From IMG/VR virus record IMGVR_UViG_3300023199_000165, positions 1 to 54,675 of that record: DNA of 54,675 nt; one strand, written 5' to 3'. Positions within the stretch are counted from its first letter, which is position 1, and every line of letters starts with the position of its first letter. A program made the translations under genes and the position numbers. Origin of the DNA: a virus (taxonomy: Duplodnaviria; Caudoviricetes). This document shows, piece after piece, positions 1 through 54,675 of this stretch. Below the pieces are notes generated by a model, which was not told the DNA's origin, did no database searches, and saw only the letters and a program-made list of their open reading frames with translations.

Positions 1-1834
1 CAAAATCTTCAGAATCCCCTAAATCAGAATCCCCTAAATCAGAATCCCCTAAATCAGAATCCCCTAAATCGGAATCTCCTAAATCAGAATCAAGATCGTC
101 TTCTAATGATAGCATATCTTCGCCCATAGCTTCTTTAACTAGTTCACGCCTTTTTAAAGCTCGTGATTGTAAAAGTTGCTCAAGCATATCAGTTGCCTTC
201 TTATCCTTTTTCTTACTCTCTTTCTCTTCCTTCTCATCTTTATCTTCTTTCTTTTTCTTATCCTTTTTCTTATCTTCTTTTTTATCATCTTCTTCTTCTT
301 CTTTTTTCTTTCCAGCAGCTTCTAGAACTAATGAAGCCTTTTTCTGAAGAGACCTATAATCTTTAATTGCTTCTGAAGAAAGCTGTAGGAGTTGCGCAGT
401 AACTATATCACCTTTTGAAGAATTTTTACGGCCCTCAAGAGTTTCAGCAAGAACAGCAAGTTCATCAGCGCTTCTCTCAAGATCAGCAAATACTTCTACT
501 GCCTGCTCAAGAGTGTTGCCGTCATTTGCTTCCATTGCGGTAGCAGGAGCTGTTCCATCACAAGCACACTGGGCTTTTTTACATTTCTCGCAAAGCTTTT
601 CATCCTTTTCCTCTTTCTCTTCATCATCTTTATCATCTTCGTCCTTATCTTTTGCGGCCATAGGAGATGGCAATTCTCCTTCACCCTCGCCAGTTTCTTC
701 CTGCATAAGGTCTTTTAAATCACCAAGTGCTTTTTCAGCATCGGCTAGATGACTATCTAAAGAAGAAATGACAGAATCTACTGGATTTGAAGCACCTTCT
801 TCAAGTTCATCTGCTGATGGACCTTCATCTTCTGCTGGCGGAGGTGTTGGTAGAGAGTCTCCACCAGGAGCACCGCCACCCATTTCTGGCATTCCCACAT
901 CAGGCATTCCAGGCTCAGCAGTTTTAAATAAAGGCTGTCCAGTTAAAAGATAAGCGACCTTATTAAGACCTTTTGAACGAACAGCTGCTAATAGGTTTTT
1001 ACCATATTCTCTACTGTAAAGATTATTCCATCTTTTTTCCAACTCATCTTCAAAAATTTGCTCACCAGTTGCTTCAAGAATTTTTTGGTCGTTAGCAAGA
1101 ACAACCCATTTTGAAGCTTTTTTGTTGATTACTTTTTGATCAGCATCGTGGAAAGCAAGCTTAAATACAGCTTTTAGATTGGCACGAAGTAGTTTCTTTT
1201 TAAGAGCTTCTTCATTACCATAGCTTTGATAACCGGGATGCATACCATCATTACCTGGCTCCATTCCTTGACCTTCCATTTGCTTATCACCATTGGTTTT
1301 TAGGTTATTATTTGTTGGGTCAACTGGATATGGAGTTGCTGAAGGATCATTAATTCCCCCACCTCCAAGATGGTAGGCATTTTTTACAGAACTTGATGCC
1401 AATCCTAGAAGCTCTTTATACTCTTCTGGAAGTTCATCACTGGCATTTGATTCTGTAACTTTTTTAACACCATCATCAGTATCAATGTAAGTGTTTCCCT
1501 GCATATCTTTGTAGGTCTTACCACCTTCAGCCTGTGAAAGAAGTGCATGGCGACGCATTTTGCGTTCGTTTAATTCGGCACGAGAGAGCATTTTTTTTAG
1601 TTCTAACTCAGAACGACCAAAACTCTCGTATCCAGGGTGTAGACCATCATTGCCAGGTTCCATCCCCTGACCTTCCATTTGTTTATCACCCTTTGTTTTT
1701 AATTGATCATTTATTGGATCAACTGGGTATGGAGTAGTTGAAGGTTCATTTACTCCCCCGCCGCCTTGGTGGTATGCGGCCTTAAATAGTTCACGACGAG
1801 CTTTTGCTCGTTGCTGTAGCTTAGCATCAGACAT
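1..1834 (-). CDS. Putative nested scaffold protein from an internal in-frame start (MSDAKLQQRAKARR...)
   Basis: In-frame ATG at 1834 preceded by TAAGGAGGAG-AGCATA, a very strong SD inside the protease ORF. Confidence 0.6.
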   Translation of the reverse strand, partial: MSDAKLQQRAKARRELFKAAYHQGGGGVNEPSTTPYPVDPINDQLKTKGDKQMEGQGMEPGNDGLHPGYESFGRSELELKKMLSRAELNERKMRRHALLSQAEGGKTYKDMQGNTYIDTDDGVKKVTESNASDELPEEYKELLGLASSSVKNAYHLGGGGINDPSATPYPVDPTNNNLKTNGDKQMEGQGMEPGNDGMHPGYQSYGNEEALKKKLLRANLKAVFKLAFHDADQKVINKKASKWVVLANDQKILEATGEQIFEDELEKRWNNLYSREYGKNLLAAVRSKGLNKVAYLLTGQPLFKTAEPGMPDVGMPEMGGGAPGGDSLPTPPPAEDEGPSADELEEGASNPVDSVISSLDSHLADAEKALGDLKDLMQEETGEGEGELPSPMAAKDKDEDDKDDEEKEEKDEKLCEKCKKAQCACDGTAPATAMEANDGNTLEQAVEVFADLERSADELAVLAETLEGRKNSSKGDIVTAQLLQLSSEAIKDYRSLQKKASLVLEAAGKKKEEEEDDKKEDKKKDKKKKEDKDEKEEKESKKKDKKATDMLEQLLQSRALKRRELVKEAMGEDMLSLEDDLDSDLGDSDLGDSDLGDSDLGDSDLGDSEDF

Positions 1835-3154
1835 TATGCTCTCCTCCTTATTGATGTTAGCGTTTTTTTGAATACCATTTGCTAAATCATGGAGTGCAGT
1901 TTGCATGGTATCCAATTTATTTGTAATTTTTAAAATCTGTTCAGAAATGTCAGTAGCCAGCCTATTTCCCCTTCCCTCTGGAACCCAGTTTAGGTTTGGT
2001 CCAGCACTGTGAGGATCTTGAGCTATATCCCCCCTTCCTCCAGTCATAGCTAGATTTCCAGCAAGACCATAGGGAGGGACAACTTCCACTTCATCTTTTT
2101 TATCAGTTATTTCACTTAAAAGCTCATTATATTGCTTTTCTAAAATTTCTTTATTTTTCAGCTCGTCTTCTTTTTCAATTAAAGCACGAAGCCTGCTTAA
2201 TGTTTCAACTTCTTCACTATTAAATGCTTGTTTTTTAACAACATTTTCCAAAGAAGCCTTTAAAGTTATGATTTCATTTTCAATTCTTTCGAGTTCCCCT
2301 GGCGTTACGCAACCTGCTTTTTTAAGCTCTTCAATTCTATCACCTTTTTCTTGTGAGTATGAATTTAGGTGAGCAATTACTGTTCTTAGTTTAGCAAGTG
2401 GATCAGCACCAGTGACAACAAGGCTTAATTCAATTGGAGATAAATCAACGTTAATTTCTCCATAACAGGCTCTTTTTTGAACACAGGGACAATAATCTGC
2501 CTCAACTTGTGCAACATTTCCACATTCATAGCAGATTGACTTTCCTACGGCTGTTCCCATAGATACGCTATTAGCATAGCCAGTAGCAACTTTTCTGGCA
2601 AGATCAGGATAGTTTACTTTATCAAGAGCACATAAAGCAATTACTCTTTTAAACTTATCATCGTAATAAGTATCAACAATAATACCGCGAATGCCGTCTA
2701 CTGAGCTGCTCTGATGATCTTTACATAATGGGCGACCAATCCAATTTCTATATGCCTTTTTTAATTCTGACTCAGGAAATATATCACCATTATTGTTTTT
2801 ATATGGTTTTATATTTGAATCTGAACAATTCCATTTCCAAGAACCACTTTTATCGTCAATTTTCCATTCAGCAGTTATTGGTTTTCCAGAAGAGTCTTTT
2901 TTTATTTCACCCGTATTTTGGTCAATAAGAGCGGCGTTCGCCGAATGTAGCATTATTGCTGTAAAGTATAAAAAATCTTTTGCTTTTGGAGCAACGCGTC
3001 TTAAATTATTAGCGAACTTTACAAATCTTTCTCTAATTTCCAAATCACTGGCGGCAACAGAGCTGAGCAGAGCATCTTTAAAATCACTATTTGGGCTTGG
3101 AGGTGTATAATTATTTGAATTAATTAGTCCTGTAGCATATTTAACAATCGTCAT
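1..3154 (-). CDS. Prohead (maturation) protease-scaffold fusion, truncated at window edge (>1050 aa)
   Basis: Absent from the ORF track because it runs off the window. Manual translation from ATG 3154 (GGAG SD upstream) is open to base 1. N-terminal domain reads NNNGDIFPESELKKAYRNWIGRPLCKDH...VSMG...CYEC..YCPC..ELSLVVTGADPLA, like HK97/assemblin-fold phage prohead proteases (His in KDH, Ser in VSMG). It is followed by an acidic, low-complexity scaffold-like region. Confidence 0.8.
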   Translation of the reverse strand, partial: MTIVKYATGLINSNNYTPPSPNSDFKDALLSSVAASDLEIRERFVKFANNLRRVAPKAKDFLYFTAIMLHSANAALIDQNTGEIKKDSSGKPITAEWKIDDKSGSWKWNCSDSNIKPYKNNNGDIFPESELKKAYRNWIGRPLCKDHQSSSVDGIRGIIVDTYYDDKFKRVIALCALDKVNYPDLARKVATGYANSVSMGTAVGKSICYECGNVAQVEADYCPCVQKRACYGEINVDLSPIELSLVVTGADPLAKLRTVIAHLNSYSQEKGDRIEELKKAGCVTPGELERIENEIITLKASLENVVKKQAFNSEEVETLSRLRALIEKEDELKNKEILEKQYNELLSEITDKKDEVEVVPPYGLAGNLAMTGGRGDIAQDPHSAGPNLNWVPEGRGNRLATDISEQILKITNKLDTMQTALHDLANGIQKNANINKEESIMSDAKLQQRAKARRELFKAAYHQGGGGVNEPSTTPYPVDPINDQLKTKGDKQMEGQGMEPGNDGLHPGYESFGRSELELKKMLSRAELNERKMRRHALLSQAEGGKTYKDMQGNTYIDTDDGVKKVTESNASDELPEEYKELLGLASSSVKNAYHLGGGGINDPSATPYPVDPTNNNLKTNGDKQMEGQGMEPGNDGMHPGYQSYGNEEALKKKLLRANLKAVFKLAFHDADQKVINKKASKWVVLANDQKILEATGEQIFEDELEKRWNNLYSREYGKNLLAAVRSKGLNKVAYLLTGQPLFKTAEPGMPDVGMPEMGGGAPGGDSLPTPPPAEDEGPSADELEEGASNPVDSVISSLDSHLADAEKALGDLKDLMQEETGEGEGELPSPMAAKDKDEDDKDDEEKEEKDEKLCEKCKKAQCACDGTAPATAMEANDGNTLEQAVEVFADLERSADELAVLAETLEGRKNSSKGDIVTAQLLQLSSEAIKDYRSLQKKASLVLEAAGKKKEEEEDDKKEDKKKDKKKKEDKDEKEEKESKKKDKKATDMLEQLLQSRALKRRELVKEAMGEDMLSLEDDLDSDLGDSDLGDSDLGDSDLGDSDLGDSEDF
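11..85. repeat. 15-bp tandem repeat x5 (AGAATCCCCTAAATC), encoding (DLGDS)n in the scaffold
   Basis: Exact copies at 11, 26, 41 and 56; the copy at 71 has 2 mismatches. Confidence 0.95.
1217..1774 (-). repeat. Two 53-aa internal repeats in the scaffold (1616-1774 and 1217-1375)
   Basis: YHQGGGGVNEPSTTPYPVDPINDQLKTKGDKQMEGQGMEPGNDGLHPGYESFG versus YHLGGGGINDPSATPYPVDPTNNNLKTNGDKQMEGQGMEPGNDGMHPGYQSYG. Confidence 0.9.
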
Positions 3155-3210
3155 TTAAGTAATTCTCCACTAGTTTTATTAACCATGATTTATTTTTCCA
3201 ATTATGGCTT

Positions 3211-3885
3211 TTATTTAATCTTACAAGAGTTATATTTTTTTTCTTTACATACTTTATTTTTAATTTTATCTAAAGATTTAGCATATTTGTGAACTTTCTC
3301 TCCATAAGGCTTTATAGAAAAATGATGTTCGCCATCATATTCAATAGCCAAATTCACTTCAGGACACCATATATCTAATTCTAATGTATAATTAGTTTTT
3401 GGATTTCTAATTGTTCTTCTATCATTATATTTCCAAATCAAATTATTAAAATATGTTTTTAAAACTTTATAAATATATTTTTGAGGATAAGATTTTCCTC
3501 TATCAGAATGTCTGCCCGGTTTAATTTTTTTTTATAATAGGTTTTTTTAACTTTAATAGCACCTAATTTACTACACCTTTTAGAACAATATTTAGTTTTC
3601 TGTGTTGAAGAAAAACTATTTTCACATTCAATACAAGTAAAGGAGGTGGGAGGTTTTCTTCTACACGCATTATTTATTCTATATTTATTCCATCTCCAAC
3701 AGTTTTTACAATATTTTTGATTGGGGGCTTTTGGCTTATATTTGACTTCACATCTACAACATAATTTTTTTTTTATAACCAAAGCTGCCTTTACGCTCTC
3801 TTTGATAATGTTTATTACATAATTGTTTAACTTTATATCTTACTTTGTCTTTACAACCATTATATTTACAAATAATATGGCTCAT
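3211..3885 (-). pseudogene. Zn-finger + Vsr/PD-(D/E)xK-like homing endonuclease broken by two compensating poly-A frameshifts
   Basis: ATG 3885 gives MSHIICKYNGC..LCNKHYQR, which leaves frame at A10 (3765-3774). The middle Cys-rich piece (3459-3782) leaves frame at A9 (3525-3533). The last piece SYPQKYIYKVLK..LELDIWCPEVNLAIEYDGEHHF is back in the frame of the first. Confidence 0.7.
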
Positions 3886-3895
3886 CTGCTATTAA

Positions 3896-4042
3896 TTATT
3901 TCCCCTTTTTAATCTTTTTATCTTTGGGTTTTTCTTTCTCGGCCTCTTCAAGAACTTTTTTTATATTTTCATTAGGCATTCTTTTACCATCTTCAGGCAA
4001 AACTTCTTTTATTTTTCCTGTAGAATATTTAATAATTGCCAT
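3896..4042 (-). CDS. Small 48-aa protein (MAIIKYSTGKIKEVLPEDG...)
   Basis: GGAGG SD, ATG directly after the upstream TAA; below the ORF-track length cutoff. Confidence 0.65.
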   Translation of the reverse strand: MAIIKYSTGKIKEVLPEDGKRMPNENIKKVLEEAEKEKPKDKKIKKGK

Positions 4043-4672
4043 TTATGCCTCCAATATTTTTAAAATACGTGCCCTGCGAATAAATCTATTTTGTATATCA
4101 CTTCCTATTATCTGTTCCCGTCTTATTATATTTTGCTCAAAATGAGGTTTCAGTTGCTTATCAACTATGTTTTCCAAACTTTGTGATAACTCATCTAAAG
4201 TTTTTGAAGCATTTAATATTTTTGAAACCTGATCTTTATCATTAAAATCTTCAAATGCTTCTATAAACTCTTCAGCAAATTCTTTTAACTGCTGCATAGC
4301 ATCTTGAATTGTTGTTTTCAATTGACGAGTTTTTGTATCTTTTTCCAGAGGAGCTAATTTATGTATAATACCTTTACTTAATAGATTACCTCCATTATCC
4401 TTTTTTCCAGCAAAATATTGTATTAAATCGGTATATCTTTCTTTTGCCCCTCTCTGAAACCTTCGCAGTAAGTGTCTCTGCTCTTTTAAAGACGAAGAAT
4501 CAGCATCTGGTGTTTTTTCTAAGACATTTACTAATCTTAAATCTTGTTGTCTAACCGCCCAAAGCTTTTTTATAAAGTCAGAAAATGCCCTGGTTGCCTC
4601 TCTAGCTGCCTGTCTCTCTTCATCTGTTATGTCAGAAGAACGTTGAGCAGAATAAGAAAATTTATTAATCAT
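4043..4672 (-). CDS. Hypothetical helical protein, probably virion-associated
   Basis: ORF track 4043-4687; a better start is ATG 4672 (MINKFSY) behind GGAGGGG. Confidence 0.7.
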   Translation of the reverse strand: MINKFSYSAQRSSDITDEERQAAREATRAFSDFIKKLWAVRQQDLRLVNVLEKTPDADSSSLKEQRHLLRRFQRGAKERYTDLIQYFAGKKDNGGNLLSKGIIHKLAPLEKDTKTRQLKTTIQDAMQQLKEFAEEFIEAFEDFNDKDQVSKILNASKTLDELSQSLENIVDKQLKPHFEQNIIRREQIIGSDIQNRFIRRARILKILEA

Positions 4673-4751
4673 TACGCCCCTCCACACAATTTTACTATCA
4701 TTTTGTATAGATTAATATTAATAGATTTATACAGTTTTTCTATAGTGTTAA

Positions 4752-5843
4752 TCAATCAACCGTCCCGTAATTACTGAAAAAAGGTGGAAGGGTCATTCCC
4801 TGGTTCATATTCTCTAATATCCCATCCTCTCTTAAACCAATTGAATTGGCAGCAATATCTTCATCTAACATATTAACATTACTAGAGTTTTCTAACATAT
4901 TGTCTAATATATCTATTACGGTAGATGCCTCTTTGTGTAAGTTACCGTATGAAAGCTTAGTAGCCAGTTTAGTTAGAGTATGAATAACACTAGAAGTTTT
5001 TATATCTGCTGGTGGATCATTATGGTGAAATTTTCTATAATCATACCATTTTGTTCTGCCCTTATTTTTTTGTCTCTCTCTTTCCACTTCTTTTAAAGAT
5101 CGCTCCACTATTTTTTTTACTGTTTCTGTATATGGAGCTTCACCACTTTTTTTATGAACTTCATTAGGAATATCTTCATAATTTTTGCCATATATGTATT
5201 CATCTGGCGACGGCCGTACTTTTGAAACAACTGGCATATTTTTCTCTTTTGGATTATATCCTTTCGGTGCCGGAATAACTTGAACAAGTTCATCAATAGC
5301 CTTGCTCCTCGCATCATCAAAAAATCTTGAATTTTTAGCAAGTTGCTCTATCTTTCCCTGATCTTCTTCCATCTCATTTCTTTCATCTTCAGACATAAGA
5401 TCTAAATCATGATATTTTGGATCTACGGCTGCTCTATCTAAGTATGTCATATTAATTTGATCTATAATTTCTCCAGAAAGTGCGTGACCCAAAGTTGATT
5501 CAAACCCTTTTTCTTTCCAAGAGTTAATTAAAAATCTTTTGGCTTGTTCAGCAGTTGCTCTATTTGGATATAAAGCCTCAATGTCATCCCCAATGGATAA
5601 AAATGTCCAATCTCTTGTATCTCCTTGCGTCTCACTTCTGCGTAACATACAATCTCTAATTGCCTGCTGTAAATTACGCTTTTTAATTTGTTCAACTACT
5701 TTGTCAGCCAAACCTGAAGCTTCAAGCTTCGCTCTTAAACTATCATTACAAATTATATTAACAATTTGATCATCTTTCCACATAGCTGGATCTTCTGCTA
5801 TTGGAAGTGTATTCATAGCCCTCTTACTTAAAATATATTGCAT
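4752..5843 (-). CDS. Hypothetical head-associated protein with N-terminal ILSKRA and C-terminal helical tag
   Basis: 363 aa; begins MQYILSKRA-MNT; LTKLATKLSYGNLHKEASTVIDIL near the C-terminus. Confidence 0.7.
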   Translation of the reverse strand: MQYILSKRAMNTLPIAEDPAMWKDDQIVNIICNDSLRAKLEASGLADKVVEQIKKRNLQQAIRDCMLRRSETQGDTRDWTFLSIGDDIEALYPNRATAEQAKRFLINSWKEKGFESTLGHALSGEIIDQINMTYLDRAAVDPKYHDLDLMSEDERNEMEEDQGKIEQLAKNSRFFDDARSKAIDELVQVIPAPKGYNPKEKNMPVVSKVRPSPDEYIYGKNYEDIPNEVHKKSGEAPYTETVKKIVERSLKEVERERQKNKGRTKWYDYRKFHHNDPPADIKTSSVIHTLTKLATKLSYGNLHKEASTVIDILDNMLENSSNVNMLDEDIAANSIGLREDGILENMNQGMTLPPFFSNYGTVD

Positions 5844-5848
5844 TTTAA

Positions 5849-8800
5849 TTATCTTCCTCCTCCTCCCAGTGGTAGTGGAACAGACATAATTCCCATAGGG
5901 TTATTCCCAATTTCCGCGTGCCAAGGCTCATATGACTCCATAGTTGTCGCAAATGGCTTATCTGACGGTGTGACCGTCAAAGGAGTGCTTTTCCTTTCCT
6001 TTTTAAGTGCCTCAATGGTTGGAATATCCAGCTTTCCTGTTGGATTTAAATGTCTTTGAAGTTGCCATTTTGACAACTCAATTGCGAATTCTCTGCTATT
6101 GGGATCAAGTTTCAAAAAATCTTTATTTGCCGTTTTTATAAAAGATTTAGTGTTATTAGATAATGAGGCATTATGGATTGTAGCTTCCTCAATAGCATTA
6201 AAAGCAGAAACTATCTTATCTGAACAAAGAAGAGTTATTCCCTCTTTTAACATTTCTTTTTCGTTATTTAACAATACATTAGCAACAAACTTTAGGTTTG
6301 GCTCAGTCATAGGTTTATTTGGGAGAAATTTATCCCTTATATCACTTAAAACAGTTGATGCTTGAAGCAAAGAAGCCGTTGTTTGATCCAGCCTTGATTC
6401 AAAAGGCTTCTTAATAACATCAGAGCTTATTTTGTCTGCTAAATTAGCAATATTAACTATAGCCTGATTAAACTGTGCCTTTTCCTCTGGTAGCTTAAAT
6501 TTATAGATATTTGTTTTGTCGTTAAAAACTATATATAATTCTACTTTTCCAAAAAATTCAGCATATTCCTTGTTTTCATTAATCATTAAATGAACAGTTA
6601 ATTTGTCACCTGTAGATTTATTTCCAACTTCAGCAACATATCGGTTTTTCCAAATGTTTCCACTTAAACGTTGAAAAGATAATTTGTTTAATATATAATT
6701 AGGTATTAAACTACCCAACTCCTCTTCTGTTCCAAATGGATTTGATTTCGTATTTTCAATATCACCACTTATAAATGCATTAACATAAAGTGGAATGCTG
6801 TTAATAAGATCACTTACCGTTGCTCTATCCTCTGTTCTCAAGTGCCAAGTATTAACTGGATGACCATCTTGTTTATTATTAGATCTCCACATATCAAAAT
6901 CTTTTTTGAGCTTCTCTATGATTTCAAAAACATCTGATGAAACAGCTATATGATAAATACCACTAAAATTAGCATAACTTAAAATTACTTTAACATTGCG
7001 AATTGAGTTAGTTTCATCTTTAAAAGCCATATTAGCAACAACAAATTCTTTGGTACGGGTTTTTTCAGTTCTTATTATTGACCATTTAAAATCATTATCT
7101 TGATAAGAAAATACGCTCATTATATCCTCTATGCCTTCCGCTCTTTTTGAAAGAGAAGCATCTTTATATCCCAACTCCTCCGCTTTATCATAATAAACTA
7201 AATATTCATCTTCATATTCTTCATCTTCATATTCTTCATATTGATAATTACTTGGTAAGAAAGATTTTCTGTCCTTTGCGTTTATAGTAATAAGGCCAAG
7301 TTCTTCTGCCTGAGCCAAAAATTCTTTTCTATTTGAAATTACTCCTATCAATTCTACCTCTGGGTCTGATGGATTAAGCCATCCTTCTGTTCTTAAAGAC
7401 CCAGAATCCCCTGTATTTGAAATTCTTTTTCCAGTAATTTTGTCTACAAAAGAGCTATTATCACTTTCAGAAAAAGAGACAACAGGTCCTGAGAAAACAA
7501 GACCTAAAAATATTTTTCTAGATTGCTGAAATAAGAAGTCTTCATTTTTTGATACACATATTTCTTCATTTAAATTAGAAAATTTAGTTAAAATTTGTTT
7601 AAAATTATTTTTTACATTATATAAATCTTCATCTGTTAAACGATTAGTATTTATAATGTGTATCCAATTTCCTTCAACATTTTCGTAGTCAATAAACCTC
7701 TCTTTTATTCTAAAACTAACTTTACTTGTATTATATGAAGTATTATCAATATAAATATCATAAACATATTCATATTTATTTAAATAAGAGTTAAATTTTT
7801 CTCTTAAATTTGGATGCGTTGAGAAAATACGAGTAATTAATAGTTTTGTCATTTTAAAAGAGAATTCAACCGTTTCTTCATTGGCTAATCTTTTAATAAT
7901 ATCATCAGTGAAAATTTTTGAAAATTTATCAGTATTTATATTTGGATATATCTTATTTAAATTAAAATAGAAAAATTCTCTACTATTTTTGTTTAAAAGT
8001 TCTTGGGCTTTATTAAACCCTATATCATAATAATAATTATATAAATGATTAGAGAAAAAGTCAATGGGATAAATAGATTTCGCATATTGTTTTCCAAAAT
8101 CAGGATATTTTTCGTGTAATTTAAGTGTATTAAAGACCATATATATATCTTGATCTCGCCTATATTTATTTAAAATTGAATTTAAGGCATCTTCAGTAAA
8201 ATCTGGATGCTCGTAATCTTTGTTTTTTTGAAAAAACTCAAAAGGATGGTCTAATGCCATATACTTGGCTGTTTCTTTATCTTGAATGTAATTTTCTGAC
8301 CGTTTTGATAAAGACCCATAAACATTTTTTTGAAAAAATCCAATATAATTTAAATCTTCCCATTTATCAATGGCAAGAAAATCTTTAATACTTGCTTCTG
8401 TTGTTCCGTCATCTGTTTTTATAACAGCAAGACCGTTTATCGGAGCATTCCTGCTCATAAGAGCATTTTGTACTGCCTTTATAGAAAATGGAGTTTTATC
8501 TGGAAGATCAATGCCATATTGATTTCCCATAATACTCACTCTTGACCATACATCTAATATCTCTTTCTCTATTTTCTTTTTAATAGGGTCTGTAGTATTA
8601 TATTCAATAAAAGTAAATTCATTTTCATTCATAACTTTTGCTTGCTCAGGAGTTAAAAATTCGTTTAATTTTTTAGCAAGTTCTTGATAGTGACTAGAAC
8701 CAGAAGGAACATCTATTACCTCTCCTGTCTCTGTATTAACCCAAAAACCATCAATGTTCATAGCCGTTTTAGAGTAGAGACAAGAAGATGAAATCTTTGG

Positions 8801-10594
8801 CAACTTAGACATAAACTCTTGTTCTTGCCTTTCGGCTTCACCTTCTCCTAGATGAGGATTAGAGAGAATATCTTCTTGCGTCCTTGTTTTCCCTATATGA
8901 CCGCCTTCGTGAGCTATTGTTTCCATTATCGCACGGATAATAGCTAATTGAATATCTCTTTCTGCTCTTCCAGTCAGATGTTGTTTAACATTATTAACGA
9001 TACGATCTTTGAAAATATGAACTTCTCTGGGGTCCTTTCCTGGACCCATTTCAACGTGTCCAAGCTGTCCAGAACCTCCACCTTGATGAACTACAACTTT
9101 TGTTACATTATTAAGCAGTGCTGGATCATATGTTTTCACTCCAACAACTGCCTGTTGTACTAAATTATCTAAAGGTTCAATAACCACATTTGGACTTTGC
9201 GGAATAGGCTTTAAACCTGGAGCATTTATATTGGGGCTTGGAGCAAGGGCTCTTTTGCTTAATGGCTTTTTACCTATTTTAATATTCGCAAAATTTTCTC
9301 CTGCCATTTGGATACGAACAGTATCTGCTTTCCACTCATATTTTTTATCCTTAAAGTCTAAAAATTCAGGCTTATCTTGTGAAAATCCTACAGTCATATG
9401 TGGAACCCATCCGTATTGCGACGGCAAATCAACTAAATTACTCACTACAGTTTCCAATTCTGTCTGTAAAGCACTTAAGCCTTTCGCATTTGGGACTAAG
9501 TAGATAGGAAAGCCATCCTCGCCTGCGTGGAAAAATCCTGATCCAGCAATGCTCATTTTAAGAGGCTCGTGTTTAGAACAAACCTTTTCAACGGCTTTTT
9601 TTATAGCTTCTCTGGTAATTTTATTTAAATCTTTAGCTTCTCCAAGATACAATAAAGTTAAGTGTAGTCCATCAGTAGAAACTGACTCTTCATCAATTAA
9701 ACCTGCTTTTGTTAATCGTTTTAAAATATTATCAGGAAGCATTAACGCAACCATCGCACCCGTATGCTTTTCTTTTTTAGCTTCTGTAATAAAACTTGCC
9801 CTTTTGCTTAAAGGATAAATAGCGGACGCAAGAGTGCCTATTCTACCGTCTTTTAGGTAGTCAGGTTCAAGTGTAGGTATAAGATATTGGTTTTTAAGAG
9901 TTCCAGGCTCGTGCCCAACTTCGGCAGCAGCCAATTCAAGAGCAGATTTAAACTCTTCTTTGAGCTTCTTATCTCTCTCTTTTTCACCCTTTGGTGGAAG
10001 TTTGCCTTTACGCACTTGCTTTAATGCTTTTCGCATTTCTTCATTCGCGTGAAGACCACGAATGTCTTTTGCGGTAATTTTGAATTTTTTTAGATAGGCG
10101 TTAATATTATCAGCGTTAATTGAATAATCATCACCTTTAAATACTTTATCATTCGGCCTTTTGTCTTTTAACAACTCTTTTAAAACTTTTAAAGTTCCTT
10201 TTTCACTAACTGTTTTTTTTTGTTTTACGCCAGATTTACCAACATATTTAATTGTAGCCTTTCCGTCTCTTATAGTGAAATGTTTTTTCATCCAAGTAGT
10301 GACGCCATAATGCTTTAAATTTCGTGCGGACGCAGAATTACCTACTCGCTCATAAGTTTCATCTATGAGTGCTACAGCTAAAGCAGTGTATTTAGTTTTC
10401 AAATCGCCACTTTGTAAATCTTTTCTTATTTGAGAACGCAATTTAGATAAAGATTTAGATAAAGATTTAATTCTTTTCATCTTTTTCTTGTTTCTATTTT
10501 CTATATGTTTTTTGCTGTAAACATAAGTTATATTTCCACTTTCTTCTTTACGCTTCTCAACATAATTTTTAGCTTCACGAATAGATAAAATCAA
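5849..10594 (-). CDS. 1581-aa multidomain polyprotein: DNA topoisomerase IB / 2H phosphoesterase (2'-5' RNA ligase-like) / HExxH zincin-like / unknown domains / C-terminal peptidoglycan-binding-like
   Basis: Topo IB catalytic set ERVGN, VGKSG, KDIR, VGH, NQYL. Two 2H motifs, LHLTL and PHMTV. TIAHEGGH..EGEAE. C-terminal WQLQRHLNPTGKLDIPTIEAL. Domains are separated by LSKRA/LSKRS/YSKTA. Confidence 0.8.
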   Translation of the reverse strand: MILSIREAKNYVEKRKEESGNITYVYSKKHIENRNKKKMKRIKSLSKSLSKLRSQIRKDLQSGDLKTKYTALAVALIDETYERVGNSASARNLKHYGVTTWMKKHFTIRDGKATIKYVGKSGVKQKKTVSEKGTLKVLKELLKDKRPNDKVFKGDDYSINADNINAYLKKFKITAKDIRGLHANEEMRKALKQVRKGKLPPKGEKERDKKLKEEFKSALELAAAEVGHEPGTLKNQYLIPTLEPDYLKDGRIGTLASAIYPLSKRASFITEAKKEKHTGAMVALMLPDNILKRLTKAGLIDEESVSTDGLHLTLLYLGEAKDLNKITREAIKKAVEKVCSKHEPLKMSIAGSGFFHAGEDGFPIYLVPNAKGLSALQTELETVVSNLVDLPSQYGWVPHMTVGFSQDKPEFLDFKDKKYEWKADTVRIQMAGENFANIKIGKKPLSKRALAPSPNINAPGLKPIPQSPNVVIEPLDNLVQQAVVGVKTYDPALLNNVTKVVVHQGGGSGQLGHVEMGPGKDPREVHIFKDRIVNNVKQHLTGRAERDIQLAIIRAIMETIAHEGGHIGKTRTQEDILSNPHLGEGEAERQEQEFMSKLPKISSSCLYSKTAMNIDGFWVNTETGEVIDVPSGSSHYQELAKKLNEFLTPEQAKVMNENEFTFIEYNTTDPIKKKIEKEILDVWSRVSIMGNQYGIDLPDKTPFSIKAVQNALMSRNAPINGLAVIKTDDGTTEASIKDFLAIDKWEDLNYIGFFQKNVYGSLSKRSENYIQDKETAKYMALDHPFEFFQKNKDYEHPDFTEDALNSILNKYRRDQDIYMVFNTLKLHEKYPDFGKQYAKSIYPIDFFSNHLYNYYYDIGFNKAQELLNKNSREFFYFNLNKIYPNINTDKFSKIFTDDIIKRLANEETVEFSFKMTKLLITRIFSTHPNLREKFNSYLNKYEYVYDIYIDNTSYNTSKVSFRIKERFIDYENVEGNWIHIINTNRLTDEDLYNVKNNFKQILTKFSNLNEEICVSKNEDFLFQQSRKIFLGLVFSGPVVSFSESDNSSFVDKITGKRISNTGDSGSLRTEGWLNPSDPEVELIGVISNRKEFLAQAEELGLITINAKDRKSFLPSNYQYEEYEDEEYEDEYLVYYDKAEELGYKDASLSKRAEGIEDIMSVFSYQDNDFKWSIIRTEKTRTKEFVVANMAFKDETNSIRNVKVILSYANFSGIYHIAVSSDVFEIIEKLKKDFDMWRSNNKQDGHPVNTWHLRTEDRATVSDLINSIPLYVNAFISGDIENTKSNPFGTEEELGSLIPNYILNKLSFQRLSGNIWKNRYVAEVGNKSTGDKLTVHLMINENKEYAEFFGKVELYIVFNDKTNIYKFKLPEEKAQFNQAIVNIANLADKISSDVIKKPFESRLDQTTASLLQASTVLSDIRDKFLPNKPMTEPNLKFVANVLLNNEKEMLKEGITLLCSDKIVSAFNAIEEATIHNASLSNNTKSFIKTANKDFLKLDPNSREFAIELSKWQLQRHLNPTGKLDIPTIEALKKERKSTPLTVTPSDKPFATTMESYEPWHAEIGNNPMGIMSVPLPLGGGGR

Positions 10595-10929
10595 ATTCCT
10601 TCTCCTGGAGAACTTAATAGCCTCGCCAATTCAATTAAAACCTGCTGAATAAAAGCCGGATTTAGCCCGCTCAGCAGGTTTTTTGTTAAACCAACGGATT
10701 GTCCAATCACTGAAGAGGGGGGCATTGTTTTACTACCAACTTCCCCTGGGTTAATTCGTATAATTTTGCCTTTAATGCGAGCTAAAAAGCGACTTCTGTC
10801 CTCTCTCGGCACCCGATAAAATACAAACTGCATTATTTTCAATATACTTTCCGCAGTTCTTCTGGCAGCAATATCCTTATTGTAAACCTCTGCCCTTTTA
10901 GAGATTGGAAGGTCTCTAATAGACAACAT
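10591..10929 (-). CDS. Hypothetical protein with N-terminal LSIR..ISKRA leader
   Basis: 112-aa ORF overlapping the downstream start (ATGA). Confidence 0.7.
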   Translation of the reverse strand: MLSIRDLPISKRAEVYNKDIAARRTAESILKIMQFVFYRVPREDRSRFLARIKGKIIRINPGEVGSKTMPPSSVIGQSVGLTKNLLSGLNPAFIQQVLIELARLLSSPGEGI

Positions 10930-10937
10930 AATTCACC

Positions 10938-11300
10938 TTATTTACAGTATTTTTTAGGCAATGCTTTACAAGCTGCTCTTAAAGCCTTGTTCTCAGGATC
11001 CTTTTGTCCCTTCTCTTTGACTTTTTTAAGAGTTTCTTTATAAGTCTGCTTAAACTTATTAAGAGTTCTTGCGGGACAATTCATCTTTTTAAGATGTCTT
11101 AGCCACTGAGCATAAGTTTTTAAAGGAACTTTAGCCGCTTCACGAATAATTCCGTCAAGCTTGTTAGCTGCTTCAAAATACCCCTTTTTGTCAAAAGCAT
11201 CAGCAATGTCTGCTAATTTTTCCAAATCATTTTTATCATTGCTTTTTAGAATATCTAAAAGCTTAACTCTTGCCTCTTTTGATAATTTATCAAAACTCAT
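10938..11300 (-). CDS. Basic hypothetical protein with helical tag motif
   Basis: LADIADAFDKKGYFEAANKLDGII. Confidence 0.7.
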   Translation of the reverse strand: MSFDKLSKEARVKLLDILKSNDKNDLEKLADIADAFDKKGYFEAANKLDGIIREAAKVPLKTYAQWLRHLKKMNCPARTLNKFKQTYKETLKKVKEKGQKDPENKALRAACKALPKKYCK

Positions 11301-11788
11301 TTTTGTTCTCCTTTATTAAAATAATCCCACCAATTTTTAAATTCTCTTGGAGGACTTATGGCTGAGGTTAATATAAACCCAGATTTTAATATATTTTCGA
11401 ATTCTTTCATTTTTGAATATTCAAAGTTGTTTTCATCAATAATTCCAACTAAATATTTTTGTTTGAGCAGTTTAGCCATTTTATATGCTTTTTCAGCAGA
11501 TATTTTATACCTATGTTTAGTTGAACATTTACTAAATTTTTTAAATTCTAAGATTTTTGGAAGCAACTCATCAATATTATCTGCCATTTCATATTCGCCA
11601 TTTTTATCTAGAATATCTGCTATTTGTCTTAACTCAACTGTAGCTTTTTTAATATTTTCCTTAAACATATGCTCCATACAAGTTGTTAAAGCATCAGCTA
11701 AATATATATTACCAGTCTTATCCATTTTATCAATTATAGAAAGTAATTTTTTAACTATTTGTTTTTGTTCTAATAAATTAGTTTTCAT
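11297..11788 (-). CDS. Hypothetical protein with two helical tag motifs
   Basis: LLSIIDKMDKTGNIYLADAL and LRQIADILDKNGEYEMADNIDELL. Confidence 0.7.
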   Translation of the reverse strand: MKTNLLEQKQIVKKLLSIIDKMDKTGNIYLADALTTCMEHMFKENIKKATVELRQIADILDKNGEYEMADNIDELLPKILEFKKFSKCSTKHRYKISAEKAYKMAKLLKQKYLVGIIDENNFEYSKMKEFENILKSGFILTSAISPPREFKNWWDYFNKGEQK

Positions 11789-12093
11789 TTTCTAGTTGCT
11801 CTCTTATTCACAGCTGTCGGTCTGCGAGTTATAGATGTGAAAACAGCCTGATAATATTCAAAATCTGGTTGCCAAAAAAGAGAAATAGCATCTCCATTTA
11901 TATATAAAGTCCCATTGTCAGGAATTTCAAAAACAATTATATTGTCCTCTACTTCTTTTACAAATCCACGAAAATACTCCTTATTTGCCGCCCACGATTC
12001 AGAATAAGTCAAGGTTTCAGCTTCCTCTCCTAAATAAATACATAATTCTTGATCTATAAAGCGATTTTTAATAAAATTGGCAGAACCCATCAT
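11785..12093 (-). CDS. Small beta-rich protein, possibly Sm/LSm-like fold
   Basis: FRGFVKEVEDNIIVF..LYINGDAISLF pattern; AAGGAG SD. The fold call is weak. Confidence 0.5.
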   Translation of the reverse strand: MMGSANFIKNRFIDQELCIYLGEEAETLTYSESWAANKEYFRGFVKEVEDNIIVFEIPDNGTLYINGDAISLFWQPDFEYYQAVFTSITRRPTAVNKRATRK

Positions 12094-12119
12094 AACTCCT
12101 TAATTTTAATATTCTATTA

Positions 12120-15100
12120 TTAATAGTCTCTAAATGATAGAATATAATTGGATTTCTTAATTTGACCTTGAGATAAATACTCTTCCAGCCTTTTTAAGGC
12201 TTCAGAAGGGTCGGAAGTTTCAGAAGATATTTTCTCTGTCCTCTCTAGCACCATTTTCCAAAACTCTGGATCTGGATTGTCTTCACTACTCAGAACCAGT
12301 CTGCCAAACTTTTCGAAGAATTTTTCCTTATCATTGTCGCTTCTTACCTCGTGCATCATTCTAATAGGTTTCCACCTGTAATCTCCAGGTATTATATATG
12401 CCTGAACTAATAAATACTCTCCATCATATAAAGTAGTATCTTCTTTATTAAACTTTAATGTATGATAATTATAGTCTATAATCTCATCAACCTTATTATC
12501 TTTCTCCTTTAAAATTTTAAATTTTATTTCCTCAGGAACTGCTACCTCTCCATTTAAAATTCTAGGATATTTTTCTTTTATATTAATAACTTCTTCTGGA
12601 TTTAGTTTCCAAGCACCAAGAACTTTCATTATTCTTGGTTTTTTAGAAGAATTTTTTCTTAGAGGCTTGCCATCTTTATTTAATTTTAATTTAAGATTAC
12701 AGCTAGCGTGGAAATCATCTCCATTTTTAACTTTAGTTATAAAAAATGTCCCTTCCTCACCATTTGATGGAATTCCATCAGTTTTTTCATTAACTAAAAA
12801 TGAATTTAATCCATAAATTTGAAATCCATTTTTTACTCGTAGCATTCTATCTAACCAAGAGCGAAGCAAAGGTATATAGAAATCTGCTCTATTTTCCTTA
12901 GTTGAGCGTTTTATTTTTTTCTTTCTTTTAATAACCATTCCATCTTTTTCAATTTTTTCATAATATGAATATTTTGAAAGCCAAGCAATGAATAGGTCTC
13001 TATTTTTTTCTGAAAAATCTTTTATCTCATCATACAGAGCCATAAGTCTTAAATTACTTTGATGTTTTTTTGAATATTTAATTTTAGAAACATCTTGCCC
13101 AGAGTTAATCATTTCAGCTAAAACTGAAGAGAATTTTTTTGTTAGACGTCTGTGCTTAATATCCAAAATACTTTTAGCATATTCGGCATATTTATCATAA
13201 AGAATATCTAGATGCTGATCTGCCTCTTGTTCAGACTTATCTGATACTCCAGGAACTCCTTCATCTATTACAGATGGCTGAGAAATCCAAATTGATCTCA
13301 TATAAGGATCCCATATTAGCCCGCCTCTACCCATAGGTCCTTTGCCCCAAGCCTCTCTTGGCGTAAATCTAGAACCATCGTGTGGACAGATAAAAGGAAC
13401 GTCCCATATTGCTTTAGCAGGAAGTCTTCTTTTATTATCTGGCACGTCATCAGCCTCACTGCCTTTCCCCTGCCAAGGAGGAACAATATCATACTCTTTT
13501 TTAAAATATCTTAAAGCCTTTTTTCCTGCCTCAGTATCCCAAAAGCTTTGTCTTTTTTCCTCACTCCAGTCTATGGAGTTTAGAGGAATTTTTTGTCCCG
13601 GACAATTTTCATTAATACATATTAAATGTAATGTTGGAACACCAGTCTGATTTGAAAATAGTTTATAATCTTTTTCTACTTCAGATATTTCATTTTTAAG
13701 CATCTCGTTACGAATTAATAGCTCGTCTTTATATTTCTTTTTAGTATATAGCCTTTGTAGGTGCCTATTTTCCTGTTCCTCATCCTCTGAAATAGATAGT
13801 CTTTTATTTAATCCATTAATTACATTATCAACCTGGGCAATTTCCATTCTCAATCGCTTGTGATTTGATTTTAGATCTGAAAGTTTGCTTTCTGCCGTTT
13901 CCGCATATTTTTTACAATTTGGGCAAGACCAAGTGTTTTTAGACTTACTATCTTTTTCCATTATATTTGAAAAGGCGCCCTTTGCTGCTTTTGCTCTACA
14001 TATAGAACATTCTGGCAAACGCTTTTCAATTAAATCTCTTTCTTTAGCAATAACTTTAGTCATAGAGTTATTTAAAGCCTTATATAAATAATTCGGCAAT
14101 AAATACTGGTGCTTTTTATTTTCATCACTAAGATAAGTATTTAAAATGTCTGCGAAAAAAGTTAAAGCATATTTTTTATAAGTTAGAGCTGATGGCAAGT
14201 TTCTTATATTATGATTATCTAGTCGCTTTTGTAATAAATTGTTTTCTTTTTCTAATTGAGCAATAACTTTTTTGTTGGGGCTTTTCTTAGATTTTTCTCT
14301 TTGTAATTTGGACCCAATATTTTCTAAAGCAATTTGAAGCTCTTCTCTTATTTCTTTAAATCTATCATATTCATTTGGCTCAAGCATTGTAAATACACCA
14401 CGAGCCATTGTTCCAGCAATATTGTTATTTAGCCATCTCTTTGCGATATTAATTGTTAAAGAAGGATATATCCAATTTTTAAGAATTTCGTCTCTATTTT
14501 CTTCTTCATCTAGTATTTGCCAAGTATCTGGTTTAGCAAAAACTCTTGTTGTCGCATAACCATCTTTAAAATTTTCTACAGAAAAAAGCTCTTTCGCTTT
14601 ATCAGACATTTCTGGCATAATTATATCATCAGCAGAAGGCCAGTCTTCATAAGGCTCAAAAGAAAATCCATATATAGTTTTTCTATTTTGAAGTTTTAAA
14701 ATTTTGGTCATAGTTTCGTGGGGAGTTTCTTCTCCATCCACTATCTTTTTTTTTAAATTTTTTAAATCATTAGATGAAAGTTTTAGAGAGTCTGGTTCCG
14801 CTTCTGTAAGTTCTTTAAAATCCTCAGCATCTTCAACTGTGTCAAAATCACTTACATCTTCAAGAGTACTAGCCTCATTTACTTTTTTTTTTATATTTTT
14901 ATTTCCTTGTGAAGTAAATTTTTTTTCTATCTCTTTAAGTCTAGATTCTTGAGTTTTAAGTTCTGAGTCTATTTCATTATGCCATTTCCTAACGTCTTCT
15001 TCTGAAATTTTATCTTTTCCAGAAATCATTTCTTTTCCAATTGATTTTGAAAATTCATCAGCTCGCTGACTATCTTCTAAACTCAACTTTCCTTCTCCAC

Positions 15101-17813
15101 TTTCGCCAAATAATGAAATAGCATCTTCATAATTAACTTTGTCTGTATATACAATCCTGCCTTTGATAATGTTTCTAATTATAGCAATTCTATCTAGCCT
15201 TTCTTTTAACTTATCCTTTTTAACTATAATTTCCTGTAAAGTTTTTTTGTATTCGTCTAAACTATCTTTTTCCTCTATAACTTCTTCTTCATTTTCCTCT
15301 GGAACTTCTTCTTCATTTTCCTCTGGAACTTCTTCTTTAGTTTCCTCTGGAACTTCTTCTTTAGTTTCCTCTGGAGATTTTGATTCTTCATCTGAAATCC
15401 CCAACATAGAAAATAAATCAGAACTATCTTCATCTTCTTCATCTTCTTCAATATTTTTTAAATCTGAAAGCATTTTTTGAAGTTCAGTATCGCCACTATC
15501 TCCCTTTACATCAGGATCCATTAAATCTTTAAAAGAATCAACAGATTTCTTTTTTTCTTCAATAATTTCCTCAGGAACACTTACATCAGGCTTTGTCTCT
15601 TCTTTTTCTGGCAAAGGAGAAACTATTTTTCTTCTTTTTGGTTTCTTCTCCACAATTGGCTCTTTTTTCTTTTCTTCAACAGGTTCCTCATCAACAACAA
15701 TTTCTTCAGGAGATAATACCTCATCGCCCCAATCTAAGCCTTGCTGCCTAAGCCATTCATCTCCTGGATCGTTTTCATTAGAAACTTCCTCTGATTTAAG
15801 CCTCTCATATTCTTCTGGATTTTCAAATTTAATTCTTTGTAGATTTGGATCATCTTCCAATTCATCCGCAAATTTCCACAGCTCTTTTAAATCCATAGCA
15901 TATGATACTTTATCCTTAATCTCTGAAACAAGTATTTCTGCTAAATGTTCTGGCTCAACATTATATCCAGTAATTAATTCATCATCTTTTTCAAAAGGAA
16001 CCTCTCTTGAAGCAGTTTTGTAAGATGAAAATTTATCATTAATTGCCTCATTTGTCATAATGGCAATTGGACAAATTGAGTTAGATATAATATCTCTAAT
16101 GCTATTTAAAAAAGTTATATCATTACCAACAATATAAATTCCATTATAACCATTGTTGCTATATAGATCATTAGACATATTTATAATATTGCCATTTTCG
16201 GAAATAGCACTTGAATTTATTGAAGCGGTAGATACTGATATATTATTTCTCTCAAAAGCATCTTTTGCTTTAAAGTATTCTTTATCATTGAACACTGGTG
16301 GTACGATCATTAAAACTTTTTTCATAGCTCTAGAGGAAAGGAAATCATCATCAACTGCGTTATAAGAATAAGGTTCGGTAGGAGCAACCGCCTGATATGG
16401 CGATTGTCTTATTACGCCTCCCTCACCTAATGGATGAGGATCAGTTCCGTGCCGATTTCCAAAATCATTGTTATTATAAACATCATCAACTTTTTGGTCA
16501 TTTGCTAAATCAAACCTTATAATATAAAACTTATGATCATCGCCAAACCTTTGTTCCAAACCATCGGCTGTTCTATCACCATAGGCTTTTCTAATTCTAT
16601 CTGTATTCATAACTGACTTATCAATTATTTTAAGATTAAAAGGATGGGCTCCGCCATATGTTTTACACCTAACAACTTCATTTACATTAACAGGAACATC
16701 ATTTGCTCTAATTGTGTATCGACGTTTCCCTGAACGAATATCTTCAACATATTGCGATGGAAAAAATAGCGTTCCAGGCTCATTAAAATTAGCTCGTTTT
16801 GATAACAAAGAAGCAGTTGTTGGCTTGGGTATAGAATTCCAATTTTCTATAACCCATTCACTAATGATTTTCGTATTATAAGACCAAAACTCATCTTCAG
16901 TTATTTTTTGACCCAATTGTTCCTCATACTCTGCCCAAGCAGTATCTCTTAATCCCTTATCATATTTAAAAATACTGCGTAGCTTATTAACGGTGTCATT
17001 TAAAACAGCAATAAACTCTTCTCGCTTTATTCCTTTTAAATCATATTGGACTTCTTCGGTTATAGGATGTTGTGAAAATTCAGTTCTTGCCTCTTCAAAA
17101 TCTGTTTGATCAGGAGAAAATTCAATTACCCCTTCTTGAAAAGTTTCATCAGCCCTTTTGCTTAAAGAAAACTCATAAGATGTTTCACTAGATTTTAGAA
17201 TTTTTTGAATAGTTCTTAATCTTTTTAAAGAACTACTCTCATAGGCTCCTGGAGAAGCCGTATACCACCCATCTCTTCCAAGCTGACGGAAAAACATAGG
17301 ATCTCCAGACAGAAGTAGGGCTCTGCTTTTGGCATATCTTTTTCTACTTAGTACTTGTAAAACTCCTCTTACTCCATCAACAAAAGATCTATATGCTCTA
17401 AAATAACGTGGGCGCCTCTCTATACACTTTCCTTTAGGACACTTGTTTGAAGGTTTTAGCCCTTTGCGACAAGGAACGCATTCATCAGATAGGACTGATG
17501 TATAATATCTTCTTTTTTTCCAACCATCACCAGCTTTTATTCCAGCAAGGTTATAGTTCATTACTCTCTTGCCCCACCCAGTCTCGTGAGCGGTAAAGGC
17601 TGTTATTAATTTGGCAGAAGCAGGAGATAATCCAAATTTAATGGCGGCATTATAAACCTTTATAGTGAAATCTTCCTTTCCTTTAAAAGAATTCCACGAT
17701 AAACTAATGCGATTCTTCGTCCCACCTTTGTTCTTATATAATAATTTTAGAATTTCTTCTAATTTGCCCCCGTTTTTTACCAAAACTTCGGCTATTTTGT
17801 CAATAAATAACAC
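12120..17813 (-). CDS. 1897-aa multidomain polyprotein: GH73 (FlgJ/glucosaminidase-like) peptidoglycan hydrolase / acidic domain / ASCH-like / DJ-1(PfpI)-like / acidic coiled coil with Zn ribbons
   Basis: AHETGWG..NYNLAGIKA..FRAY..GWYT (GH73). LFFPSQYVEDIRSGKRRYTIR (ASCH). MKKVLMIVPPVFNDKEY..YNGIYIVG (DJ-1-like). CSIC/CPNC/CINENC/CPHD. Junctions are LSKRA, LSKRA and LSSRA. Confidence 0.75.
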   Translation of the reverse strand: MLFIDKIAEVLVKNGGKLEEILKLLYKNKGGTKNRISLSWNSFKGKEDFTIKVYNAAIKFGLSPASAKLITAFTAHETGWGKRVMNYNLAGIKAGDGWKKRRYYTSVLSDECVPCRKGLKPSNKCPKGKCIERRPRYFRAYRSFVDGVRGVLQVLSRKRYAKSRALLLSGDPMFFRQLGRDGWYTASPGAYESSSLKRLRTIQKILKSSETSYEFSLSKRADETFQEGVIEFSPDQTDFEEARTEFSQHPITEEVQYDLKGIKREEFIAVLNDTVNKLRSIFKYDKGLRDTAWAEYEEQLGQKITEDEFWSYNTKIISEWVIENWNSIPKPTTASLLSKRANFNEPGTLFFPSQYVEDIRSGKRRYTIRANDVPVNVNEVVRCKTYGGAHPFNLKIIDKSVMNTDRIRKAYGDRTADGLEQRFGDDHKFYIIRFDLANDQKVDDVYNNNDFGNRHGTDPHPLGEGGVIRQSPYQAVAPTEPYSYNAVDDDFLSSRAMKKVLMIVPPVFNDKEYFKAKDAFERNNISVSTASINSSAISENGNIINMSNDLYSNNGYNGIYIVGNDITFLNSIRDIISNSICPIAIMTNEAINDKFSSYKTASREVPFEKDDELITGYNVEPEHLAEILVSEIKDKVSYAMDLKELWKFADELEDDPNLQRIKFENPEEYERLKSEEVSNENDPGDEWLRQQGLDWGDEVLSPEEIVVDEEPVEEKKKEPIVEKKPKRRKIVSPLPEKEETKPDVSVPEEIIEEKKKSVDSFKDLMDPDVKGDSGDTELQKMLSDLKNIEEDEEDEDSSDLFSMLGISDEESKSPEETKEEVPEETKEEVPEENEEEVPEENEEEVIEEKDSLDEYKKTLQEIIVKKDKLKERLDRIAIIRNIIKGRIVYTDKVNYEDAISLFGESGEGKLSLEDSQRADEFSKSIGKEMISGKDKISEEDVRKWHNEIDSELKTQESRLKEIEKKFTSQGNKNIKKKVNEASTLEDVSDFDTVEDAEDFKELTEAEPDSLKLSSNDLKNLKKKIVDGEETPHETMTKILKLQNRKTIYGFSFEPYEDWPSADDIIMPEMSDKAKELFSVENFKDGYATTRVFAKPDTWQILDEEENRDEILKNWIYPSLTINIAKRWLNNNIAGTMARGVFTMLEPNEYDRFKEIREELQIALENIGSKLQREKSKKSPNKKVIAQLEKENNLLQKRLDNHNIRNLPSALTYKKYALTFFADILNTYLSDENKKHQYLLPNYLYKALNNSMTKVIAKERDLIEKRLPECSICRAKAAKGAFSNIMEKDSKSKNTWSCPNCKKYAETAESKLSDLKSNHKRLRMEIAQVDNVINGLNKRLSISEDEEQENRHLQRLYTKKKYKDELLIRNEMLKNEISEVEKDYKLFSNQTGVPTLHLICINENCPGQKIPLNSIDWSEEKRQSFWDTEAGKKALRYFKKEYDIVPPWQGKGSEADDVPDNKRRLPAKAIWDVPFICPHDGSRFTPREAWGKGPMGRGGLIWDPYMRSIWISQPSVIDEGVPGVSDKSEQEADQHLDILYDKYAEYAKSILDIKHRRLTKKFSSVLAEMINSGQDVSKIKYSKKHQSNLRLMALYDEIKDFSEKNRDLFIAWLSKYSYYEKIEKDGMVIKRKKKIKRSTKENRADFYIPLLRSWLDRMLRVKNGFQIYGLNSFLVNEKTDGIPSNGEEGTFFITKVKNGDDFHASCNLKLKLNKDGKPLRKNSSKKPRIMKVLGAWKLNPEEVINIKEKYPRILNGEVAVPEEIKFKILKEKDNKVDEIIDYNYHTLKFNKEDTTLYDGEYLLVQAYIIPGDYRWKPIRMMHEVRSDNDKEKFFEKFGRLVLSSEDNPDPEFWKMVLERTEKISSETSDPSEALKRLEEYLSQGQIKKSNYILSFRDY
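15279..15374. repeat. 24-bp tandem repeat x4 encoding PEE(T/N)(K/E)EEV
   Basis: AACTTCTTCTT(CAT/TAG)TTTCCTCTGG units at 15279, 15303, 15327 and 15351. Confidence 0.9.
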
Positions 17814-17829
17814 TATTATATCTCCCCAT

Positions 17830-19113
17830 TTATTTAATTAGAGCTTTAAGTCTATTCGTTCTTGCCTCTTTACCGCCAGACTGTTTTCCAAGCATAAGAT
17901 TTAAAGAAGTGATTTTTCTCTTATCCGTCACCAAGGTTTGTTTTGATGGATCAAATTTCATTTTATTTATAATCTCATAATTTCCGTCTTCTTTGTTTTG
18001 AACCCATATTAAATCCGAAGGAGCTTGTTTTTGAGGTGCTTCCAAAGTCTCTTCTTCAAGAATCTTTTCATAAACTTCTGGAGCTATTGTTTCTTCTGAA
18101 ACTTGTTTTTTAGCCGGTTTTTCTGAAACAATATCTTCCTCTGATACTGAGATTTCCTCTGGCTCTTCAGAAATAATATCCTCTTCTGAAACTGGCTCAA
18201 CCTTTTCTGGGGCAACTGGAGTTTTAAATTTCCCTTCTGGTGTCTCAAGAGTGTCCTTTTCCTGTGGCTCCTCTTTCTTTTCTTCGCCAATATTTCTAAG
18301 ATAAACAAATCTATCATCGTTTTCGTCCAATATCTCCCAGGCACTTCCTGCTCCCATATGAGTCTTTACCAAAACTGGCAGCTTCCCACCCTTGTTGGTT
18401 GGCATTAGTATTTTATTCCCATCTCTATTTAAAATTCTAAAATGACTTTTCCATTTACTAATTAACTCTTTACTAATTCTTATATCTCCATTTGGATTTT
18501 CTTGAAAAGTATTTGGATTTCTTTTATTAAGCTCTTCCCACTCCTGATCCAATTCAGATTTAAAAAGCTCATCATCAGTTATTTTATCTTTTTTTTCAAG
18601 TTCTGGAACTTTTCCAATCTCTGTTTCATTGGCATCTTCTGGAAGATCTTCGCCTTTTTCTTTTTTATCTTTTAAATCTAAAACATATGCCATTAACTTC
18701 CCATAAGCTGTTCTAAAGTTGCTCATTTGGTTTTCAGATAAAACATTATTTGACTCTGTTCTATTCCACCAACTAACCAGTTGATACTGACTCAAATCTT
18801 TTTGAGCTTGTTTATTTTCTTTTATTTTCTTATCTAATTCTTTATCAGCAAGCTCTTGTAGTTTTTTCGCCTCTTTATGAAGCTCACGAAACTCTTTGAA
18901 GAATAGTTTTTTAACATTTCCACTCAATTTGTTCCAAACCCAAGACCATAAGCCAGCCTGCTTAACAAAGTCATTAGAGTACTTTGAAGATTCGGATATA
19001 AACTGATCAATCAAATTAGCATCTTCGTGAATTCCTATTCCATCAAGAATATCTGCCATTGTTGTGGCCTCTATTATTGTTGGAACCCTAGGAATTTTAT
19101 TTTTGCTCATCAT
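17830..19113 (-). CDS. Hypothetical protein with N-terminal helical tag and acidic C-terminal half
   Basis: MADILDGIGIHEDANLIDQFI...VKQA-GLW. Confidence 0.7.
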   Translation of the reverse strand: MMSKNKIPRVPTIIEATTMADILDGIGIHEDANLIDQFISESSKYSNDFVKQAGLWSWVWNKLSGNVKKLFFKEFRELHKEAKKLQELADKELDKKIKENKQAQKDLSQYQLVSWWNRTESNNVLSENQMSNFRTAYGKLMAYVLDLKDKKEKGEDLPEDANETEIGKVPELEKKDKITDDELFKSELDQEWEELNKRNPNTFQENPNGDIRISKELISKWKSHFRILNRDGNKILMPTNKGGKLPVLVKTHMGAGSAWEILDENDDRFVYLRNIGEEKKEEPQEKDTLETPEGKFKTPVAPEKVEPVSEEDIISEEPEEISVSEEDIVSEKPAKKQVSEETIAPEVYEKILEEETLEAPQKQAPSDLIWVQNKEDGNYEIINKMKFDPSKQTLVTDKRKITSLNLMLGKQSGGKEARTNRLKALIK

Positions 19114-19372
19114 TTCCTCCAGAAGTCTTTCTTTTTTCTGCCATTTTAATATTTAATTCTATCTCCCTTGCCTCTTTCTCAGCAATTGTAAACAATGCTG
19201 ATAGCTGCCTTACTCTCTCTTTTGCTAATCTCTCCTGCTTTTTCCATTCAGAAATTGCTATAGATATTTTTTGTCTTAATTTAAATGCCTGAGAAAATTT
19301 GCCCTTTTTAACAAGAGTTTTCATTTTATTATGCCATAATTGACAGTTTTTTTGAAATTTATGGTTGTTCAT
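19097..19372 (-). CDS. Hypothetical basic coiled-coil protein
   Basis: 91-aa ORF overlapping both neighbours. Confidence 0.6.
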   Translation of the reverse strand: MNNHKFQKNCQLWHNKMKTLVKKGKFSQAFKLRQKISIAISEWKKQERLAKERVRQLSALFTIAEKEAREIELNIKMAEKRKTSGGNDEQK

Positions 19373-19896
19373 TTATCTTTGCCTTCAGCATTAAGATATT
19401 TATGTATTTTTTGAATATGAGCTTTAAAATCATCTACAGGTAAATTAGACTTCATTTTATTGCATACTTTACAACATGGGACACAATTAGACATGATATA
19501 TCCTATATTAGGATTAACTTTATCTATACCTACTGTAATTATTTCCTCTCCACAATATGAGCACGGGCGTTGCCAAAATTTTGAAAATTCTTTAAATGAT
19601 AATCTGAACTCTACACCATACCTTTTTGCATCGGATTTATAAGCCCTATAACAGCCCCTTTTTGATTTATCATATATGTTTTGATATTTATGCTCACATT
19701 TTTTACAAGTATAAGATAATCCATCAACATTAGTTCTATTTTTACGAAAAAATTGCTCATGCTCCCATTTTTCACATTTATTACACCATTTTTTATTTGC
19801 GATCCTTAAAAATACATATTCTTCAACACTAACACTTAATTTTGTTGCAGCTCTTTTAATATCTTGTTTTCTCATTATCTTATAAACATCTGTCAT
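19369..19896 (-). CDS. HNH-type homing endonuclease with Zn fingers
   Basis: WCNKC..GLSYTCKKC; PCSYCG..GIDKVNPNIGYIMSNCVPCCKVCNKMK. Confidence 0.8.
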   Translation of the reverse strand: MTDVYKIMRKQDIKRAATKLSVSVEEYVFLRIANKKWCNKCEKWEHEQFFRKNRTNVDGLSYTCKKCEHKYQNIYDKSKRGCYRAYKSDAKRYGVEFRLSFKEFSKFWQRPCSYCGEEIITVGIDKVNPNIGYIMSNCVPCCKVCNKMKSNLPVDDFKAHIQKIHKYLNAEGKDK

Positions 19897-19897
19897 C

Positions 19898-22800
19898 TTA
19901 TGGGCCTCCCGTTGGAGAGCCGGGCCCTAGCGGAGGAATATTTGAGCCGCCCTCTGGCGCACCGGCGCCTCCAAGACCACCACCACCTAACTCTCCAGAT
20001 GGAGGTGGAGCTAATTCAGGAAGGCCGCCGCCACCCATTCCTCCAAGGTCACCACCAGGTAATCCAAGACCCATATCGCCGCCAGGCATTCCGCCCATAT
20101 CAGCTCCTTGACCCTGACCGCCAGGTTTTAGCTCTCTTTTAACATCATCAACTGGTTCAGCAATTTCTTTCTCCGGATTAAGTGTTCTAAGCTCAGATAG
20201 AGACATTGTCATTAATGCTTGCTCCTCTCTCTGTCTAATAACATCGTTAATTAACTCCTGTCTCTGCTTAATTCTTTCTTCCTCATAATTTAATCCAAGG
20301 CTCTTATATAGAGTTTGTAATGAAGCCTGCTTTTGAGAAACAAGCCCAGTGATATTTCCAATATAATCCTGTAAATCATAAAGATTCATTTTATTCCACT
20401 CGACTTCAGGAATTATAAGTTTTTTTCTGCCATCATCATAAGTAAAAAAGTTGTTTAATTCACTAATTGGAGCAAAAATTTTATTTTGAAGCCAATTAGC
20501 AACCATATTTCTAAAATTAAAGTATCTTTGCCTTAGCACTTCTAAACCAATTGATGCTGAAGAATAAACAGCACTTTCTGTATCAACAACTGCTGGAGGA
20601 ACCATTAAGCCAGTATAAATATTTTTAATAATTAATTCCATATCAGAGCCAATATCTAGTACCGCTCCTTGGGCACCAACTCTTGAAATATCAACTCCAG
20701 CGTGAGTAATAAGCTTAAAATCTTTATCATATTGAGCTTCTTCAAGCATTTGTTTAAAATCTTCTAGATCTTCTTGTGTCGCTCTATATTCCCCATCAGT
20801 GTTTCCACCAAGCTTAACAACTGTAATCGGATTAACCAAACCATCAGCTTGAGCAAATTTTGCCTCTCTTAGTTTATCATAAAGCATTAAATCTTTAAAA
20901 GTGCTGACAATAACACTTGTTCCTCTTACATCATAAGGACTTGAAAGCATTTTTAGATGAGAAACATTAAAATTGTCCAACGGAATATCTTGACCAGCTC
21001 TTACGTGATATAATATCTGTTCAGGAATTTGTTTTCTTAATTGAACATCCGCTGGATTGTTGCTCATTACAAGCCTCTGTAAAACAGCATCGGGTCTTAA
21101 TGAAATCATTGGCTGTCCAGCAAGGACAGTTTTCTTTACGTGTATGTAATCGGGGTTCTGAATAATAATTTTGCTCCATTTCCCAGATTCTTCATCTAAT
21201 TCAGCATAAGGAAAACAATTATGAACAGCAATTCCTTCTACACAATAGGAATGATTATCATCTACTTCAAAATTATAAAGAGGCTCGCCAATTGGTAAAG
21301 ATTTTCTCTCAATTTTTTTAATAGGGGCTATAATATGACCGTCTTTTGAAAACTTCACCCTTGGAACATTATTGGGCTTTAATGGTCTTTTTTCTTTTTC
21401 TTCATTTAATTTATCTTGTTTTGTTTTATATAAATTAAACTTGTTAGCATAAAACAAAGGAACTTCTATAAAATATATATCATTTTTTCTATTTTTAGAA
21501 TGCTTGTTTATTGAACAAGTTATATAATTTCTCGCCAAAATATCTTTAATTTGAAAAGCCAATGTTCTTGATATAGTCGCCATACATATTCTTCCACTAT
21601 GTATCCACCCATCTCCATCAATAAAACCATTAACTATTTCCATTTGTTTATCTGCCGGCAAATTCATTATTTCACTTGAAAGCATTTTCTTATCACTGTA
21701 TTGTCCAGCAAATTTTTTTATTTTTTTAGCAAATAAAGAAGTGGCGTCTCTTTTAGATAAATTAGATCTTAAATAACCATTGTTTCCATTAAGTGATAAT
21801 CGCAAATTACAGTTTTTAAATATTGGTTTATAGTAATTCCATAAATTTTCATCTGTATTTGAAATAACAACACATTTTGGAACTGAAGTTTTGTTATAAT
21901 AAGAATTATAATCAAGACTGCCCTCCGCAGAATAAATTCCTATTAATCTACATAGGTCTTTTGAAATTGATGAAATATCTTCCTCTTCCCTATTAACCGG
22001 GATTATACAAAAATCATTAATAGATAATTCGCCAGACTTTATCCAGTCCCATTCCCATTTATCTTCATTTTCAAAAGTTGGGCGAGAATTAATAATTTTA
22101 CTTCTTTTTTCGTTTCTGTTAATATTGCCTACCTTCGAAGCATAAATTGGATGATTTGATGATAATTCAATAGGTTCATTTTGCCCTTGAATTGTTATTG
22201 ATAAATATTCCTTGTGCTTCCAATTAATTTTTCTCTCTAATACTTCTTTATATTCTCCCGTGTGAGTTAATACTAAATCTCCTACCTCAACCTCATCAGC
22301 CCTTTTAAACCCTTTGCTCAAAATTGTTAAATGATTACAGGACCTTACGCATTCGCCCATTTTCCAAAATTCTAGTGCTATTCCGCTAAGTGACTCAAAC
22401 AGATTCATTTCTTCAATCATATCCTCAAAAAAGTGTAAAACCTTTTTATCAGGGCACTTAATATTCAACTTACTAATTGGATATGTTGCGTGAAGAGTAA
22501 TGGCGTTTCTAACAATCGGATGTAAATCAAAAAAGTTGCGTAGCCAAGCATTTACTGTAATTCTATCTCTTGGCAAATTAAGATTTGCCATAGTAAATAG
22601 AGGAGAATAAATTTCTGGTGCTAGCCTATCTACACCACTAAAAGATGTAGAGCCACCGCCTCCACCTCCGCCAATAGAAGCGGCATTTTTTTGAAATGAA
22701 TCTTCAACAGCTGATTTTCTCATAAAAGATTCACTATGAGCAACAACAGGAGATAATCTACTGTTGCTATTAATTACCCTTTGATTATGTGATTGGTTCC

Positions 22801-23023
22801 ATTCCGACCTATTTAAATCTTTATTATGGTTTGTTGGCATAACAGTATGAGTTTTGTTTAAACTACTATTATCATAGTTTATACCCTCTTTTACCACTCC
22901 CCTATTAACTTGCTCAGCAAGTATTTCTTTCCTATAATTTGAAAGTTTTGATGCTATTTTAGGAGTAATTCTAATTGTTTTAGAATCTCCTTTTTGTCCA
23001 GCTCTTGATGTTCTTCGTGTCAT
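19898..23023 (-). CDS. Portal protein interrupted by an intein
   Basis: Next to terminase. FFDLHPIVRNAITLHATYP..EFWKMGE|intein|CFPY..IIIQNPDY..HLKMLSSPYDVRGTS; Gly/Pro-rich tail. Confidence 0.85.
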   Translation of the reverse strand: MTRRTSRAGQKGDSKTIRITPKIASKLSNYRKEILAEQVNRGVVKEGINYDNSSLNKTHTVMPTNHNKDLNRSEWNQSHNQRVINSNSRLSPVVAHSESFMRKSAVEDSFQKNAASIGGGGGGGSTSFSGVDRLAPEIYSPLFTMANLNLPRDRITVNAWLRNFFDLHPIVRNAITLHATYPISKLNIKCPDKKVLHFFEDMIEEMNLFESLSGIALEFWKMGECVRSCNHLTILSKGFKRADEVEVGDLVLTHTGEYKEVLERKINWKHKEYLSITIQGQNEPIELSSNHPIYASKVGNINRNEKRSKIINSRPTFENEDKWEWDWIKSGELSINDFCIIPVNREEEDISSISKDLCRLIGIYSAEGSLDYNSYYNKTSVPKCVVISNTDENLWNYYKPIFKNCNLRLSLNGNNGYLRSNLSKRDATSLFAKKIKKFAGQYSDKKMLSSEIMNLPADKQMEIVNGFIDGDGWIHSGRICMATISRTLAFQIKDILARNYITCSINKHSKNRKNDIYFIEVPLFYANKFNLYKTKQDKLNEEKEKRPLKPNNVPRVKFSKDGHIIAPIKKIERKSLPIGEPLYNFEVDDNHSYCVEGIAVHNCFPYAELDEESGKWSKIIIQNPDYIHVKKTVLAGQPMISLRPDAVLQRLVMSNNPADVQLRKQIPEQILYHVRAGQDIPLDNFNVSHLKMLSSPYDVRGTSVIVSTFKDLMLYDKLREAKFAQADGLVNPITVVKLGGNTDGEYRATQEDLEDFKQMLEEAQYDKDFKLITHAGVDISRVGAQGAVLDIGSDMELIIKNIYTGLMVPPAVVDTESAVYSSASIGLEVLRQRYFNFRNMVANWLQNKIFAPISELNNFFTYDDGRKKLIIPEVEWNKMNLYDLQDYIGNITGLVSQKQASLQTLYKSLGLNYEEERIKQRQELINDVIRQREEQALMTMSLSELRTLNPEKEIAEPVDDVKRELKPGGQGQGADMGGMPGGDMGLGLPGGDLGGMGGGGLPELAPPPSGELGGGGLGGAGAPEGGSNIPPLGPGSPTGGP
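21218..22351 (-). mobile_element. 378-aa intein with LAGLIDADG homing endonuclease, in the portal
   Basis: Starts at Cys (GE|CVRS), ends YNFEVDDNHSYCVEGIAVHN|C. Endonuclease motifs LIGIYSAEGS and IVNGFIDGDG. Confidence 0.92.
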
Positions 23024-23034
23024 TAATACCTCTT

Positions 23035-24873
23035 CTATCTTATTTTGGGTGCGTAGGCTAATATAGGCCGTGCCCTCATACTTTTATTAATATCTGGATT
23101 TACTTTAAACCCGTGAGTTTTATCGAATTTATAAGCCAAATAGGCATAAATTAAAGCCATTAATCCATCGTTGGGTCCGCTACCTTTAATATAACTTTGG
23201 TGAGGCTGCCCGTTACGCATTTTTATTTTACTTTCCATAGAACAACAGTGGTTAATTAACCAAGCAACTCTCTCATAACTGCCCCAAGGAAATCTAATAT
23301 GACCTTTTCTCAATAGGTCAAAAACTTCACCAATTATTTTATCTTTATCTACAACTATTTCCAATTCGTCTTTATTATATTTAACTCCGCCAGCAACCAT
23401 TCCAGAGTTTCTGGCAGTTTTATATTTATCACCATATATTTTTTTCAACTCTAAAGAAATGTCTTCGGCAAAACCAATATCGCCAACTGCTGATTTTATT
23501 CCATATGCTCTAAATCTATTATCAATAAATGCTTTTTTAGAATCAATATCAAGTTTTTTAAGTTTTTCAGCAAACTCTATATTGAACCTACCATCGTGTT
23601 CCACAGATAAAACAACTCCGCAAGAATAAGATTGCCCCTTTTTAGCTCCATCTATGTCGGGTTTGCCACCCCAGTCCATTCCAAGATATGTAGTTTTACC
23701 TTCAAGCCTTTTTAAAACTAGTCGGTCAGGATCTCTACACATATTGTAAATTACATCAAAAGTAATAGGGGTGCTCTCGCCAGAGTGAAATTCCCCTAAA
23801 ACTTCGTTTTGCCAAGCAACTTCTGTTTTAGTTGGATTGTTTTCTGGCTTTTGTTTCATAATTACTTCTTTTGAAAAAAAAGGAATAATTAATTGGTTAA
23901 AGTGAAACCCAACAAAACTTGAATCTTCTTTTCCAGGGGAGACAATCCACTTGCCTCTTTCAATTGCCTCTACCTTATCCTGTTCCTCTCCACAATCTGG
24001 ACATTTAACTATGTTTTCATATAACCAAATTTCTTTTTCCCAAGCATCTGATTCTGGAGTGTAAAGTAAAAAGTAATTATTACAATTATAACAGCCAAGA
24101 TAATATCTTCTCTGATCTGAACTCTCCCACATTTCGTGAAAAAATGAACCTTTTTGCTTTGGTGTTCCAAAATATACCTGAACTCCTTGACGAATCGGTC
24201 CGTGCTTTGCCATCGCTAAACATTCAGTAACAACCGGAATGGCTCCTTTTACCATATCCTGAACCTCATCGCCAAAGAATACATCAAAAGTTCTACCACG
24301 AACTCTTGTTCCATCAATACCTACAGACTCACACCATAAAACATTTCCTTGCTTAAACTGCTTATATTGTAGTGAATCAGAGGCATCTCTTCCACCTTCT
24401 TTTCGAGCATTAATATATGGCTTTTCTTTGCCTGGTTGCCTTTTATCTTCAAAATCAGGATACATTATTGAAGAATTTATCATTGTTTCCAACTTATCTT
24501 TTGAAAAAGAATGCATAAGTTCAAGTTGCGGAAACGCGTGCATAACTCTAACTGGAGAAGTCCCATTTTTTCCATAAAGTCCGCTTGCTACCAAATATAG
24601 CTCAATAACAGATGCCATAGTTGTCGCTCCAACCTGACGCCCTTTTACAATAACAACAGGTTTCCCAGTTTGAGACATTGCGTCTGTAACAATATGTCTA
24701 TAAATATCGGCAATAAACTTCCAGCCGTTGCCAGTAAGCTTCATTGGCTTTCCATCAAGAGTTAGATATGTTTCAGCAAATGATACGGGATCGACTTTCA
24801 TCAACTCTTTTTTCAAAGAGTCGAAGCTGTTTTCTAACGACCACATATCACCTTTATTTATCATCTTAATCAT
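23035..24873 (-). CDS. Terminase large subunit (lambda gpA-like)
   Basis: KGRQVGATT Walker A, FFGDEVQD Walker B, GTP coupling motif, two CxxC, YLGMDWG nuclease motif, GPNDGLMA. Confidence 0.9.
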   Translation of the reverse strand: MIKMINKGDMWSLENSFDSLKKELMKVDPVSFAETYLTLDGKPMKLTGNGWKFIADIYRHIVTDAMSQTGKPVVIVKGRQVGATTMASVIELYLVASGLYGKNGTSPVRVMHAFPQLELMHSFSKDKLETMINSSIMYPDFEDKRQPGKEKPYINARKEGGRDASDSLQYKQFKQGNVLWCESVGIDGTRVRGRTFDVFFGDEVQDMVKGAIPVVTECLAMAKHGPIRQGVQVYFGTPKQKGSFFHEMWESSDQRRYYLGCYNCNNYFLLYTPESDAWEKEIWLYENIVKCPDCGEEQDKVEAIERGKWIVSPGKEDSSFVGFHFNQLIIPFFSKEVIMKQKPENNPTKTEVAWQNEVLGEFHSGESTPITFDVIYNMCRDPDRLVLKRLEGKTTYLGMDWGGKPDIDGAKKGQSYSCGVVLSVEHDGRFNIEFAEKLKKLDIDSKKAFIDNRFRAYGIKSAVGDIGFAEDISLELKKIYGDKYKTARNSGMVAGGVKYNKDELEIVVDKDKIIGEVFDLLRKGHIRFPWGSYERVAWLINHCCSMESKIKMRNGQPHQSYIKGSGPNDGLMALIYAYLAYKFDKTHGFKVNPDINKSMRARPILAYAPKIR

Positions 24874-24875
24874 TT

Positions 24876-25943
24876 TTATAGTTTCGTTGGTTTCGCAAAC
24901 ATTTCATTATTTCCATCTTCCTCTCCACCATCAGTAATAACTAAAACAGTGTGAGTTAAACCAGCAACATCATCTCCTTCATCTGGAAGATCAACCTTTT
25001 CCTCTTTAATCTTTTTCTCTATATACTTTTCAATATCTGGATATTGATCCGCAACCCTCTCTTTTCTCTCTTTGTCAATCATCTGCATAATTGCTGGAAT
25101 GGCAATGTGCCCTCCGCGAGATTTACATAGATTATCTATAAAGTTCTTTAACCCCTCGTTTTTTTTTAAAATTTCAGGAACATCGTCTTTGGCATCATTT
25201 AAACACTCATGACAGTCTGCTAATTTTTTAATTTTTGAGTCGATCAGGCGGGCTAGCTTATGATTACCCTGTTCTTCAAGTTTATTTGCTAAACTAATAA
25301 GCTGTAAAATTTGACTTGCTGCCTCTTTTTCATTATAAAACATAGTTATTGGGGCGGGCTCACCAGTATAGTTTGCCCCCATTTCATTTAATAAATCACC
25401 TTCAAGATCTTTAAATAGAGCAGAAAGTTTGTTTGCTTTCCCCCTGTGCTTTTCATAATTATAGTTAGAACCCCAATAATTTGAAGATCTCTCTTCTGCT
25501 ACAGAAAGTAAATAATCTTTAACAATGTCTGTTCCATACTTGTATGGCCAATTTTCTTCTACCCAATTATCAATATCAGGAAAAGTATCGTATTTGAGAT
25601 TCCAACTTCTTAAAGTTTCTCCAAAACCAAATACTTTTCTTTTTGTTTCTTCTAAATCAGTGTTTTCCAGAAGTCTTTTCTTTCCCTCTTCATCTTTATA
25701 CTCATTATCAGAGGCTGTTTTTATATTTTGTTCTTCTTCACCCTCAACCAAATTAAGACCAACTCTATTTCGCAATTCAGAAACTTTATCCTCAACAGCG
25801 TTGAGATTTTGTTTCATCTGAAAAAGATTTTTAATATCATCTAAAGGATTTGCGTCTTTTCTTAATTCTTTTTCAGCAAAATCTTTAAGCCAATCAGGCA
25901 TAGGCTTTGCTCTTTCATAGTCATAATATTTATTATTAGTCAT
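24876..25943 (-). CDS. Hypothetical head-associated protein with helical tag
   Basis: LISLANKLEEQGNHKLARLIDSKIKKLA; also KTA and KEA motifs. Confidence 0.7.
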   Translation of the reverse strand: MTNNKYYDYERAKPMPDWLKDFAEKELRKDANPLDDIKNLFQMKQNLNAVEDKVSELRNRVGLNLVEGEEEQNIKTASDNEYKDEEGKKRLLENTDLEETKRKVFGFGETLRSWNLKYDTFPDIDNWVEENWPYKYGTDIVKDYLLSVAEERSSNYWGSNYNYEKHRGKANKLSALFKDLEGDLLNEMGANYTGEPAPITMFYNEKEAASQILQLISLANKLEEQGNHKLARLIDSKIKKLADCHECLNDAKDDVPEILKKNEGLKNFIDNLCKSRGGHIAIPAIMQMIDKERKERVADQYPDIEKYIEKKIKEEKVDLPDEGDDVAGLTHTVLVITDGGEEDGNNEMFAKPTKL

Positions 25944-27078
25944 TAAATTTCTCCAAATATATTTTAAAATCTTTTTCCCAAATTGAAACTATTTTATATC
26001 CAGCAGATTTTAAAATAAACTCTCTTATCATAGTGTTTTTTAATAAATCTCTATAAGATTTTTTATTAACTTTATTTATATCATCTAAATTATATATTTT
26101 AGGATTTCCATGCCAAAAGTCTCCATAAAATTCATATATAGTATTTGTTTTTGGGCAAAATCCATCAACAAAATATCTTTTACTATCAATAACTATAGAA
26201 ATTTCTCTGTTTTGTTGTAAAATATTTAGACTATCAAGCCATTTTTGTGATATTTTTGAAACTTTAATAGAACACGAGGGACAATGAAATCTTTTCCTAT
26301 CAACTACTCTTGCTTTCCAAGATTTATGATTTTTATTACTACATTTCCACCATACTTTTTTATGACTTCCAAAAACAACATCTTCTGGAGTTAAAGTTTT
26401 ATTTCTAGTCGGATGCCATTCTTTCGCTATCTCTGGATATACATTTTTTAAACAATTGTCTTTACATACTTTTTTATTTGAACAATATGGGCACCCTCTA
26501 CCCTTTACTCTGTCTTTTACAGATGCTTTCCAACTATGTTTATTATCACATACCCACCAAAACATTTTTCCAGTTCCCGACAAAACTTCTTTGGGAGAAA
26601 TAATATTTTTTATATAATCCCATTCTCTAGCAATTTCAGGATACAGTGATGATAAATTATTATCGTCGTACACTTTTTTATTTGAACAATATGGGCATTT
26701 ACTATTACCTAATACCCTGTTATTTATTACCGCTTTCCAACTATGTTTTTTATCACATATCCACCAAATTTTTTTACTACTGCCATATGATATCTCATCA
26801 GGTTTACTACAGTTTTTATTAAAATCCCATTCTTTTATTATATTTGGATGAGTAATTAACAAAGAATTTTCTTTTAAAACTTTTTTACCATTACAATACG
26901 GGCATCCATTTCCAGCCACTCTACTAGAAATGTCCGCTTTCCAGCAGTGATTAGTATTTCTTTTACATATCCACCAAGCTTTTTTATGACTTCCATGAGT
27001 AATACTATCTATATCCAAAATATTTTTATCAAAATCCCACTCATTTTCTAAATGAGGACTATGTTTTAGTAATAGCAT
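25936..27078 (-). CDS. Zinc-ribbon repeat (DUF4379-like) protein with C-terminal Vsr/PD-(D/E)xK-like endonuclease
   Basis: Four repeats of EWD..KN..GS.KK.WW.C..H.WKA..R..G..CPYC; VDGFCPKTNTIYEFYGDFWHGNP. Confidence 0.85.
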   Translation of the reverse strand: MLLLKHSPHLENEWDFDKNILDIDSITHGSHKKAWWICKRNTNHCWKADISSRVAGNGCPYCNGKKVLKENSLLITHPNIIKEWDFNKNCSKPDEISYGSSKKIWWICDKKHSWKAVINNRVLGNSKCPYCSNKKVYDDNNLSSLYPEIAREWDYIKNIISPKEVLSGTGKMFWWVCDNKHSWKASVKDRVKGRGCPYCSNKKVCKDNCLKNVYPEIAKEWHPTRNKTLTPEDVVFGSHKKVWWKCSNKNHKSWKARVVDRKRFHCPSCSIKVSKISQKWLDSLNILQQNREISIVIDSKRYFVDGFCPKTNTIYEFYGDFWHGNPKIYNLDDINKVNKKSYRDLLKNTMIREFILKSAGYKIVSIWEKDFKIYLEKFND

Positions 27079-27086
27079 ATTTCTCC

Positions 27087-27884
27087 TTAACTAAAATAAG
27101 CTGAACTCCACTCGCCAAACCCACTTGTTCTAGAAGGATCCTCATTATCTCCCAAACGAAGCCTGTCACGAAAACAGGGATAGCCCATATCAGTCATGAT
27201 TTGAAATATTGATAATTCTTCTCTTGGTTTAATATCATATTTTGATTTTGCTTCTGAATAAAGTTCTTCCATATTTCTTCCGCCAGCAACAACGCCGTTT
27301 ATCAAAGCACCCACCACAGCTCTTTCAAATGGTGTTATTACTATCTGCATTCCATTAAAGTGAGGAGCGGTCGCTTCTTTAACCAGCTCAGGATCATCTC
27401 CCGCTCTGCGACGTTTTTTTCTTTCCTGCATCATTCTTTTAATTCCATCAAGAGCTAATTCAATTTGATCAACATATTGCTCAACAACGTGTCTTTTGCG
27501 ATCAATGTCTTCCGCATCCAAAACGCCTTCATAATCGCTTCTTAAAGCACGAGAAATGTCAGAACAAAGCTGCATATATTGCCCCTTTGCTCTTTCCATT
27601 TCTGCCCTGTTCCCTCTAATTTGAGAAGGTTTTTTAATTCTTCCAAGCTCTTTTTCAAGATGTTGTGGAAATAATTCAGACTTCCCACTTGAACGCCAGT
27701 CATCACTTTTATTTTCCATTTGTTCTGGTTTTTGTTCTTTTACAGGAAGTTGATTATTTTCTTCATTTGTTTTTACAGAATTATCATCTAATAACATTTC
27801 ATATAAATCTTCTTCTGCCACAGATATTATATGACTATTGTTATTTTCTTCGACAACCAGTAAATTATTTTTTTCCTTTGTCAT
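27087..27884 (-). CDS. Hypothetical protein in the head module
   Basis: 265-aa ORF with GGAGG SD; internal LVKEA-TAP. Confidence 0.7.
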   Translation of the reverse strand: MTKEKNNLLVVEENNNSHIISVAEEDLYEMLLDDNSVKTNEENNQLPVKEQKPEQMENKSDDWRSSGKSELFPQHLEKELGRIKKPSQIRGNRAEMERAKGQYMQLCSDISRALRSDYEGVLDAEDIDRKRHVVEQYVDQIELALDGIKRMMQERKKRRRAGDDPELVKEATAPHFNGMQIVITPFERAVVGALINGVVAGGRNMEELYSEAKSKYDIKPREELSIFQIMTDMGYPCFRDRLRLGDNEDPSRTSGFGEWSSAYFS

Positions 27885-28096
27885 TCGGATCCCTCCAAAT
27901 TTATTTTATCTATCTTTTTAATAATATTGTTCATTTCCTCTATTAAGGTCTTTTGTAACTTTATCAAGCTTTTTATACTATCTGATAAAGAATTTGATAA
28001 ATATTTTTGACTACAAGAGTAATTGACAGCATTATAAGAACCGTTTCTTTGCGCCTTATTGTTTTCTTCAGTCTTAACTAAAGCAGGTTTTACCAT
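27881..28096 (-). CDS. Small hypothetical protein
   Basis: 71 aa, GGAGG SD. Confidence 0.6.
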   Translation of the reverse strand: MVKPALVKTEENNKAQRNGSYNAVNYSCSQKYLSNSLSDSIKSLIKLQKTLIEEMNNIIKKIDKINLEGSE

Positions 28097-28121
28097 ATTT
28101 CCTCCGTTCCCAATTCGTTTA

Positions 28122-28628
28122 TTAGTTTGTATGAAGCTTATCTAACTTGGAAACTAAATCTAACATTCTTTCAGTCATTAATTTTTGGGAGTTTATTAAA
28201 TCTGTCATTTTTTCTACCGAAATTACTTGTCCAGATTTAACATCACCTATATTTGAAGCCAAATCTTCTTTAATAGTTTTTAACTGAATATACATATTAT
28301 CTAATTGATTATTTATTTGTCTTACTAAAGTTAATATTTCAGCAGGCACGTACCACTTAGGAACGTGGTTCTCATTAAATACAGAATGCATCTCTAATAA
28401 ATTATCTGTACTTTTCCTAATTGCTTTAATATTTTTACTTACATTATTAGCAAATTCAGTGCTTAAATTAATGCTCAGATCAGGAGACTTGTTTATTTCT
28501 ACCTCTTGCTCTGTTCTCTTATCTATGAAGTATTTTACCACTTTAACAAGGGTCCATACAACCCCTATAAAAAGGGCAGATAATGCGGGGCTTGCTAACA
28601 TAGAAATTGGTGTAGCGGCGTCAGCCAT
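28122..28628 (-). CDS. Membrane-anchored coiled-coil protein (holin-like architecture)
   Basis: One N-terminal hydrophobic segment (ALSALFIGVVWTLVKVV) followed by a coiled coil. Confidence 0.55.
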   Translation of the reverse strand: MADAATPISMLASPALSALFIGVVWTLVKVVKYFIDKRTEQEVEINKSPDLSINLSTEFANNVSKNIKAIRKSTDNLLEMHSVFNENHVPKWYVPAEILTLVRQINNQLDNMYIQLKTIKEDLASNIGDVKSGQVISVEKMTDLINSQKLMTERMLDLVSKLDKLHTN

Positions 28629-28642
28629 AATATCTCCTAAAT

Positions 28643-29521
28643 TTATGGTTTTAATTTATATTTCTCTATTGCTTTGTAATTAATACTATAATCTATATTC
28701 CTATTTCTAACCCAAGGTTTAACATTCCACTTATATTCATATTCTTTAATTGGACATTTTCCAATTATATTAACTAATTTATTAAGTTCTCTTAATGGAA
28801 TGCCGATAGCATTACTTTTATAATGAGTTGTATTTATATCTAAATCTTCTTTCATTCTTAATCTTAAAAACTCAACCTCTTCATATGTAAAACCATTAGA
28901 ACATAATTTTCCACTATATTTCCCATTTTTTATAGTTCCATCACCAATAAACCAATGTAATAAAGAAGTTGGTGTTAATTTCAAATCTTTTGGAATAGTT
29001 TTAATATATTTTCTATTATTCCATCCAGAAGGTTTGGCTTGATTGTAATTTTTATTATTATTATACCATATTTTATGAAGTGTTCCAAGTTCCACTGTAC
29101 TTCTGGTGTTAAATCCATAAGTATTTTTACTTTCTCTATATCTAACAGGATTAGATTTAAAAGGTATATTACTTTTTTCAAATATATTTATTAAATATTC
29201 TACCCAAGTTTTCTGTTTTGTTTCAATCGAGAAATATGCTTGAAACCCAGAAGGAGATATTAAGCTTCCATCTCCAAGCATTTCCCCATTTAACACCTCA
29301 ACTAAATAATCATTTATAGGAACACTTATCTTAACTCCTTCTCTAATTTGCTCAGATTTAGTTAAGTTTTTTAATCTAATGTTGCTTTTTCTAAGCCTGC
29401 TCTTTACTAAATTTCTATCACAGCTTAATAACTTTGCTATTTTATTTAAACTTAAATTGTCATTACAATATAACTTAATTATATCTTCATTCTTAACATC
29501 TGTTCTTTCTTTCCCCATCAT
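28643..29521 (-). CDS. Free-standing LAGLIDADG homing endonuclease with N-terminal HTH
   Basis: VLNGEMLGDGSL and LLHWFIGDGT; LSLNKIAKLLSCDRNLVKSRL HTH. Confidence 0.85.
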   Translation of the reverse strand: MMGKERTDVKNEDIIKLYCNDNLSLNKIAKLLSCDRNLVKSRLRKSNIRLKNLTKSEQIREGVKISVPINDYLVEVLNGEMLGDGSLISPSGFQAYFSIETKQKTWVEYLINIFEKSNIPFKSNPVRYRESKNTYGFNTRSTVELGTLHKIWYNNNKNYNQAKPSGWNNRKYIKTIPKDLKLTPTSLLHWFIGDGTIKNGKYSGKLCSNGFTYEEVEFLRLRMKEDLDINTTHYKSNAIGIPLRELNKLVNIIGKCPIKEYEYKWNVKPWVRNRNIDYSINYKAIEKYKLKP

Positions 29522-30144
29522 TTCCTTTCATATTGTTTTATTAAATTTCTAATCATATTTTTTTTACTTTTAAGTTTATTCGCTTTTTTAATACACTCTT
29601 TAATAATGTTTCTTAAATTATCAATATCATCGTCATTTAAATTTGTATTAGTATGAATTTTATTAATAACTTCTTCTTTATTATTGTATAATAATGCTTT
29701 TTTTAAAATAAATGGTGCTGCTGTTCCAACCAGAGAAAATAAGCCGTGAAATAAGTTTCTGCTCTGCTGGTTATCAGCATAAAAGCCAATAGGATAGGCA
29801 TATAATCCATCTAATCCAATTCCGCTAAATGTTTGAGCATATAGGGGACTTCCTCCAATAGCAGGAACACTCATTCCTTCACCATAATCGCCATAATCAC
29901 AATTAACTGCTTCCAGACTTTTTATAATATTTTGAGCATAAGGACATCTTTTGCCAGTTTTATAATGAATATATACTCTTTTATTTGCTTTTTCAGTTCT
30001 TTCTTTTTTATCTTCTGCTACTAAATCCAAAGGAGCCATATGATTAATTGCTTCGCCAGCATTTTCGCAAGCAAGTGGAACAGGGAGCCCAAATGGGCAT
30101 TTTTTACCTTCAGTTTTTTTGCGAATAGTTGATTCTTTTTTCAT
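29518..30144 (-). CDS. Cys-rich hypothetical protein
   Basis: CPFGLPVPLAC..CPYA..CDYG. Confidence 0.7.
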   Translation of the reverse strand: MKKESTIRKKTEGKKCPFGLPVPLACENAGEAINHMAPLDLVAEDKKERTEKANKRVYIHYKTGKRCPYAQNIIKSLEAVNCDYGDYGEGMSVPAIGGSPLYAQTFSGIGLDGLYAYPIGFYADNQQSRNLFHGLFSLVGTAAPFILKKALLYNNKEEVINKIHTNTNLNDDDIDNLRNIIKECIKKANKLKSKKNMIRNLIKQYERK

Positions 30145-31451
30145 TTTTTTCGCCTTTTTCTTCCCTTAAGAAGCAATTTATAATAATTTACGAAATCTTG
30201 AGCAGCATCATAGGCGGCATCTACTGCTCCTTGCTCCATATGTTTTCTTCTCTTATCAATAAAATCTCTTATATCTTTATATTTAGAAATATCATCTCCA
30301 GAATATAAATGCGGCTCATTTTTAAATTTATCTACATCATCTCCACCTTCTGGAATATAATGAGCGTGTTTCCCCATATGTTCTGCTTCTGCCGCATCAG
30401 CTTCTTCTTTAGTTTTATGGATAGTTCCATCTTCGTGATGAGGAGGACTATATATTGTATATAACTTTAGAGATGAATCAGATTCATTAATTACATTATG
30501 TTTCACCCCTGCTGGAACAAGGGCTGCTCCCTCCTCTTCTATAAAATAATTTTCACCATTTAATATAAATTTTGCCATTCCCTCTTCTATTCTAAAAAAC
30601 TGATCAACGTCATTATGAACCTCTTCGCCTATTTCTTCTCCTGGCTTTAAAGTCATTAAAACTAATTGTTCATTTGCCCCAGTATATATGACATTTCTAA
30701 AATTTTCATTTTCTAGAGTTTGTTTTTGAATATTACCAGTAAATGGTTCTTTACTTGCTTTTATGCTAATGATTTCGTTTTTAGTCTCTATAACACCGTC
30801 TTTAATATTAAAAGCATATTCTTTTAATTTTTGTCTTTTCTCTTTCCATTCTTTTAACCCACCTGGAAATTTATTCATAAACTCTGACATTTTTCCAGAC
30901 CAAGGAAGATTTTTCTTCTCTTTTGAAAAATCATAATCTCCTGGTCCAGACATTGGAGCAAAATGAGCAAGTGATTTTTTTTCCTTTAAGCTCTTTATTA
31001 AAATTTCTATTTCTTCTGGAGTTAAGTTAAGCTTTTCTAGTTCTGCCAAAGCTTGCAAAAATTCTTTTCTTCTATATTCATCTTCTACAGTTTCAGGGAT
31101 ATCTGACATATCTGAAAAATCAATATTTGCCGTTTTTTCTGGTAAATTATTATATTCAGTCCATCTTTTTTTCTTACTTTTATCTCTCCACTCTCTCCAC
31201 TCTTTAATTCCTCCTGGAAATTTTTTTAGAAAATCAGCAACATTCCCATAATAAGGAGACTGCTCTCTTTCTTTAGCTCCACCTTCTAGTCCATAATCCA
31301 TATTTGATTTCCAGGGATTAGGGGTACTTCCATCATTTTCAGGAACATATTTAGAAATCTTTTTTATCATTCCATCGAAATAGCTTGAAAGCTTATTAAA
31401 CTCATCCAAACTTATAGTTTCGGCAAGCTTTAAAATCCTTTCTAATTTCAT
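30141..31451 (-). CDS. Repeat-module protein with an inserted cupin domain
   Basis: Cupin: QLVLMTLKPGEEIGEEVHNDVDQFF..VPAGVKHNVIN..YSPPHH. Flanked by repeats F..KFPGG.KEW. Confidence 0.8.
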   Translation of the reverse strand: MKLERILKLAETISLDEFNKLSSYFDGMIKKISKYVPENDGSTPNPWKSNMDYGLEGGAKEREQSPYYGNVADFLKKFPGGIKEWREWRDKSKKKRWTEYNNLPEKTANIDFSDMSDIPETVEDEYRRKEFLQALAELEKLNLTPEEIEILIKSLKEKKSLAHFAPMSGPGDYDFSKEKKNLPWSGKMSEFMNKFPGGLKEWKEKRQKLKEYAFNIKDGVIETKNEIISIKASKEPFTGNIQKQTLENENFRNVIYTGANEQLVLMTLKPGEEIGEEVHNDVDQFFRIEEGMAKFILNGENYFIEEEGAALVPAGVKHNVINESDSSLKLYTIYSPPHHEDGTIHKTKEEADAAEAEHMGKHAHYIPEGGDDVDKFKNEPHLYSGDDISKYKDIRDFIDKRRKHMEQGAVDAAYDAAQDFVNYYKLLLKGRKRRKK

Positions 31452-32221
31452 ATTATATCCTCCAGAAGGAATTGAACCATATGGTGCTTTGCTACCTCTT
31501 TTGTAAGCAACTTGCTTAAAGGAACCAGTGGTAAAATTTTATATTTTGATAATAAATTAAGAGTGCCCTTTGTATCTATATTTAACATCTGATTTATTAT
31601 TTTTTTGCTTTGATTTTCTGGCAAATTCCTTACCTTAAGTCTGTTTTTAAAAATAGCTCTTTCAAGTTCAGGGTCAATACTAAAATCATATTTTATTGCC
31701 ATTTTAAGAGCCCTTAATATTCGTCTAGGATCGTGCCCAATTGTTAATTCTGATCTTACAGGAGTTCTTATAACGCCATTTTTTAAATCATTATAAGACT
31801 TTCCAGTAATATCAATTGGCTTTTTAGATAAATCAAGAGGCTGTAGAAACGCATTTATTGTAAAATCCCTACTAAACATTTCTTTCTCCAAGCTGCTTGG
31901 GTCATCCAAACCCTCTTTTTTAAGCTCTTCTTCAATGTTAGGTATTATAAAATTATTAGAAAAATCAACTTGAATATTTTTAAAACTTAAAGATGCGTGC
32001 CCATCATCAAAATCCTTATATTTAGCCTTTGGCCACTTATTTAAAGCAGCTATTGATAAGGCATATGACCCTTCATCGCCCGTCGTTATATCAATATCTT
32101 TTATTTTCTTAGGAACTCCCAAAAGCATATCTCTTGGTAATCCACCAACAATATATGGTTCAGAAATATTGTTTTCTTCTGCCAAGTCTTTTAGCTCCGC
32201 TAAAAGTTCTGCTAGTTTCAT
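31448..32221 (-). CDS. tRNA nucleotidyltransferase (CCA-adding)/poly(A) polymerase family, short form
   Basis: YIVGGLPRD..KDIDIT, RDFTINA, DPRRILRA motifs. Confidence 0.88.
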   Translation of the reverse strand: MKLAELLAELKDLAEENNISEPYIVGGLPRDMLLGVPKKIKDIDITTGDEGSYALSIAALNKWPKAKYKDFDDGHASLSFKNIQVDFSNNFIIPNIEEELKKEGLDDPSSLEKEMFSRDFTINAFLQPLDLSKKPIDITGKSYNDLKNGVIRTPVRSELTIGHDPRRILRALKMAIKYDFSIDPELERAIFKNRLKVRNLPENQSKKIINQMLNIDTKGTLNLLSKYKILPLVPLSKLLTKEVAKHHMVQFLLEDII

Positions 32222-33909
32222 CCTTTGACCTCAATAACAGGAACATAAGAAGTTGTTATTGTCTTTGGTGGCTCTCCTATAACTCCAGGAGCGTCTTCTA
32301 GCTCTGGTAGGGCTCTAACACCTTCCTCAACTTCTAGATTTTCTACAGGCTCCCCAGGAGCTTTATCGCTCTGCTCTGCTCCTAAACCTTCCATATCAAT
32401 TTCTTCAGGTGCTTCAAAGTCCTCAGTATTTTCACTTTCTTCTTCTAAGCCACCTTTCAACTTTCCAAGAGCCTCGTCAAGTCTTTTTTCAATATAAGAG
32501 GTTGCTTCAATTTGTTTTGCCTGTGCCTCACCAAGTTCAGGAAAATGTGAAGCAATATTTAATGCTTCCATCATCATATCGGCTTTTGCCAACTCTCGTA
32601 CCAAACTTCTCTCTTTAAGTTTTTTTTGTATGGGCTCTAAAATAGAAATAACATCCTCTGTTTTAGCATTTTTATAAGGATTTTCTTTAAAAGAATCTTG
32701 TTCTTCACTTACTTCTAAATCTTTAGGCTCCTCTTCCATAGGAGGTTCCATTTCATTTTTCATCTCTTCGGGAAGCTCCCCTTCGCCATCTAAATCTTCT
32801 TCTTCTGGCATATCTGGAAGGGGCGGAATTGTTTCTTCTCCAGCATTTCCACTCTCAGCTGGATTTGGGTTAGATTTAATATCATATTCTCTTCCAGTAA
32901 GTGCTTTTTCAATTCTGGATGATAAGTCTTCAGGGTCTTCTGCTATCTTTTTTAAAATATGTGAATAATCAGATAAACCATATTTTCTATCTAACCTATT
33001 AGCAGTTCTAACAATACAATCATTCATAGTTGCTTCGGTCTGAAGAAGTAATATTTTTGTTCGCAAGTCATTTAACTCGTGATGTAATGATTCAAGAACG
33101 TTTCTATCCCAAACTTCGTGAAAATTCTCCAAAGTTCTTTCTGCCCTATATAACTTATTAACAATATCTTTTTTATGGTCCTTTAGAGTTTTTTCCTTTT
33201 TATAAGTTCCTCTTGGTCTTCCAGGACCTCTTCTTGACTGTGGAGTAGGCACATTCATAGGAGCAGTGGGCTGTGTATTTTCATTAGACATATCATCCAA
33301 ATCACTTTCTTGAGGCTTCATCCAATCAGGCAGATTAAAAGCAACCTTGCTTCTTATAGGTTTTAAGCCATATTTATCGTGATCTCCACTTTCGTAAAAT
33401 TTTGCCCAATGACCAAAATTAAGTTTTTCCATAGGGTCCCAATCCTCCATAATTTTATCAGAAACTTCATCTCTAGGAAAACCTTGATAAATTCCATCGT
33501 GAATTTTCTTTAAAGCATCTACCCATTTATTAATATCTCTGCTTGGTTGAGAATTTGATTCCATAACGCCTTGAATATTAGGGTAAGCTTTTTTATTAAT
33601 AACCACATCATTTAAAGATTTTAAAAAAGCAGTTCTAATATCATTTAAATCAACATTTTCTTTATGTTTTAAATAATTATATGTGGCTTTAACAATAGCA
33701 TCTCTATTTTTATCATTAATATATCCAAGCTCTTCACAAACATCTTCGCAAAAATTATCAATATAGAAATATAAGTTTCTATTCTCATCACTTGATATAT
33801 CCAAGTCATTAAAAGTTTCGGCGTCATCCTTTGCCAATTGCCAAAGGTCATCATTCATTCCATCTTCGTTTATATTAACCATACAATCAATAGAATAATT
33901 TGTTGCCAT
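32218..33909 (-). CDS. Acidic hypothetical protein with AT-hook-like motif
   Basis: RRGPGRPRG; segments begin after KKA, KVA and KIA. Confidence 0.7.
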   Translation of the reverse strand: MATNYSIDCMVNINEDGMNDDLWQLAKDDAETFNDLDISSDENRNLYFYIDNFCEDVCEELGYINDKNRDAIVKATYNYLKHKENVDLNDIRTAFLKSLNDVVINKKAYPNIQGVMESNSQPSRDINKWVDALKKIHDGIYQGFPRDEVSDKIMEDWDPMEKLNFGHWAKFYESGDHDKYGLKPIRSKVAFNLPDWMKPQESDLDDMSNENTQPTAPMNVPTPQSRRGPGRPRGTYKKEKTLKDHKKDIVNKLYRAERTLENFHEVWDRNVLESLHHELNDLRTKILLLQTEATMNDCIVRTANRLDRKYGLSDYSHILKKIAEDPEDLSSRIEKALTGREYDIKSNPNPAESGNAGEETIPPLPDMPEEEDLDGEGELPEEMKNEMEPPMEEEPKDLEVSEEQDSFKENPYKNAKTEDVISILEPIQKKLKERSLVRELAKADMMMEALNIASHFPELGEAQAKQIEATSYIEKRLDEALGKLKGGLEEESENTEDFEAPEEIDMEGLGAEQSDKAPGEPVENLEVEEGVRALPELEDAPGVIGEPPKTITTSYVPVIEVKG

Positions 33910-34649
33910 TATGCCTCATCAACCTCAACGTCAGATATATTTGCTGAAATTTGTTTTGTAGTCTTGCTGATTGAATTTAAACTTCCTGACCTACCAGTTC
34001 TATATGAAAGTGCGGATAATTTTTCATTCAACTTATCTAAAAATTTAGAAGCCATTTCTGAATCCATTTCTAGCAAAATTTCTCTAACAGCCTCTCTAAT
34101 AACTGACATTTGATCTTCAATAACAGTTATATTAATATTTGTTTCTATAGTCTTATCAGCAATTTGATCTACATATTTTGCCCATTGTTGTATTGTTGAA
34201 GTCCAACTGGTAAAATATTTATGAAGATTTGCTTCTTCATTTACAGATAATTCTCCTCTTGAAGCCCTATCAAATAAATCCTCAACTCTTGATTTAACCA
34301 ATACTAACAAATCTCTTAAATTGCTCCTAACATCAACGTGAACATTTGCCGCTTCTTCAATCTTTTCTTTATAAGAAGGCAATGACTTCAATTTTTTAAT
34401 AGCCTTTTTCTCTGCCTTTTCAGCCTTTTTCTCTTTTTCAGCCTGCCTAATAAGCTTAATTGCCTCTTTATCTATATTTAAATGCTCTTTTCTAAATTTT
34501 TGTAAAGTTGTTGGAGTAATATGCTTTTTATTATCCTTAGGATGCTTTTCCTTTAACCATTTACTCACTTGTCTTACTCCCATACCATTGGAGAGCATTT
34601 TTACGATTTTATTAACATTCGGATGTGTTAAAATTTTTTCATAAGCCAT
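33909..34649 (-). CDS. HTH-containing helical protein (terminase small subunit candidate)
   Basis: N-terminal HTH-like KMLSNGMGVRQVSKWL..ITPTTLQKF, helical core, NINITVI strand. Function uncertain. Confidence 0.4.
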   Translation of the reverse strand: MAYEKILTHPNVNKIVKMLSNGMGVRQVSKWLKEKHPKDNKKHITPTTLQKFRKEHLNIDKEAIKLIRQAEKEKKAEKAEKKAIKKLKSLPSYKEKIEEAANVHVDVRSNLRDLLVLVKSRVEDLFDRASRGELSVNEEANLHKYFTSWTSTIQQWAKYVDQIADKTIETNINITVIEDQMSVIREAVREILLEMDSEMASKFLDKLNEKLSALSYRTGRSGSLNSISKTTKQISANISDVEVDEA

Positions 34650-34669
34650 ATTTAATCCATAAAATTAAA

Positions 34670-34713
34670 GCCCGATAGGTGCTCGTATAGAGTAAAAACG
34701 AGACTTACCGAGC
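34670..34713 (-). terminator. Imperfect RNA hairpin followed by a U-rich tract
   Basis: GCTCGGTAAGTCTCGT...ACGAGCACCTATCGGGC then TTTAATTTT; two G-U pairs are valid only on the minus strand. Confidence 0.55.
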
Positions 34714-34733
34714 AAGTTAATATAAAATACAAT

Positions 34734-35438
34734 TTAATGAACAGGTTTTAAAGCAGAACTTCTTGAATCATAGAAACGATTAGGAATTCCACCATAGTTA
34801 AAAGTGCTAGGTGTTTGATTTGCTACACTTCCACCTGGAACTTTTTGACCTTTATAATTAGTATAACCTACTTCATAATTATATACTTTACCGTCTAGAG
34901 GACATTGATAAGTTCTTTCGGCAACTCTAATTGCCTGAACACCTATATGATCTGGACAATATCTTGTAGTAATAGCACCTTCATTTCCTGGAATTATCGC
35001 TTCACTATCGTTTGCGCAATTCTCTTTATTTCCCATTACCTGTGGAAAAAATCCATAATCCCTGTTCTCATTTTTAAAGGCTGCTGCTGTTTTCTTAAAA
35101 CACTCTTCAGCAACATCTGCCAATCCATAGGCTCCATTTTCATCCAAATAATCAGCAAACAATAACAAATCTTCTTTTTCTTTTATCTCAGGAGCATCAT
35201 ATCCTTTTAAAACAAGCTCTTTATTAAGATTTAAAACATTTTCTAAAGAAGATGTTTTAACATTTTCATAAGATTTTATTAAGCTTACAAGACCTCTGTA
35301 AAATCTGTTAAAATCTTCAACGACTTTTTTAAAATCCCGAGGATTTACATACTGTAAATGAAGCTTATTAACAACTTTTGCTTCTAAGTACATTTGCCAG
35401 CTTTTTAATTGTGTAACTAAATTTTCTAATTTTGACAT
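34734..35438 (-). CDS. Hypothetical protein with helical tag and C-terminal Zn-ribbon-like domain
   Basis: LLLFADYLDENGAYGLADVAEECFKKTA; YCPDH..YQCPLDG. Confidence 0.72.
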   Translation of the reverse strand: MSKLENLVTQLKSWQMYLEAKVVNKLHLQYVNPRDFKKVVEDFNRFYRGLVSLIKSYENVKTSSLENVLNLNKELVLKGYDAPEIKEKEDLLLFADYLDENGAYGLADVAEECFKKTAAAFKNENRDYGFFPQVMGNKENCANDSEAIIPGNEGAITTRYCPDHIGVQAIRVAERTYQCPLDGKVYNYEVGYTNYKGQKVPGGSVANQTPSTFNYGGIPNRFYDSRSSALKPVH

Positions 35439-35714
35439 CTATAATCCCCTAATTAAAATATCTATAACATTTGCTAACTCAGCATTCCCCTCTTCATCTA
35501 ATATGTCGGCATACTTAACTAAATTGTCCTTTACGCTCGTTGTTTTTGTATTGAGTTTTCTATTATAATCACTAATTGATTGTCCCAATTCATATAAAAC
35601 CCTATACAAAGCTTTTGTTATAGGGTGGTTTGGAGAAACCCTTTTAAGAGTTGTAAAAACCTTTTGTAATTCACGATGGTTGTTCCTAACCCTAGTTAAA
35701 AATTCCGCTGACAT
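35439..35714 (-). CDS. Small protein ending in the helical tag
   Basis: LVKYADILDEEGNAELANVIDILIRGL at the C-terminus. Confidence 0.7.
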   Translation of the reverse strand: MSAEFLTRVRNNHRELQKVFTTLKRVSPNHPITKALYRVLYELGQSISDYNRKLNTKTTSVKDNLVKYADILDEEGNAELANVIDILIRGL

Positions 35715-35718
35715 TTAG

Positions 35719-37404
35719 TTAGTCTCCAATTAAAGTTTTTGCCGTATTAAAAAAAGCACCTTCTTGATTTTCTTGCTGTCTGGCATAATAGCTCGCTTTT
35801 AAATGATATTCTCCATTCTCATCTCTTACAAGTTCATGAGCAGGTCTACCTAATTTTTTATGAATAGGATACATTGAATTAGGAGTTTTAATAAACTGGT
35901 CCTTATCTTCAAATGATTGAGATAAATTATTCTTAGCCTTAACAACATTGGAAAGAATTCTTTGATAATCTGAAACAACGGAGCAATAAGTGTCGTCATC
36001 AAATCTCTCTGCTATTACTTTAATAACTTCATCACAAGTGTTTATATCTCCAGAAGTTGCTGATTTTATAATTATTTCTCTTAGTTCGTGAACACTCATA
36101 GCAAGTAAAGGACTGTTTCTTCTAACAAAGCCATCATCGCCCGCTTCTCTCATCGCAAATGCGTGAATTCTCTCTTTTGTAAAATCATCAATAAAGTCAT
36201 TTTTAGCAAAAACAGAAGGAAGTAGAGGAGTGCTTCCCTTCATCTCAATAGGAACTTCAATTGAAACCTTGCCCTTTGGAGTATTTATTGTTGCTTCACA
36301 TATAAAACCATCATCGCAAGGAGCAGAAATTCTAACCTGAGTTCCTTTAAAACCCATAGAAGAAAGCTCTGAAACTACAATTCTCTTTGCTAATCTAACA
36401 GAAGCTTGTGGATAGCCAACAGCTGCTTCTAAAACACTCTCTTCTAATTCTTCAGCAACCATTTTTAGTGGTTCAGGAAGCTCTGCCCGTGGAATTTCAA
36501 CTGAGCCAATATCTTGCTTTGCGTCTTCAATATTGGTATAAACTTGATCTGAAGCGGAAACGGCTCCGTGATTTGAACTAGGAAGCATAGAAGTAATTTT
36601 ATCAACCTCTTCCTGTTCAGCAGTTTTTACAGTATTCCCTGTAAGTTCATCCAAAGTATTTAAAATAGAAGAAGTGGTGATTAGTTTTTGATCATTTCCA
36701 ACACTAGCATTTACCAGATAGTCTTTAAGATTTGATTGAGTTAAAGTAGCAAAATTATTGCCTGCGACAAAAATACTTGGCAACTTTTCACCAGAGGCTT
36801 CAGTAGGAATAAATACACGCTTTGCCCCTCTATTTGTGTCTAAGTCAGTAGCAAAAACCAAAAAACGCGAGTTTCCACCAACAAGGCGAACCCGCGAATT
36901 AGAAAAACCTAATGATTTCAACTCAAGACCCACTTTATCTTTTGCGTTGGCGGCACGCTGTGGATCATAAGTATCAACTTTTGTTTTAAATATGTTGCCC
37001 AAATCTTCAGAAAAGACAGGATTTACTTCATCGTGAATATCACCCTTCTCAGGATTGTCACGAATACCAGCAATATATTCTTCGTTTTTGTATGAAGTAG
37101 ATTTAGGACCTGATGTTTTAAGCAAATCACCAAAAATCTCTCTAAATCTGGTCCCACTGGCATTTAATCCAATAAGCTCCTGATAAATATTTTCAACCTC
37201 TGCTTGACTCGTTATTGCCTCAGGATTTTCCTTATACATCCTTTCAATAACTGAAGAAACAGCACGAACTACTGTATCTTGTGGATAAGTTTCCGCAGCA
37301 ATTTTCATTCTCTCATTTACATCCTTTAATAGGAATTTTTTACCGCCGTTTAATCTTTCAAGCAACATCTGTGCTTGATTTTTTAGAGAGCTAATATTGC
37401 TCAT
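35719..37404 (-). CDS. Hypothetical structural protein with a duplicated alpha/beta domain
   Basis: ELKSLGF..RVRL..RVFIPTE..LPSIF is repeated as ELSSMGF..QVRI..SIEVPIE..LPSVF. Confidence 0.72.
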   Translation of the reverse strand: MSNISSLKNQAQMLLERLNGGKKFLLKDVNERMKIAAETYPQDTVVRAVSSVIERMYKENPEAITSQAEVENIYQELIGLNASGTRFREIFGDLLKTSGPKSTSYKNEEYIAGIRDNPEKGDIHDEVNPVFSEDLGNIFKTKVDTYDPQRAANAKDKVGLELKSLGFSNSRVRLVGGNSRFLVFATDLDTNRGAKRVFIPTEASGEKLPSIFVAGNNFATLTQSNLKDYLVNASVGNDQKLITTSSILNTLDELTGNTVKTAEQEEVDKITSMLPSSNHGAVSASDQVYTNIEDAKQDIGSVEIPRAELPEPLKMVAEELEESVLEAAVGYPQASVRLAKRIVVSELSSMGFKGTQVRISAPCDDGFICEATINTPKGKVSIEVPIEMKGSTPLLPSVFAKNDFIDDFTKERIHAFAMREAGDDGFVRRNSPLLAMSVHELREIIIKSATSGDINTCDEVIKVIAERFDDDTYCSVVSDYQRILSNVVKAKNNLSQSFEDKDQFIKTPNSMYPIHKKLGRPAHELVRDENGEYHLKASYYARQQENQEGAFFNTAKTLIGD

Positions 37405-37418
37405 TTGCTCGCCTCCAA

Positions 37419-38564
37419 TTAGTTATTTTGAATTCTATTTTCATAATCTAGTTTTGCTTTTTCTAAATTAGTATCGAATGTCACTTCAGTAAATTTTATG
37501 TGACTACGATATGGTTCTGCTTTCGCTACTATATATTTTACAACATCGTTTTCATAATCATTTACTTCTACCATTATAATCATATTTTTAGGATCAGAAA
37601 TGTCCATTTTGCGAACAAAATGATCTACACCCAAACGATCTTTAAGTTCTCTATTTATTAATTCCTTTACAGGCTCATCTTCTCTAAAATGACCTGGAAT
37701 CTCACGATAAGGCTTTGTTGTTTTTTCAGGGACAATGTTTAATTTTGTTTCATCTATGTTTGGAAGTTCAACAAAATCAGGAGTAGGGTCCTGCCTTATA
37801 TTAAACTTCTCAGTGCCATCAGCAGATTTATTTAAACTTTTTTTTTTTAATTCAGAGAAAAGAGTATTTACTTTATCTACAAGTTTTAGACTCTCTTTTA
37901 ACTGTTGCGAAGCAGTCTTTTCTTCTGACGGTTGTTCAGTTTTTTTACCATCAATCGCGTTTTGAATATCGTGAATTTTTTGCAAAACATCAAGACTTGT
38001 GTTTAATTCATTAATATCTCTTACCTGTAATCCATCAAAATCATTCCTGCTTAAATTCTTTCCTTTATGAACTTTGTTGAGTAAAGGACCAAAATTATTT
38101 GCTTTTTTATAAATATTTCCAATCTCGTCATAAGAAAGAAGAGCTGCCTTTTTGGCTTCAGGAAGATCATCAATAAATTTGGCTAGGAAATTTTCATCTA
38201 ATGATAGTTTTTCTTTAATTAAATTGCTAAGCTCAACAACATCTTCTTTAGTTTTTGCTCCAAAATCAGAAGCAGCAACTCTATGAATAGGTGTCCCAGA
38301 ATACATAATAGTTAAATTAGCTTCCTTTTTGTCAGATTCGACACTCCAGTTTAACTCTGTGCTTAATTCTTCATCTTTTAAATCGTAAGTTCTAACCAAA
38401 AATTCATTGCCGTCATCATCGGCTTGAACTTGCCATAAATCGTCTTCCCCCTGAACCTTAAAAACATCAAATGCCACACGCACCATTCTGTGTTCATTGC
38501 CCTCTACAGGCATTTTGTTTTTATCAGGATTTAGAGTTTTATTAAGGAAATCATAGTCCAGCAT
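37419..38564 (-). CDS. Hypothetical protein, first gene of the head module
   Basis: GGAGG SD; internal KKA, KTA and KSA motifs. Confidence 0.72.
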   Translation of the reverse strand: MLDYDFLNKTLNPDKNKMPVEGNEHRMVRVAFDVFKVQGEDDLWQVQADDDGNEFLVRTYDLKDEELSTELNWSVESDKKEANLTIMYSGTPIHRVAASDFGAKTKEDVVELSNLIKEKLSLDENFLAKFIDDLPEAKKAALLSYDEIGNIYKKANNFGPLLNKVHKGKNLSRNDFDGLQVRDINELNTSLDVLQKIHDIQNAIDGKKTEQPSEEKTASQQLKESLKLVDKVNTLFSELKKKSLNKSADGTEKFNIRQDPTPDFVELPNIDETKLNIVPEKTTKPYREIPGHFREDEPVKELINRELKDRLGVDHFVRKMDISDPKNMIIMVEVNDYENDVVKYIVAKAEPYRSHIKFTEVTFDTNLEKAKLDYENRIQNN

Positions 38565-38833
38565 ATCGCCTCCGCATAATTTATTGCTATAAGCAACCTA
38601 AATGTATAACTTTTCGTATAAATACGTTCATCTTAAATATTCGCATATTGATAGAAATTTATAGGAGTTTGGAGACAATAAGTGTATGATTATTATAGGA
38701 AAGTAATTATAGGTGGGATTTTGTGATGAGAATTTGAGGTAAATAAGACATAAAGCCCCAGAATTATTGAATTTTGTGATTTGGAAAAGGCTCGGGAGTG
38801 TAGACGGACTACCCCCTTGAGAAAATAATAATG

Positions 38834-38869
38834 AAAAAATAAAAAAATGCCTAAAGAATATTAGGCATT
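38834..38869 (-). terminator. Rho-independent terminator ending the replication/accessory block
   Basis: AATGCCTAA-N6-TTAGGCATT followed by TTTTTATTTTTT on the minus strand. Confidence 0.65.
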
Positions 38870-38930
38870 ACTTGTATCATAAGCAGATGTTCTAGTACCA
38901 TTGTTGATGCTATATTTCCACAAACTAGCA

Positions 38931-40268
38931 TTATAACCTCACTATCTTATTACTATCAACGCCTTTATAGGCATTTCTAGTATCAACTACTACTTTTGAA
39001 CTATTTAAAATCATATTATAATCAATATTTGAGTGATTTGTGGTAATAACAGAGCAGTCAAAACTTTGATTTAGCTCCGTACATAATTCAAATTCCTCTT
39101 TTACCATCGAATACATATCTCCTCTTGGAGTCCAAATTTTCTCCACATAAGGATCATAATATAATGTTTCAGCTCCCTCTTGATGAAGAAGCTCAATTAA
39201 ATCAAGAGCTGGTGATTCTCTTACATCATCAATGTCTGGTTTGTAAGCAACACCAACAACTAAAACAGTTGATCCATTGATAGGCTTTTTAATCTTATTT
39301 AAAGCAGAACTTATTAGGTTTAATACAAATATTGGCATTTGAGAATTAATCTCTTCTGCAAGAGCAATGAATTTTGAGTTAAATTTCAAAGTTTTTAATT
39401 TCCAAGCCAAATAATGAGGATCTTGGCTTATACAGTGACCACCGCACCCAGGACCAGGAGTAAACTTCATAAAACCAAAAGGTTTCGTTGAAGCAGCTTC
39501 AATTACTTCCCAAACATTTATATCAAGTTTTTGACAAGCAATTGCTATCTCATTAACAAGCCCAATATTTATCATTCTAAAAGTGTTTTCTAATATCTTG
39601 GTCATTTCAGCCACTTCCGCCGAACTAGCAGGAATTACAGTCTCGACGACATTCTTGTAGAATGCTGTCGCAACCTCTGTCGCCTCTTGTGTCGTTCCTC
39701 CCACAACCTTCGGTGTATTATATACATTATATGTAGGATTGCTTGGATCAATTCTTTCTGGAGAGAAAGCAATTAAAGGTTTTTGAGGTTCATAGTCTTC
39801 TAAAAGTTCAGTAAAGGGACCACTTGTAAATGTAGGATATACTGTTGATTCCAATATAACAAGTTGTTCATTTTTAATAGATAATAAAGTTCCATAGATA
39901 GTCTCGGCAGCATTTAAAGCAGATGAGACATCAGGGTCTTTTGTTTTATTAAGTGGCGTAGGAACACAAACTAAAATAATATCAACTTCTAAATCATGTA
40001 GATTATACTTTTTAACTGCATTAAGCATATTGCTTTTAACCAGTTTCGAAAGATATGATGAGGGCACATCCCCTATATAGGAAGTGCCCTCGTTAATCTT
40101 ATCCACTTTATTTTCATCTAAATCAAATATAGTTGTCCTATATCCTGATTTAGCACATTGAACAGATAAGGGGAGCCCTACATACCCTCCCCCAATTATT
40201 AAAACCTTAGCAGTCTTATTTTTTATACTTTCTTTCAACACTTTAATTACCCCACTTCTCAATAACAC
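38931..40268 (-). CDS. Nucleotide-sugar (UDP-GlcNAc/GalNAc-type) 6-dehydrogenase
   Basis: GGGYVG, CVPTP, LESTVYP, FSPERIDP, GGHCI catalytic Cys, YKPDIDDVRESP. The true start may be a few codons downstream. Confidence 0.92.
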   Translation of the reverse strand: MLLRSGVIKVLKESIKNKTAKVLIIGGGYVGLPLSVQCAKSGYRTTIFDLDENKVDKINEGTSYIGDVPSSYLSKLVKSNMLNAVKKYNLHDLEVDIILVCVPTPLNKTKDPDVSSALNAAETIYGTLLSIKNEQLVILESTVYPTFTSGPFTELLEDYEPQKPLIAFSPERIDPSNPTYNVYNTPKVVGGTTQEATEVATAFYKNVVETVIPASSAEVAEMTKILENTFRMINIGLVNEIAIACQKLDINVWEVIEAASTKPFGFMKFTPGPGCGGHCISQDPHYLAWKLKTLKFNSKFIALAEEINSQMPIFVLNLISSALNKIKKPINGSTVLVVGVAYKPDIDDVRESPALDLIELLHQEGAETLYYDPYVEKIWTPRGDMYSMVKEEFELCTELNQSFDCSVITTNHSNIDYNMILNSSKVVVDTRNAYKGVDSNKIVRL

Positions 40269-41178
40269 AATATCCTTCTGCTTTTAAATATTGTGATCTT
40301 ATTATTGTATTTAAATATAATTCTCCAAAAGTCTTTTTAACTTTATCATTATAATCATTTAAATCATATATCGTAGGATTTCCGTGATAATAGTTCCCGT
40401 GATAAGAAAATACTATATTATGTTTTATAGAAAACCCATCAACAGTGTAAACTCTTTTCTTTGTTTTTATGGGGTATTCTCTTTCAATTTTCCCATAAAC
40501 TTTTTCCATTTTATCAAGCCACTTTTGAGAAGTATTTGATACTTTTTTAGAACATTTGGGACAGTTTTGTCCTATTACTCTTTTATATGGAGAAGTTTTC
40601 CATTTATGTCCTTTACTACATTTCCACCACACTTTTTTATGACTTTTAGGAACAATATCATTAGGAAAAATAGCATTTCTATTATAATCCCACTCTATCA
40701 AAATATTTGGGAATAAAGTAGATAGACAATTATTATTATTTGCTTTTTGATTAACACAATATGGACACCCAGACTTAAGATTTGTTCTACTAACAATATT
40801 AGTTTTCCAACTAGAATTACATTTATTGCACTTCCACCAAGCAATTCTATTACTCTTTGATGTAACATTATGTGGGCTCATATTTTCATTTTTATTATAA
40901 TCCCATTCTTTTGCTATCTCTGGAAATTTGGCAGACAAACAAGTAAGTTTTGTTGCTTTTTGTCCAACACAATATGGACATCCAGATTTAAGCGTAGTTC
41001 TAACTTTTATACAAGTTTTCCATATATTTAAACATTTCTTACATTTCCACCACGCTTTTTTATTGCTACCATAAGTTAATTTATTGGGATCCAATCCCAA
41101 CTTATTATTTTCTTTCCAGTCCCACTCTTTCATTAAATTTTCATAACTTATCAAATATTTATTTTTAGCAACCATCAT
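40243..41178 (-). CDS. Zinc-ribbon repeat protein with Vsr-like endonuclease domain
   Basis: Three WWKC..CPxC repeats; VDGFSIKHNIVFSYHGNYYHGNP. Confidence 0.8.
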   Translation of the reverse strand: MMVAKNKYLISYENLMKEWDWKENNKLGLDPNKLTYGSNKKAWWKCKKCLNIWKTCIKVRTTLKSGCPYCVGQKATKLTCLSAKFPEIAKEWDYNKNENMSPHNVTSKSNRIAWWKCNKCNSSWKTNIVSRTNLKSGCPYCVNQKANNNNCLSTLFPNILIEWDYNRNAIFPNDIVPKSHKKVWWKCSKGHKWKTSPYKRVIGQNCPKCSKKVSNTSQKWLDKMEKVYGKIEREYPIKTKKRVYTVDGFSIKHNIVFSYHGNYYHGNPTIYDLNDYNDKVKKTFGELYLNTIIRSQYLKAEGYCVIEKWGN

Positions 41179-41243
41179 TTATATTTTCTTCTAGCTTTCC
41201 CAAAATGCTCTTTCTCCTTTATTGCTCCGCTTTTATAATAATT

Positions 41244-41558
41244 TTAACTTTCATTTTTTAATCTCACTGTTGTCTTATTTACACAAGTAGTTTTATTCAA
41301 GCTGGGTCGGCTTTGCTTACCATCCATAGTTTCAATTAATAAATTGGAGGCATCTTCCAATGTAAAATAAGAACAATTATATTTGTCATTCTTTCTCTCA
41401 ACAATAAAAGCAACAGGAAACTTATCAATATTTGGAATATCCACTAAATGATTATACTCAAAGCATAAAATTAAATATCCAATCTCGCTCTTTATAACTC
41501 TCATTTCCCTGAAATTATCAGGGTCTTCACAATCACTTGAATTTATTGTCTTTACCAT
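41244..41558 (-). CDS. Hypothetical protein
   Basis: 104-aa ORF between two endonuclease paralogs. Confidence 0.55.
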   Translation of the reverse strand: MVKTINSSDCEDPDNFREMRVIKSEIGYLILCFEYNHLVDIPNIDKFPVAFIVERKNDKYNCSYFTLEDASNLLIETMDGKQSRPSLNKTTCVNKTTVRLKNES

Positions 41559-41563
41559 TACTA

Positions 41564-42682
41564 CTAATCACTCCATTTCTCAATAAGACAATAGCCCTCT
41601 GCTTTTAAATATTGAGACCTTATTATTGTATTTAAATATAATTCTCTAAAAGTCTTTTTAGCTACACTATTATACTCATTAAGATTATATATTTCAGGAT
41701 TCCCATGCCAATAACTTCCGTGGTAAGAAAATATTATATTATGTTTTATAGAAAAGCCATCAACATTATAAGTTCTTTTAATTGTTTTAATAGGGTATTC
41801 TCTTTCAATTTTCCCATAAATCTTTTCCATTTTGTCTAACCATTTTTGAGATGTTTTGGATATTCTGTTAATACAATTAGGGCAACCATTTCCCTTTTTT
41901 GTGCGACAGCAAATATAAGTTTCCCAATTATGGCTACATTTACTACATTTCCACCATACTTTTAATGAACTTCCAAAAACAATATCATCTGGACTTAAAC
42001 TACTATTTTTACTATAATTCCACTCTTTCGCTATATCTGGACATACCGAAGATAAACTATTTTCATCACAAACTTTTCTATTACTACAATAAGGACAGCC
42101 ATTGCCTTTTAAATGGTCGTTTGCGATTTGAGAAAATTTTCCATGGATATTACAAATTATAATTATCGGCTTATAACTTCCTTTATATTCGCATAATTTA
42201 TAATCATACTTATAACCGTGAGTTTTTCTCACTTTCTGAATAAACTCTTCACTTGATAGTAATTTCTGCCTACTCAGCTCCTCTAAGGCACATCTTTTAC
42301 AACCATAGCCACTTAAATGACTAATAGGGCGTTGTAAAAACTCTCCGTGAATAGAACATATAATTTTTATCTTAATATGATTTTTTTTATATCTTACTAA
42401 GGAATAGTTGTATTTATTACTATGTACTTTCTTTGCTTCTTTTATAAATTGCTCAGTTGTCTTAGTTTTATTTTTTTTCATTCTTATAAGACCACATTCT
42501 TTACAACCCATTTTACCAGATATATGATGATTTGGTCTAATTAGAAATTCTCCGTGAATAGAACATATAATTATACCTTTTGTTTGATTATTAATATAAT
42601 TAAATTTAGAATAATCATACTTGTTCTTATGTATAATGTTAGCTTTTTTTATAAATTGTTCTAAAGTTTTTCTTTTTACCAT
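41564..42682 (-). CDS. DUF723-like repeats + zinc ribbon + Vsr-like endonuclease
   Basis: Three FI.KA...H..KY.YS..Y....IIC.IHG.F repeats; the C-terminus is a near-copy of 40243-41178. Confidence 0.8.
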   Translation of the reverse strand: MVKRKTLEQFIKKANIIHKNKYDYSKFNYINNQTKGIIICSIHGEFLIRPNHHISGKMGCKECGLIRMKKNKTKTTEQFIKEAKKVHSNKYNYSLVRYKKNHIKIKIICSIHGEFLQRPISHLSGYGCKRCALEELSRQKLLSSEEFIQKVRKTHGYKYDYKLCEYKGSYKPIIIICNIHGKFSQIANDHLKGNGCPYCSNRKVCDENSLSSVCPDIAKEWNYSKNSSLSPDDIVFGSSLKVWWKCSKCSHNWETYICCRTKKGNGCPNCINRISKTSQKWLDKMEKIYGKIEREYPIKTIKRTYNVDGFSIKHNIIFSYHGSYWHGNPEIYNLNEYNSVAKKTFRELYLNTIIRSQYLKAEGYCLIEKWSD

Positions 42683-42692
42683 TACTTATCCA

Positions 42693-43136
42693 TTAAGAAT
42701 TTTCTGGGTCTTTTGCTCTCAATTCTTCCATTTCTTTTAAAATTAATAAAACCTTCTCATCTTTTTTACATATCTTTTTGAGTTTCTTTATGGCTCCACC
42801 ATATCTTTTTTTTCCATTCGAATAGTCTATATTACCTTGTAATAATTTATGTACCGTAGTCTGATGAACTCCAAGCTTGTCAGCAATTTGACTTTGTGTT
42901 AAACCCTCAAGTCGTAAAGTAACCACCTCTGTTTGTCTCTTAGTTAATGAAGAATTAATAATTCTAATGACTTCTCCCATTAATTTCTGTCGCAACTCTA
43001 AAAATTTATCAGAGTACTTTGCCATATTAAGTTGACCACGAAGTCCTTGATTTGACTGAAAATCTCCTAAAATATTCGGATCAACAGATATTTCTACTAT
43101 TTTATACTGATAAGAATCAGATTTATTTTTTTTCAT
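42693..43136 (-). CDS. Sigma70 region-4-like HTH protein
   Basis: LTKRQTEVVTLRLEGLTQSQIADKLGVHQTTVHK. Likely start is ATG 43136 (GAGGG upstream) rather than 43211. Confidence 0.7.
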   Translation of the reverse strand: MKKNKSDSYQYKIVEISVDPNILGDFQSNQGLRGQLNMAKYSDKFLELRQKLMGEVIRIINSSLTKRQTEVVTLRLEGLTQSQIADKLGVHQTTVHKLLQGNIDYSNGKKRYGGAIKKLKKICKKDEKVLLILKEMEELRAKDPENS

Positions 43137-43155
43137 TGAATACCCTCTTTGTATA

Positions 43156-43926
43156 TTATTTCCAGATAGGATTAATATTTTGGTATTCGCTGGCTTCATT
43201 AAGCACTTCAATTACTTTTGATGGTGTGTGTTTTACAAGAAATTCATCCATATCATTTATATCTTTTGGAAATGGATTTTTAGCCAATAAAGAAGTATGT
43301 TCCGTTTTATTTTTTTCTACTATTTGGCTCGCAGCAACTTGAGTTTCTGGCTCATTATCAAAAATGAGCACTATCTTGTTAGCATATCTTGATAATAAAG
43401 CCATTTGTCTTTTAGAAAAGAATTTTCCACAAGTCGCCACTACATTTTTTAGTCCATTTTGATGAGCAGAAATCACATCAAAATATCCCTCTACAACATA
43501 TGCCTTTCCAGAATTTAAGATTTCTTTTTTAGCAAAGGATAGCCCAAATAAATGCTGCCCCTTTTTATATGGCAAATTCATATATTTTGGTAAGCCCTTT
43601 TCTTTTAAAAAAGAATTATCTTTTAATGCTCGACCAGCCATAGATATATATCTACCATATACATCCCTAATTGGCATAACCAAATTCCATAGCTTAAATT
43701 TACTATAAGAAGCGTTTTTAATTATACCTGACTTTCTAAGCTCTCTTGGGTCTATTTCCACAAATATTTTTTTCAGATCTTGAGGAAATAGACCCAATTG
43801 AAATTTATCAATATAATCAGCATTAATTTTTCTTTTAAAAAGGTATTGTATAGTATCTTTATCTTTTAAAAGTCTTTTGTGACACACTTCCGTCACACTT
43901 TTATAAATATTGTTTTTATTACTCAT
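43156..43926 (-). CDS. dnaG: DnaG-like primase catalytic core (TOPRIM) without Zn-binding domain
   Basis: LVMPIRD..GR..PKYMN..LFG..VVEGYFDV..VVATCG..LIFDNE..DMDEF. Confidence 0.85.
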   Translation of the reverse strand: MSNKNNIYKSVTEVCHKRLLKDKDTIQYLFKRKINADYIDKFQLGLFPQDLKKIFVEIDPRELRKSGIIKNASYSKFKLWNLVMPIRDVYGRYISMAGRALKDNSFLKEKGLPKYMNLPYKKGQHLFGLSFAKKEILNSGKAYVVEGYFDVISAHQNGLKNVVATCGKFFSKRQMALLSRYANKIVLIFDNEPETQVAASQIVEKNKTEHTSLLAKNPFPKDINDMDEFLVKHTPSKVIEVLNEASEYQNINPIWK

Positions 43927-44245
43927 CCTTGTTCTTTAGGTATTGTTTTAAACCAACCATAAAGGCTGAAGTAATATGAACTTGAGTATCACATTTCTCA
44001 CAAAACGCTTTGTCATCTTTAACATATAAAGATCTACTTTCATTACATTTTTGACAAAGTGACATAAACGGCTGTTTCTTTTTATTTCTTAAAAATTGCC
44101 CCATTCCCATTAACGCCTTCTTGGTAAATTGCGTTATGTTTCTTATAGGATTTCCGCAAGATTCACAAATTACTTCATTTGTATCTTTATCTAATTTAGC
44201 ATTAGTACTTTGTAAACAACCTTTCGTTGTACAATTTATTAACAT
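43919..44245 (-). CDS. Small double Zn-finger protein
   Basis: CTTKGC, CESC, CQKC, CEKC. Confidence 0.75.
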   Translation of the reverse strand: MLINCTTKGCLQSTNAKLDKDTNEVICESCGNPIRNITQFTKKALMGMGQFLRNKKKQPFMSLCQKCNESRSLYVKDDKAFCEKCDTQVHITSAFMVGLKQYLKNKDE

Positions 44246-45369
44246 TATTCCTCCTCATCTGGGACTTGCTCTAATTCTTGCTTGCTATTATCCTGTTTAT
44301 AGTCATTTAATTTAAAATCCTTTATTTTTTGAATAATTTCGTTTCTTAAATTATCATCTAGTAAGGCTTTAGCAGCATTATCTTTTCCTACCCATTTTTG
44401 GTCCCCATAAACATATGAAGTGTTAGTTGGTCTTTCTAAGATAGAATATTTTTTTGCCAACTCAAAAACTTCTAGATTTTCATCTACAGGACCTTTTAAA
44501 AATTCTATTCTAATATCACAAGATTTAAAAGGAGGTCCAACTTTGTTTTTATCTATTCTAGTTCTCATAGTATAACCAATTAAATCTCCTCTAGAATCAT
44601 ATATTTTAGAATCTTTATTCTCTAATCTAGCAAAGTGAACCATAACCGAACAGCCGTGTTTCCAAGCCGAACCGCCAGTAGATTTTTCAGGATTTCCCCA
44701 TAACTGCCCAGGATCTACTCTAACCTGATTAATGGCAATAAAAATAACTCCAGTTTCTGCTAACAAAGGAATAAGCTTCCTAAGCTCTGGAGGTAAAAAC
44801 CTACCCATTAATGCCATATTTGGCTTTCCTGGCTTACTTTGTTTTTCCATAGGAGGCTGAACACAAGCAATACTATCTAATACTATTAGACCACATCCTG
44901 ACTTTTCCGCTCCCCCTGTCGCTTTAATTAAATCAAGCAAACCAAGTTTAGCCTTTTCCTTACCATATTCTTTGTGCGGAACACCACAAAGCCTTTCAAA
45001 TATCATTACACCATCATTTTCTTTAAATAATTGAAGCCTCGATAAATCAACCCCTAAAACCTTTGCCCATTCAGGATCAAAAGTTTGTTCAGCATCAATA
45101 AAGAAAGCCCAATTTTTGGGATCTTTTTTTTGCCACTCACGAATTGCTATCAAGCTCATAAGAGTTTTTCCACTGCTCTCTTTTCCAGCGAATTGAACTA
45201 TTCTTCCCTGTGGTAATCCCCATACCCCAAGAGCCTCGTTGAGCGCCTGTGATCCAGTAGGGCTTACCTTTACTGTTTCTATTAGATCAGAATCTGCTTT
45301 GTAAAGAGATTCTTCTCCAAAATTCTTATTCATCTGTTTCCAGATCTTTTCCATTGTCGTCTGTGCCAT
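44245..45369 (-). CDS. recA: RecA recombinase
   Basis: GLPQGRIV..GKESSGKT, FIDAEQ, IVLDS, INQVR, GGSAWK, KNKVGPPF. Confidence 0.95.
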   Translation of the reverse strand: MAQTTMEKIWKQMNKNFGEESLYKADSDLIETVKVSPTGSQALNEALGVWGLPQGRIVQFAGKESSGKTLMSLIAIREWQKKDPKNWAFFIDAEQTFDPEWAKVLGVDLSRLQLFKENDGVMIFERLCGVPHKEYGKEKAKLGLLDLIKATGGAEKSGCGLIVLDSIACVQPPMEKQSKPGKPNMALMGRFLPPELRKLIPLLAETGVIFIAINQVRVDPGQLWGNPEKSTGGSAWKHGCSVMVHFARLENKDSKIYDSRGDLIGYTMRTRIDKNKVGPPFKSCDIRIEFLKGPVDENLEVFELAKKYSILERPTNTSYVYGDQKWVGKDNAAKALLDDNLRNEIIQKIKDFKLNDYKQDNSKQELEQVPDEEE

Positions 45370-46309
45370 TTTTCACCTCGTTAATTTTTTTAATTTGCTC
45401 TTCGTTTAATTTCGGTATCTTGATATTTATACCTACTATGTGGTTTCCCTGACTCAATCCACAACCGCGTAGTCTTAGTAAAGATCCTGGTTGGGTTCCC
45501 GCAGGTACTTTAATTTTTTTAATCCCAGCTAACGTATTAATGCTTTTAGAGCAGCCAGTAATCGCATCCAAAGCATCTATTATAATATTACTTCCTATTT
45601 CTCCTTTTGAGTTATTTACTACTTGAAATTCACTATGTGGCTTATATCGTATAATTACACGTAAATTATCATCAATTTTAATTGAACTCCCTTCTTTTGT
45701 TCCAGAAAGGACATTAATGTTTATATCTCTTTTAGAAATAACTTCTCTATTTCCAAAACAAGTTTTACAGACAGACTTTGGCTTTTTGCCAAAGCCCTTA
45801 CAGACTCCGCAAGGAGTCGTCATAACTATCACACCTTGTTTTACTGTTCTCTGCCCAGAGCCATTACAAGGGTCACAATTATCATCTGACAAAAGAACTC
45901 CTGAACCATTACAACTATGACATTTTCTGGCTTCCTTAAGCTCAAATTCTTTATTAACTCCACTATAAATTTCTTCTAAAGAAAGAAACAAATTTACACT
46001 TCTAATTCTTCTCGTATTCTGGCGATTAAAGCCTCCAAACGGAGTTCCACTAAATTGACTAAAAATATCATTAATGTCAAATGGAGAAAATCCCTGAAAA
46101 TCTGTATTTTGGTGTTGAAAAGGATTATAATTACCATCCTTTAATAAATTATACGCTTCATTTATTTCTTTTGTTTTACTTTCTGCTTCAGCTTTATCTT
46201 TTTCTTTATGTAGGTCTGGATGCCATTCACGCACTAATGTCCTATAAGCTTTTTTAATTTCATCTTTTGAAGCATCTTTAGAAACACCTAAAACTTTATA
46301 TGGATCCAT
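45326..46309 (-). CDS. dnaJ: DnaJ chaperone
   Basis: J domain with HPD, G/F-rich linker, four CxxCxG repeats, PAGTQPG C-terminal domain. Confidence 0.95.
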   Translation of the reverse strand: MDPYKVLGVSKDASKDEIKKAYRTLVREWHPDLHKEKDKAEAESKTKEINEAYNLLKDGNYNPFQHQNTDFQGFSPFDINDIFSQFSGTPFGGFNRQNTRRIRSVNLFLSLEEIYSGVNKEFELKEARKCHSCNGSGVLLSDDNCDPCNGSGQRTVKQGVIVMTTPCGVCKGFGKKPKSVCKTCFGNREVISKRDININVLSGTKEGSSIKIDDNLRVIIRYKPHSEFQVVNNSKGEIGSNIIIDALDAITGCSKSINTLAGIKKIKVPAGTQPGSLLRLRGCGLSQGNHIVGINIKIPKLNEEQIKKINEVKNGTDDNGKDLETDE

Positions 46310-46913
46310 TTTCTATCTCCGTTAAACATCCTGCCCAGGCAACGGCAATCCCGTCTGCCTCATCTCCAGTTTCAACAGCAACATTCCCTTTTGTGTTTAA
46401 GGGACCTTTAAATCTCTTATCTAAATGTTCAACTATGATAGAAGGAACCTCATCTTTTTCAATTTTTTTACCTAGTGATAGAAGTTCCTTAATCTTTGTT
46501 CTAACAGTTGATTCATTTATAAATTTAATCTCCTTGTTAGAAACTAAACTCGCGGCAACTGAAGTAACTCTATTAAAGCCAGCTAACACAGTAATTGTTT
46601 GTGCGGAAGACATACCTCTTTTAAAACTTTTCTTTATTTCTTCTACATAAATAACTGAAGGATCTAGGTCAGAGACAAGTCCCTGTATTCTATTGAATGT
46701 ATTTGAAAGTCTAGTAATTATATCTCCCTTTTTTGCTTCTAGTGGTTTTATATGACCATAAGAAACAAGTTTGGGCATTTTTTCTAATGTTAGAAGACCC
46801 CAACCAATAGTTGAAGAACTACAGTCTATTCCCAATATAGTAGGTTTTTTAGTTTTTCTTCTAATTCTAATTATTCTTTCTTTTGGTCGTCGTGAGCGAG
46901 ATTTTTTAGCCAT
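46296..46913 (-). CDS. ruvC: RuvC-like Holliday junction resolvase
   Basis: ILGIDCSS..GWG, IYVEE, DEADGIAVA. Confidence 0.85.
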   Translation of the reverse strand: MAKKSRSRRPKERIIRIRRKTKKPTILGIDCSSSTIGWGLLTLEKMPKLVSYGHIKPLEAKKGDIITRLSNTFNRIQGLVSDLDPSVIYVEEIKKSFKRGMSSAQTITVLAGFNRVTSVAASLVSNKEIKFINESTVRTKIKELLSLGKKIEKDEVPSIIVEHLDKRFKGPLNTKGNVAVETGDEADGIAVAWAGCLTEIENGSI

Positions 46914-46914
46914 A

Positions 46915-47463
46915 CTATTTTAAATAATAATTTTTAATTTCTTCAAAAACATCCTTAACTGAATTTAATTCAGCATAAGCTTTCTTGCTGCCTTGGCTTT
47001 TATAACTTTCGCCAAATACACCTAATAAATCATCGACAAGCTCATTACGAGATTTATCAATATTTGCCATATCAGAGTTTAAAAACTTTTCTAATACGGA
47101 ATTGACCTCACTATTAAGGTCAGTTAAAAACTTAATTCTATTTCTTAAGGACTTAATTTCTTCTTCAACGAGAGAATTATACCTATCAGCATTCTCTACT
47201 TTTGCTCTATAAAACGCGACTAGCTTTTTAAGTCTTTTATTATCATCCTCTAATTTAATAGTTTCATAATCTTTCTGACCAACAATATCGCCTTTTTTAC
47301 CTAAAGAAGAAACGGGAACAACGCCAGTCAGCTTTCTTACCGGAACTTTTTCTTTATTTTCAAGAGCAACAGTTAGCCTTTTTTCAGGGGCTGTTTTCTT
47401 AACCACAGTTTTCTTACCTTTTGCCTTCTTTTTTACAGAAGTTTTTACTTTCTTTTTTGACAT
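46915..47463 (-). CDS. Hypothetical protein with Lys-rich N-terminus and coiled coil
   Basis: 182 aa; AGGAG SD. Confidence 0.7.
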   Translation of the reverse strand: MSKKKVKTSVKKKAKGKKTVVKKTAPEKRLTVALENKEKVPVRKLTGVVPVSSLGKKGDIVGQKDYETIKLEDDNKRLKKLVAFYRAKVENADRYNSLVEEEIKSLRNRIKFLTDLNSEVNSVLEKFLNSDMANIDKSRNELVDDLLGVFGESYKSQGSKKAYAELNSVKDVFEEIKNYYLK

Positions 47464-47471
47464 ATTTTCTC

Positions 47472-48074
47472 CTAATTTTTAATATCAGAATTTGAAGATA
47501 GGTCGTGCTCATAATAAGCTGTTAATAAATCCTCAACTTTATAACCAATTAAAGCCAAATCTTTCTTATTAACTTCTTCAAACTTTTTACAAACTCCAAG
47601 AATTTTAGCTTCATCAAGTTTGCCAGAATCAATCATAGATGCTTTAAAAGCATCCCAACAGCCATCATAATGTTGATCTTTTACTGAAGCTAATTCAGTT
47701 AAAAATACATCATAAGTAATAATATCATTAAACATACTTAAATCTAGCTTGTCAAAATTAAGCTGAGTTTCTAAATAAGATTTAAACTTATCAATTTCAT
47801 CCAAACAAGATTCAAATCTGTTTAAATAGACATTAGTGTCATCACAATCTGATATTACTTCGCTTAGCAAAAATGTCATCTCTTGATCATCAATTCCCTT
47901 AAATTTGGGGGCACTACAGCCTATTCCATATTTATGAGTTATATTCATAACTGAAAATATTAATTTTTGACTTATACTATTAACATCAAATAAAACTTTA
48001 CTTTCCATTCGCGATGGATTGGAATTAAAATATTCTACTTTATGGTTTCCTATTTCCAGAGTTTTATGCTCCAT
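47472..48074 (-). CDS. Hypothetical acidic protein
   Basis: 200 aa; AAGG SD. Confidence 0.7.
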   Translation of the reverse strand: MEHKTLEIGNHKVEYFNSNPSRMESKVLFDVNSISQKLIFSVMNITHKYGIGCSAPKFKGIDDQEMTFLLSEVISDCDDTNVYLNRFESCLDEIDKFKSYLETQLNFDKLDLSMFNDIITYDVFLTELASVKDQHYDGCWDAFKASMIDSGKLDEAKILGVCKKFEEVNKKDLALIGYKVEDLLTAYYEHDLSSNSDIKN

Positions 48075-48105
48075 ATTGTTCCTTAATTAATTGATATTAT
48101 AATAA

Positions 48106-48157
48106 ATAACCCCAGCAAATCTGTGTTGGAAATTAATTGGTGATTTACCGGGGTTAT
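48106..48157 (-). terminator. Long hairpin/terminator after the SSB-like gene
   Basis: ATAACCCCGGTAAATC...GATTTGCTGGGGTTAT with two G-U pairs valid on the minus strand, followed by TTATTAT. Confidence 0.6.
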
Positions 48158-48168
48158 GTTTTATTATA

Positions 48169-48801
48169 TTATAGATCTGTTAAATCATCATCAAATGTAA
48201 AGTCTTCATCAGTTGCTGATGTTTTTACACTTGCCTGCCCAGAAGAAGCTCCTCCGGGAACGGAGAGTCCCAATTGAGTTAGCTTTTCAGCAACTTCCTC
48301 GGGAGTTGGAGGTTGAGTGAATTTTCCTAAATCAACTTTTTCGTTAAATCTCTCAATCATCACTTTTTCCTCTGCTGTTAAATCAGTAGATGGGTATGGA
48401 AAAACGGTATAAAGAGGCTGTGAGCCTTTCGGACCTCTTTTAATATTAATGTCATACTTCTCAATTGGACCCCATTTAGAATTTGTGACCAAATTCTTAA
48501 TACCAACATAAACCTGAGTTGAAATTTCAAGGATTTTTGGTATATCAGACTTTCTATCTAAGACTCCAACATACCATCTTGTTTGAACTTTCTCTCCACG
48601 CTTCATTAAGGGACAATTATGAACTGAACTTTTAACCTTACGAGGTGCTCCGGTTGAGTCTTTCACCCAAGCAACGTGAAATTGAAAGGGCTTTGTGAAA
48701 ACTCTTACATCGTTGTCTCCTTCTACCAAATTCATAAAATCACTCGGAGTTGAAACGTCTCCTTCTTCCCATTCTACTTTACCATATTTTACTTCTGCCA
48801 T
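48169..48801 (-). CDS. Probable single-stranded DNA-binding protein (gp32-like)
   Basis: FMNLVEGDNDVRV..KYDINIKRGPKG..LYTV, acidic tail DEDFTFDDDLTDL, strong SD, replication context. Confidence 0.6.
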   Translation of the reverse strand: MAEVKYGKVEWEEGDVSTPSDFMNLVEGDNDVRVFTKPFQFHVAWVKDSTGAPRKVKSSVHNCPLMKRGEKVQTRWYVGVLDRKSDIPKILEISTQVYVGIKNLVTNSKWGPIEKYDINIKRGPKGSQPLYTVFPYPSTDLTAEEKVMIERFNEKVDLGKFTQPPTPEEVAEKLTQLGLSVPGGASSGQASVKTSATDEDFTFDDDLTDL

Positions 48802-48887
48802 TTGTTCTCCTTTTGCCCTGGTACTCCTTGTACATTAATGGGCACTGTTAATTTTTGGCGTTATGCCTTTCTATATTTCCAACACAT

Positions 48888-49163
48888 TTATTTATTAAAT
48901 GTTAAATTTGAAATTTTCTCAACCTCACCTAGTGGAATCCACTCCTCTTCTAAGAGTACGTTAGAAGGGAGTTTGTCGACATCATAAGTGTAATAGCCTA
49001 TTCCATATACGTAGCCATCCGCTATTTCGAATTTAGGCTTATTTCCATTTTTACTTACTATAATAAATAGCTTATTTTGTTTAACTTTTGTGTCATCAGC
49101 ATATCCTGTCTGCTTAAGACAGACCCGATAGATAGGCTTTATTGTCATTTCATTTACTTCCAA
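48888..49163 (-). CDS. Hypothetical protein
   Basis: 91-aa ORF in operon. Confidence 0.6.
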   Translation of the reverse strand: MEVNEMTIKPIYRVCLKQTGYADDTKVKQNKLFIIVSKNGNKPKFEIADGYVYGIGYYTYDVDKLPSNVLLEEEWIPLGEVEKISNLTFNK

Positions 49164-49684
49164 TCTGTTTCTCCAAATTTCATTGTATTTTCGTGTCCTG
49201 AAGATTCATTAAACCCAGAAGAATATTGATGTTTTGTTTCACTCCTAAGCCTTTCTTTCATCATTTGATGAGTTTTTAAAAAGATTTCATATTTTCCATC
49301 AAACCATCTTCTGGCAGCTTCTGCTTTTAAACACCTGTCAACTGCTTCTAAATAATTAGAATTACATTTTGCTTTATGCTCCGCCAAAGAAACAGCCATT
49401 CTAGGCTCCTCTTCTTTGGCTTTTAAAACTGCTTTAGAAAACTCAGCAACTTTATCTGATTTACATTTTTGCTCTACCCACGTTAAATGAGAAAGAATTT
49501 CACTACACCTGTCGGCAGCTCTTAAAAATACCATAGCAAGATTTTCAGCTACTTGTAAAGGAATACTACTGTCTTTTGGTATTTTACTTGCGATGTTTTT
49601 AAATTCAGTTAAATCTATATTTGAAGGATCAAATTTCTCTAACTCTTCACCCAAAGTAGCAATTTCTTTATCATTATTGTTCAT
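49154..49684 (-). CDS. Helical protein, possible UvsY-like recombination mediator
   Basis: All-helical with AEHKAKCNSNYLEA..KAEA; near SSB and RecA. Weak call. Confidence 0.4.
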   Translation of the reverse strand: MNNNDKEIATLGEELEKFDPSNIDLTEFKNIASKIPKDSSIPLQVAENLAMVFLRAADRCSEILSHLTWVEQKCKSDKVAEFSKAVLKAKEEEPRMAVSLAEHKAKCNSNYLEAVDRCLKAEAARRWFDGKYEIFLKTHQMMKERLRSETKHQYSSGFNESSGHENTMKFGETDWK

Positions 49685-49988
49685 TATTATTTTGCTCCTT
49701 TACCCATTTTTCCATACGCCTAAGTCTCTGATTAATCATTAAATTTTGAAGAAAAAATATTACTGCCCAACTCACCTTTTTTTTTAAAGGTAATTGAACT
49801 TGTGTTAAACAACCATCTCCGTCCACTTCGAAAATATTTTTAAACTGATTTTTACCATCATAATTTCCAACAGTAAACTCGGCTACTAGTTTTTTATAGT
49901 AGTCATATTCTTCTTCTGTCATATCTACTGATTTAAAATCAATAATTCTTTTCATATTATTTCCTGCGAACAAGTCCGCCACCACCAC
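49674..49988 (-). CDS. Hypothetical protein
   Basis: Likely starts at MKRIIDF (about 49955). Confidence 0.6.
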   Translation of the reverse strand: MVVADLFAGNNMKRIIDFKSVDMTEEEYDYYKKLVAEFTVGNYDGKNQFKNIFEVDGDGCLTQVQLPLKKKVSWAVIFFLQNLMINQRLRRMEKWVKEQNNNEQ

Positions 49989-50553
49989 CCAATGCTTGTT
50001 GGTTTTGCGACTTTCTAGCTTTTGTTAATTTTTCTAAAATAGGATTATTTGCTCCTTCAGAAAATAAAGAGTCTTCTGGAAGTGCCTCCTTTGAGGCAAA
50101 CTCATCATCAGGTAAAGCAATACTTTCAACAGTATTATATTTCTTATTTACCGCCTCGACCATCATTTTTTCCCTTTCTTCCTCTGAAATTCCTTCTTTT
50201 TGAAAAGAATCAGCTGAAATTACATCCTGCTTATTTTCTGAGTCCTTAATAAGCTTAGCGGTGGGACTTAATATTTTATTTTGCCTTTTACTTAGTGAAG
50301 GAGAATTGGAAATTTGATAATTAGACTCAATTCCAGAGGCATTTATTCCATATTTAACAACCAACGCCATAGCTAACTTATGAGCGGATTCCTCACGAAT
50401 TGCTATTTCCGAAGCGATAGTTCTCTTTACATCCTCAATTGTCGCCATTGCTTCTTCATCCATAATAGAACCGCCACAGGCAGGACATTGATTTGTCGCT
50501 ATTGCGTGCTTAAACGATGCTAATAACTCTGTTTCACACGTTATACATTTCAT
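49957..50553 (-). CDS. N-terminal Zn-ribbon protein
   Basis: MKCITC..QCPACG; AGGAG SD. Confidence 0.7.
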   Translation of the reverse strand: MKCITCETELLASFKHAIATNQCPACGGSIMDEEAMATIEDVKRTIASEIAIREESAHKLAMALVVKYGINASGIESNYQISNSPSLSKRQNKILSPTAKLIKDSENKQDVISADSFQKEGISEEEREKMMVEAVNKKYNTVESIALPDDEFASKEALPEDSLFSEGANNPILEKLTKARKSQNQQALGGGGGLVRRK

Positions 50554-50589
50554 ATTCTAACTCCTAATATACCGATTTCCTATCATATG

Positions 50590-53500
50590 TCAATAGACTT
50601 TTGTAATTTCTCTAAGCATTATTGATTTAAACCCATTAAATTCACTAACTTGACATTTGGCCTTTATAGGAAATCCTTCTTTTATTTTACTTTTTGCTTT
50701 TTTAAATGTTTCAGGCCAAAACGGTGCTACGGTCATCTCAGAATTTGTTCCATACATATCCTCTACCTGATACTTTATCATAGGCTGACCAATATATTTG
50801 CCCCGTTTAATTTTAAATTCTCTAAGTTTAGTTTTAATTAAAACTTCTACAAAAATATGCTCTCTATCTGGCAAACTTTTCAGTCTTGATAATGGAGTAA
50901 CGTGATAATCATCTGTAAAAAAACCCGGAAATAAATCCTTAAGACTTCCAGACACTAATTCTCCAAGAACTTCTTGCTCATATCTTAACATTTGAGTATC
51001 AGACCATTCCTGATTTTCTTGAAACAAGGATAAATCATCAAAAGTTAATTCACCAGCATAACCATCTCTACTTTTAACATAAGTATTAACTTTTGCTCTA
51101 TTCTTTTTAGAAAAATCGTGAACGTCTTTCCTACATAAATTTAAAGAATTAAAACATCCCGCTTTAGCTAATGCTTCCATTTTTGACTTATTAACAACTC
51201 TTCCATCTGTTTTATAGAAAAACTCTGCTAAAGAAGAGTATGGCTGATTTTCAACTATAGAATTTATAGCTTTTTCTCCTAAGCCTTTTATTGCTTCAAA
51301 ACCCATAACAATTGTACTGCTATCTAGAACTTCATAACCAGCAGAGCTTTGATTAACATCAGGTGGAATAATTTTAATATTAAATCTTTTACATTCTCTT
51401 TTAGCAATATTTACTTTTTCTTCTCTACTGGCAGCATTTTTATTAGTTACAACTTTCAAATATGCTGCCAAGAATGCGACAGGATAATGTCTTTTTAGAT
51501 AAGCAGTATAATATCCCATTATAGAATAAGCAACGGCGTGAGCTTTATTAAAACCATAGCCACTAAACACCTTAATTACCTTATCCCATATCTCTTGAGC
51601 TGTTTCGTGAGGCATATTATGAAATTTCATAGAATCTGCCACGAATTCTGCTTCCGTTTTAAGCATTAAATCACTATTTTTATCTTTATCTTTAGTTATT
51701 TTTCTAAGAGCGTCTGCTTTATTTAAGTCCCAACCAGCTACATATTTGGCAACCTCCATTAACTGGTCCTCCATAATACATAATCCATAAGTAGAACTAA
51801 GTGCTTTTTTCAAACTAGGGTGAATATAAGTTATTTTAGATATTCCGCGACGCCTTTCTATATACACCTGTCTTTCATTTTTATTTGTAATTTTATCTTT
51901 TTCCGCAGAAGATGGTCTTCCAAGGGCATTAATGATTGCTATGTCAAGAATATCTGTTGGTTTAATATACTTACATAGGGCAACCATTGTTCCAGACTGG
52001 CCAAGTTGGAAAACACAATTTGTGTGACCTTTTTGAAGCATTTCATATGTTTCTTCATCATCTAAAGGAATATCTTCCATTTTAGAAATTCCTTTATTAT
52101 GAAGTGTTTTAATATTCTTAAACGTTTCGTCAAGAACATCCAAAGTTGATAGAGCCAAGAAGTCCATTTTAACAAGACCATTCATTTCACTACGTTTTTT
52201 ATCATATTGAACAGCGACAGATCCATTTTTATCAACTCTCAATGGAATAAAATCCACTAATGGAATATCTGAAATTACCATTGCTGCTGCGTGCGTAGCA
52301 TAATCTTTTGGATTTCCAACAATTTTTGAAGCATACTCTATAACTTCTGGCGCCTGTTCAGCAAATTTAGCAAAATCTTTGGAAATTTCTAGAGCCTCTT
52401 CTATTGTTGAAACCCTATCATTGTTATTATTTTTATCTGGAATTGATGCTCTAATTTTATTAGAAACAGTAACATAATTCTCGCCTGGAGCAATTAAATT
52501 AGGTAATACATTTCTCATTGATTTTATTAAATCTGGAATAACATTTTTAGGAGTATATGTATTTATATTTGATATTTGAGCACACTTGTCCTTTCCATAC
52601 TTTTGAATAACATATTCTTTTACCTTGTCTCTTCCAGCAGATGTAAAATCTGTATCAATATCTGGAAGATCTTTTTTCCATTTATTTTGAAATCTTTCAA
52701 AAATAAGATCAAATTTTATAGGATCAACTGAATGAATATCAAGCAAATATGCTACTATACATCCGCCACAGCTCCCTCGGCCTGGGCTTACAAGAATTCC
52801 ATTATTTCTTGCCCAATTAATATAGTCAGCAACAACTAACATATAAGAAGAAAAATTATTGCCTTCCAAAACTTTAAGCTCTTTTAAAACTCTTTTCCAA
52901 ACCTCTTTTCTATCTTCATTATTTAAATGACCATATTTTTTTAAGAAGCCTTTAAGACATTTATATCTCATATAACCTAAAGCCTCTGAATCAGCTTCTT
53001 TAAGCTCTTCTTTCTCTATTCTTTCTGTTTTCCATTTAATAAATTCATCATAGTCTTTTTCTTCTGAAACAGGAAATTCAGGAAGCCTGTTTCCTTTATT
53101 TTCCATATAATCTGGATTTTCACAACTATCGGAAATAATTATAGTGTTTTCGACTGCCTCTTTTGCTATTTCTTCACCATAATATTCGTTAAAAAATGAA
53201 TAAACTTGCCTTCCATCTTTAACATAAAACTCATTAATTCCATACCTATGCCTATTTGGGTCATCAACTGGTTTCTTTGAGTTAATGGCAAGCATAACAT
53301 CGTGATAGTCTGCGGCTCTTTTATCAATATAATGTGTATCTGTGGCAGCCATTAAAGGAATATTATATTTTTTAGAAATTTCTATTAAAGCTTCATTAAG
53401 TTCTTTTTGTTTTATCGGCGGATTATTTTCACTTTCAACATCAATATGATGTGCGTGAATTTCTACATAAAACCTATCTTTGAAAATTTTATTAAGTTTC

Positions 53501-54039
53501 TTTACAACCTCTTCAGCATCTTCATAATTTCCTTGTCTTAAAAACCAATTTACTGGACTATTTGAGCAACCTGTTGTTGCTATAATTCCCTCTGAATACT
53601 TCTCTAAAAGATTCCAATCGGTTCTTGGATATACCTTTCCCATTGTAACTTGGAAATTTTTAAATGACTCAAAATTCATTTTAAGAAGATTTCTATAACC
53701 TTTTTCATTTTTACACAATAAGGTAAGATGTTTTCTTTTTTCATATTTTCTTCTTTTTGTTTTCGATTTTATTGGCTCAAGGGAATGAACAAAATATATT
53801 TCATTTCCAGGAATAAACTTCACACCTGTTCTCTTATAGGCTTGAAAGGCATCGTAAAATCCTGCCAAATAGCCATGATCGGTTAATGCCACTGACTTTT
53901 GTCCAAAACTTTTTACCTTATCAAAAAGTTCATTTATGTCAGATAACCCATCTTTCATAGAACCTAGATTAGAATGACAGTGTAAAGTAGCAAATTCAAT
54001 TTCTTTCTTCAAATTATCTCCCATTTTATGCTTTAACAT
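50590..54039 (-). CDS. dnaE: DNA polymerase III alpha subunit
   Basis: PHP motifs LHCHS, LTDHG, ATDTHY; GRGS, PDIDTDF, HAAA, KMDFL, FNKAHAVAY; C-terminal OB fold. Confidence 0.97.
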   Translation of the reverse strand: MLKHKMGDNLKKEIEFATLHCHSNLGSMKDGLSDINELFDKVKSFGQKSVALTDHGYLAGFYDAFQAYKRTGVKFIPGNEIYFVHSLEPIKSKTKRRKYEKRKHLTLLCKNEKGYRNLLKMNFESFKNFQVTMGKVYPRTDWNLLEKYSEGIIATTGCSNSPVNWFLRQGNYEDAEEVVKKLNKIFKDRFYVEIHAHHIDVESENNPPIKQKELNEALIEISKKYNIPLMAATDTHYIDKRAADYHDVMLAINSKKPVDDPNRHRYGINEFYVKDGRQVYSFFNEYYGEEIAKEAVENTIIISDSCENPDYMENKGNRLPEFPVSEEKDYDEFIKWKTERIEKEELKEADSEALGYMRYKCLKGFLKKYGHLNNEDRKEVWKRVLKELKVLEGNNFSSYMLVVADYINWARNNGILVSPGRGSCGGCIVAYLLDIHSVDPIKFDLIFERFQNKWKKDLPDIDTDFTSAGRDKVKEYVIQKYGKDKCAQISNINTYTPKNVIPDLIKSMRNVLPNLIAPGENYVTVSNKIRASIPDKNNNNDRVSTIEEALEISKDFAKFAEQAPEVIEYASKIVGNPKDYATHAAAMVISDIPLVDFIPLRVDKNGSVAVQYDKKRSEMNGLVKMDFLALSTLDVLDETFKNIKTLHNKGISKMEDIPLDDEETYEMLQKGHTNCVFQLGQSGTMVALCKYIKPTDILDIAIINALGRPSSAEKDKITNKNERQVYIERRRGISKITYIHPSLKKALSSTYGLCIMEDQLMEVAKYVAGWDLNKADALRKITKDKDKNSDLMLKTEAEFVADSMKFHNMPHETAQEIWDKVIKVFSGYGFNKAHAVAYSIMGYYTAYLKRHYPVAFLAAYLKVVTNKNAASREEKVNIAKRECKRFNIKIIPPDVNQSSAGYEVLDSSTIVMGFEAIKGLGEKAINSIVENQPYSSLAEFFYKTDGRVVNKSKMEALAKAGCFNSLNLCRKDVHDFSKKNRAKVNTYVKSRDGYAGELTFDDLSLFQENQEWSDTQMLRYEQEVLGELVSGSLKDLFPGFFTDDYHVTPLSRLKSLPDREHIFVEVLIKTKLREFKIKRGKYIGQPMIKYQVEDMYGTNSEMTVAPFWPETFKKAKSKIKEGFPIKAKCQVSEFNGFKSIMLREITKVY

Positions 54040-54349
54040 ACTCTAAAATAATAGATTCAAACTCATCAAGATATATAATAGCAGATTTTTTCTTAAGTGT
54101 TATTTTAATATCCTTTAAACGATTTATTGCTGTAATTGAAAAATCATTATTTTCTACTTTTAATAGAGAGGTTTTATTAAAATCAAATGCCGGCTTTCCC
54201 AATTTATGAATTAGTGGTACTATCTCTTTACTTATTTTTTTTGGTAATTTATAAGCAATTGTTATACTTCCACAATTACAAGAATTAGCAAATTTTCTAG
54301 TAATTTTATTTTTATCTAGTTCCGGATTATCCTTAAGAGATATTTTCAT
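54026..54349 (-). CDS. Hypothetical basic protein
   Basis: 107 aa with SCNCG motif. Confidence 0.6.
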   Translation of the reverse strand: MKISLKDNPELDKNKITRKFANSCNCGSITIAYKLPKKISKEIVPLIHKLGKPAFDFNKTSLLKVENNDFSITAINRLKDIKITLKKKSAIIYLDEFESIILEYVKA

Positions 54350-54675
54350 TAATTTGATGCTGCCATAACTAACTCTACTGGAGTTCCTCCTGCTGAGTGT
54401 GCTGCTACGGAAGATAAAATTGTAGCATTCATATCTGTTTCTTCTTCATCTAAATTATTATCATCACTTCTAATAAGTTCTACAGTTAAAAAATCTTGTT
54501 TTACTACGAACTTCTCAACGAAAAAGTCAAAAGTTTTTAAATTTAAATTTAGATTTTTACGACAAGTCGCCGATAATGAGCTGAGCGGGTGTTTTATTGT
54601 TTGTGGTACTGATCAGTTGCAAAGTTGGACCCTGCCCATTTCTCAATGCTTTTGCAAAAACCATCCTTACAGCGT

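What the first reader, a model, noticed from the sequence alone, without database searches (positions are those of the whole stretch)
5817..17165. Enzyme polyproteins punctuated by a repeated LSKRA linker: candidate protease-processed capsid cargo system
Seen: L/I-S-K-R-A or a close variant occurs ten times in four nearby ORFs, at 17151-17165, 16791-16805, 16326-16340 (LSSRA), 10891-10905 (ISKRA), 9797-9811, 9248-9262, 8762-8776 (YSKTA), 8297-8311 (LSKRS), 7139-7153 and 5817-5831. Where both flanking domains are recognisable it sits at the boundary (topo IB|2H|zincin; GH73|acidic|ASCH|DJ-1). In three cases it is followed directly by a Met that looks like the start of a captured gene (SSRA-MKKVL, SKTA-MNIDG, SKRA-MNTLP). 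The codons vary between copies (TTA/CTT, AGC/TCA/AGT, AGG/AGA/CGA/CGG), so conservation is at the peptide level. Known: T4 gp21 and phiKZ gp175 cleave head proteins at short motifs, and herpesvirus assemblins of the same protease fold cut after Ala. Inference: these are cargo polyproteins cut by the prohead protease encoded just downstream, releasing separate enzymes for ejection into the host, in a cassette format that accepts new domains.
Basis: partly seen in the sequence, partly recalled or inferred. Interest (0 to 1): 0.92.

Follow-up and report, generated by a model that had tools for sequence, protein, structure and literature searches.

The report
Megaphage enzyme chains with cut-here linkers
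An uncultured relative of the giant Bacillus phage G strings unrelated enzymes into two huge head-gene proteins whose joints all carry the same short peptide (L-S-K-R-A), most likely the place where the phage's capsid protease cuts them apart, though no cut has been measured.

Summary
All ten motifs lie at the stated coordinates in four minus-strand ORFs. Exact LSKRA occurs 6 times against 0.03 expected, and the codons differ between copies.

The motif is not private to this contig. In 23 of the 26 closest topoisomerase-IB homologues from huge-phage contigs, [LIF]-S-[KR]-R-A recurs 1-6 times. Conservation covers P7-P1 (F-P-L-S-K-R-A) and stops after the Ala.

Sites lie between domains:
- 0 of 27 sites fall inside Pfam stretches.
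- 3 of 3 testable sites fall in low-confidence AlphaFold linkers.

Modules are shuffled, fused or split exactly at the motif.

A T4-gp21-like prohead protease fused to a scaffold lies just downstream. It follows the topoisomerase protein in 43 of 80 related loci.

Best reading (about 0.6): these are head-loaded polyvalent proteins cut after Ala by the prohead protease. Cleavage, packaging and ejection are all unshown.

Open points:
- The embedded zincin is a live rival.
- ASCH and DJ-1 labels were not confirmed.
- Evidence from the scaffold and major capsid protein is mixed.

This scan reported similar K/R-x-A polyproteins on at least 8 other genomes. I found no published description of the motif.

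The parts
12120..17813 (-). Polyprotein A, 1897 aa. Predicted products: A1 GH73 glucosaminidase (aa 1-221), A2 acidic segment (222-341), A3 (342-496), A4 (497-1897, includes a conserved Cys-rich C-terminal region).
   Evidence: ORF. GH73 from Pfam. Three motif sites. Homologues in G001, L007, L004 and P0096.
17151..17165 (-). LSKRA site 1 of polyprotein A (aa 217-221), 35 residues after the end of the GH73 match.
16791..16805 (-). LSKRA site 2 of polyprotein A (aa 337-341).
   Evidence: The orthologous site in L004 reads PMYKRA|S.
16326..16340 (-). LSSRA site 3 of polyprotein A (aa 492-496), followed directly by Met (MKKVLMIV).
   Evidence: A weak DJ-1 match starts at model position 1, at residue 2 after the site (E 0.035, below threshold).
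12123..12146 (-). C-terminal relic YILSFRDY at the end of polyprotein A. It aligns with an internal LSKRA site of the longer G001 homologue.
   Evidence: Local alignment KKSNYILSFR versus KKSSFKLSKR(A).
10591..10929 (-). 112-aa protein with a 13-residue N-terminal leader, MLSIRDLPISKRA. In other phages its module is fused into polyproteins.
   Evidence: Fused in P0003, P0004, P0007 and in the G003 ORF at 389203.
10891..10905 (-). ISKRA site that ends the leader of the 112-aa protein.
5849..10594 (-). Polyprotein B, 1581 aa. Predicted products: B1 topoisomerase IB (1-266), B2 2H phosphoesterase (267-449), B3 zincin-like (450-611), B4 (612-766), B5 (767-1152), B6 (1153-1581).
   Evidence: AlphaFold domains at 7-253, 276-444 and 467-601. 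Foldseek matches to variola TopIB (8e-13) and LigT/CPDase (3e-7).
10571..10594 (-). N-terminal LILSIREA of polyprotein B, a degenerate copy of the leader. In relatives SKRA sits two residues before the conserved Tyr of the topoisomerase domain.
   Evidence: P0004 has IFKRA at exactly this junction, fused to the 112-aa module.
9797..9811 (-). LSKRA between topoisomerase IB and 2H (aa 262-266).
   Evidence: Lies in the low-pLDDT linker 254-275.
9248..9262 (-). LSKRA between 2H and the zincin-like module (aa 445-449).
   Evidence: Lies in the low-pLDDT linker 445-466.
8762..8776 (-). YSKTA after the zincin-like module (aa 607-611), followed by Met.
   Evidence: Lies in the low-pLDDT stretch 602-637.
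8297..8311 (-). LSKRS (aa 762-766). This is the weakest copy (Ser at P1), and its structural context could not be tested.
   Evidence: Residues 679-800 are all below pLDDT 50 and no homologues of B4 were found.
7139..7153 (-). LSKRA (aa 1148-1152), after an acidic EYEDEEYEDEY stretch.
4752..5843 (-). 363-aa protein with a 9-residue leader MQYILSKRA, followed by Met.
   Evidence: Comparable leaders MFYLSKRA, MIYLSKRA and MLSKRA occur in homologues.
5817..5831 (-). LSKRA that ends the leader of the 363-aa protein.
2..3154 (-). Prohead protease (about aa 1-260; His147, Ser198 in VSMG, Cys-rich insert) fused to a scaffold-like region. The frame runs off the contig end. It is the candidate processing enzyme.
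   Evidence: PHROG head maturation protease 5.6e-12. Alignment of 25 homologues. Best structural match T4 gp21 5jbl, Z 7.7, rmsd 3.4, 134 residues aligned. 15 Phi-x-[KR]-x-A sites against 3.0 expected.

Best explanation
The two giant ORFs and their two small neighbours are head-module 'polyvalent' proteins of a megaphage related to Bacillus phage G. Each module (peptidoglycan hydrolase, topoisomerase IB, 2H phosphoesterase, small zincin, several unknowns) ends with, or is preceded by, the peptide (F)-(P)-[L/I/F]-S-K-R-A.

I read this as a proteolytic maturation site cut after the Ala. It is a lineage-frozen version of a broader Phi-x-K/R-x-Ala signal used in this phage group. The most likely enzyme is the T4-gp21/assemblin-type prohead protease encoded just downstream. 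That protease would release the separate enzymes inside the prohead, ready for delivery with the DNA.

Shown here:
- The motif is non-random and conserved as a peptide across phages.
- It sits in linkers.
- It marks the points at which modules are swapped, fused or split.
- The genes lie in a conserved portal-to-protease module.

Inferred: that the site is cut, that the cut falls after Ala, that the prohead protease does it, and that the products are packaged and ejected.
For: 1. Non-random: exact LSKRA 6 observed against 0.027 expected, with varied codons.

2. Conserved elsewhere:
- 23 of the 26 nearest homologues carry 1-6 copies; only 3 of 67 more distant ones have SKRA.
- A polyprotein-A homologue, P0096, has LSKRA at aa 15 and 431.

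3. Profile of 87 sites from 30 proteins:
- Information content is P7 1.3, P6 1.5, P5 2.5 bits.
- Every prime-side position is at or below 0.71 bit. This fits recognition of the non-prime side and a cut after Ala.
- 11 of the sites end N-terminal leaders with P1 at aa 6-17.
- Cutting at the motif gives 133 segments: 17 of 6-17 aa, none of 18-56 aa, and 116 of at least 57 aa.

4. Sites lie between domains:
- 0 of 27 sites in 7 homologues fall inside Pfam stretches that cover 27% of residues (p about 2e-4).
- AlphaFold on aa 1-800 of polyprotein B gives three confident domains. The three testable sites lie in segments below pLDDT 50.

5. Sites are equivalent to gene boundaries and cassette joints:
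- The 2H module is bounded by the motif on both sides in P0006 and P0009.
- The zincin module starts 1-5 residues after a motif in 6 other proteins.
- The 112-aa module is a separate ORF here but is fused in P0003, P0004, P0007 and G003.
- P0004 has IFKRA where this window has a stop and restart.
- The C-terminus of polyprotein A aligns with an internal LSKRA of G001.

6. The site persists while its sequence drifts:
- L004 (protease 64% identical) has LFVRNA, PLSAKA, PLCKHA, PMYKRA and NRKVA at orthologous joints.
- The distant clade uses R-V-A-[AS]-[RK]-[YFW] at the same position before topoisomerase IB. That motif gives 167 hits on the gene strand against 3 on the opposite strand in 80 loci, some of which are near-duplicates.

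7. Link to the prohead protease:
- It lies downstream of the topoisomerase protein in 43 of 80 loci.
- Its best structural match is T4 gp21 (Z 7.7), followed by herpesvirus proteases (Z 4.5-5.9).
- Its N-terminus (M-x-[FI]-[LVM]-[KR]-[YF]-A) resembles the cargo leaders. Clade-B proteases carry [VI]-R-x-A-[SAG] near aa 25.
- The generic Phi-x-[KR]-x-A occurs 15 times against 3.0 expected in this window's protease-scaffold (0 of 1000 shuffles reach 15). It is the only one of 47 ORFs at p<=0.005. The reversed pattern and patterns with other P1 residues are flat.
- G003's capsid protein has a 45-aa N-terminal extension containing IVKYA.

8. In the complete 442-kb genome G003, 9 of 12 exact sites are in frame on the gene strand. 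They form two clusters, one directly upstream of the protease.
Against: - No cleavage product, virion proteome or expression data exist for this clade.
- The exact LSKRA is absent from the protease-scaffold protein, the portal and the G003 capsid protein.
- The generic Phi-x-[KR]-x-A motif carries little information. Its scaffold enrichment is weaker in G001 (11 against 4.2, p 0.008) and absent in G003 (7 against 4.9, p 0.22).
- Clade-B capsid proteins have no N-terminal extension and no motif.
- A conserved zincin-like module sits inside the polyproteins and could be the processing enzyme instead. Iyer et al. 2017 proposed this for polyvalent proteins (passages read).
- Motif-like relics at protein termini (YILSFRDY-stop, LILSIREA) and clade-B copies about 13 residues from C-termini suggest a binding or tagging role as well as, or instead of, cleavage.
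- The 1401-aa A4 product has no further strict site although it clearly holds several regions.
- The protease model is of low confidence (mean pLDDT 57) and Foldseek gave only E 0.068.
Confidence: 0.6

Rival explanations
1. The motif is a cleavage site, but the enzyme is the zincin-like metallopeptidase module embedded in polyprotein B (aa 450-611, HEGGH). It would process the polyvalent proteins in cis or trans, before packaging, inside the head, or after injection.
For: - Iyer et al. 2017 proposed exactly this role for MPTase domains in polyvalent proteins (passages read).
- The module is a confident AlphaFold domain with a language-model lead to M85/GtgA/Tox-MPTase3 families (0.90).
- It is conserved in 10 motif-bearing relatives (8 distinct proteins; P0005 is identical to the G001 ORF), including G001, G003 and L004.
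Against: - BLAST found no zincin homologue in the clade-B loci, which still have motif-punctuated proteins and the protease. BLAST sensitivity and the 10-kb flanks limit this point.
- Conservation lies only on the non-prime side with a small P1. This is typical of serine proteases of the assemblin type rather than zincins, which usually read P1' (recalled general knowledge, not tested here).
- Motif-like leaders occur on the prohead protease itself.
- There is no HMM or PDB sequence support for the zincin assignment.
Confidence: 0.13
2. The motif is mainly a docking or capsid-targeting tag, read by the scaffold, portal or protease. It loads each module or protein into the prohead and is not necessarily cut.
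For: - Copies or relics sit at extreme termini, where cutting would achieve little: YILSFRDY-stop, LILSIREA, and clade-B RVAAR[FY] about 13 residues from C-termini.
- 11 N-terminal leaders of 6-17 aa resemble the T4 capsid targeting sequence (CTS function taken passages and from recall).
Against: - A tag alone does not explain why the motif coincides with stop/start gene boundaries in relatives, or why native-looking Met starts follow it.
- It does not explain why conservation ends abruptly at Ala.
- In T4 the targeting sequence is also cut, so the two roles can coexist.
Confidence: 0.15
3. The sites are cut by a host protease, or the motif is a recombination or fusion scar without function.
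For: Nothing specific. No host is known for the contig.
Against: - The motif co-varies with phage lineage: LSKRA, degenerate P-Phi-x-K-x-A, or RVA[AS]R[YFW]. It does not follow any host signal that I could see.
- Codons vary, so it is not a DNA-level scar.
- P7-P5 are conserved beyond the anchor residues.
Confidence: 0.04

Closest known systems
Polyvalent proteins of phages and conjugative elements (Iyer, Burroughs, Anand, de Souza, Aravind 2017, PMC5512222; passages read)
   Same: - Very long phage proteins join unrelated conflict and entry enzymes (lysozyme-type hydrolase, 2H, metallopeptidase).
- They are encoded among virion genes.
- They are predicted to travel with the DNA and to be processed into separate units.
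   Different: - That work proposes autoprocessing by the embedded MPTase.
- In the passages I read it defines no cut-site motif.
- 'Topoisomerase' occurs once in its main text.
- Here a sharply defined, lineage-specific linker peptide, short leaders on neighbouring small proteins, and linkage to a prohead protease gene are described.
Prohead-protease processing of head and ejection proteins in T4, phiKZ, 201phi2-1 and SPN3US (PMC10052503, passages read; T4 L/I-x-E recalled)
   Same: - A gp21-type protease in the head module cuts many internal head proteins at one short consensus.
- Short N-terminal propeptides occur (20-24 aa in SPN3US gp45 and gp225; about 10 aa for the T4 CTS, recalled).
- The protease also cuts itself.
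   Different: - Those proteases cut after Glu (A-x-E in SPN3US). Here the conserved last residue is Ala and P3 is Lys or Arg.
- Known substrates lose propeptides. They are not chains of unrelated enzymes separated by repeated sites.
Herpesvirus assemblin maturation and release sites (consensus with Ala at P1 and Ser at P1'; recalled, not checked in a paper here)
   Same: - The protease fold class is the same as T4 gp21, and herpesvirus proteases are the next structural matches (Z 4.5-5.9).
- Ala is at P1.
- The protease is fused to a scaffold.
   Different: - P1' is not conserved here: Ala 18, Glu 13, Lys 10 of 87.
- P3 is basic rather than hydrophobic.
- The substrates are cargo enzymes.
Bacillus phage G (Donellivirus gee), the only cultivated megaphage (PMC12484599, passages read)
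   Same: - It is the closest cultured relative. Its gp19 protease is 32% identical over 78% of the query.
- Its gp27 capsid protein is 56% identical to the capsid protein of G003, a clade-A relative of this window.
- Its gp20 starts MSKKISRLKKTA.
   Different: - tblastn found no topoisomerase-IB polyprotein in phage G.
- Its portal-to-protease interval holds only small ORFs.
- No cut sites are reported in the passages I read.

Membership tests
Phage-type polyvalent proteins (Iyer et al. 2017) | One polypeptide joins several unrelated enzymatic or binding domains (2-15). | tested here: met
   GH73, topoisomerase IB and 2H by Pfam. Three separate confident domains in AlphaFold. Homologues add SET, CCA/poly(A) polymerase+HD, ASCH, PAP2, RNA ligase, GNAT and NUDIX.
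Phage-type polyvalent proteins (Iyer et al. 2017) | Encoded by a phage among late or virion genes. | tested here: met
   Gene order is terminase, portal, polyprotein A, polyprotein B, protease-scaffold. A protease lies downstream in 43 of 80 related loci.
Phage-type polyvalent proteins (Iyer et al. 2017) | Zincin-like MPTase domain commonly present. | tested here: inconclusive
   HEGGH motif, a confident 135-residue domain and an ESM lead of 0.90. No Pfam or PDB sequence hit.
Phage-type polyvalent proteins (Iyer et al. 2017) | Delivered into the host with the DNA. | not testable with these tools
   No virion proteome exists for this clade.
Substrates of a T4-gp21-type prohead protease | A protease of the gp21/assemblin fold with a Ser-His active site is encoded in the head module. 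| tested here: met
   PHROG head maturation protease 5.6e-12. Invariant His147 and Ser198 in 25 sequences. Best match 5jbl, Z 7.7, rmsd 3.4, 134 aligned. The model is weak (pLDDT 57) and Foldseek gave E 0.068.
Substrates of a T4-gp21-type prohead protease | The same consensus marks cargo, scaffold, the protease itself and the capsid protein. | tested here: inconclusive
   The generic Phi-x-[KR]-x-A is enriched in the scaffold of the window (15 against 3.0) and of G001 (p 0.008), but not of G003 (p 0.22). Leader-like N-termini occur on the proteases. IVKYA occurs in the G003 capsid extension. Clade-B capsid proteins have no motif. Exact LSKRA is found only in cargo proteins.
Substrates of a T4-gp21-type prohead protease | Cut after Glu (L/I-x-E in T4, A-x-E in the phiKZ group). 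| tested here: not met
   The conserved last residue is Ala, by construction in all 87 anchor sites. The variants also end in Ala. This would therefore be a different specificity within the same kind of system.
Substrates of a T4-gp21-type prohead protease | Processed products are observed in particles. | not testable with these tools
   This needs mass spectrometry or N-terminal sequencing.
T4-type capsid targeting sequence | A short N-terminal leader ends in the protease site. | tested here: met
   11 leaders have P1 at aa 6-17, including MQYILSKRA and MLSIRDLPISKRA in this window.
T4-type capsid targeting sequence | The leader is sufficient to load a protein into the prohead. | not testable with these tools
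   Experimental only.

The most novel reading that the evidence does not exclude
Phage-G-like megaphages use an evolvable 'cut-here' code: Phi-x-K/R-x-Ala, frozen as FPLSKRA in this lineage and as RVA[AS]R[YFW] in another. The code doubles as the loading signal, with the prohead protease acting as both receptor and scissors. Any enzyme gene that lands next to the motif then becomes capsid cargo, and gene fusion or fission at the motif is selectively neutral. This would be a natural plug-and-play system for packaging arbitrary proteins into a capsid. It would also explain how these phages deliver a whole enzyme kit (cell-wall hydrolase, topoisomerase IB, RNA-end and nucleotide-signal phosphodiesterase, metalloprotease) at the moment of infection.
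Probability: 0.3. Interest if true: 0.8.

Novelty: new variant of a known kind. Interest (0 to 1): 0.66.

Why it matters
If the reading is right, several things follow.

- The motif gives the first explicit sequence rule for how polyvalent virion proteins are taken apart. The founding paper left this step to an assumed embedded metallopeptidase.
- It predicts the mature ends of a dozen proteins in this phage, and of hundreds in related megaphages.
- It points to a gp21-family protease with an Ala-specific, Lys-at-P3 site. That lies closer to herpesvirus assemblins than to T4.
- It explains the rampant domain shuffling: fusion and fission at the motif cost nothing.
- It offers a short tag that could be tested for loading foreign proteins into large capsids.
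- It makes a poxvirus-like strategy, a virion-carried topoisomerase IB, testable in bacteriophages. Phage G is the cultivable entry point.

Tried and rejected
Searches and tests that led nowhere, or that count against my reading:

- Near-identity DNA search of the region against 50,697 phage records gave no match.
- The search for related loci with polyprotein B alone gave no confirmed relative. The alignment-based scan then worked.
- Pfam on the whole protease-scaffold ORF gave 0 families. The Pfam HK97 capsid family (PF05065) gave 0 of 2 matches in G001 and G003. The capsid protein was found only through phage G gp27.
- PDB sequence searches gave nothing meaningful for the zincin-like module (best E 1.5), for A3 (chance-level antibody hits) or for the first 180 aa of A4 (0 hits).
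- The ESM Atlas gave only 0.79 for A3, with one cluster that is 33% ASCH. I therefore do not endorse the ASCH and DJ-1 labels.
- Foldseek on the protease model gave no match at E<=0.001. The gp21 assignment rests on VIA Z 7.7, the PHROG hit and the invariant Ser and His.
- PHROG scans of the eight G001 ORFs downstream of the protease gave no capsid hit.
- Simple 4-mer counting on raw ORFs of the 80 loci was swamped by spurious high-GC frames and was abandoned.
- L004 showed no LSKRA at all. I first took this as a counter-example. Inspection showed degenerate P-Phi-x-K/R-x-A at the orthologous joints.
- A second homologue search, with the C-terminal half of polyprotein A, returned only 1 relative besides the window's own protein.
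- Clade-B capsid proteins lack any extension or motif, and G003's scaffold shows no enrichment. Both count against a universal capsid/scaffold code.
- I considered a 2A/StopGo-type co-translational separation and a DNA-level recombination scar. I rejected the scar because codons vary; the 2A idea I dropped only from recalled knowledge that LSKRA does not resemble 2A peptides, which I did not test.

Not run, or not seen:
- Complex prediction was not used, because an enzyme with its substrate peptide is a poor case for it and the protease model is weak.
They may hold peptide-level data that bear on cut sites.

Papers:
- PMC5512222, PMC7824862, PMC10052503 and PMC12484599: passages only.
- All other papers: search listings only.
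- 'Not in print' rests on searches.
Full report
**What is there.** All recognisable genes of the 54.7-kb contig lie on the minus strand. In the direction of transcription the relevant stretch runs as follows:
- large terminase (23038-24903)
- portal (19898-23023, with an inserted endonuclease-like region)
- an endonuclease VII/HNH gene, then two small or unknown ORFs
- polyprotein A (12120-17813, 1897 aa)
- four small ORFs (10591-12093)
- polyprotein B (5849-10594, 1581 aa)
- a 363-aa ORF and a 214-aa ORF
- two homing-endonuclease fragments
- a frame of more than 1051 aa (2-3154) that runs off the contig

The N-terminal ~260 residues of that last frame match PHROG 'head maturation protease' (5.6e-12). 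The rest is scaffold-like: coiled, acidic and repetitive. Replication genes (DNA polymerase, UvsX, primase) lie further upstream. The assembly held for this window is the contig alone.

**The observation.**
- Exact LSKRA occurs six times against 0.027 expected from the composition of the 18,287 aa of minus-strand ORFs.
The only hit outside the four ORFs is ISKTS in an HNH endonuclease.
- 2000 within-protein shuffles never exceeded 1 (exact) or 4 (loose) hits.
- The codons differ from copy to copy.

So the repeat is real and is selected at the peptide level.

**It is a clade property.** A search with polyprotein B found 94 multi-domain proteins that share its topoisomerase IB domain. They come from contigs of up to 460 kb, and their partner domains vary widely: SET, CCA/poly(A) polymerase with HD, PAP2, RNA ligase, GNAT, NUDIX, ASCH and 2H.
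- In 23 of the 26 nearest homologues, [LIFMVY]-S-[KR]-[RK]-A recurs one to six times.
- Among the 67 more distant homologues only 3 contain SKRA.
- An independent homologue of polyprotein A (P0096, 40% identical) has LSKRA at residues 15 and 431.
- No cultured phage carries the topoisomerase protein. tblastn found only one uncultured 485-kb phage and a distant match in Pseudomonas phage PaBG.

**Anatomy of the site.** I collected 87 SKRA/SRRA sites from 30 proteins: 4 of the window, 23 database homologues and 3 ORFs of the related genome G003.
- The free positions upstream are conserved: P7 Phe in 31 of 86 (1.3 bit), P6 Pro in 45 of 87 (1.5 bit), P5 Leu/Ile/Phe in 86 of 87 (2.5 bit).
- No position after the Ala exceeds 0.71 bit.
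- Eleven sites end N-terminal leaders with the Ala at residue 6-17, for example MFYLSKRA, MLSKRA and, in this window, MQYILSKRA and MLSIRDLPISKRA.
- Cutting all sequences at the motif gives 133 segments with a bimodal size distribution: 17 of 6-17 aa, none of 18-56 aa, and 116 of 57 aa or more.

Recognition confined to the non-prime side, with a small P1, is what a serine protease site cut after Ala would look like. This is inference from general protease knowledge.

Three sites in the window are followed directly by Met. A weak DJ-1 match begins at model position 1, one residue after LSSRA. This fits cutting between Ala and the next residue.

**Sites lie between domains.**
- In the window the significant Pfam matches each sit inside one inter-motif segment: GH73 at 66-182 of segment 1-221, topoisomerase IB at 29-235 of 1-266, and 2H at 39-148 of its 183-residue segment.
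- In seven homologues, 0 of 27 sites fall inside Pfam stretches that cover 27% of residues (chance about 2e-4). The sites lie 7-37 residues before the next domain and 14-35 after the previous one.
- The three Pfam domains of the CCA-adding enzyme are never separated by a site.
- AlphaFold2 on residues 1-800 of polyprotein B, with a 22-row alignment, gave three confident domains: 7-253, 276-444 and 467-601.
- The segments below pLDDT 50 (254-275, 445-466, 602-637) contain the sites at 262-266, 445-449 and 607-611.
- Residues 679-800 were uniformly of low confidence, so the site at 762-766 is untested.
- Foldseek matched the first two domains to variola topoisomerase IB (8e-13) and to LigT/CPDase (3e-7).

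**Sites are cassette joints and are interchangeable with gene boundaries**.
- The 2H module is bounded by the motif on both sides in P0006 (alignment covers 1-179 of a 179-residue segment) and in P0009.
- The zincin-like module begins 1-5 residues after a motif in six other proteins. In G003 it heads a separate ORF behind the leader ...KLPISKRA.
- The module of the window's 112-aa ORF is fused into longer proteins in P0003, P0004, P0007 and G003.
- In P0004 the sequence IFKRA stands exactly where the window has the stop of the 112-aa ORF and the overlapping start of polyprotein B.
- Polyprotein A ends ...KKSNYILSFRDY-stop where the 2861-aa G001 homologue reads ...KKSSFKLSKRA and then continues with two more modules.

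**The place is conserved even where the letters drift.**
- L004, whose protease is 64% identical, has no LSKRA. At orthologous joints it carries:
  - LFVRNA|KYID before topoisomerase IB
  - PLSAKA after topoisomerase IB
  - PLCKHA|Q before the zincin
  - PMYKRA|S before A3
  - NRKVA|H as a leader
- The distant clade uses R-V-A-[AS]-[RK]-[YFW]. This again stands two residues before the conserved Tyr of topoisomerase IB. It also occurs as N-terminal leaders and sometimes about 13 residues from the C-terminus.
- In the 80 fetched loci that pattern occurs 167 times in ORFs on the gene strand and 3 times on the other strand. Several loci are near-duplicates.
- The common denominator is Phi-x-K/R-x-Ala. 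FPLSKRA is one lineage's frozen version of it.

**Which protease?** Three lines of evidence point to the prohead protease.

*Position.*
- A homologue of the window's protease follows the topoisomerase protein on the same strand in 43 of 80 loci.
- In G001 and G003 the 70-73% identical protease-scaffold genes lie directly downstream of motif-bearing ORFs.
- In the complete 442-kb G003 genome, 12 exact [LIF]SKRA codings were found, of which 9 are in frame on the gene strand.
- Those 9 form two clusters, at 249-257 kb (topoisomerase protein and a small leader-bearing ORF) and at 389-396 kb (next to the protease). The other three are out of frame, on the opposite strand, or in a 51-codon frame.

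*Fold.*
- The protease model is poor (mean pLDDT 57) and Foldseek gave only E 0.068.
- The best VIA alignment is T4 gp21 (5jbl, Z 7.7, rmsd 3.4, 134 residues).
- Herpesvirus proteases score Z 4.5-5.9, interleaved with unrelated MCE-domain chains at Z 5-6.

*Substrate-like features on canonical substrates.*
- Protease N-termini read M-x-[FI]-[LVM]-[KR]-[YF]-A in both clades, which resembles the cargo leaders.
- About 20 of 22 clade-B proteases have [VI]-R-x-A-[SAG] near residue 25 (my count by eye).
- The generic Phi-x-[KR]-x-A occurs 15 times in the window's protease-scaffold ORF against 3.0 expected (0 of 1000 shuffles reach 15). It is the only one of 47 ORFs at p<=0.005.
- The reversed pattern and patterns with Glu, Ser or Gly at P1 are not enriched.
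- The same test is weaker in G001 (11 against 4.2, p 0.008) and null in G003 (7 against 4.9, p 0.22).

*Capsid protein.* I found it only through phage G gp27.
- In G003 it is 56% identical to gp27 and has a 45-residue N-terminal extension containing IVKYA.
- Clade-B capsid proteins have no extension and no motif.
- In G001 the gene is broken up by endonuclease-bearing inserts, so I could not read its N-terminus.

The link to the prohead protease is therefore plausible but not settled.

**The main rival.** The alternative enzyme is the zincin-like module B3.
- It has HEGGH, a confident fold and a language-model lead to small effector-type metallopeptidases.
- It is conserved in the LSKRA lineage.
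- It is the enzyme that Iyer et al. assumed.
- BLAST did not find it in the clade-B loci, but that test has limited reach.

**A tagging role.** Relics at protein ends and the clade-B copies near C-termini make a docking or targeting function likely in addition to cutting, as with the T4 targeting sequence. They do not displace the cutting hypothesis, given the equivalence between sites and gene boundaries.

**Comparison with what is known.**
- These are polyvalent proteins in the sense of Iyer et al. 2017.
- The processing logic matches T4, phiKZ and SPN3US head maturation, where one protease cuts many head proteins at one short consensus (A-x-E in SPN3US). The specificity differs: Ala rather than Glu.
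- The substrates are also different in kind: chains of unrelated enzymes rather than proteins that lose a propeptide.
- The nearest cultivated relative is Bacillus phage G (protease gp19, 32% identity; capsid protein 56% identical to that of G003). Its published multi-omics paper reports no cut sites in the passages I read.
- My literature searches found no description of the LSKRA or RVAAR[YFW] linkers.
- Within this scan, follow-up agents reported comparable topoisomerase-IB head polyproteins with K/R-x-Ala linkers on at least eight other genomes, including the RVAxR[YWF] element. I reached the same patterns from my own calls before reading those notes. They are AI notes, not independent evidence.

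**Verdict.**
- Well supported by comparative and structural-prediction evidence: a processing site that separates cassette-like enzyme modules.
- Moderately supported: the prohead protease as the enzyme.
- Inferred only from gene context and from the nature of the enzymes (a cell-wall hydrolase and a poxvirus-type topoisomerase): packaging and ejection.

I rate it a new variant of a known kind, with interest 0.66.

Noticed in passing
window 19898-23023 (-): The portal ORF is 1041 aa. The portal PHROG matches cover only residues 604-915 (best match 604-878). Residues 230-520 hit a ribonucleotide-reductase PHROG, and the stretch from about 225 to 602 looks like an inserted intein/LAGLIDADG-type element (it begins ...ECVRSC and ends ...VHNC).
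   Followed up: no
window 3214-3839, 19369-19896, 25939-27090, 28646-29527, 40246-41178, 41567-42685 (all -): The density of homing-endonuclease-like genes (HNH, endonuclease VII, LAGLIDADG) is unusually high. Two fragments lie between the cargo genes and the protease. In the relative G001 the capsid gene itself is split into at least three pieces by LAGLIDADG-bearing inserts.
   Followed up: partly
window 11297-11788, 10938-11300, 17830-19113 (-); also G001 and G003 ORFs downstream of the protease: A second shared element, a roughly 20-residue helical tag of the form (I/L)AD-x-LD-x-x-G-x4-A-x-x-(I/L)D, occurs on otherwise unrelated small head-module proteins, for example IADILDKNGEYEMADNIDELL and IADAFDKKGYFEAANKLDGII. 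It may be a scaffold- or capsid-binding tag.
   Followed up: no
window 1180-1790 (-), within ORF 2-3154: The scaffold part holds two copies of a module of about 75 aa (AYHxGGGGVN[ED]P...GMEPGNDG[LM]HPGY...). Each is preceded by K-x-A and followed by KK(M/K)L(S/L)RA. The module is conserved in G001, G003 and L004.
   Followed up: partly
window 2-3154 (-), protease aa 208-224: The protease family carries a Cys-x2-Cys...Cys-x-His insert that is invariant or nearly so in 25 homologues. T4 gp21 does not have it as far as I recall.
   Followed up: no
window 12123-14700 (-), C-terminal part of polyprotein A: A conserved region of about 850 aa with several Cys-x2-Cys pairs (for example CSICRAK...CPNCKKY, CINENCPG, ICPHDG) is shared with G001, L007, L004 and P0096. 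It has no family assignment. It is the most conserved part of polyprotein A and has no strict cut site.
   Followed up: no
loci L005-L080 and proteins P0028-P0094: Besides RVA[AS]R[YFW], the distant clade has a second recurrent element, LSLN[FY]K[KR][VIL]A. It is often about 10 residues upstream of an RVAAR[YW] copy.
   Followed up: no
window 31451-32230 (-): A CCA/poly(A)-type nucleotidyltransferase is a free-standing gene here. In relatives (P0013, P0014) the same enzyme family is a motif-bounded module inside the topoisomerase polyprotein.
   Followed up: no
L092 (Bacillus phage G) 14806-15294: Phage G gp20, just after the protease gene, starts MSKKISRLKKTA. The protease gp19 has 7 Phi-x-K-x-A sites in 300 aa. 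This suggests that the generic signal exists in the cultivable relative.
   Followed up: partly
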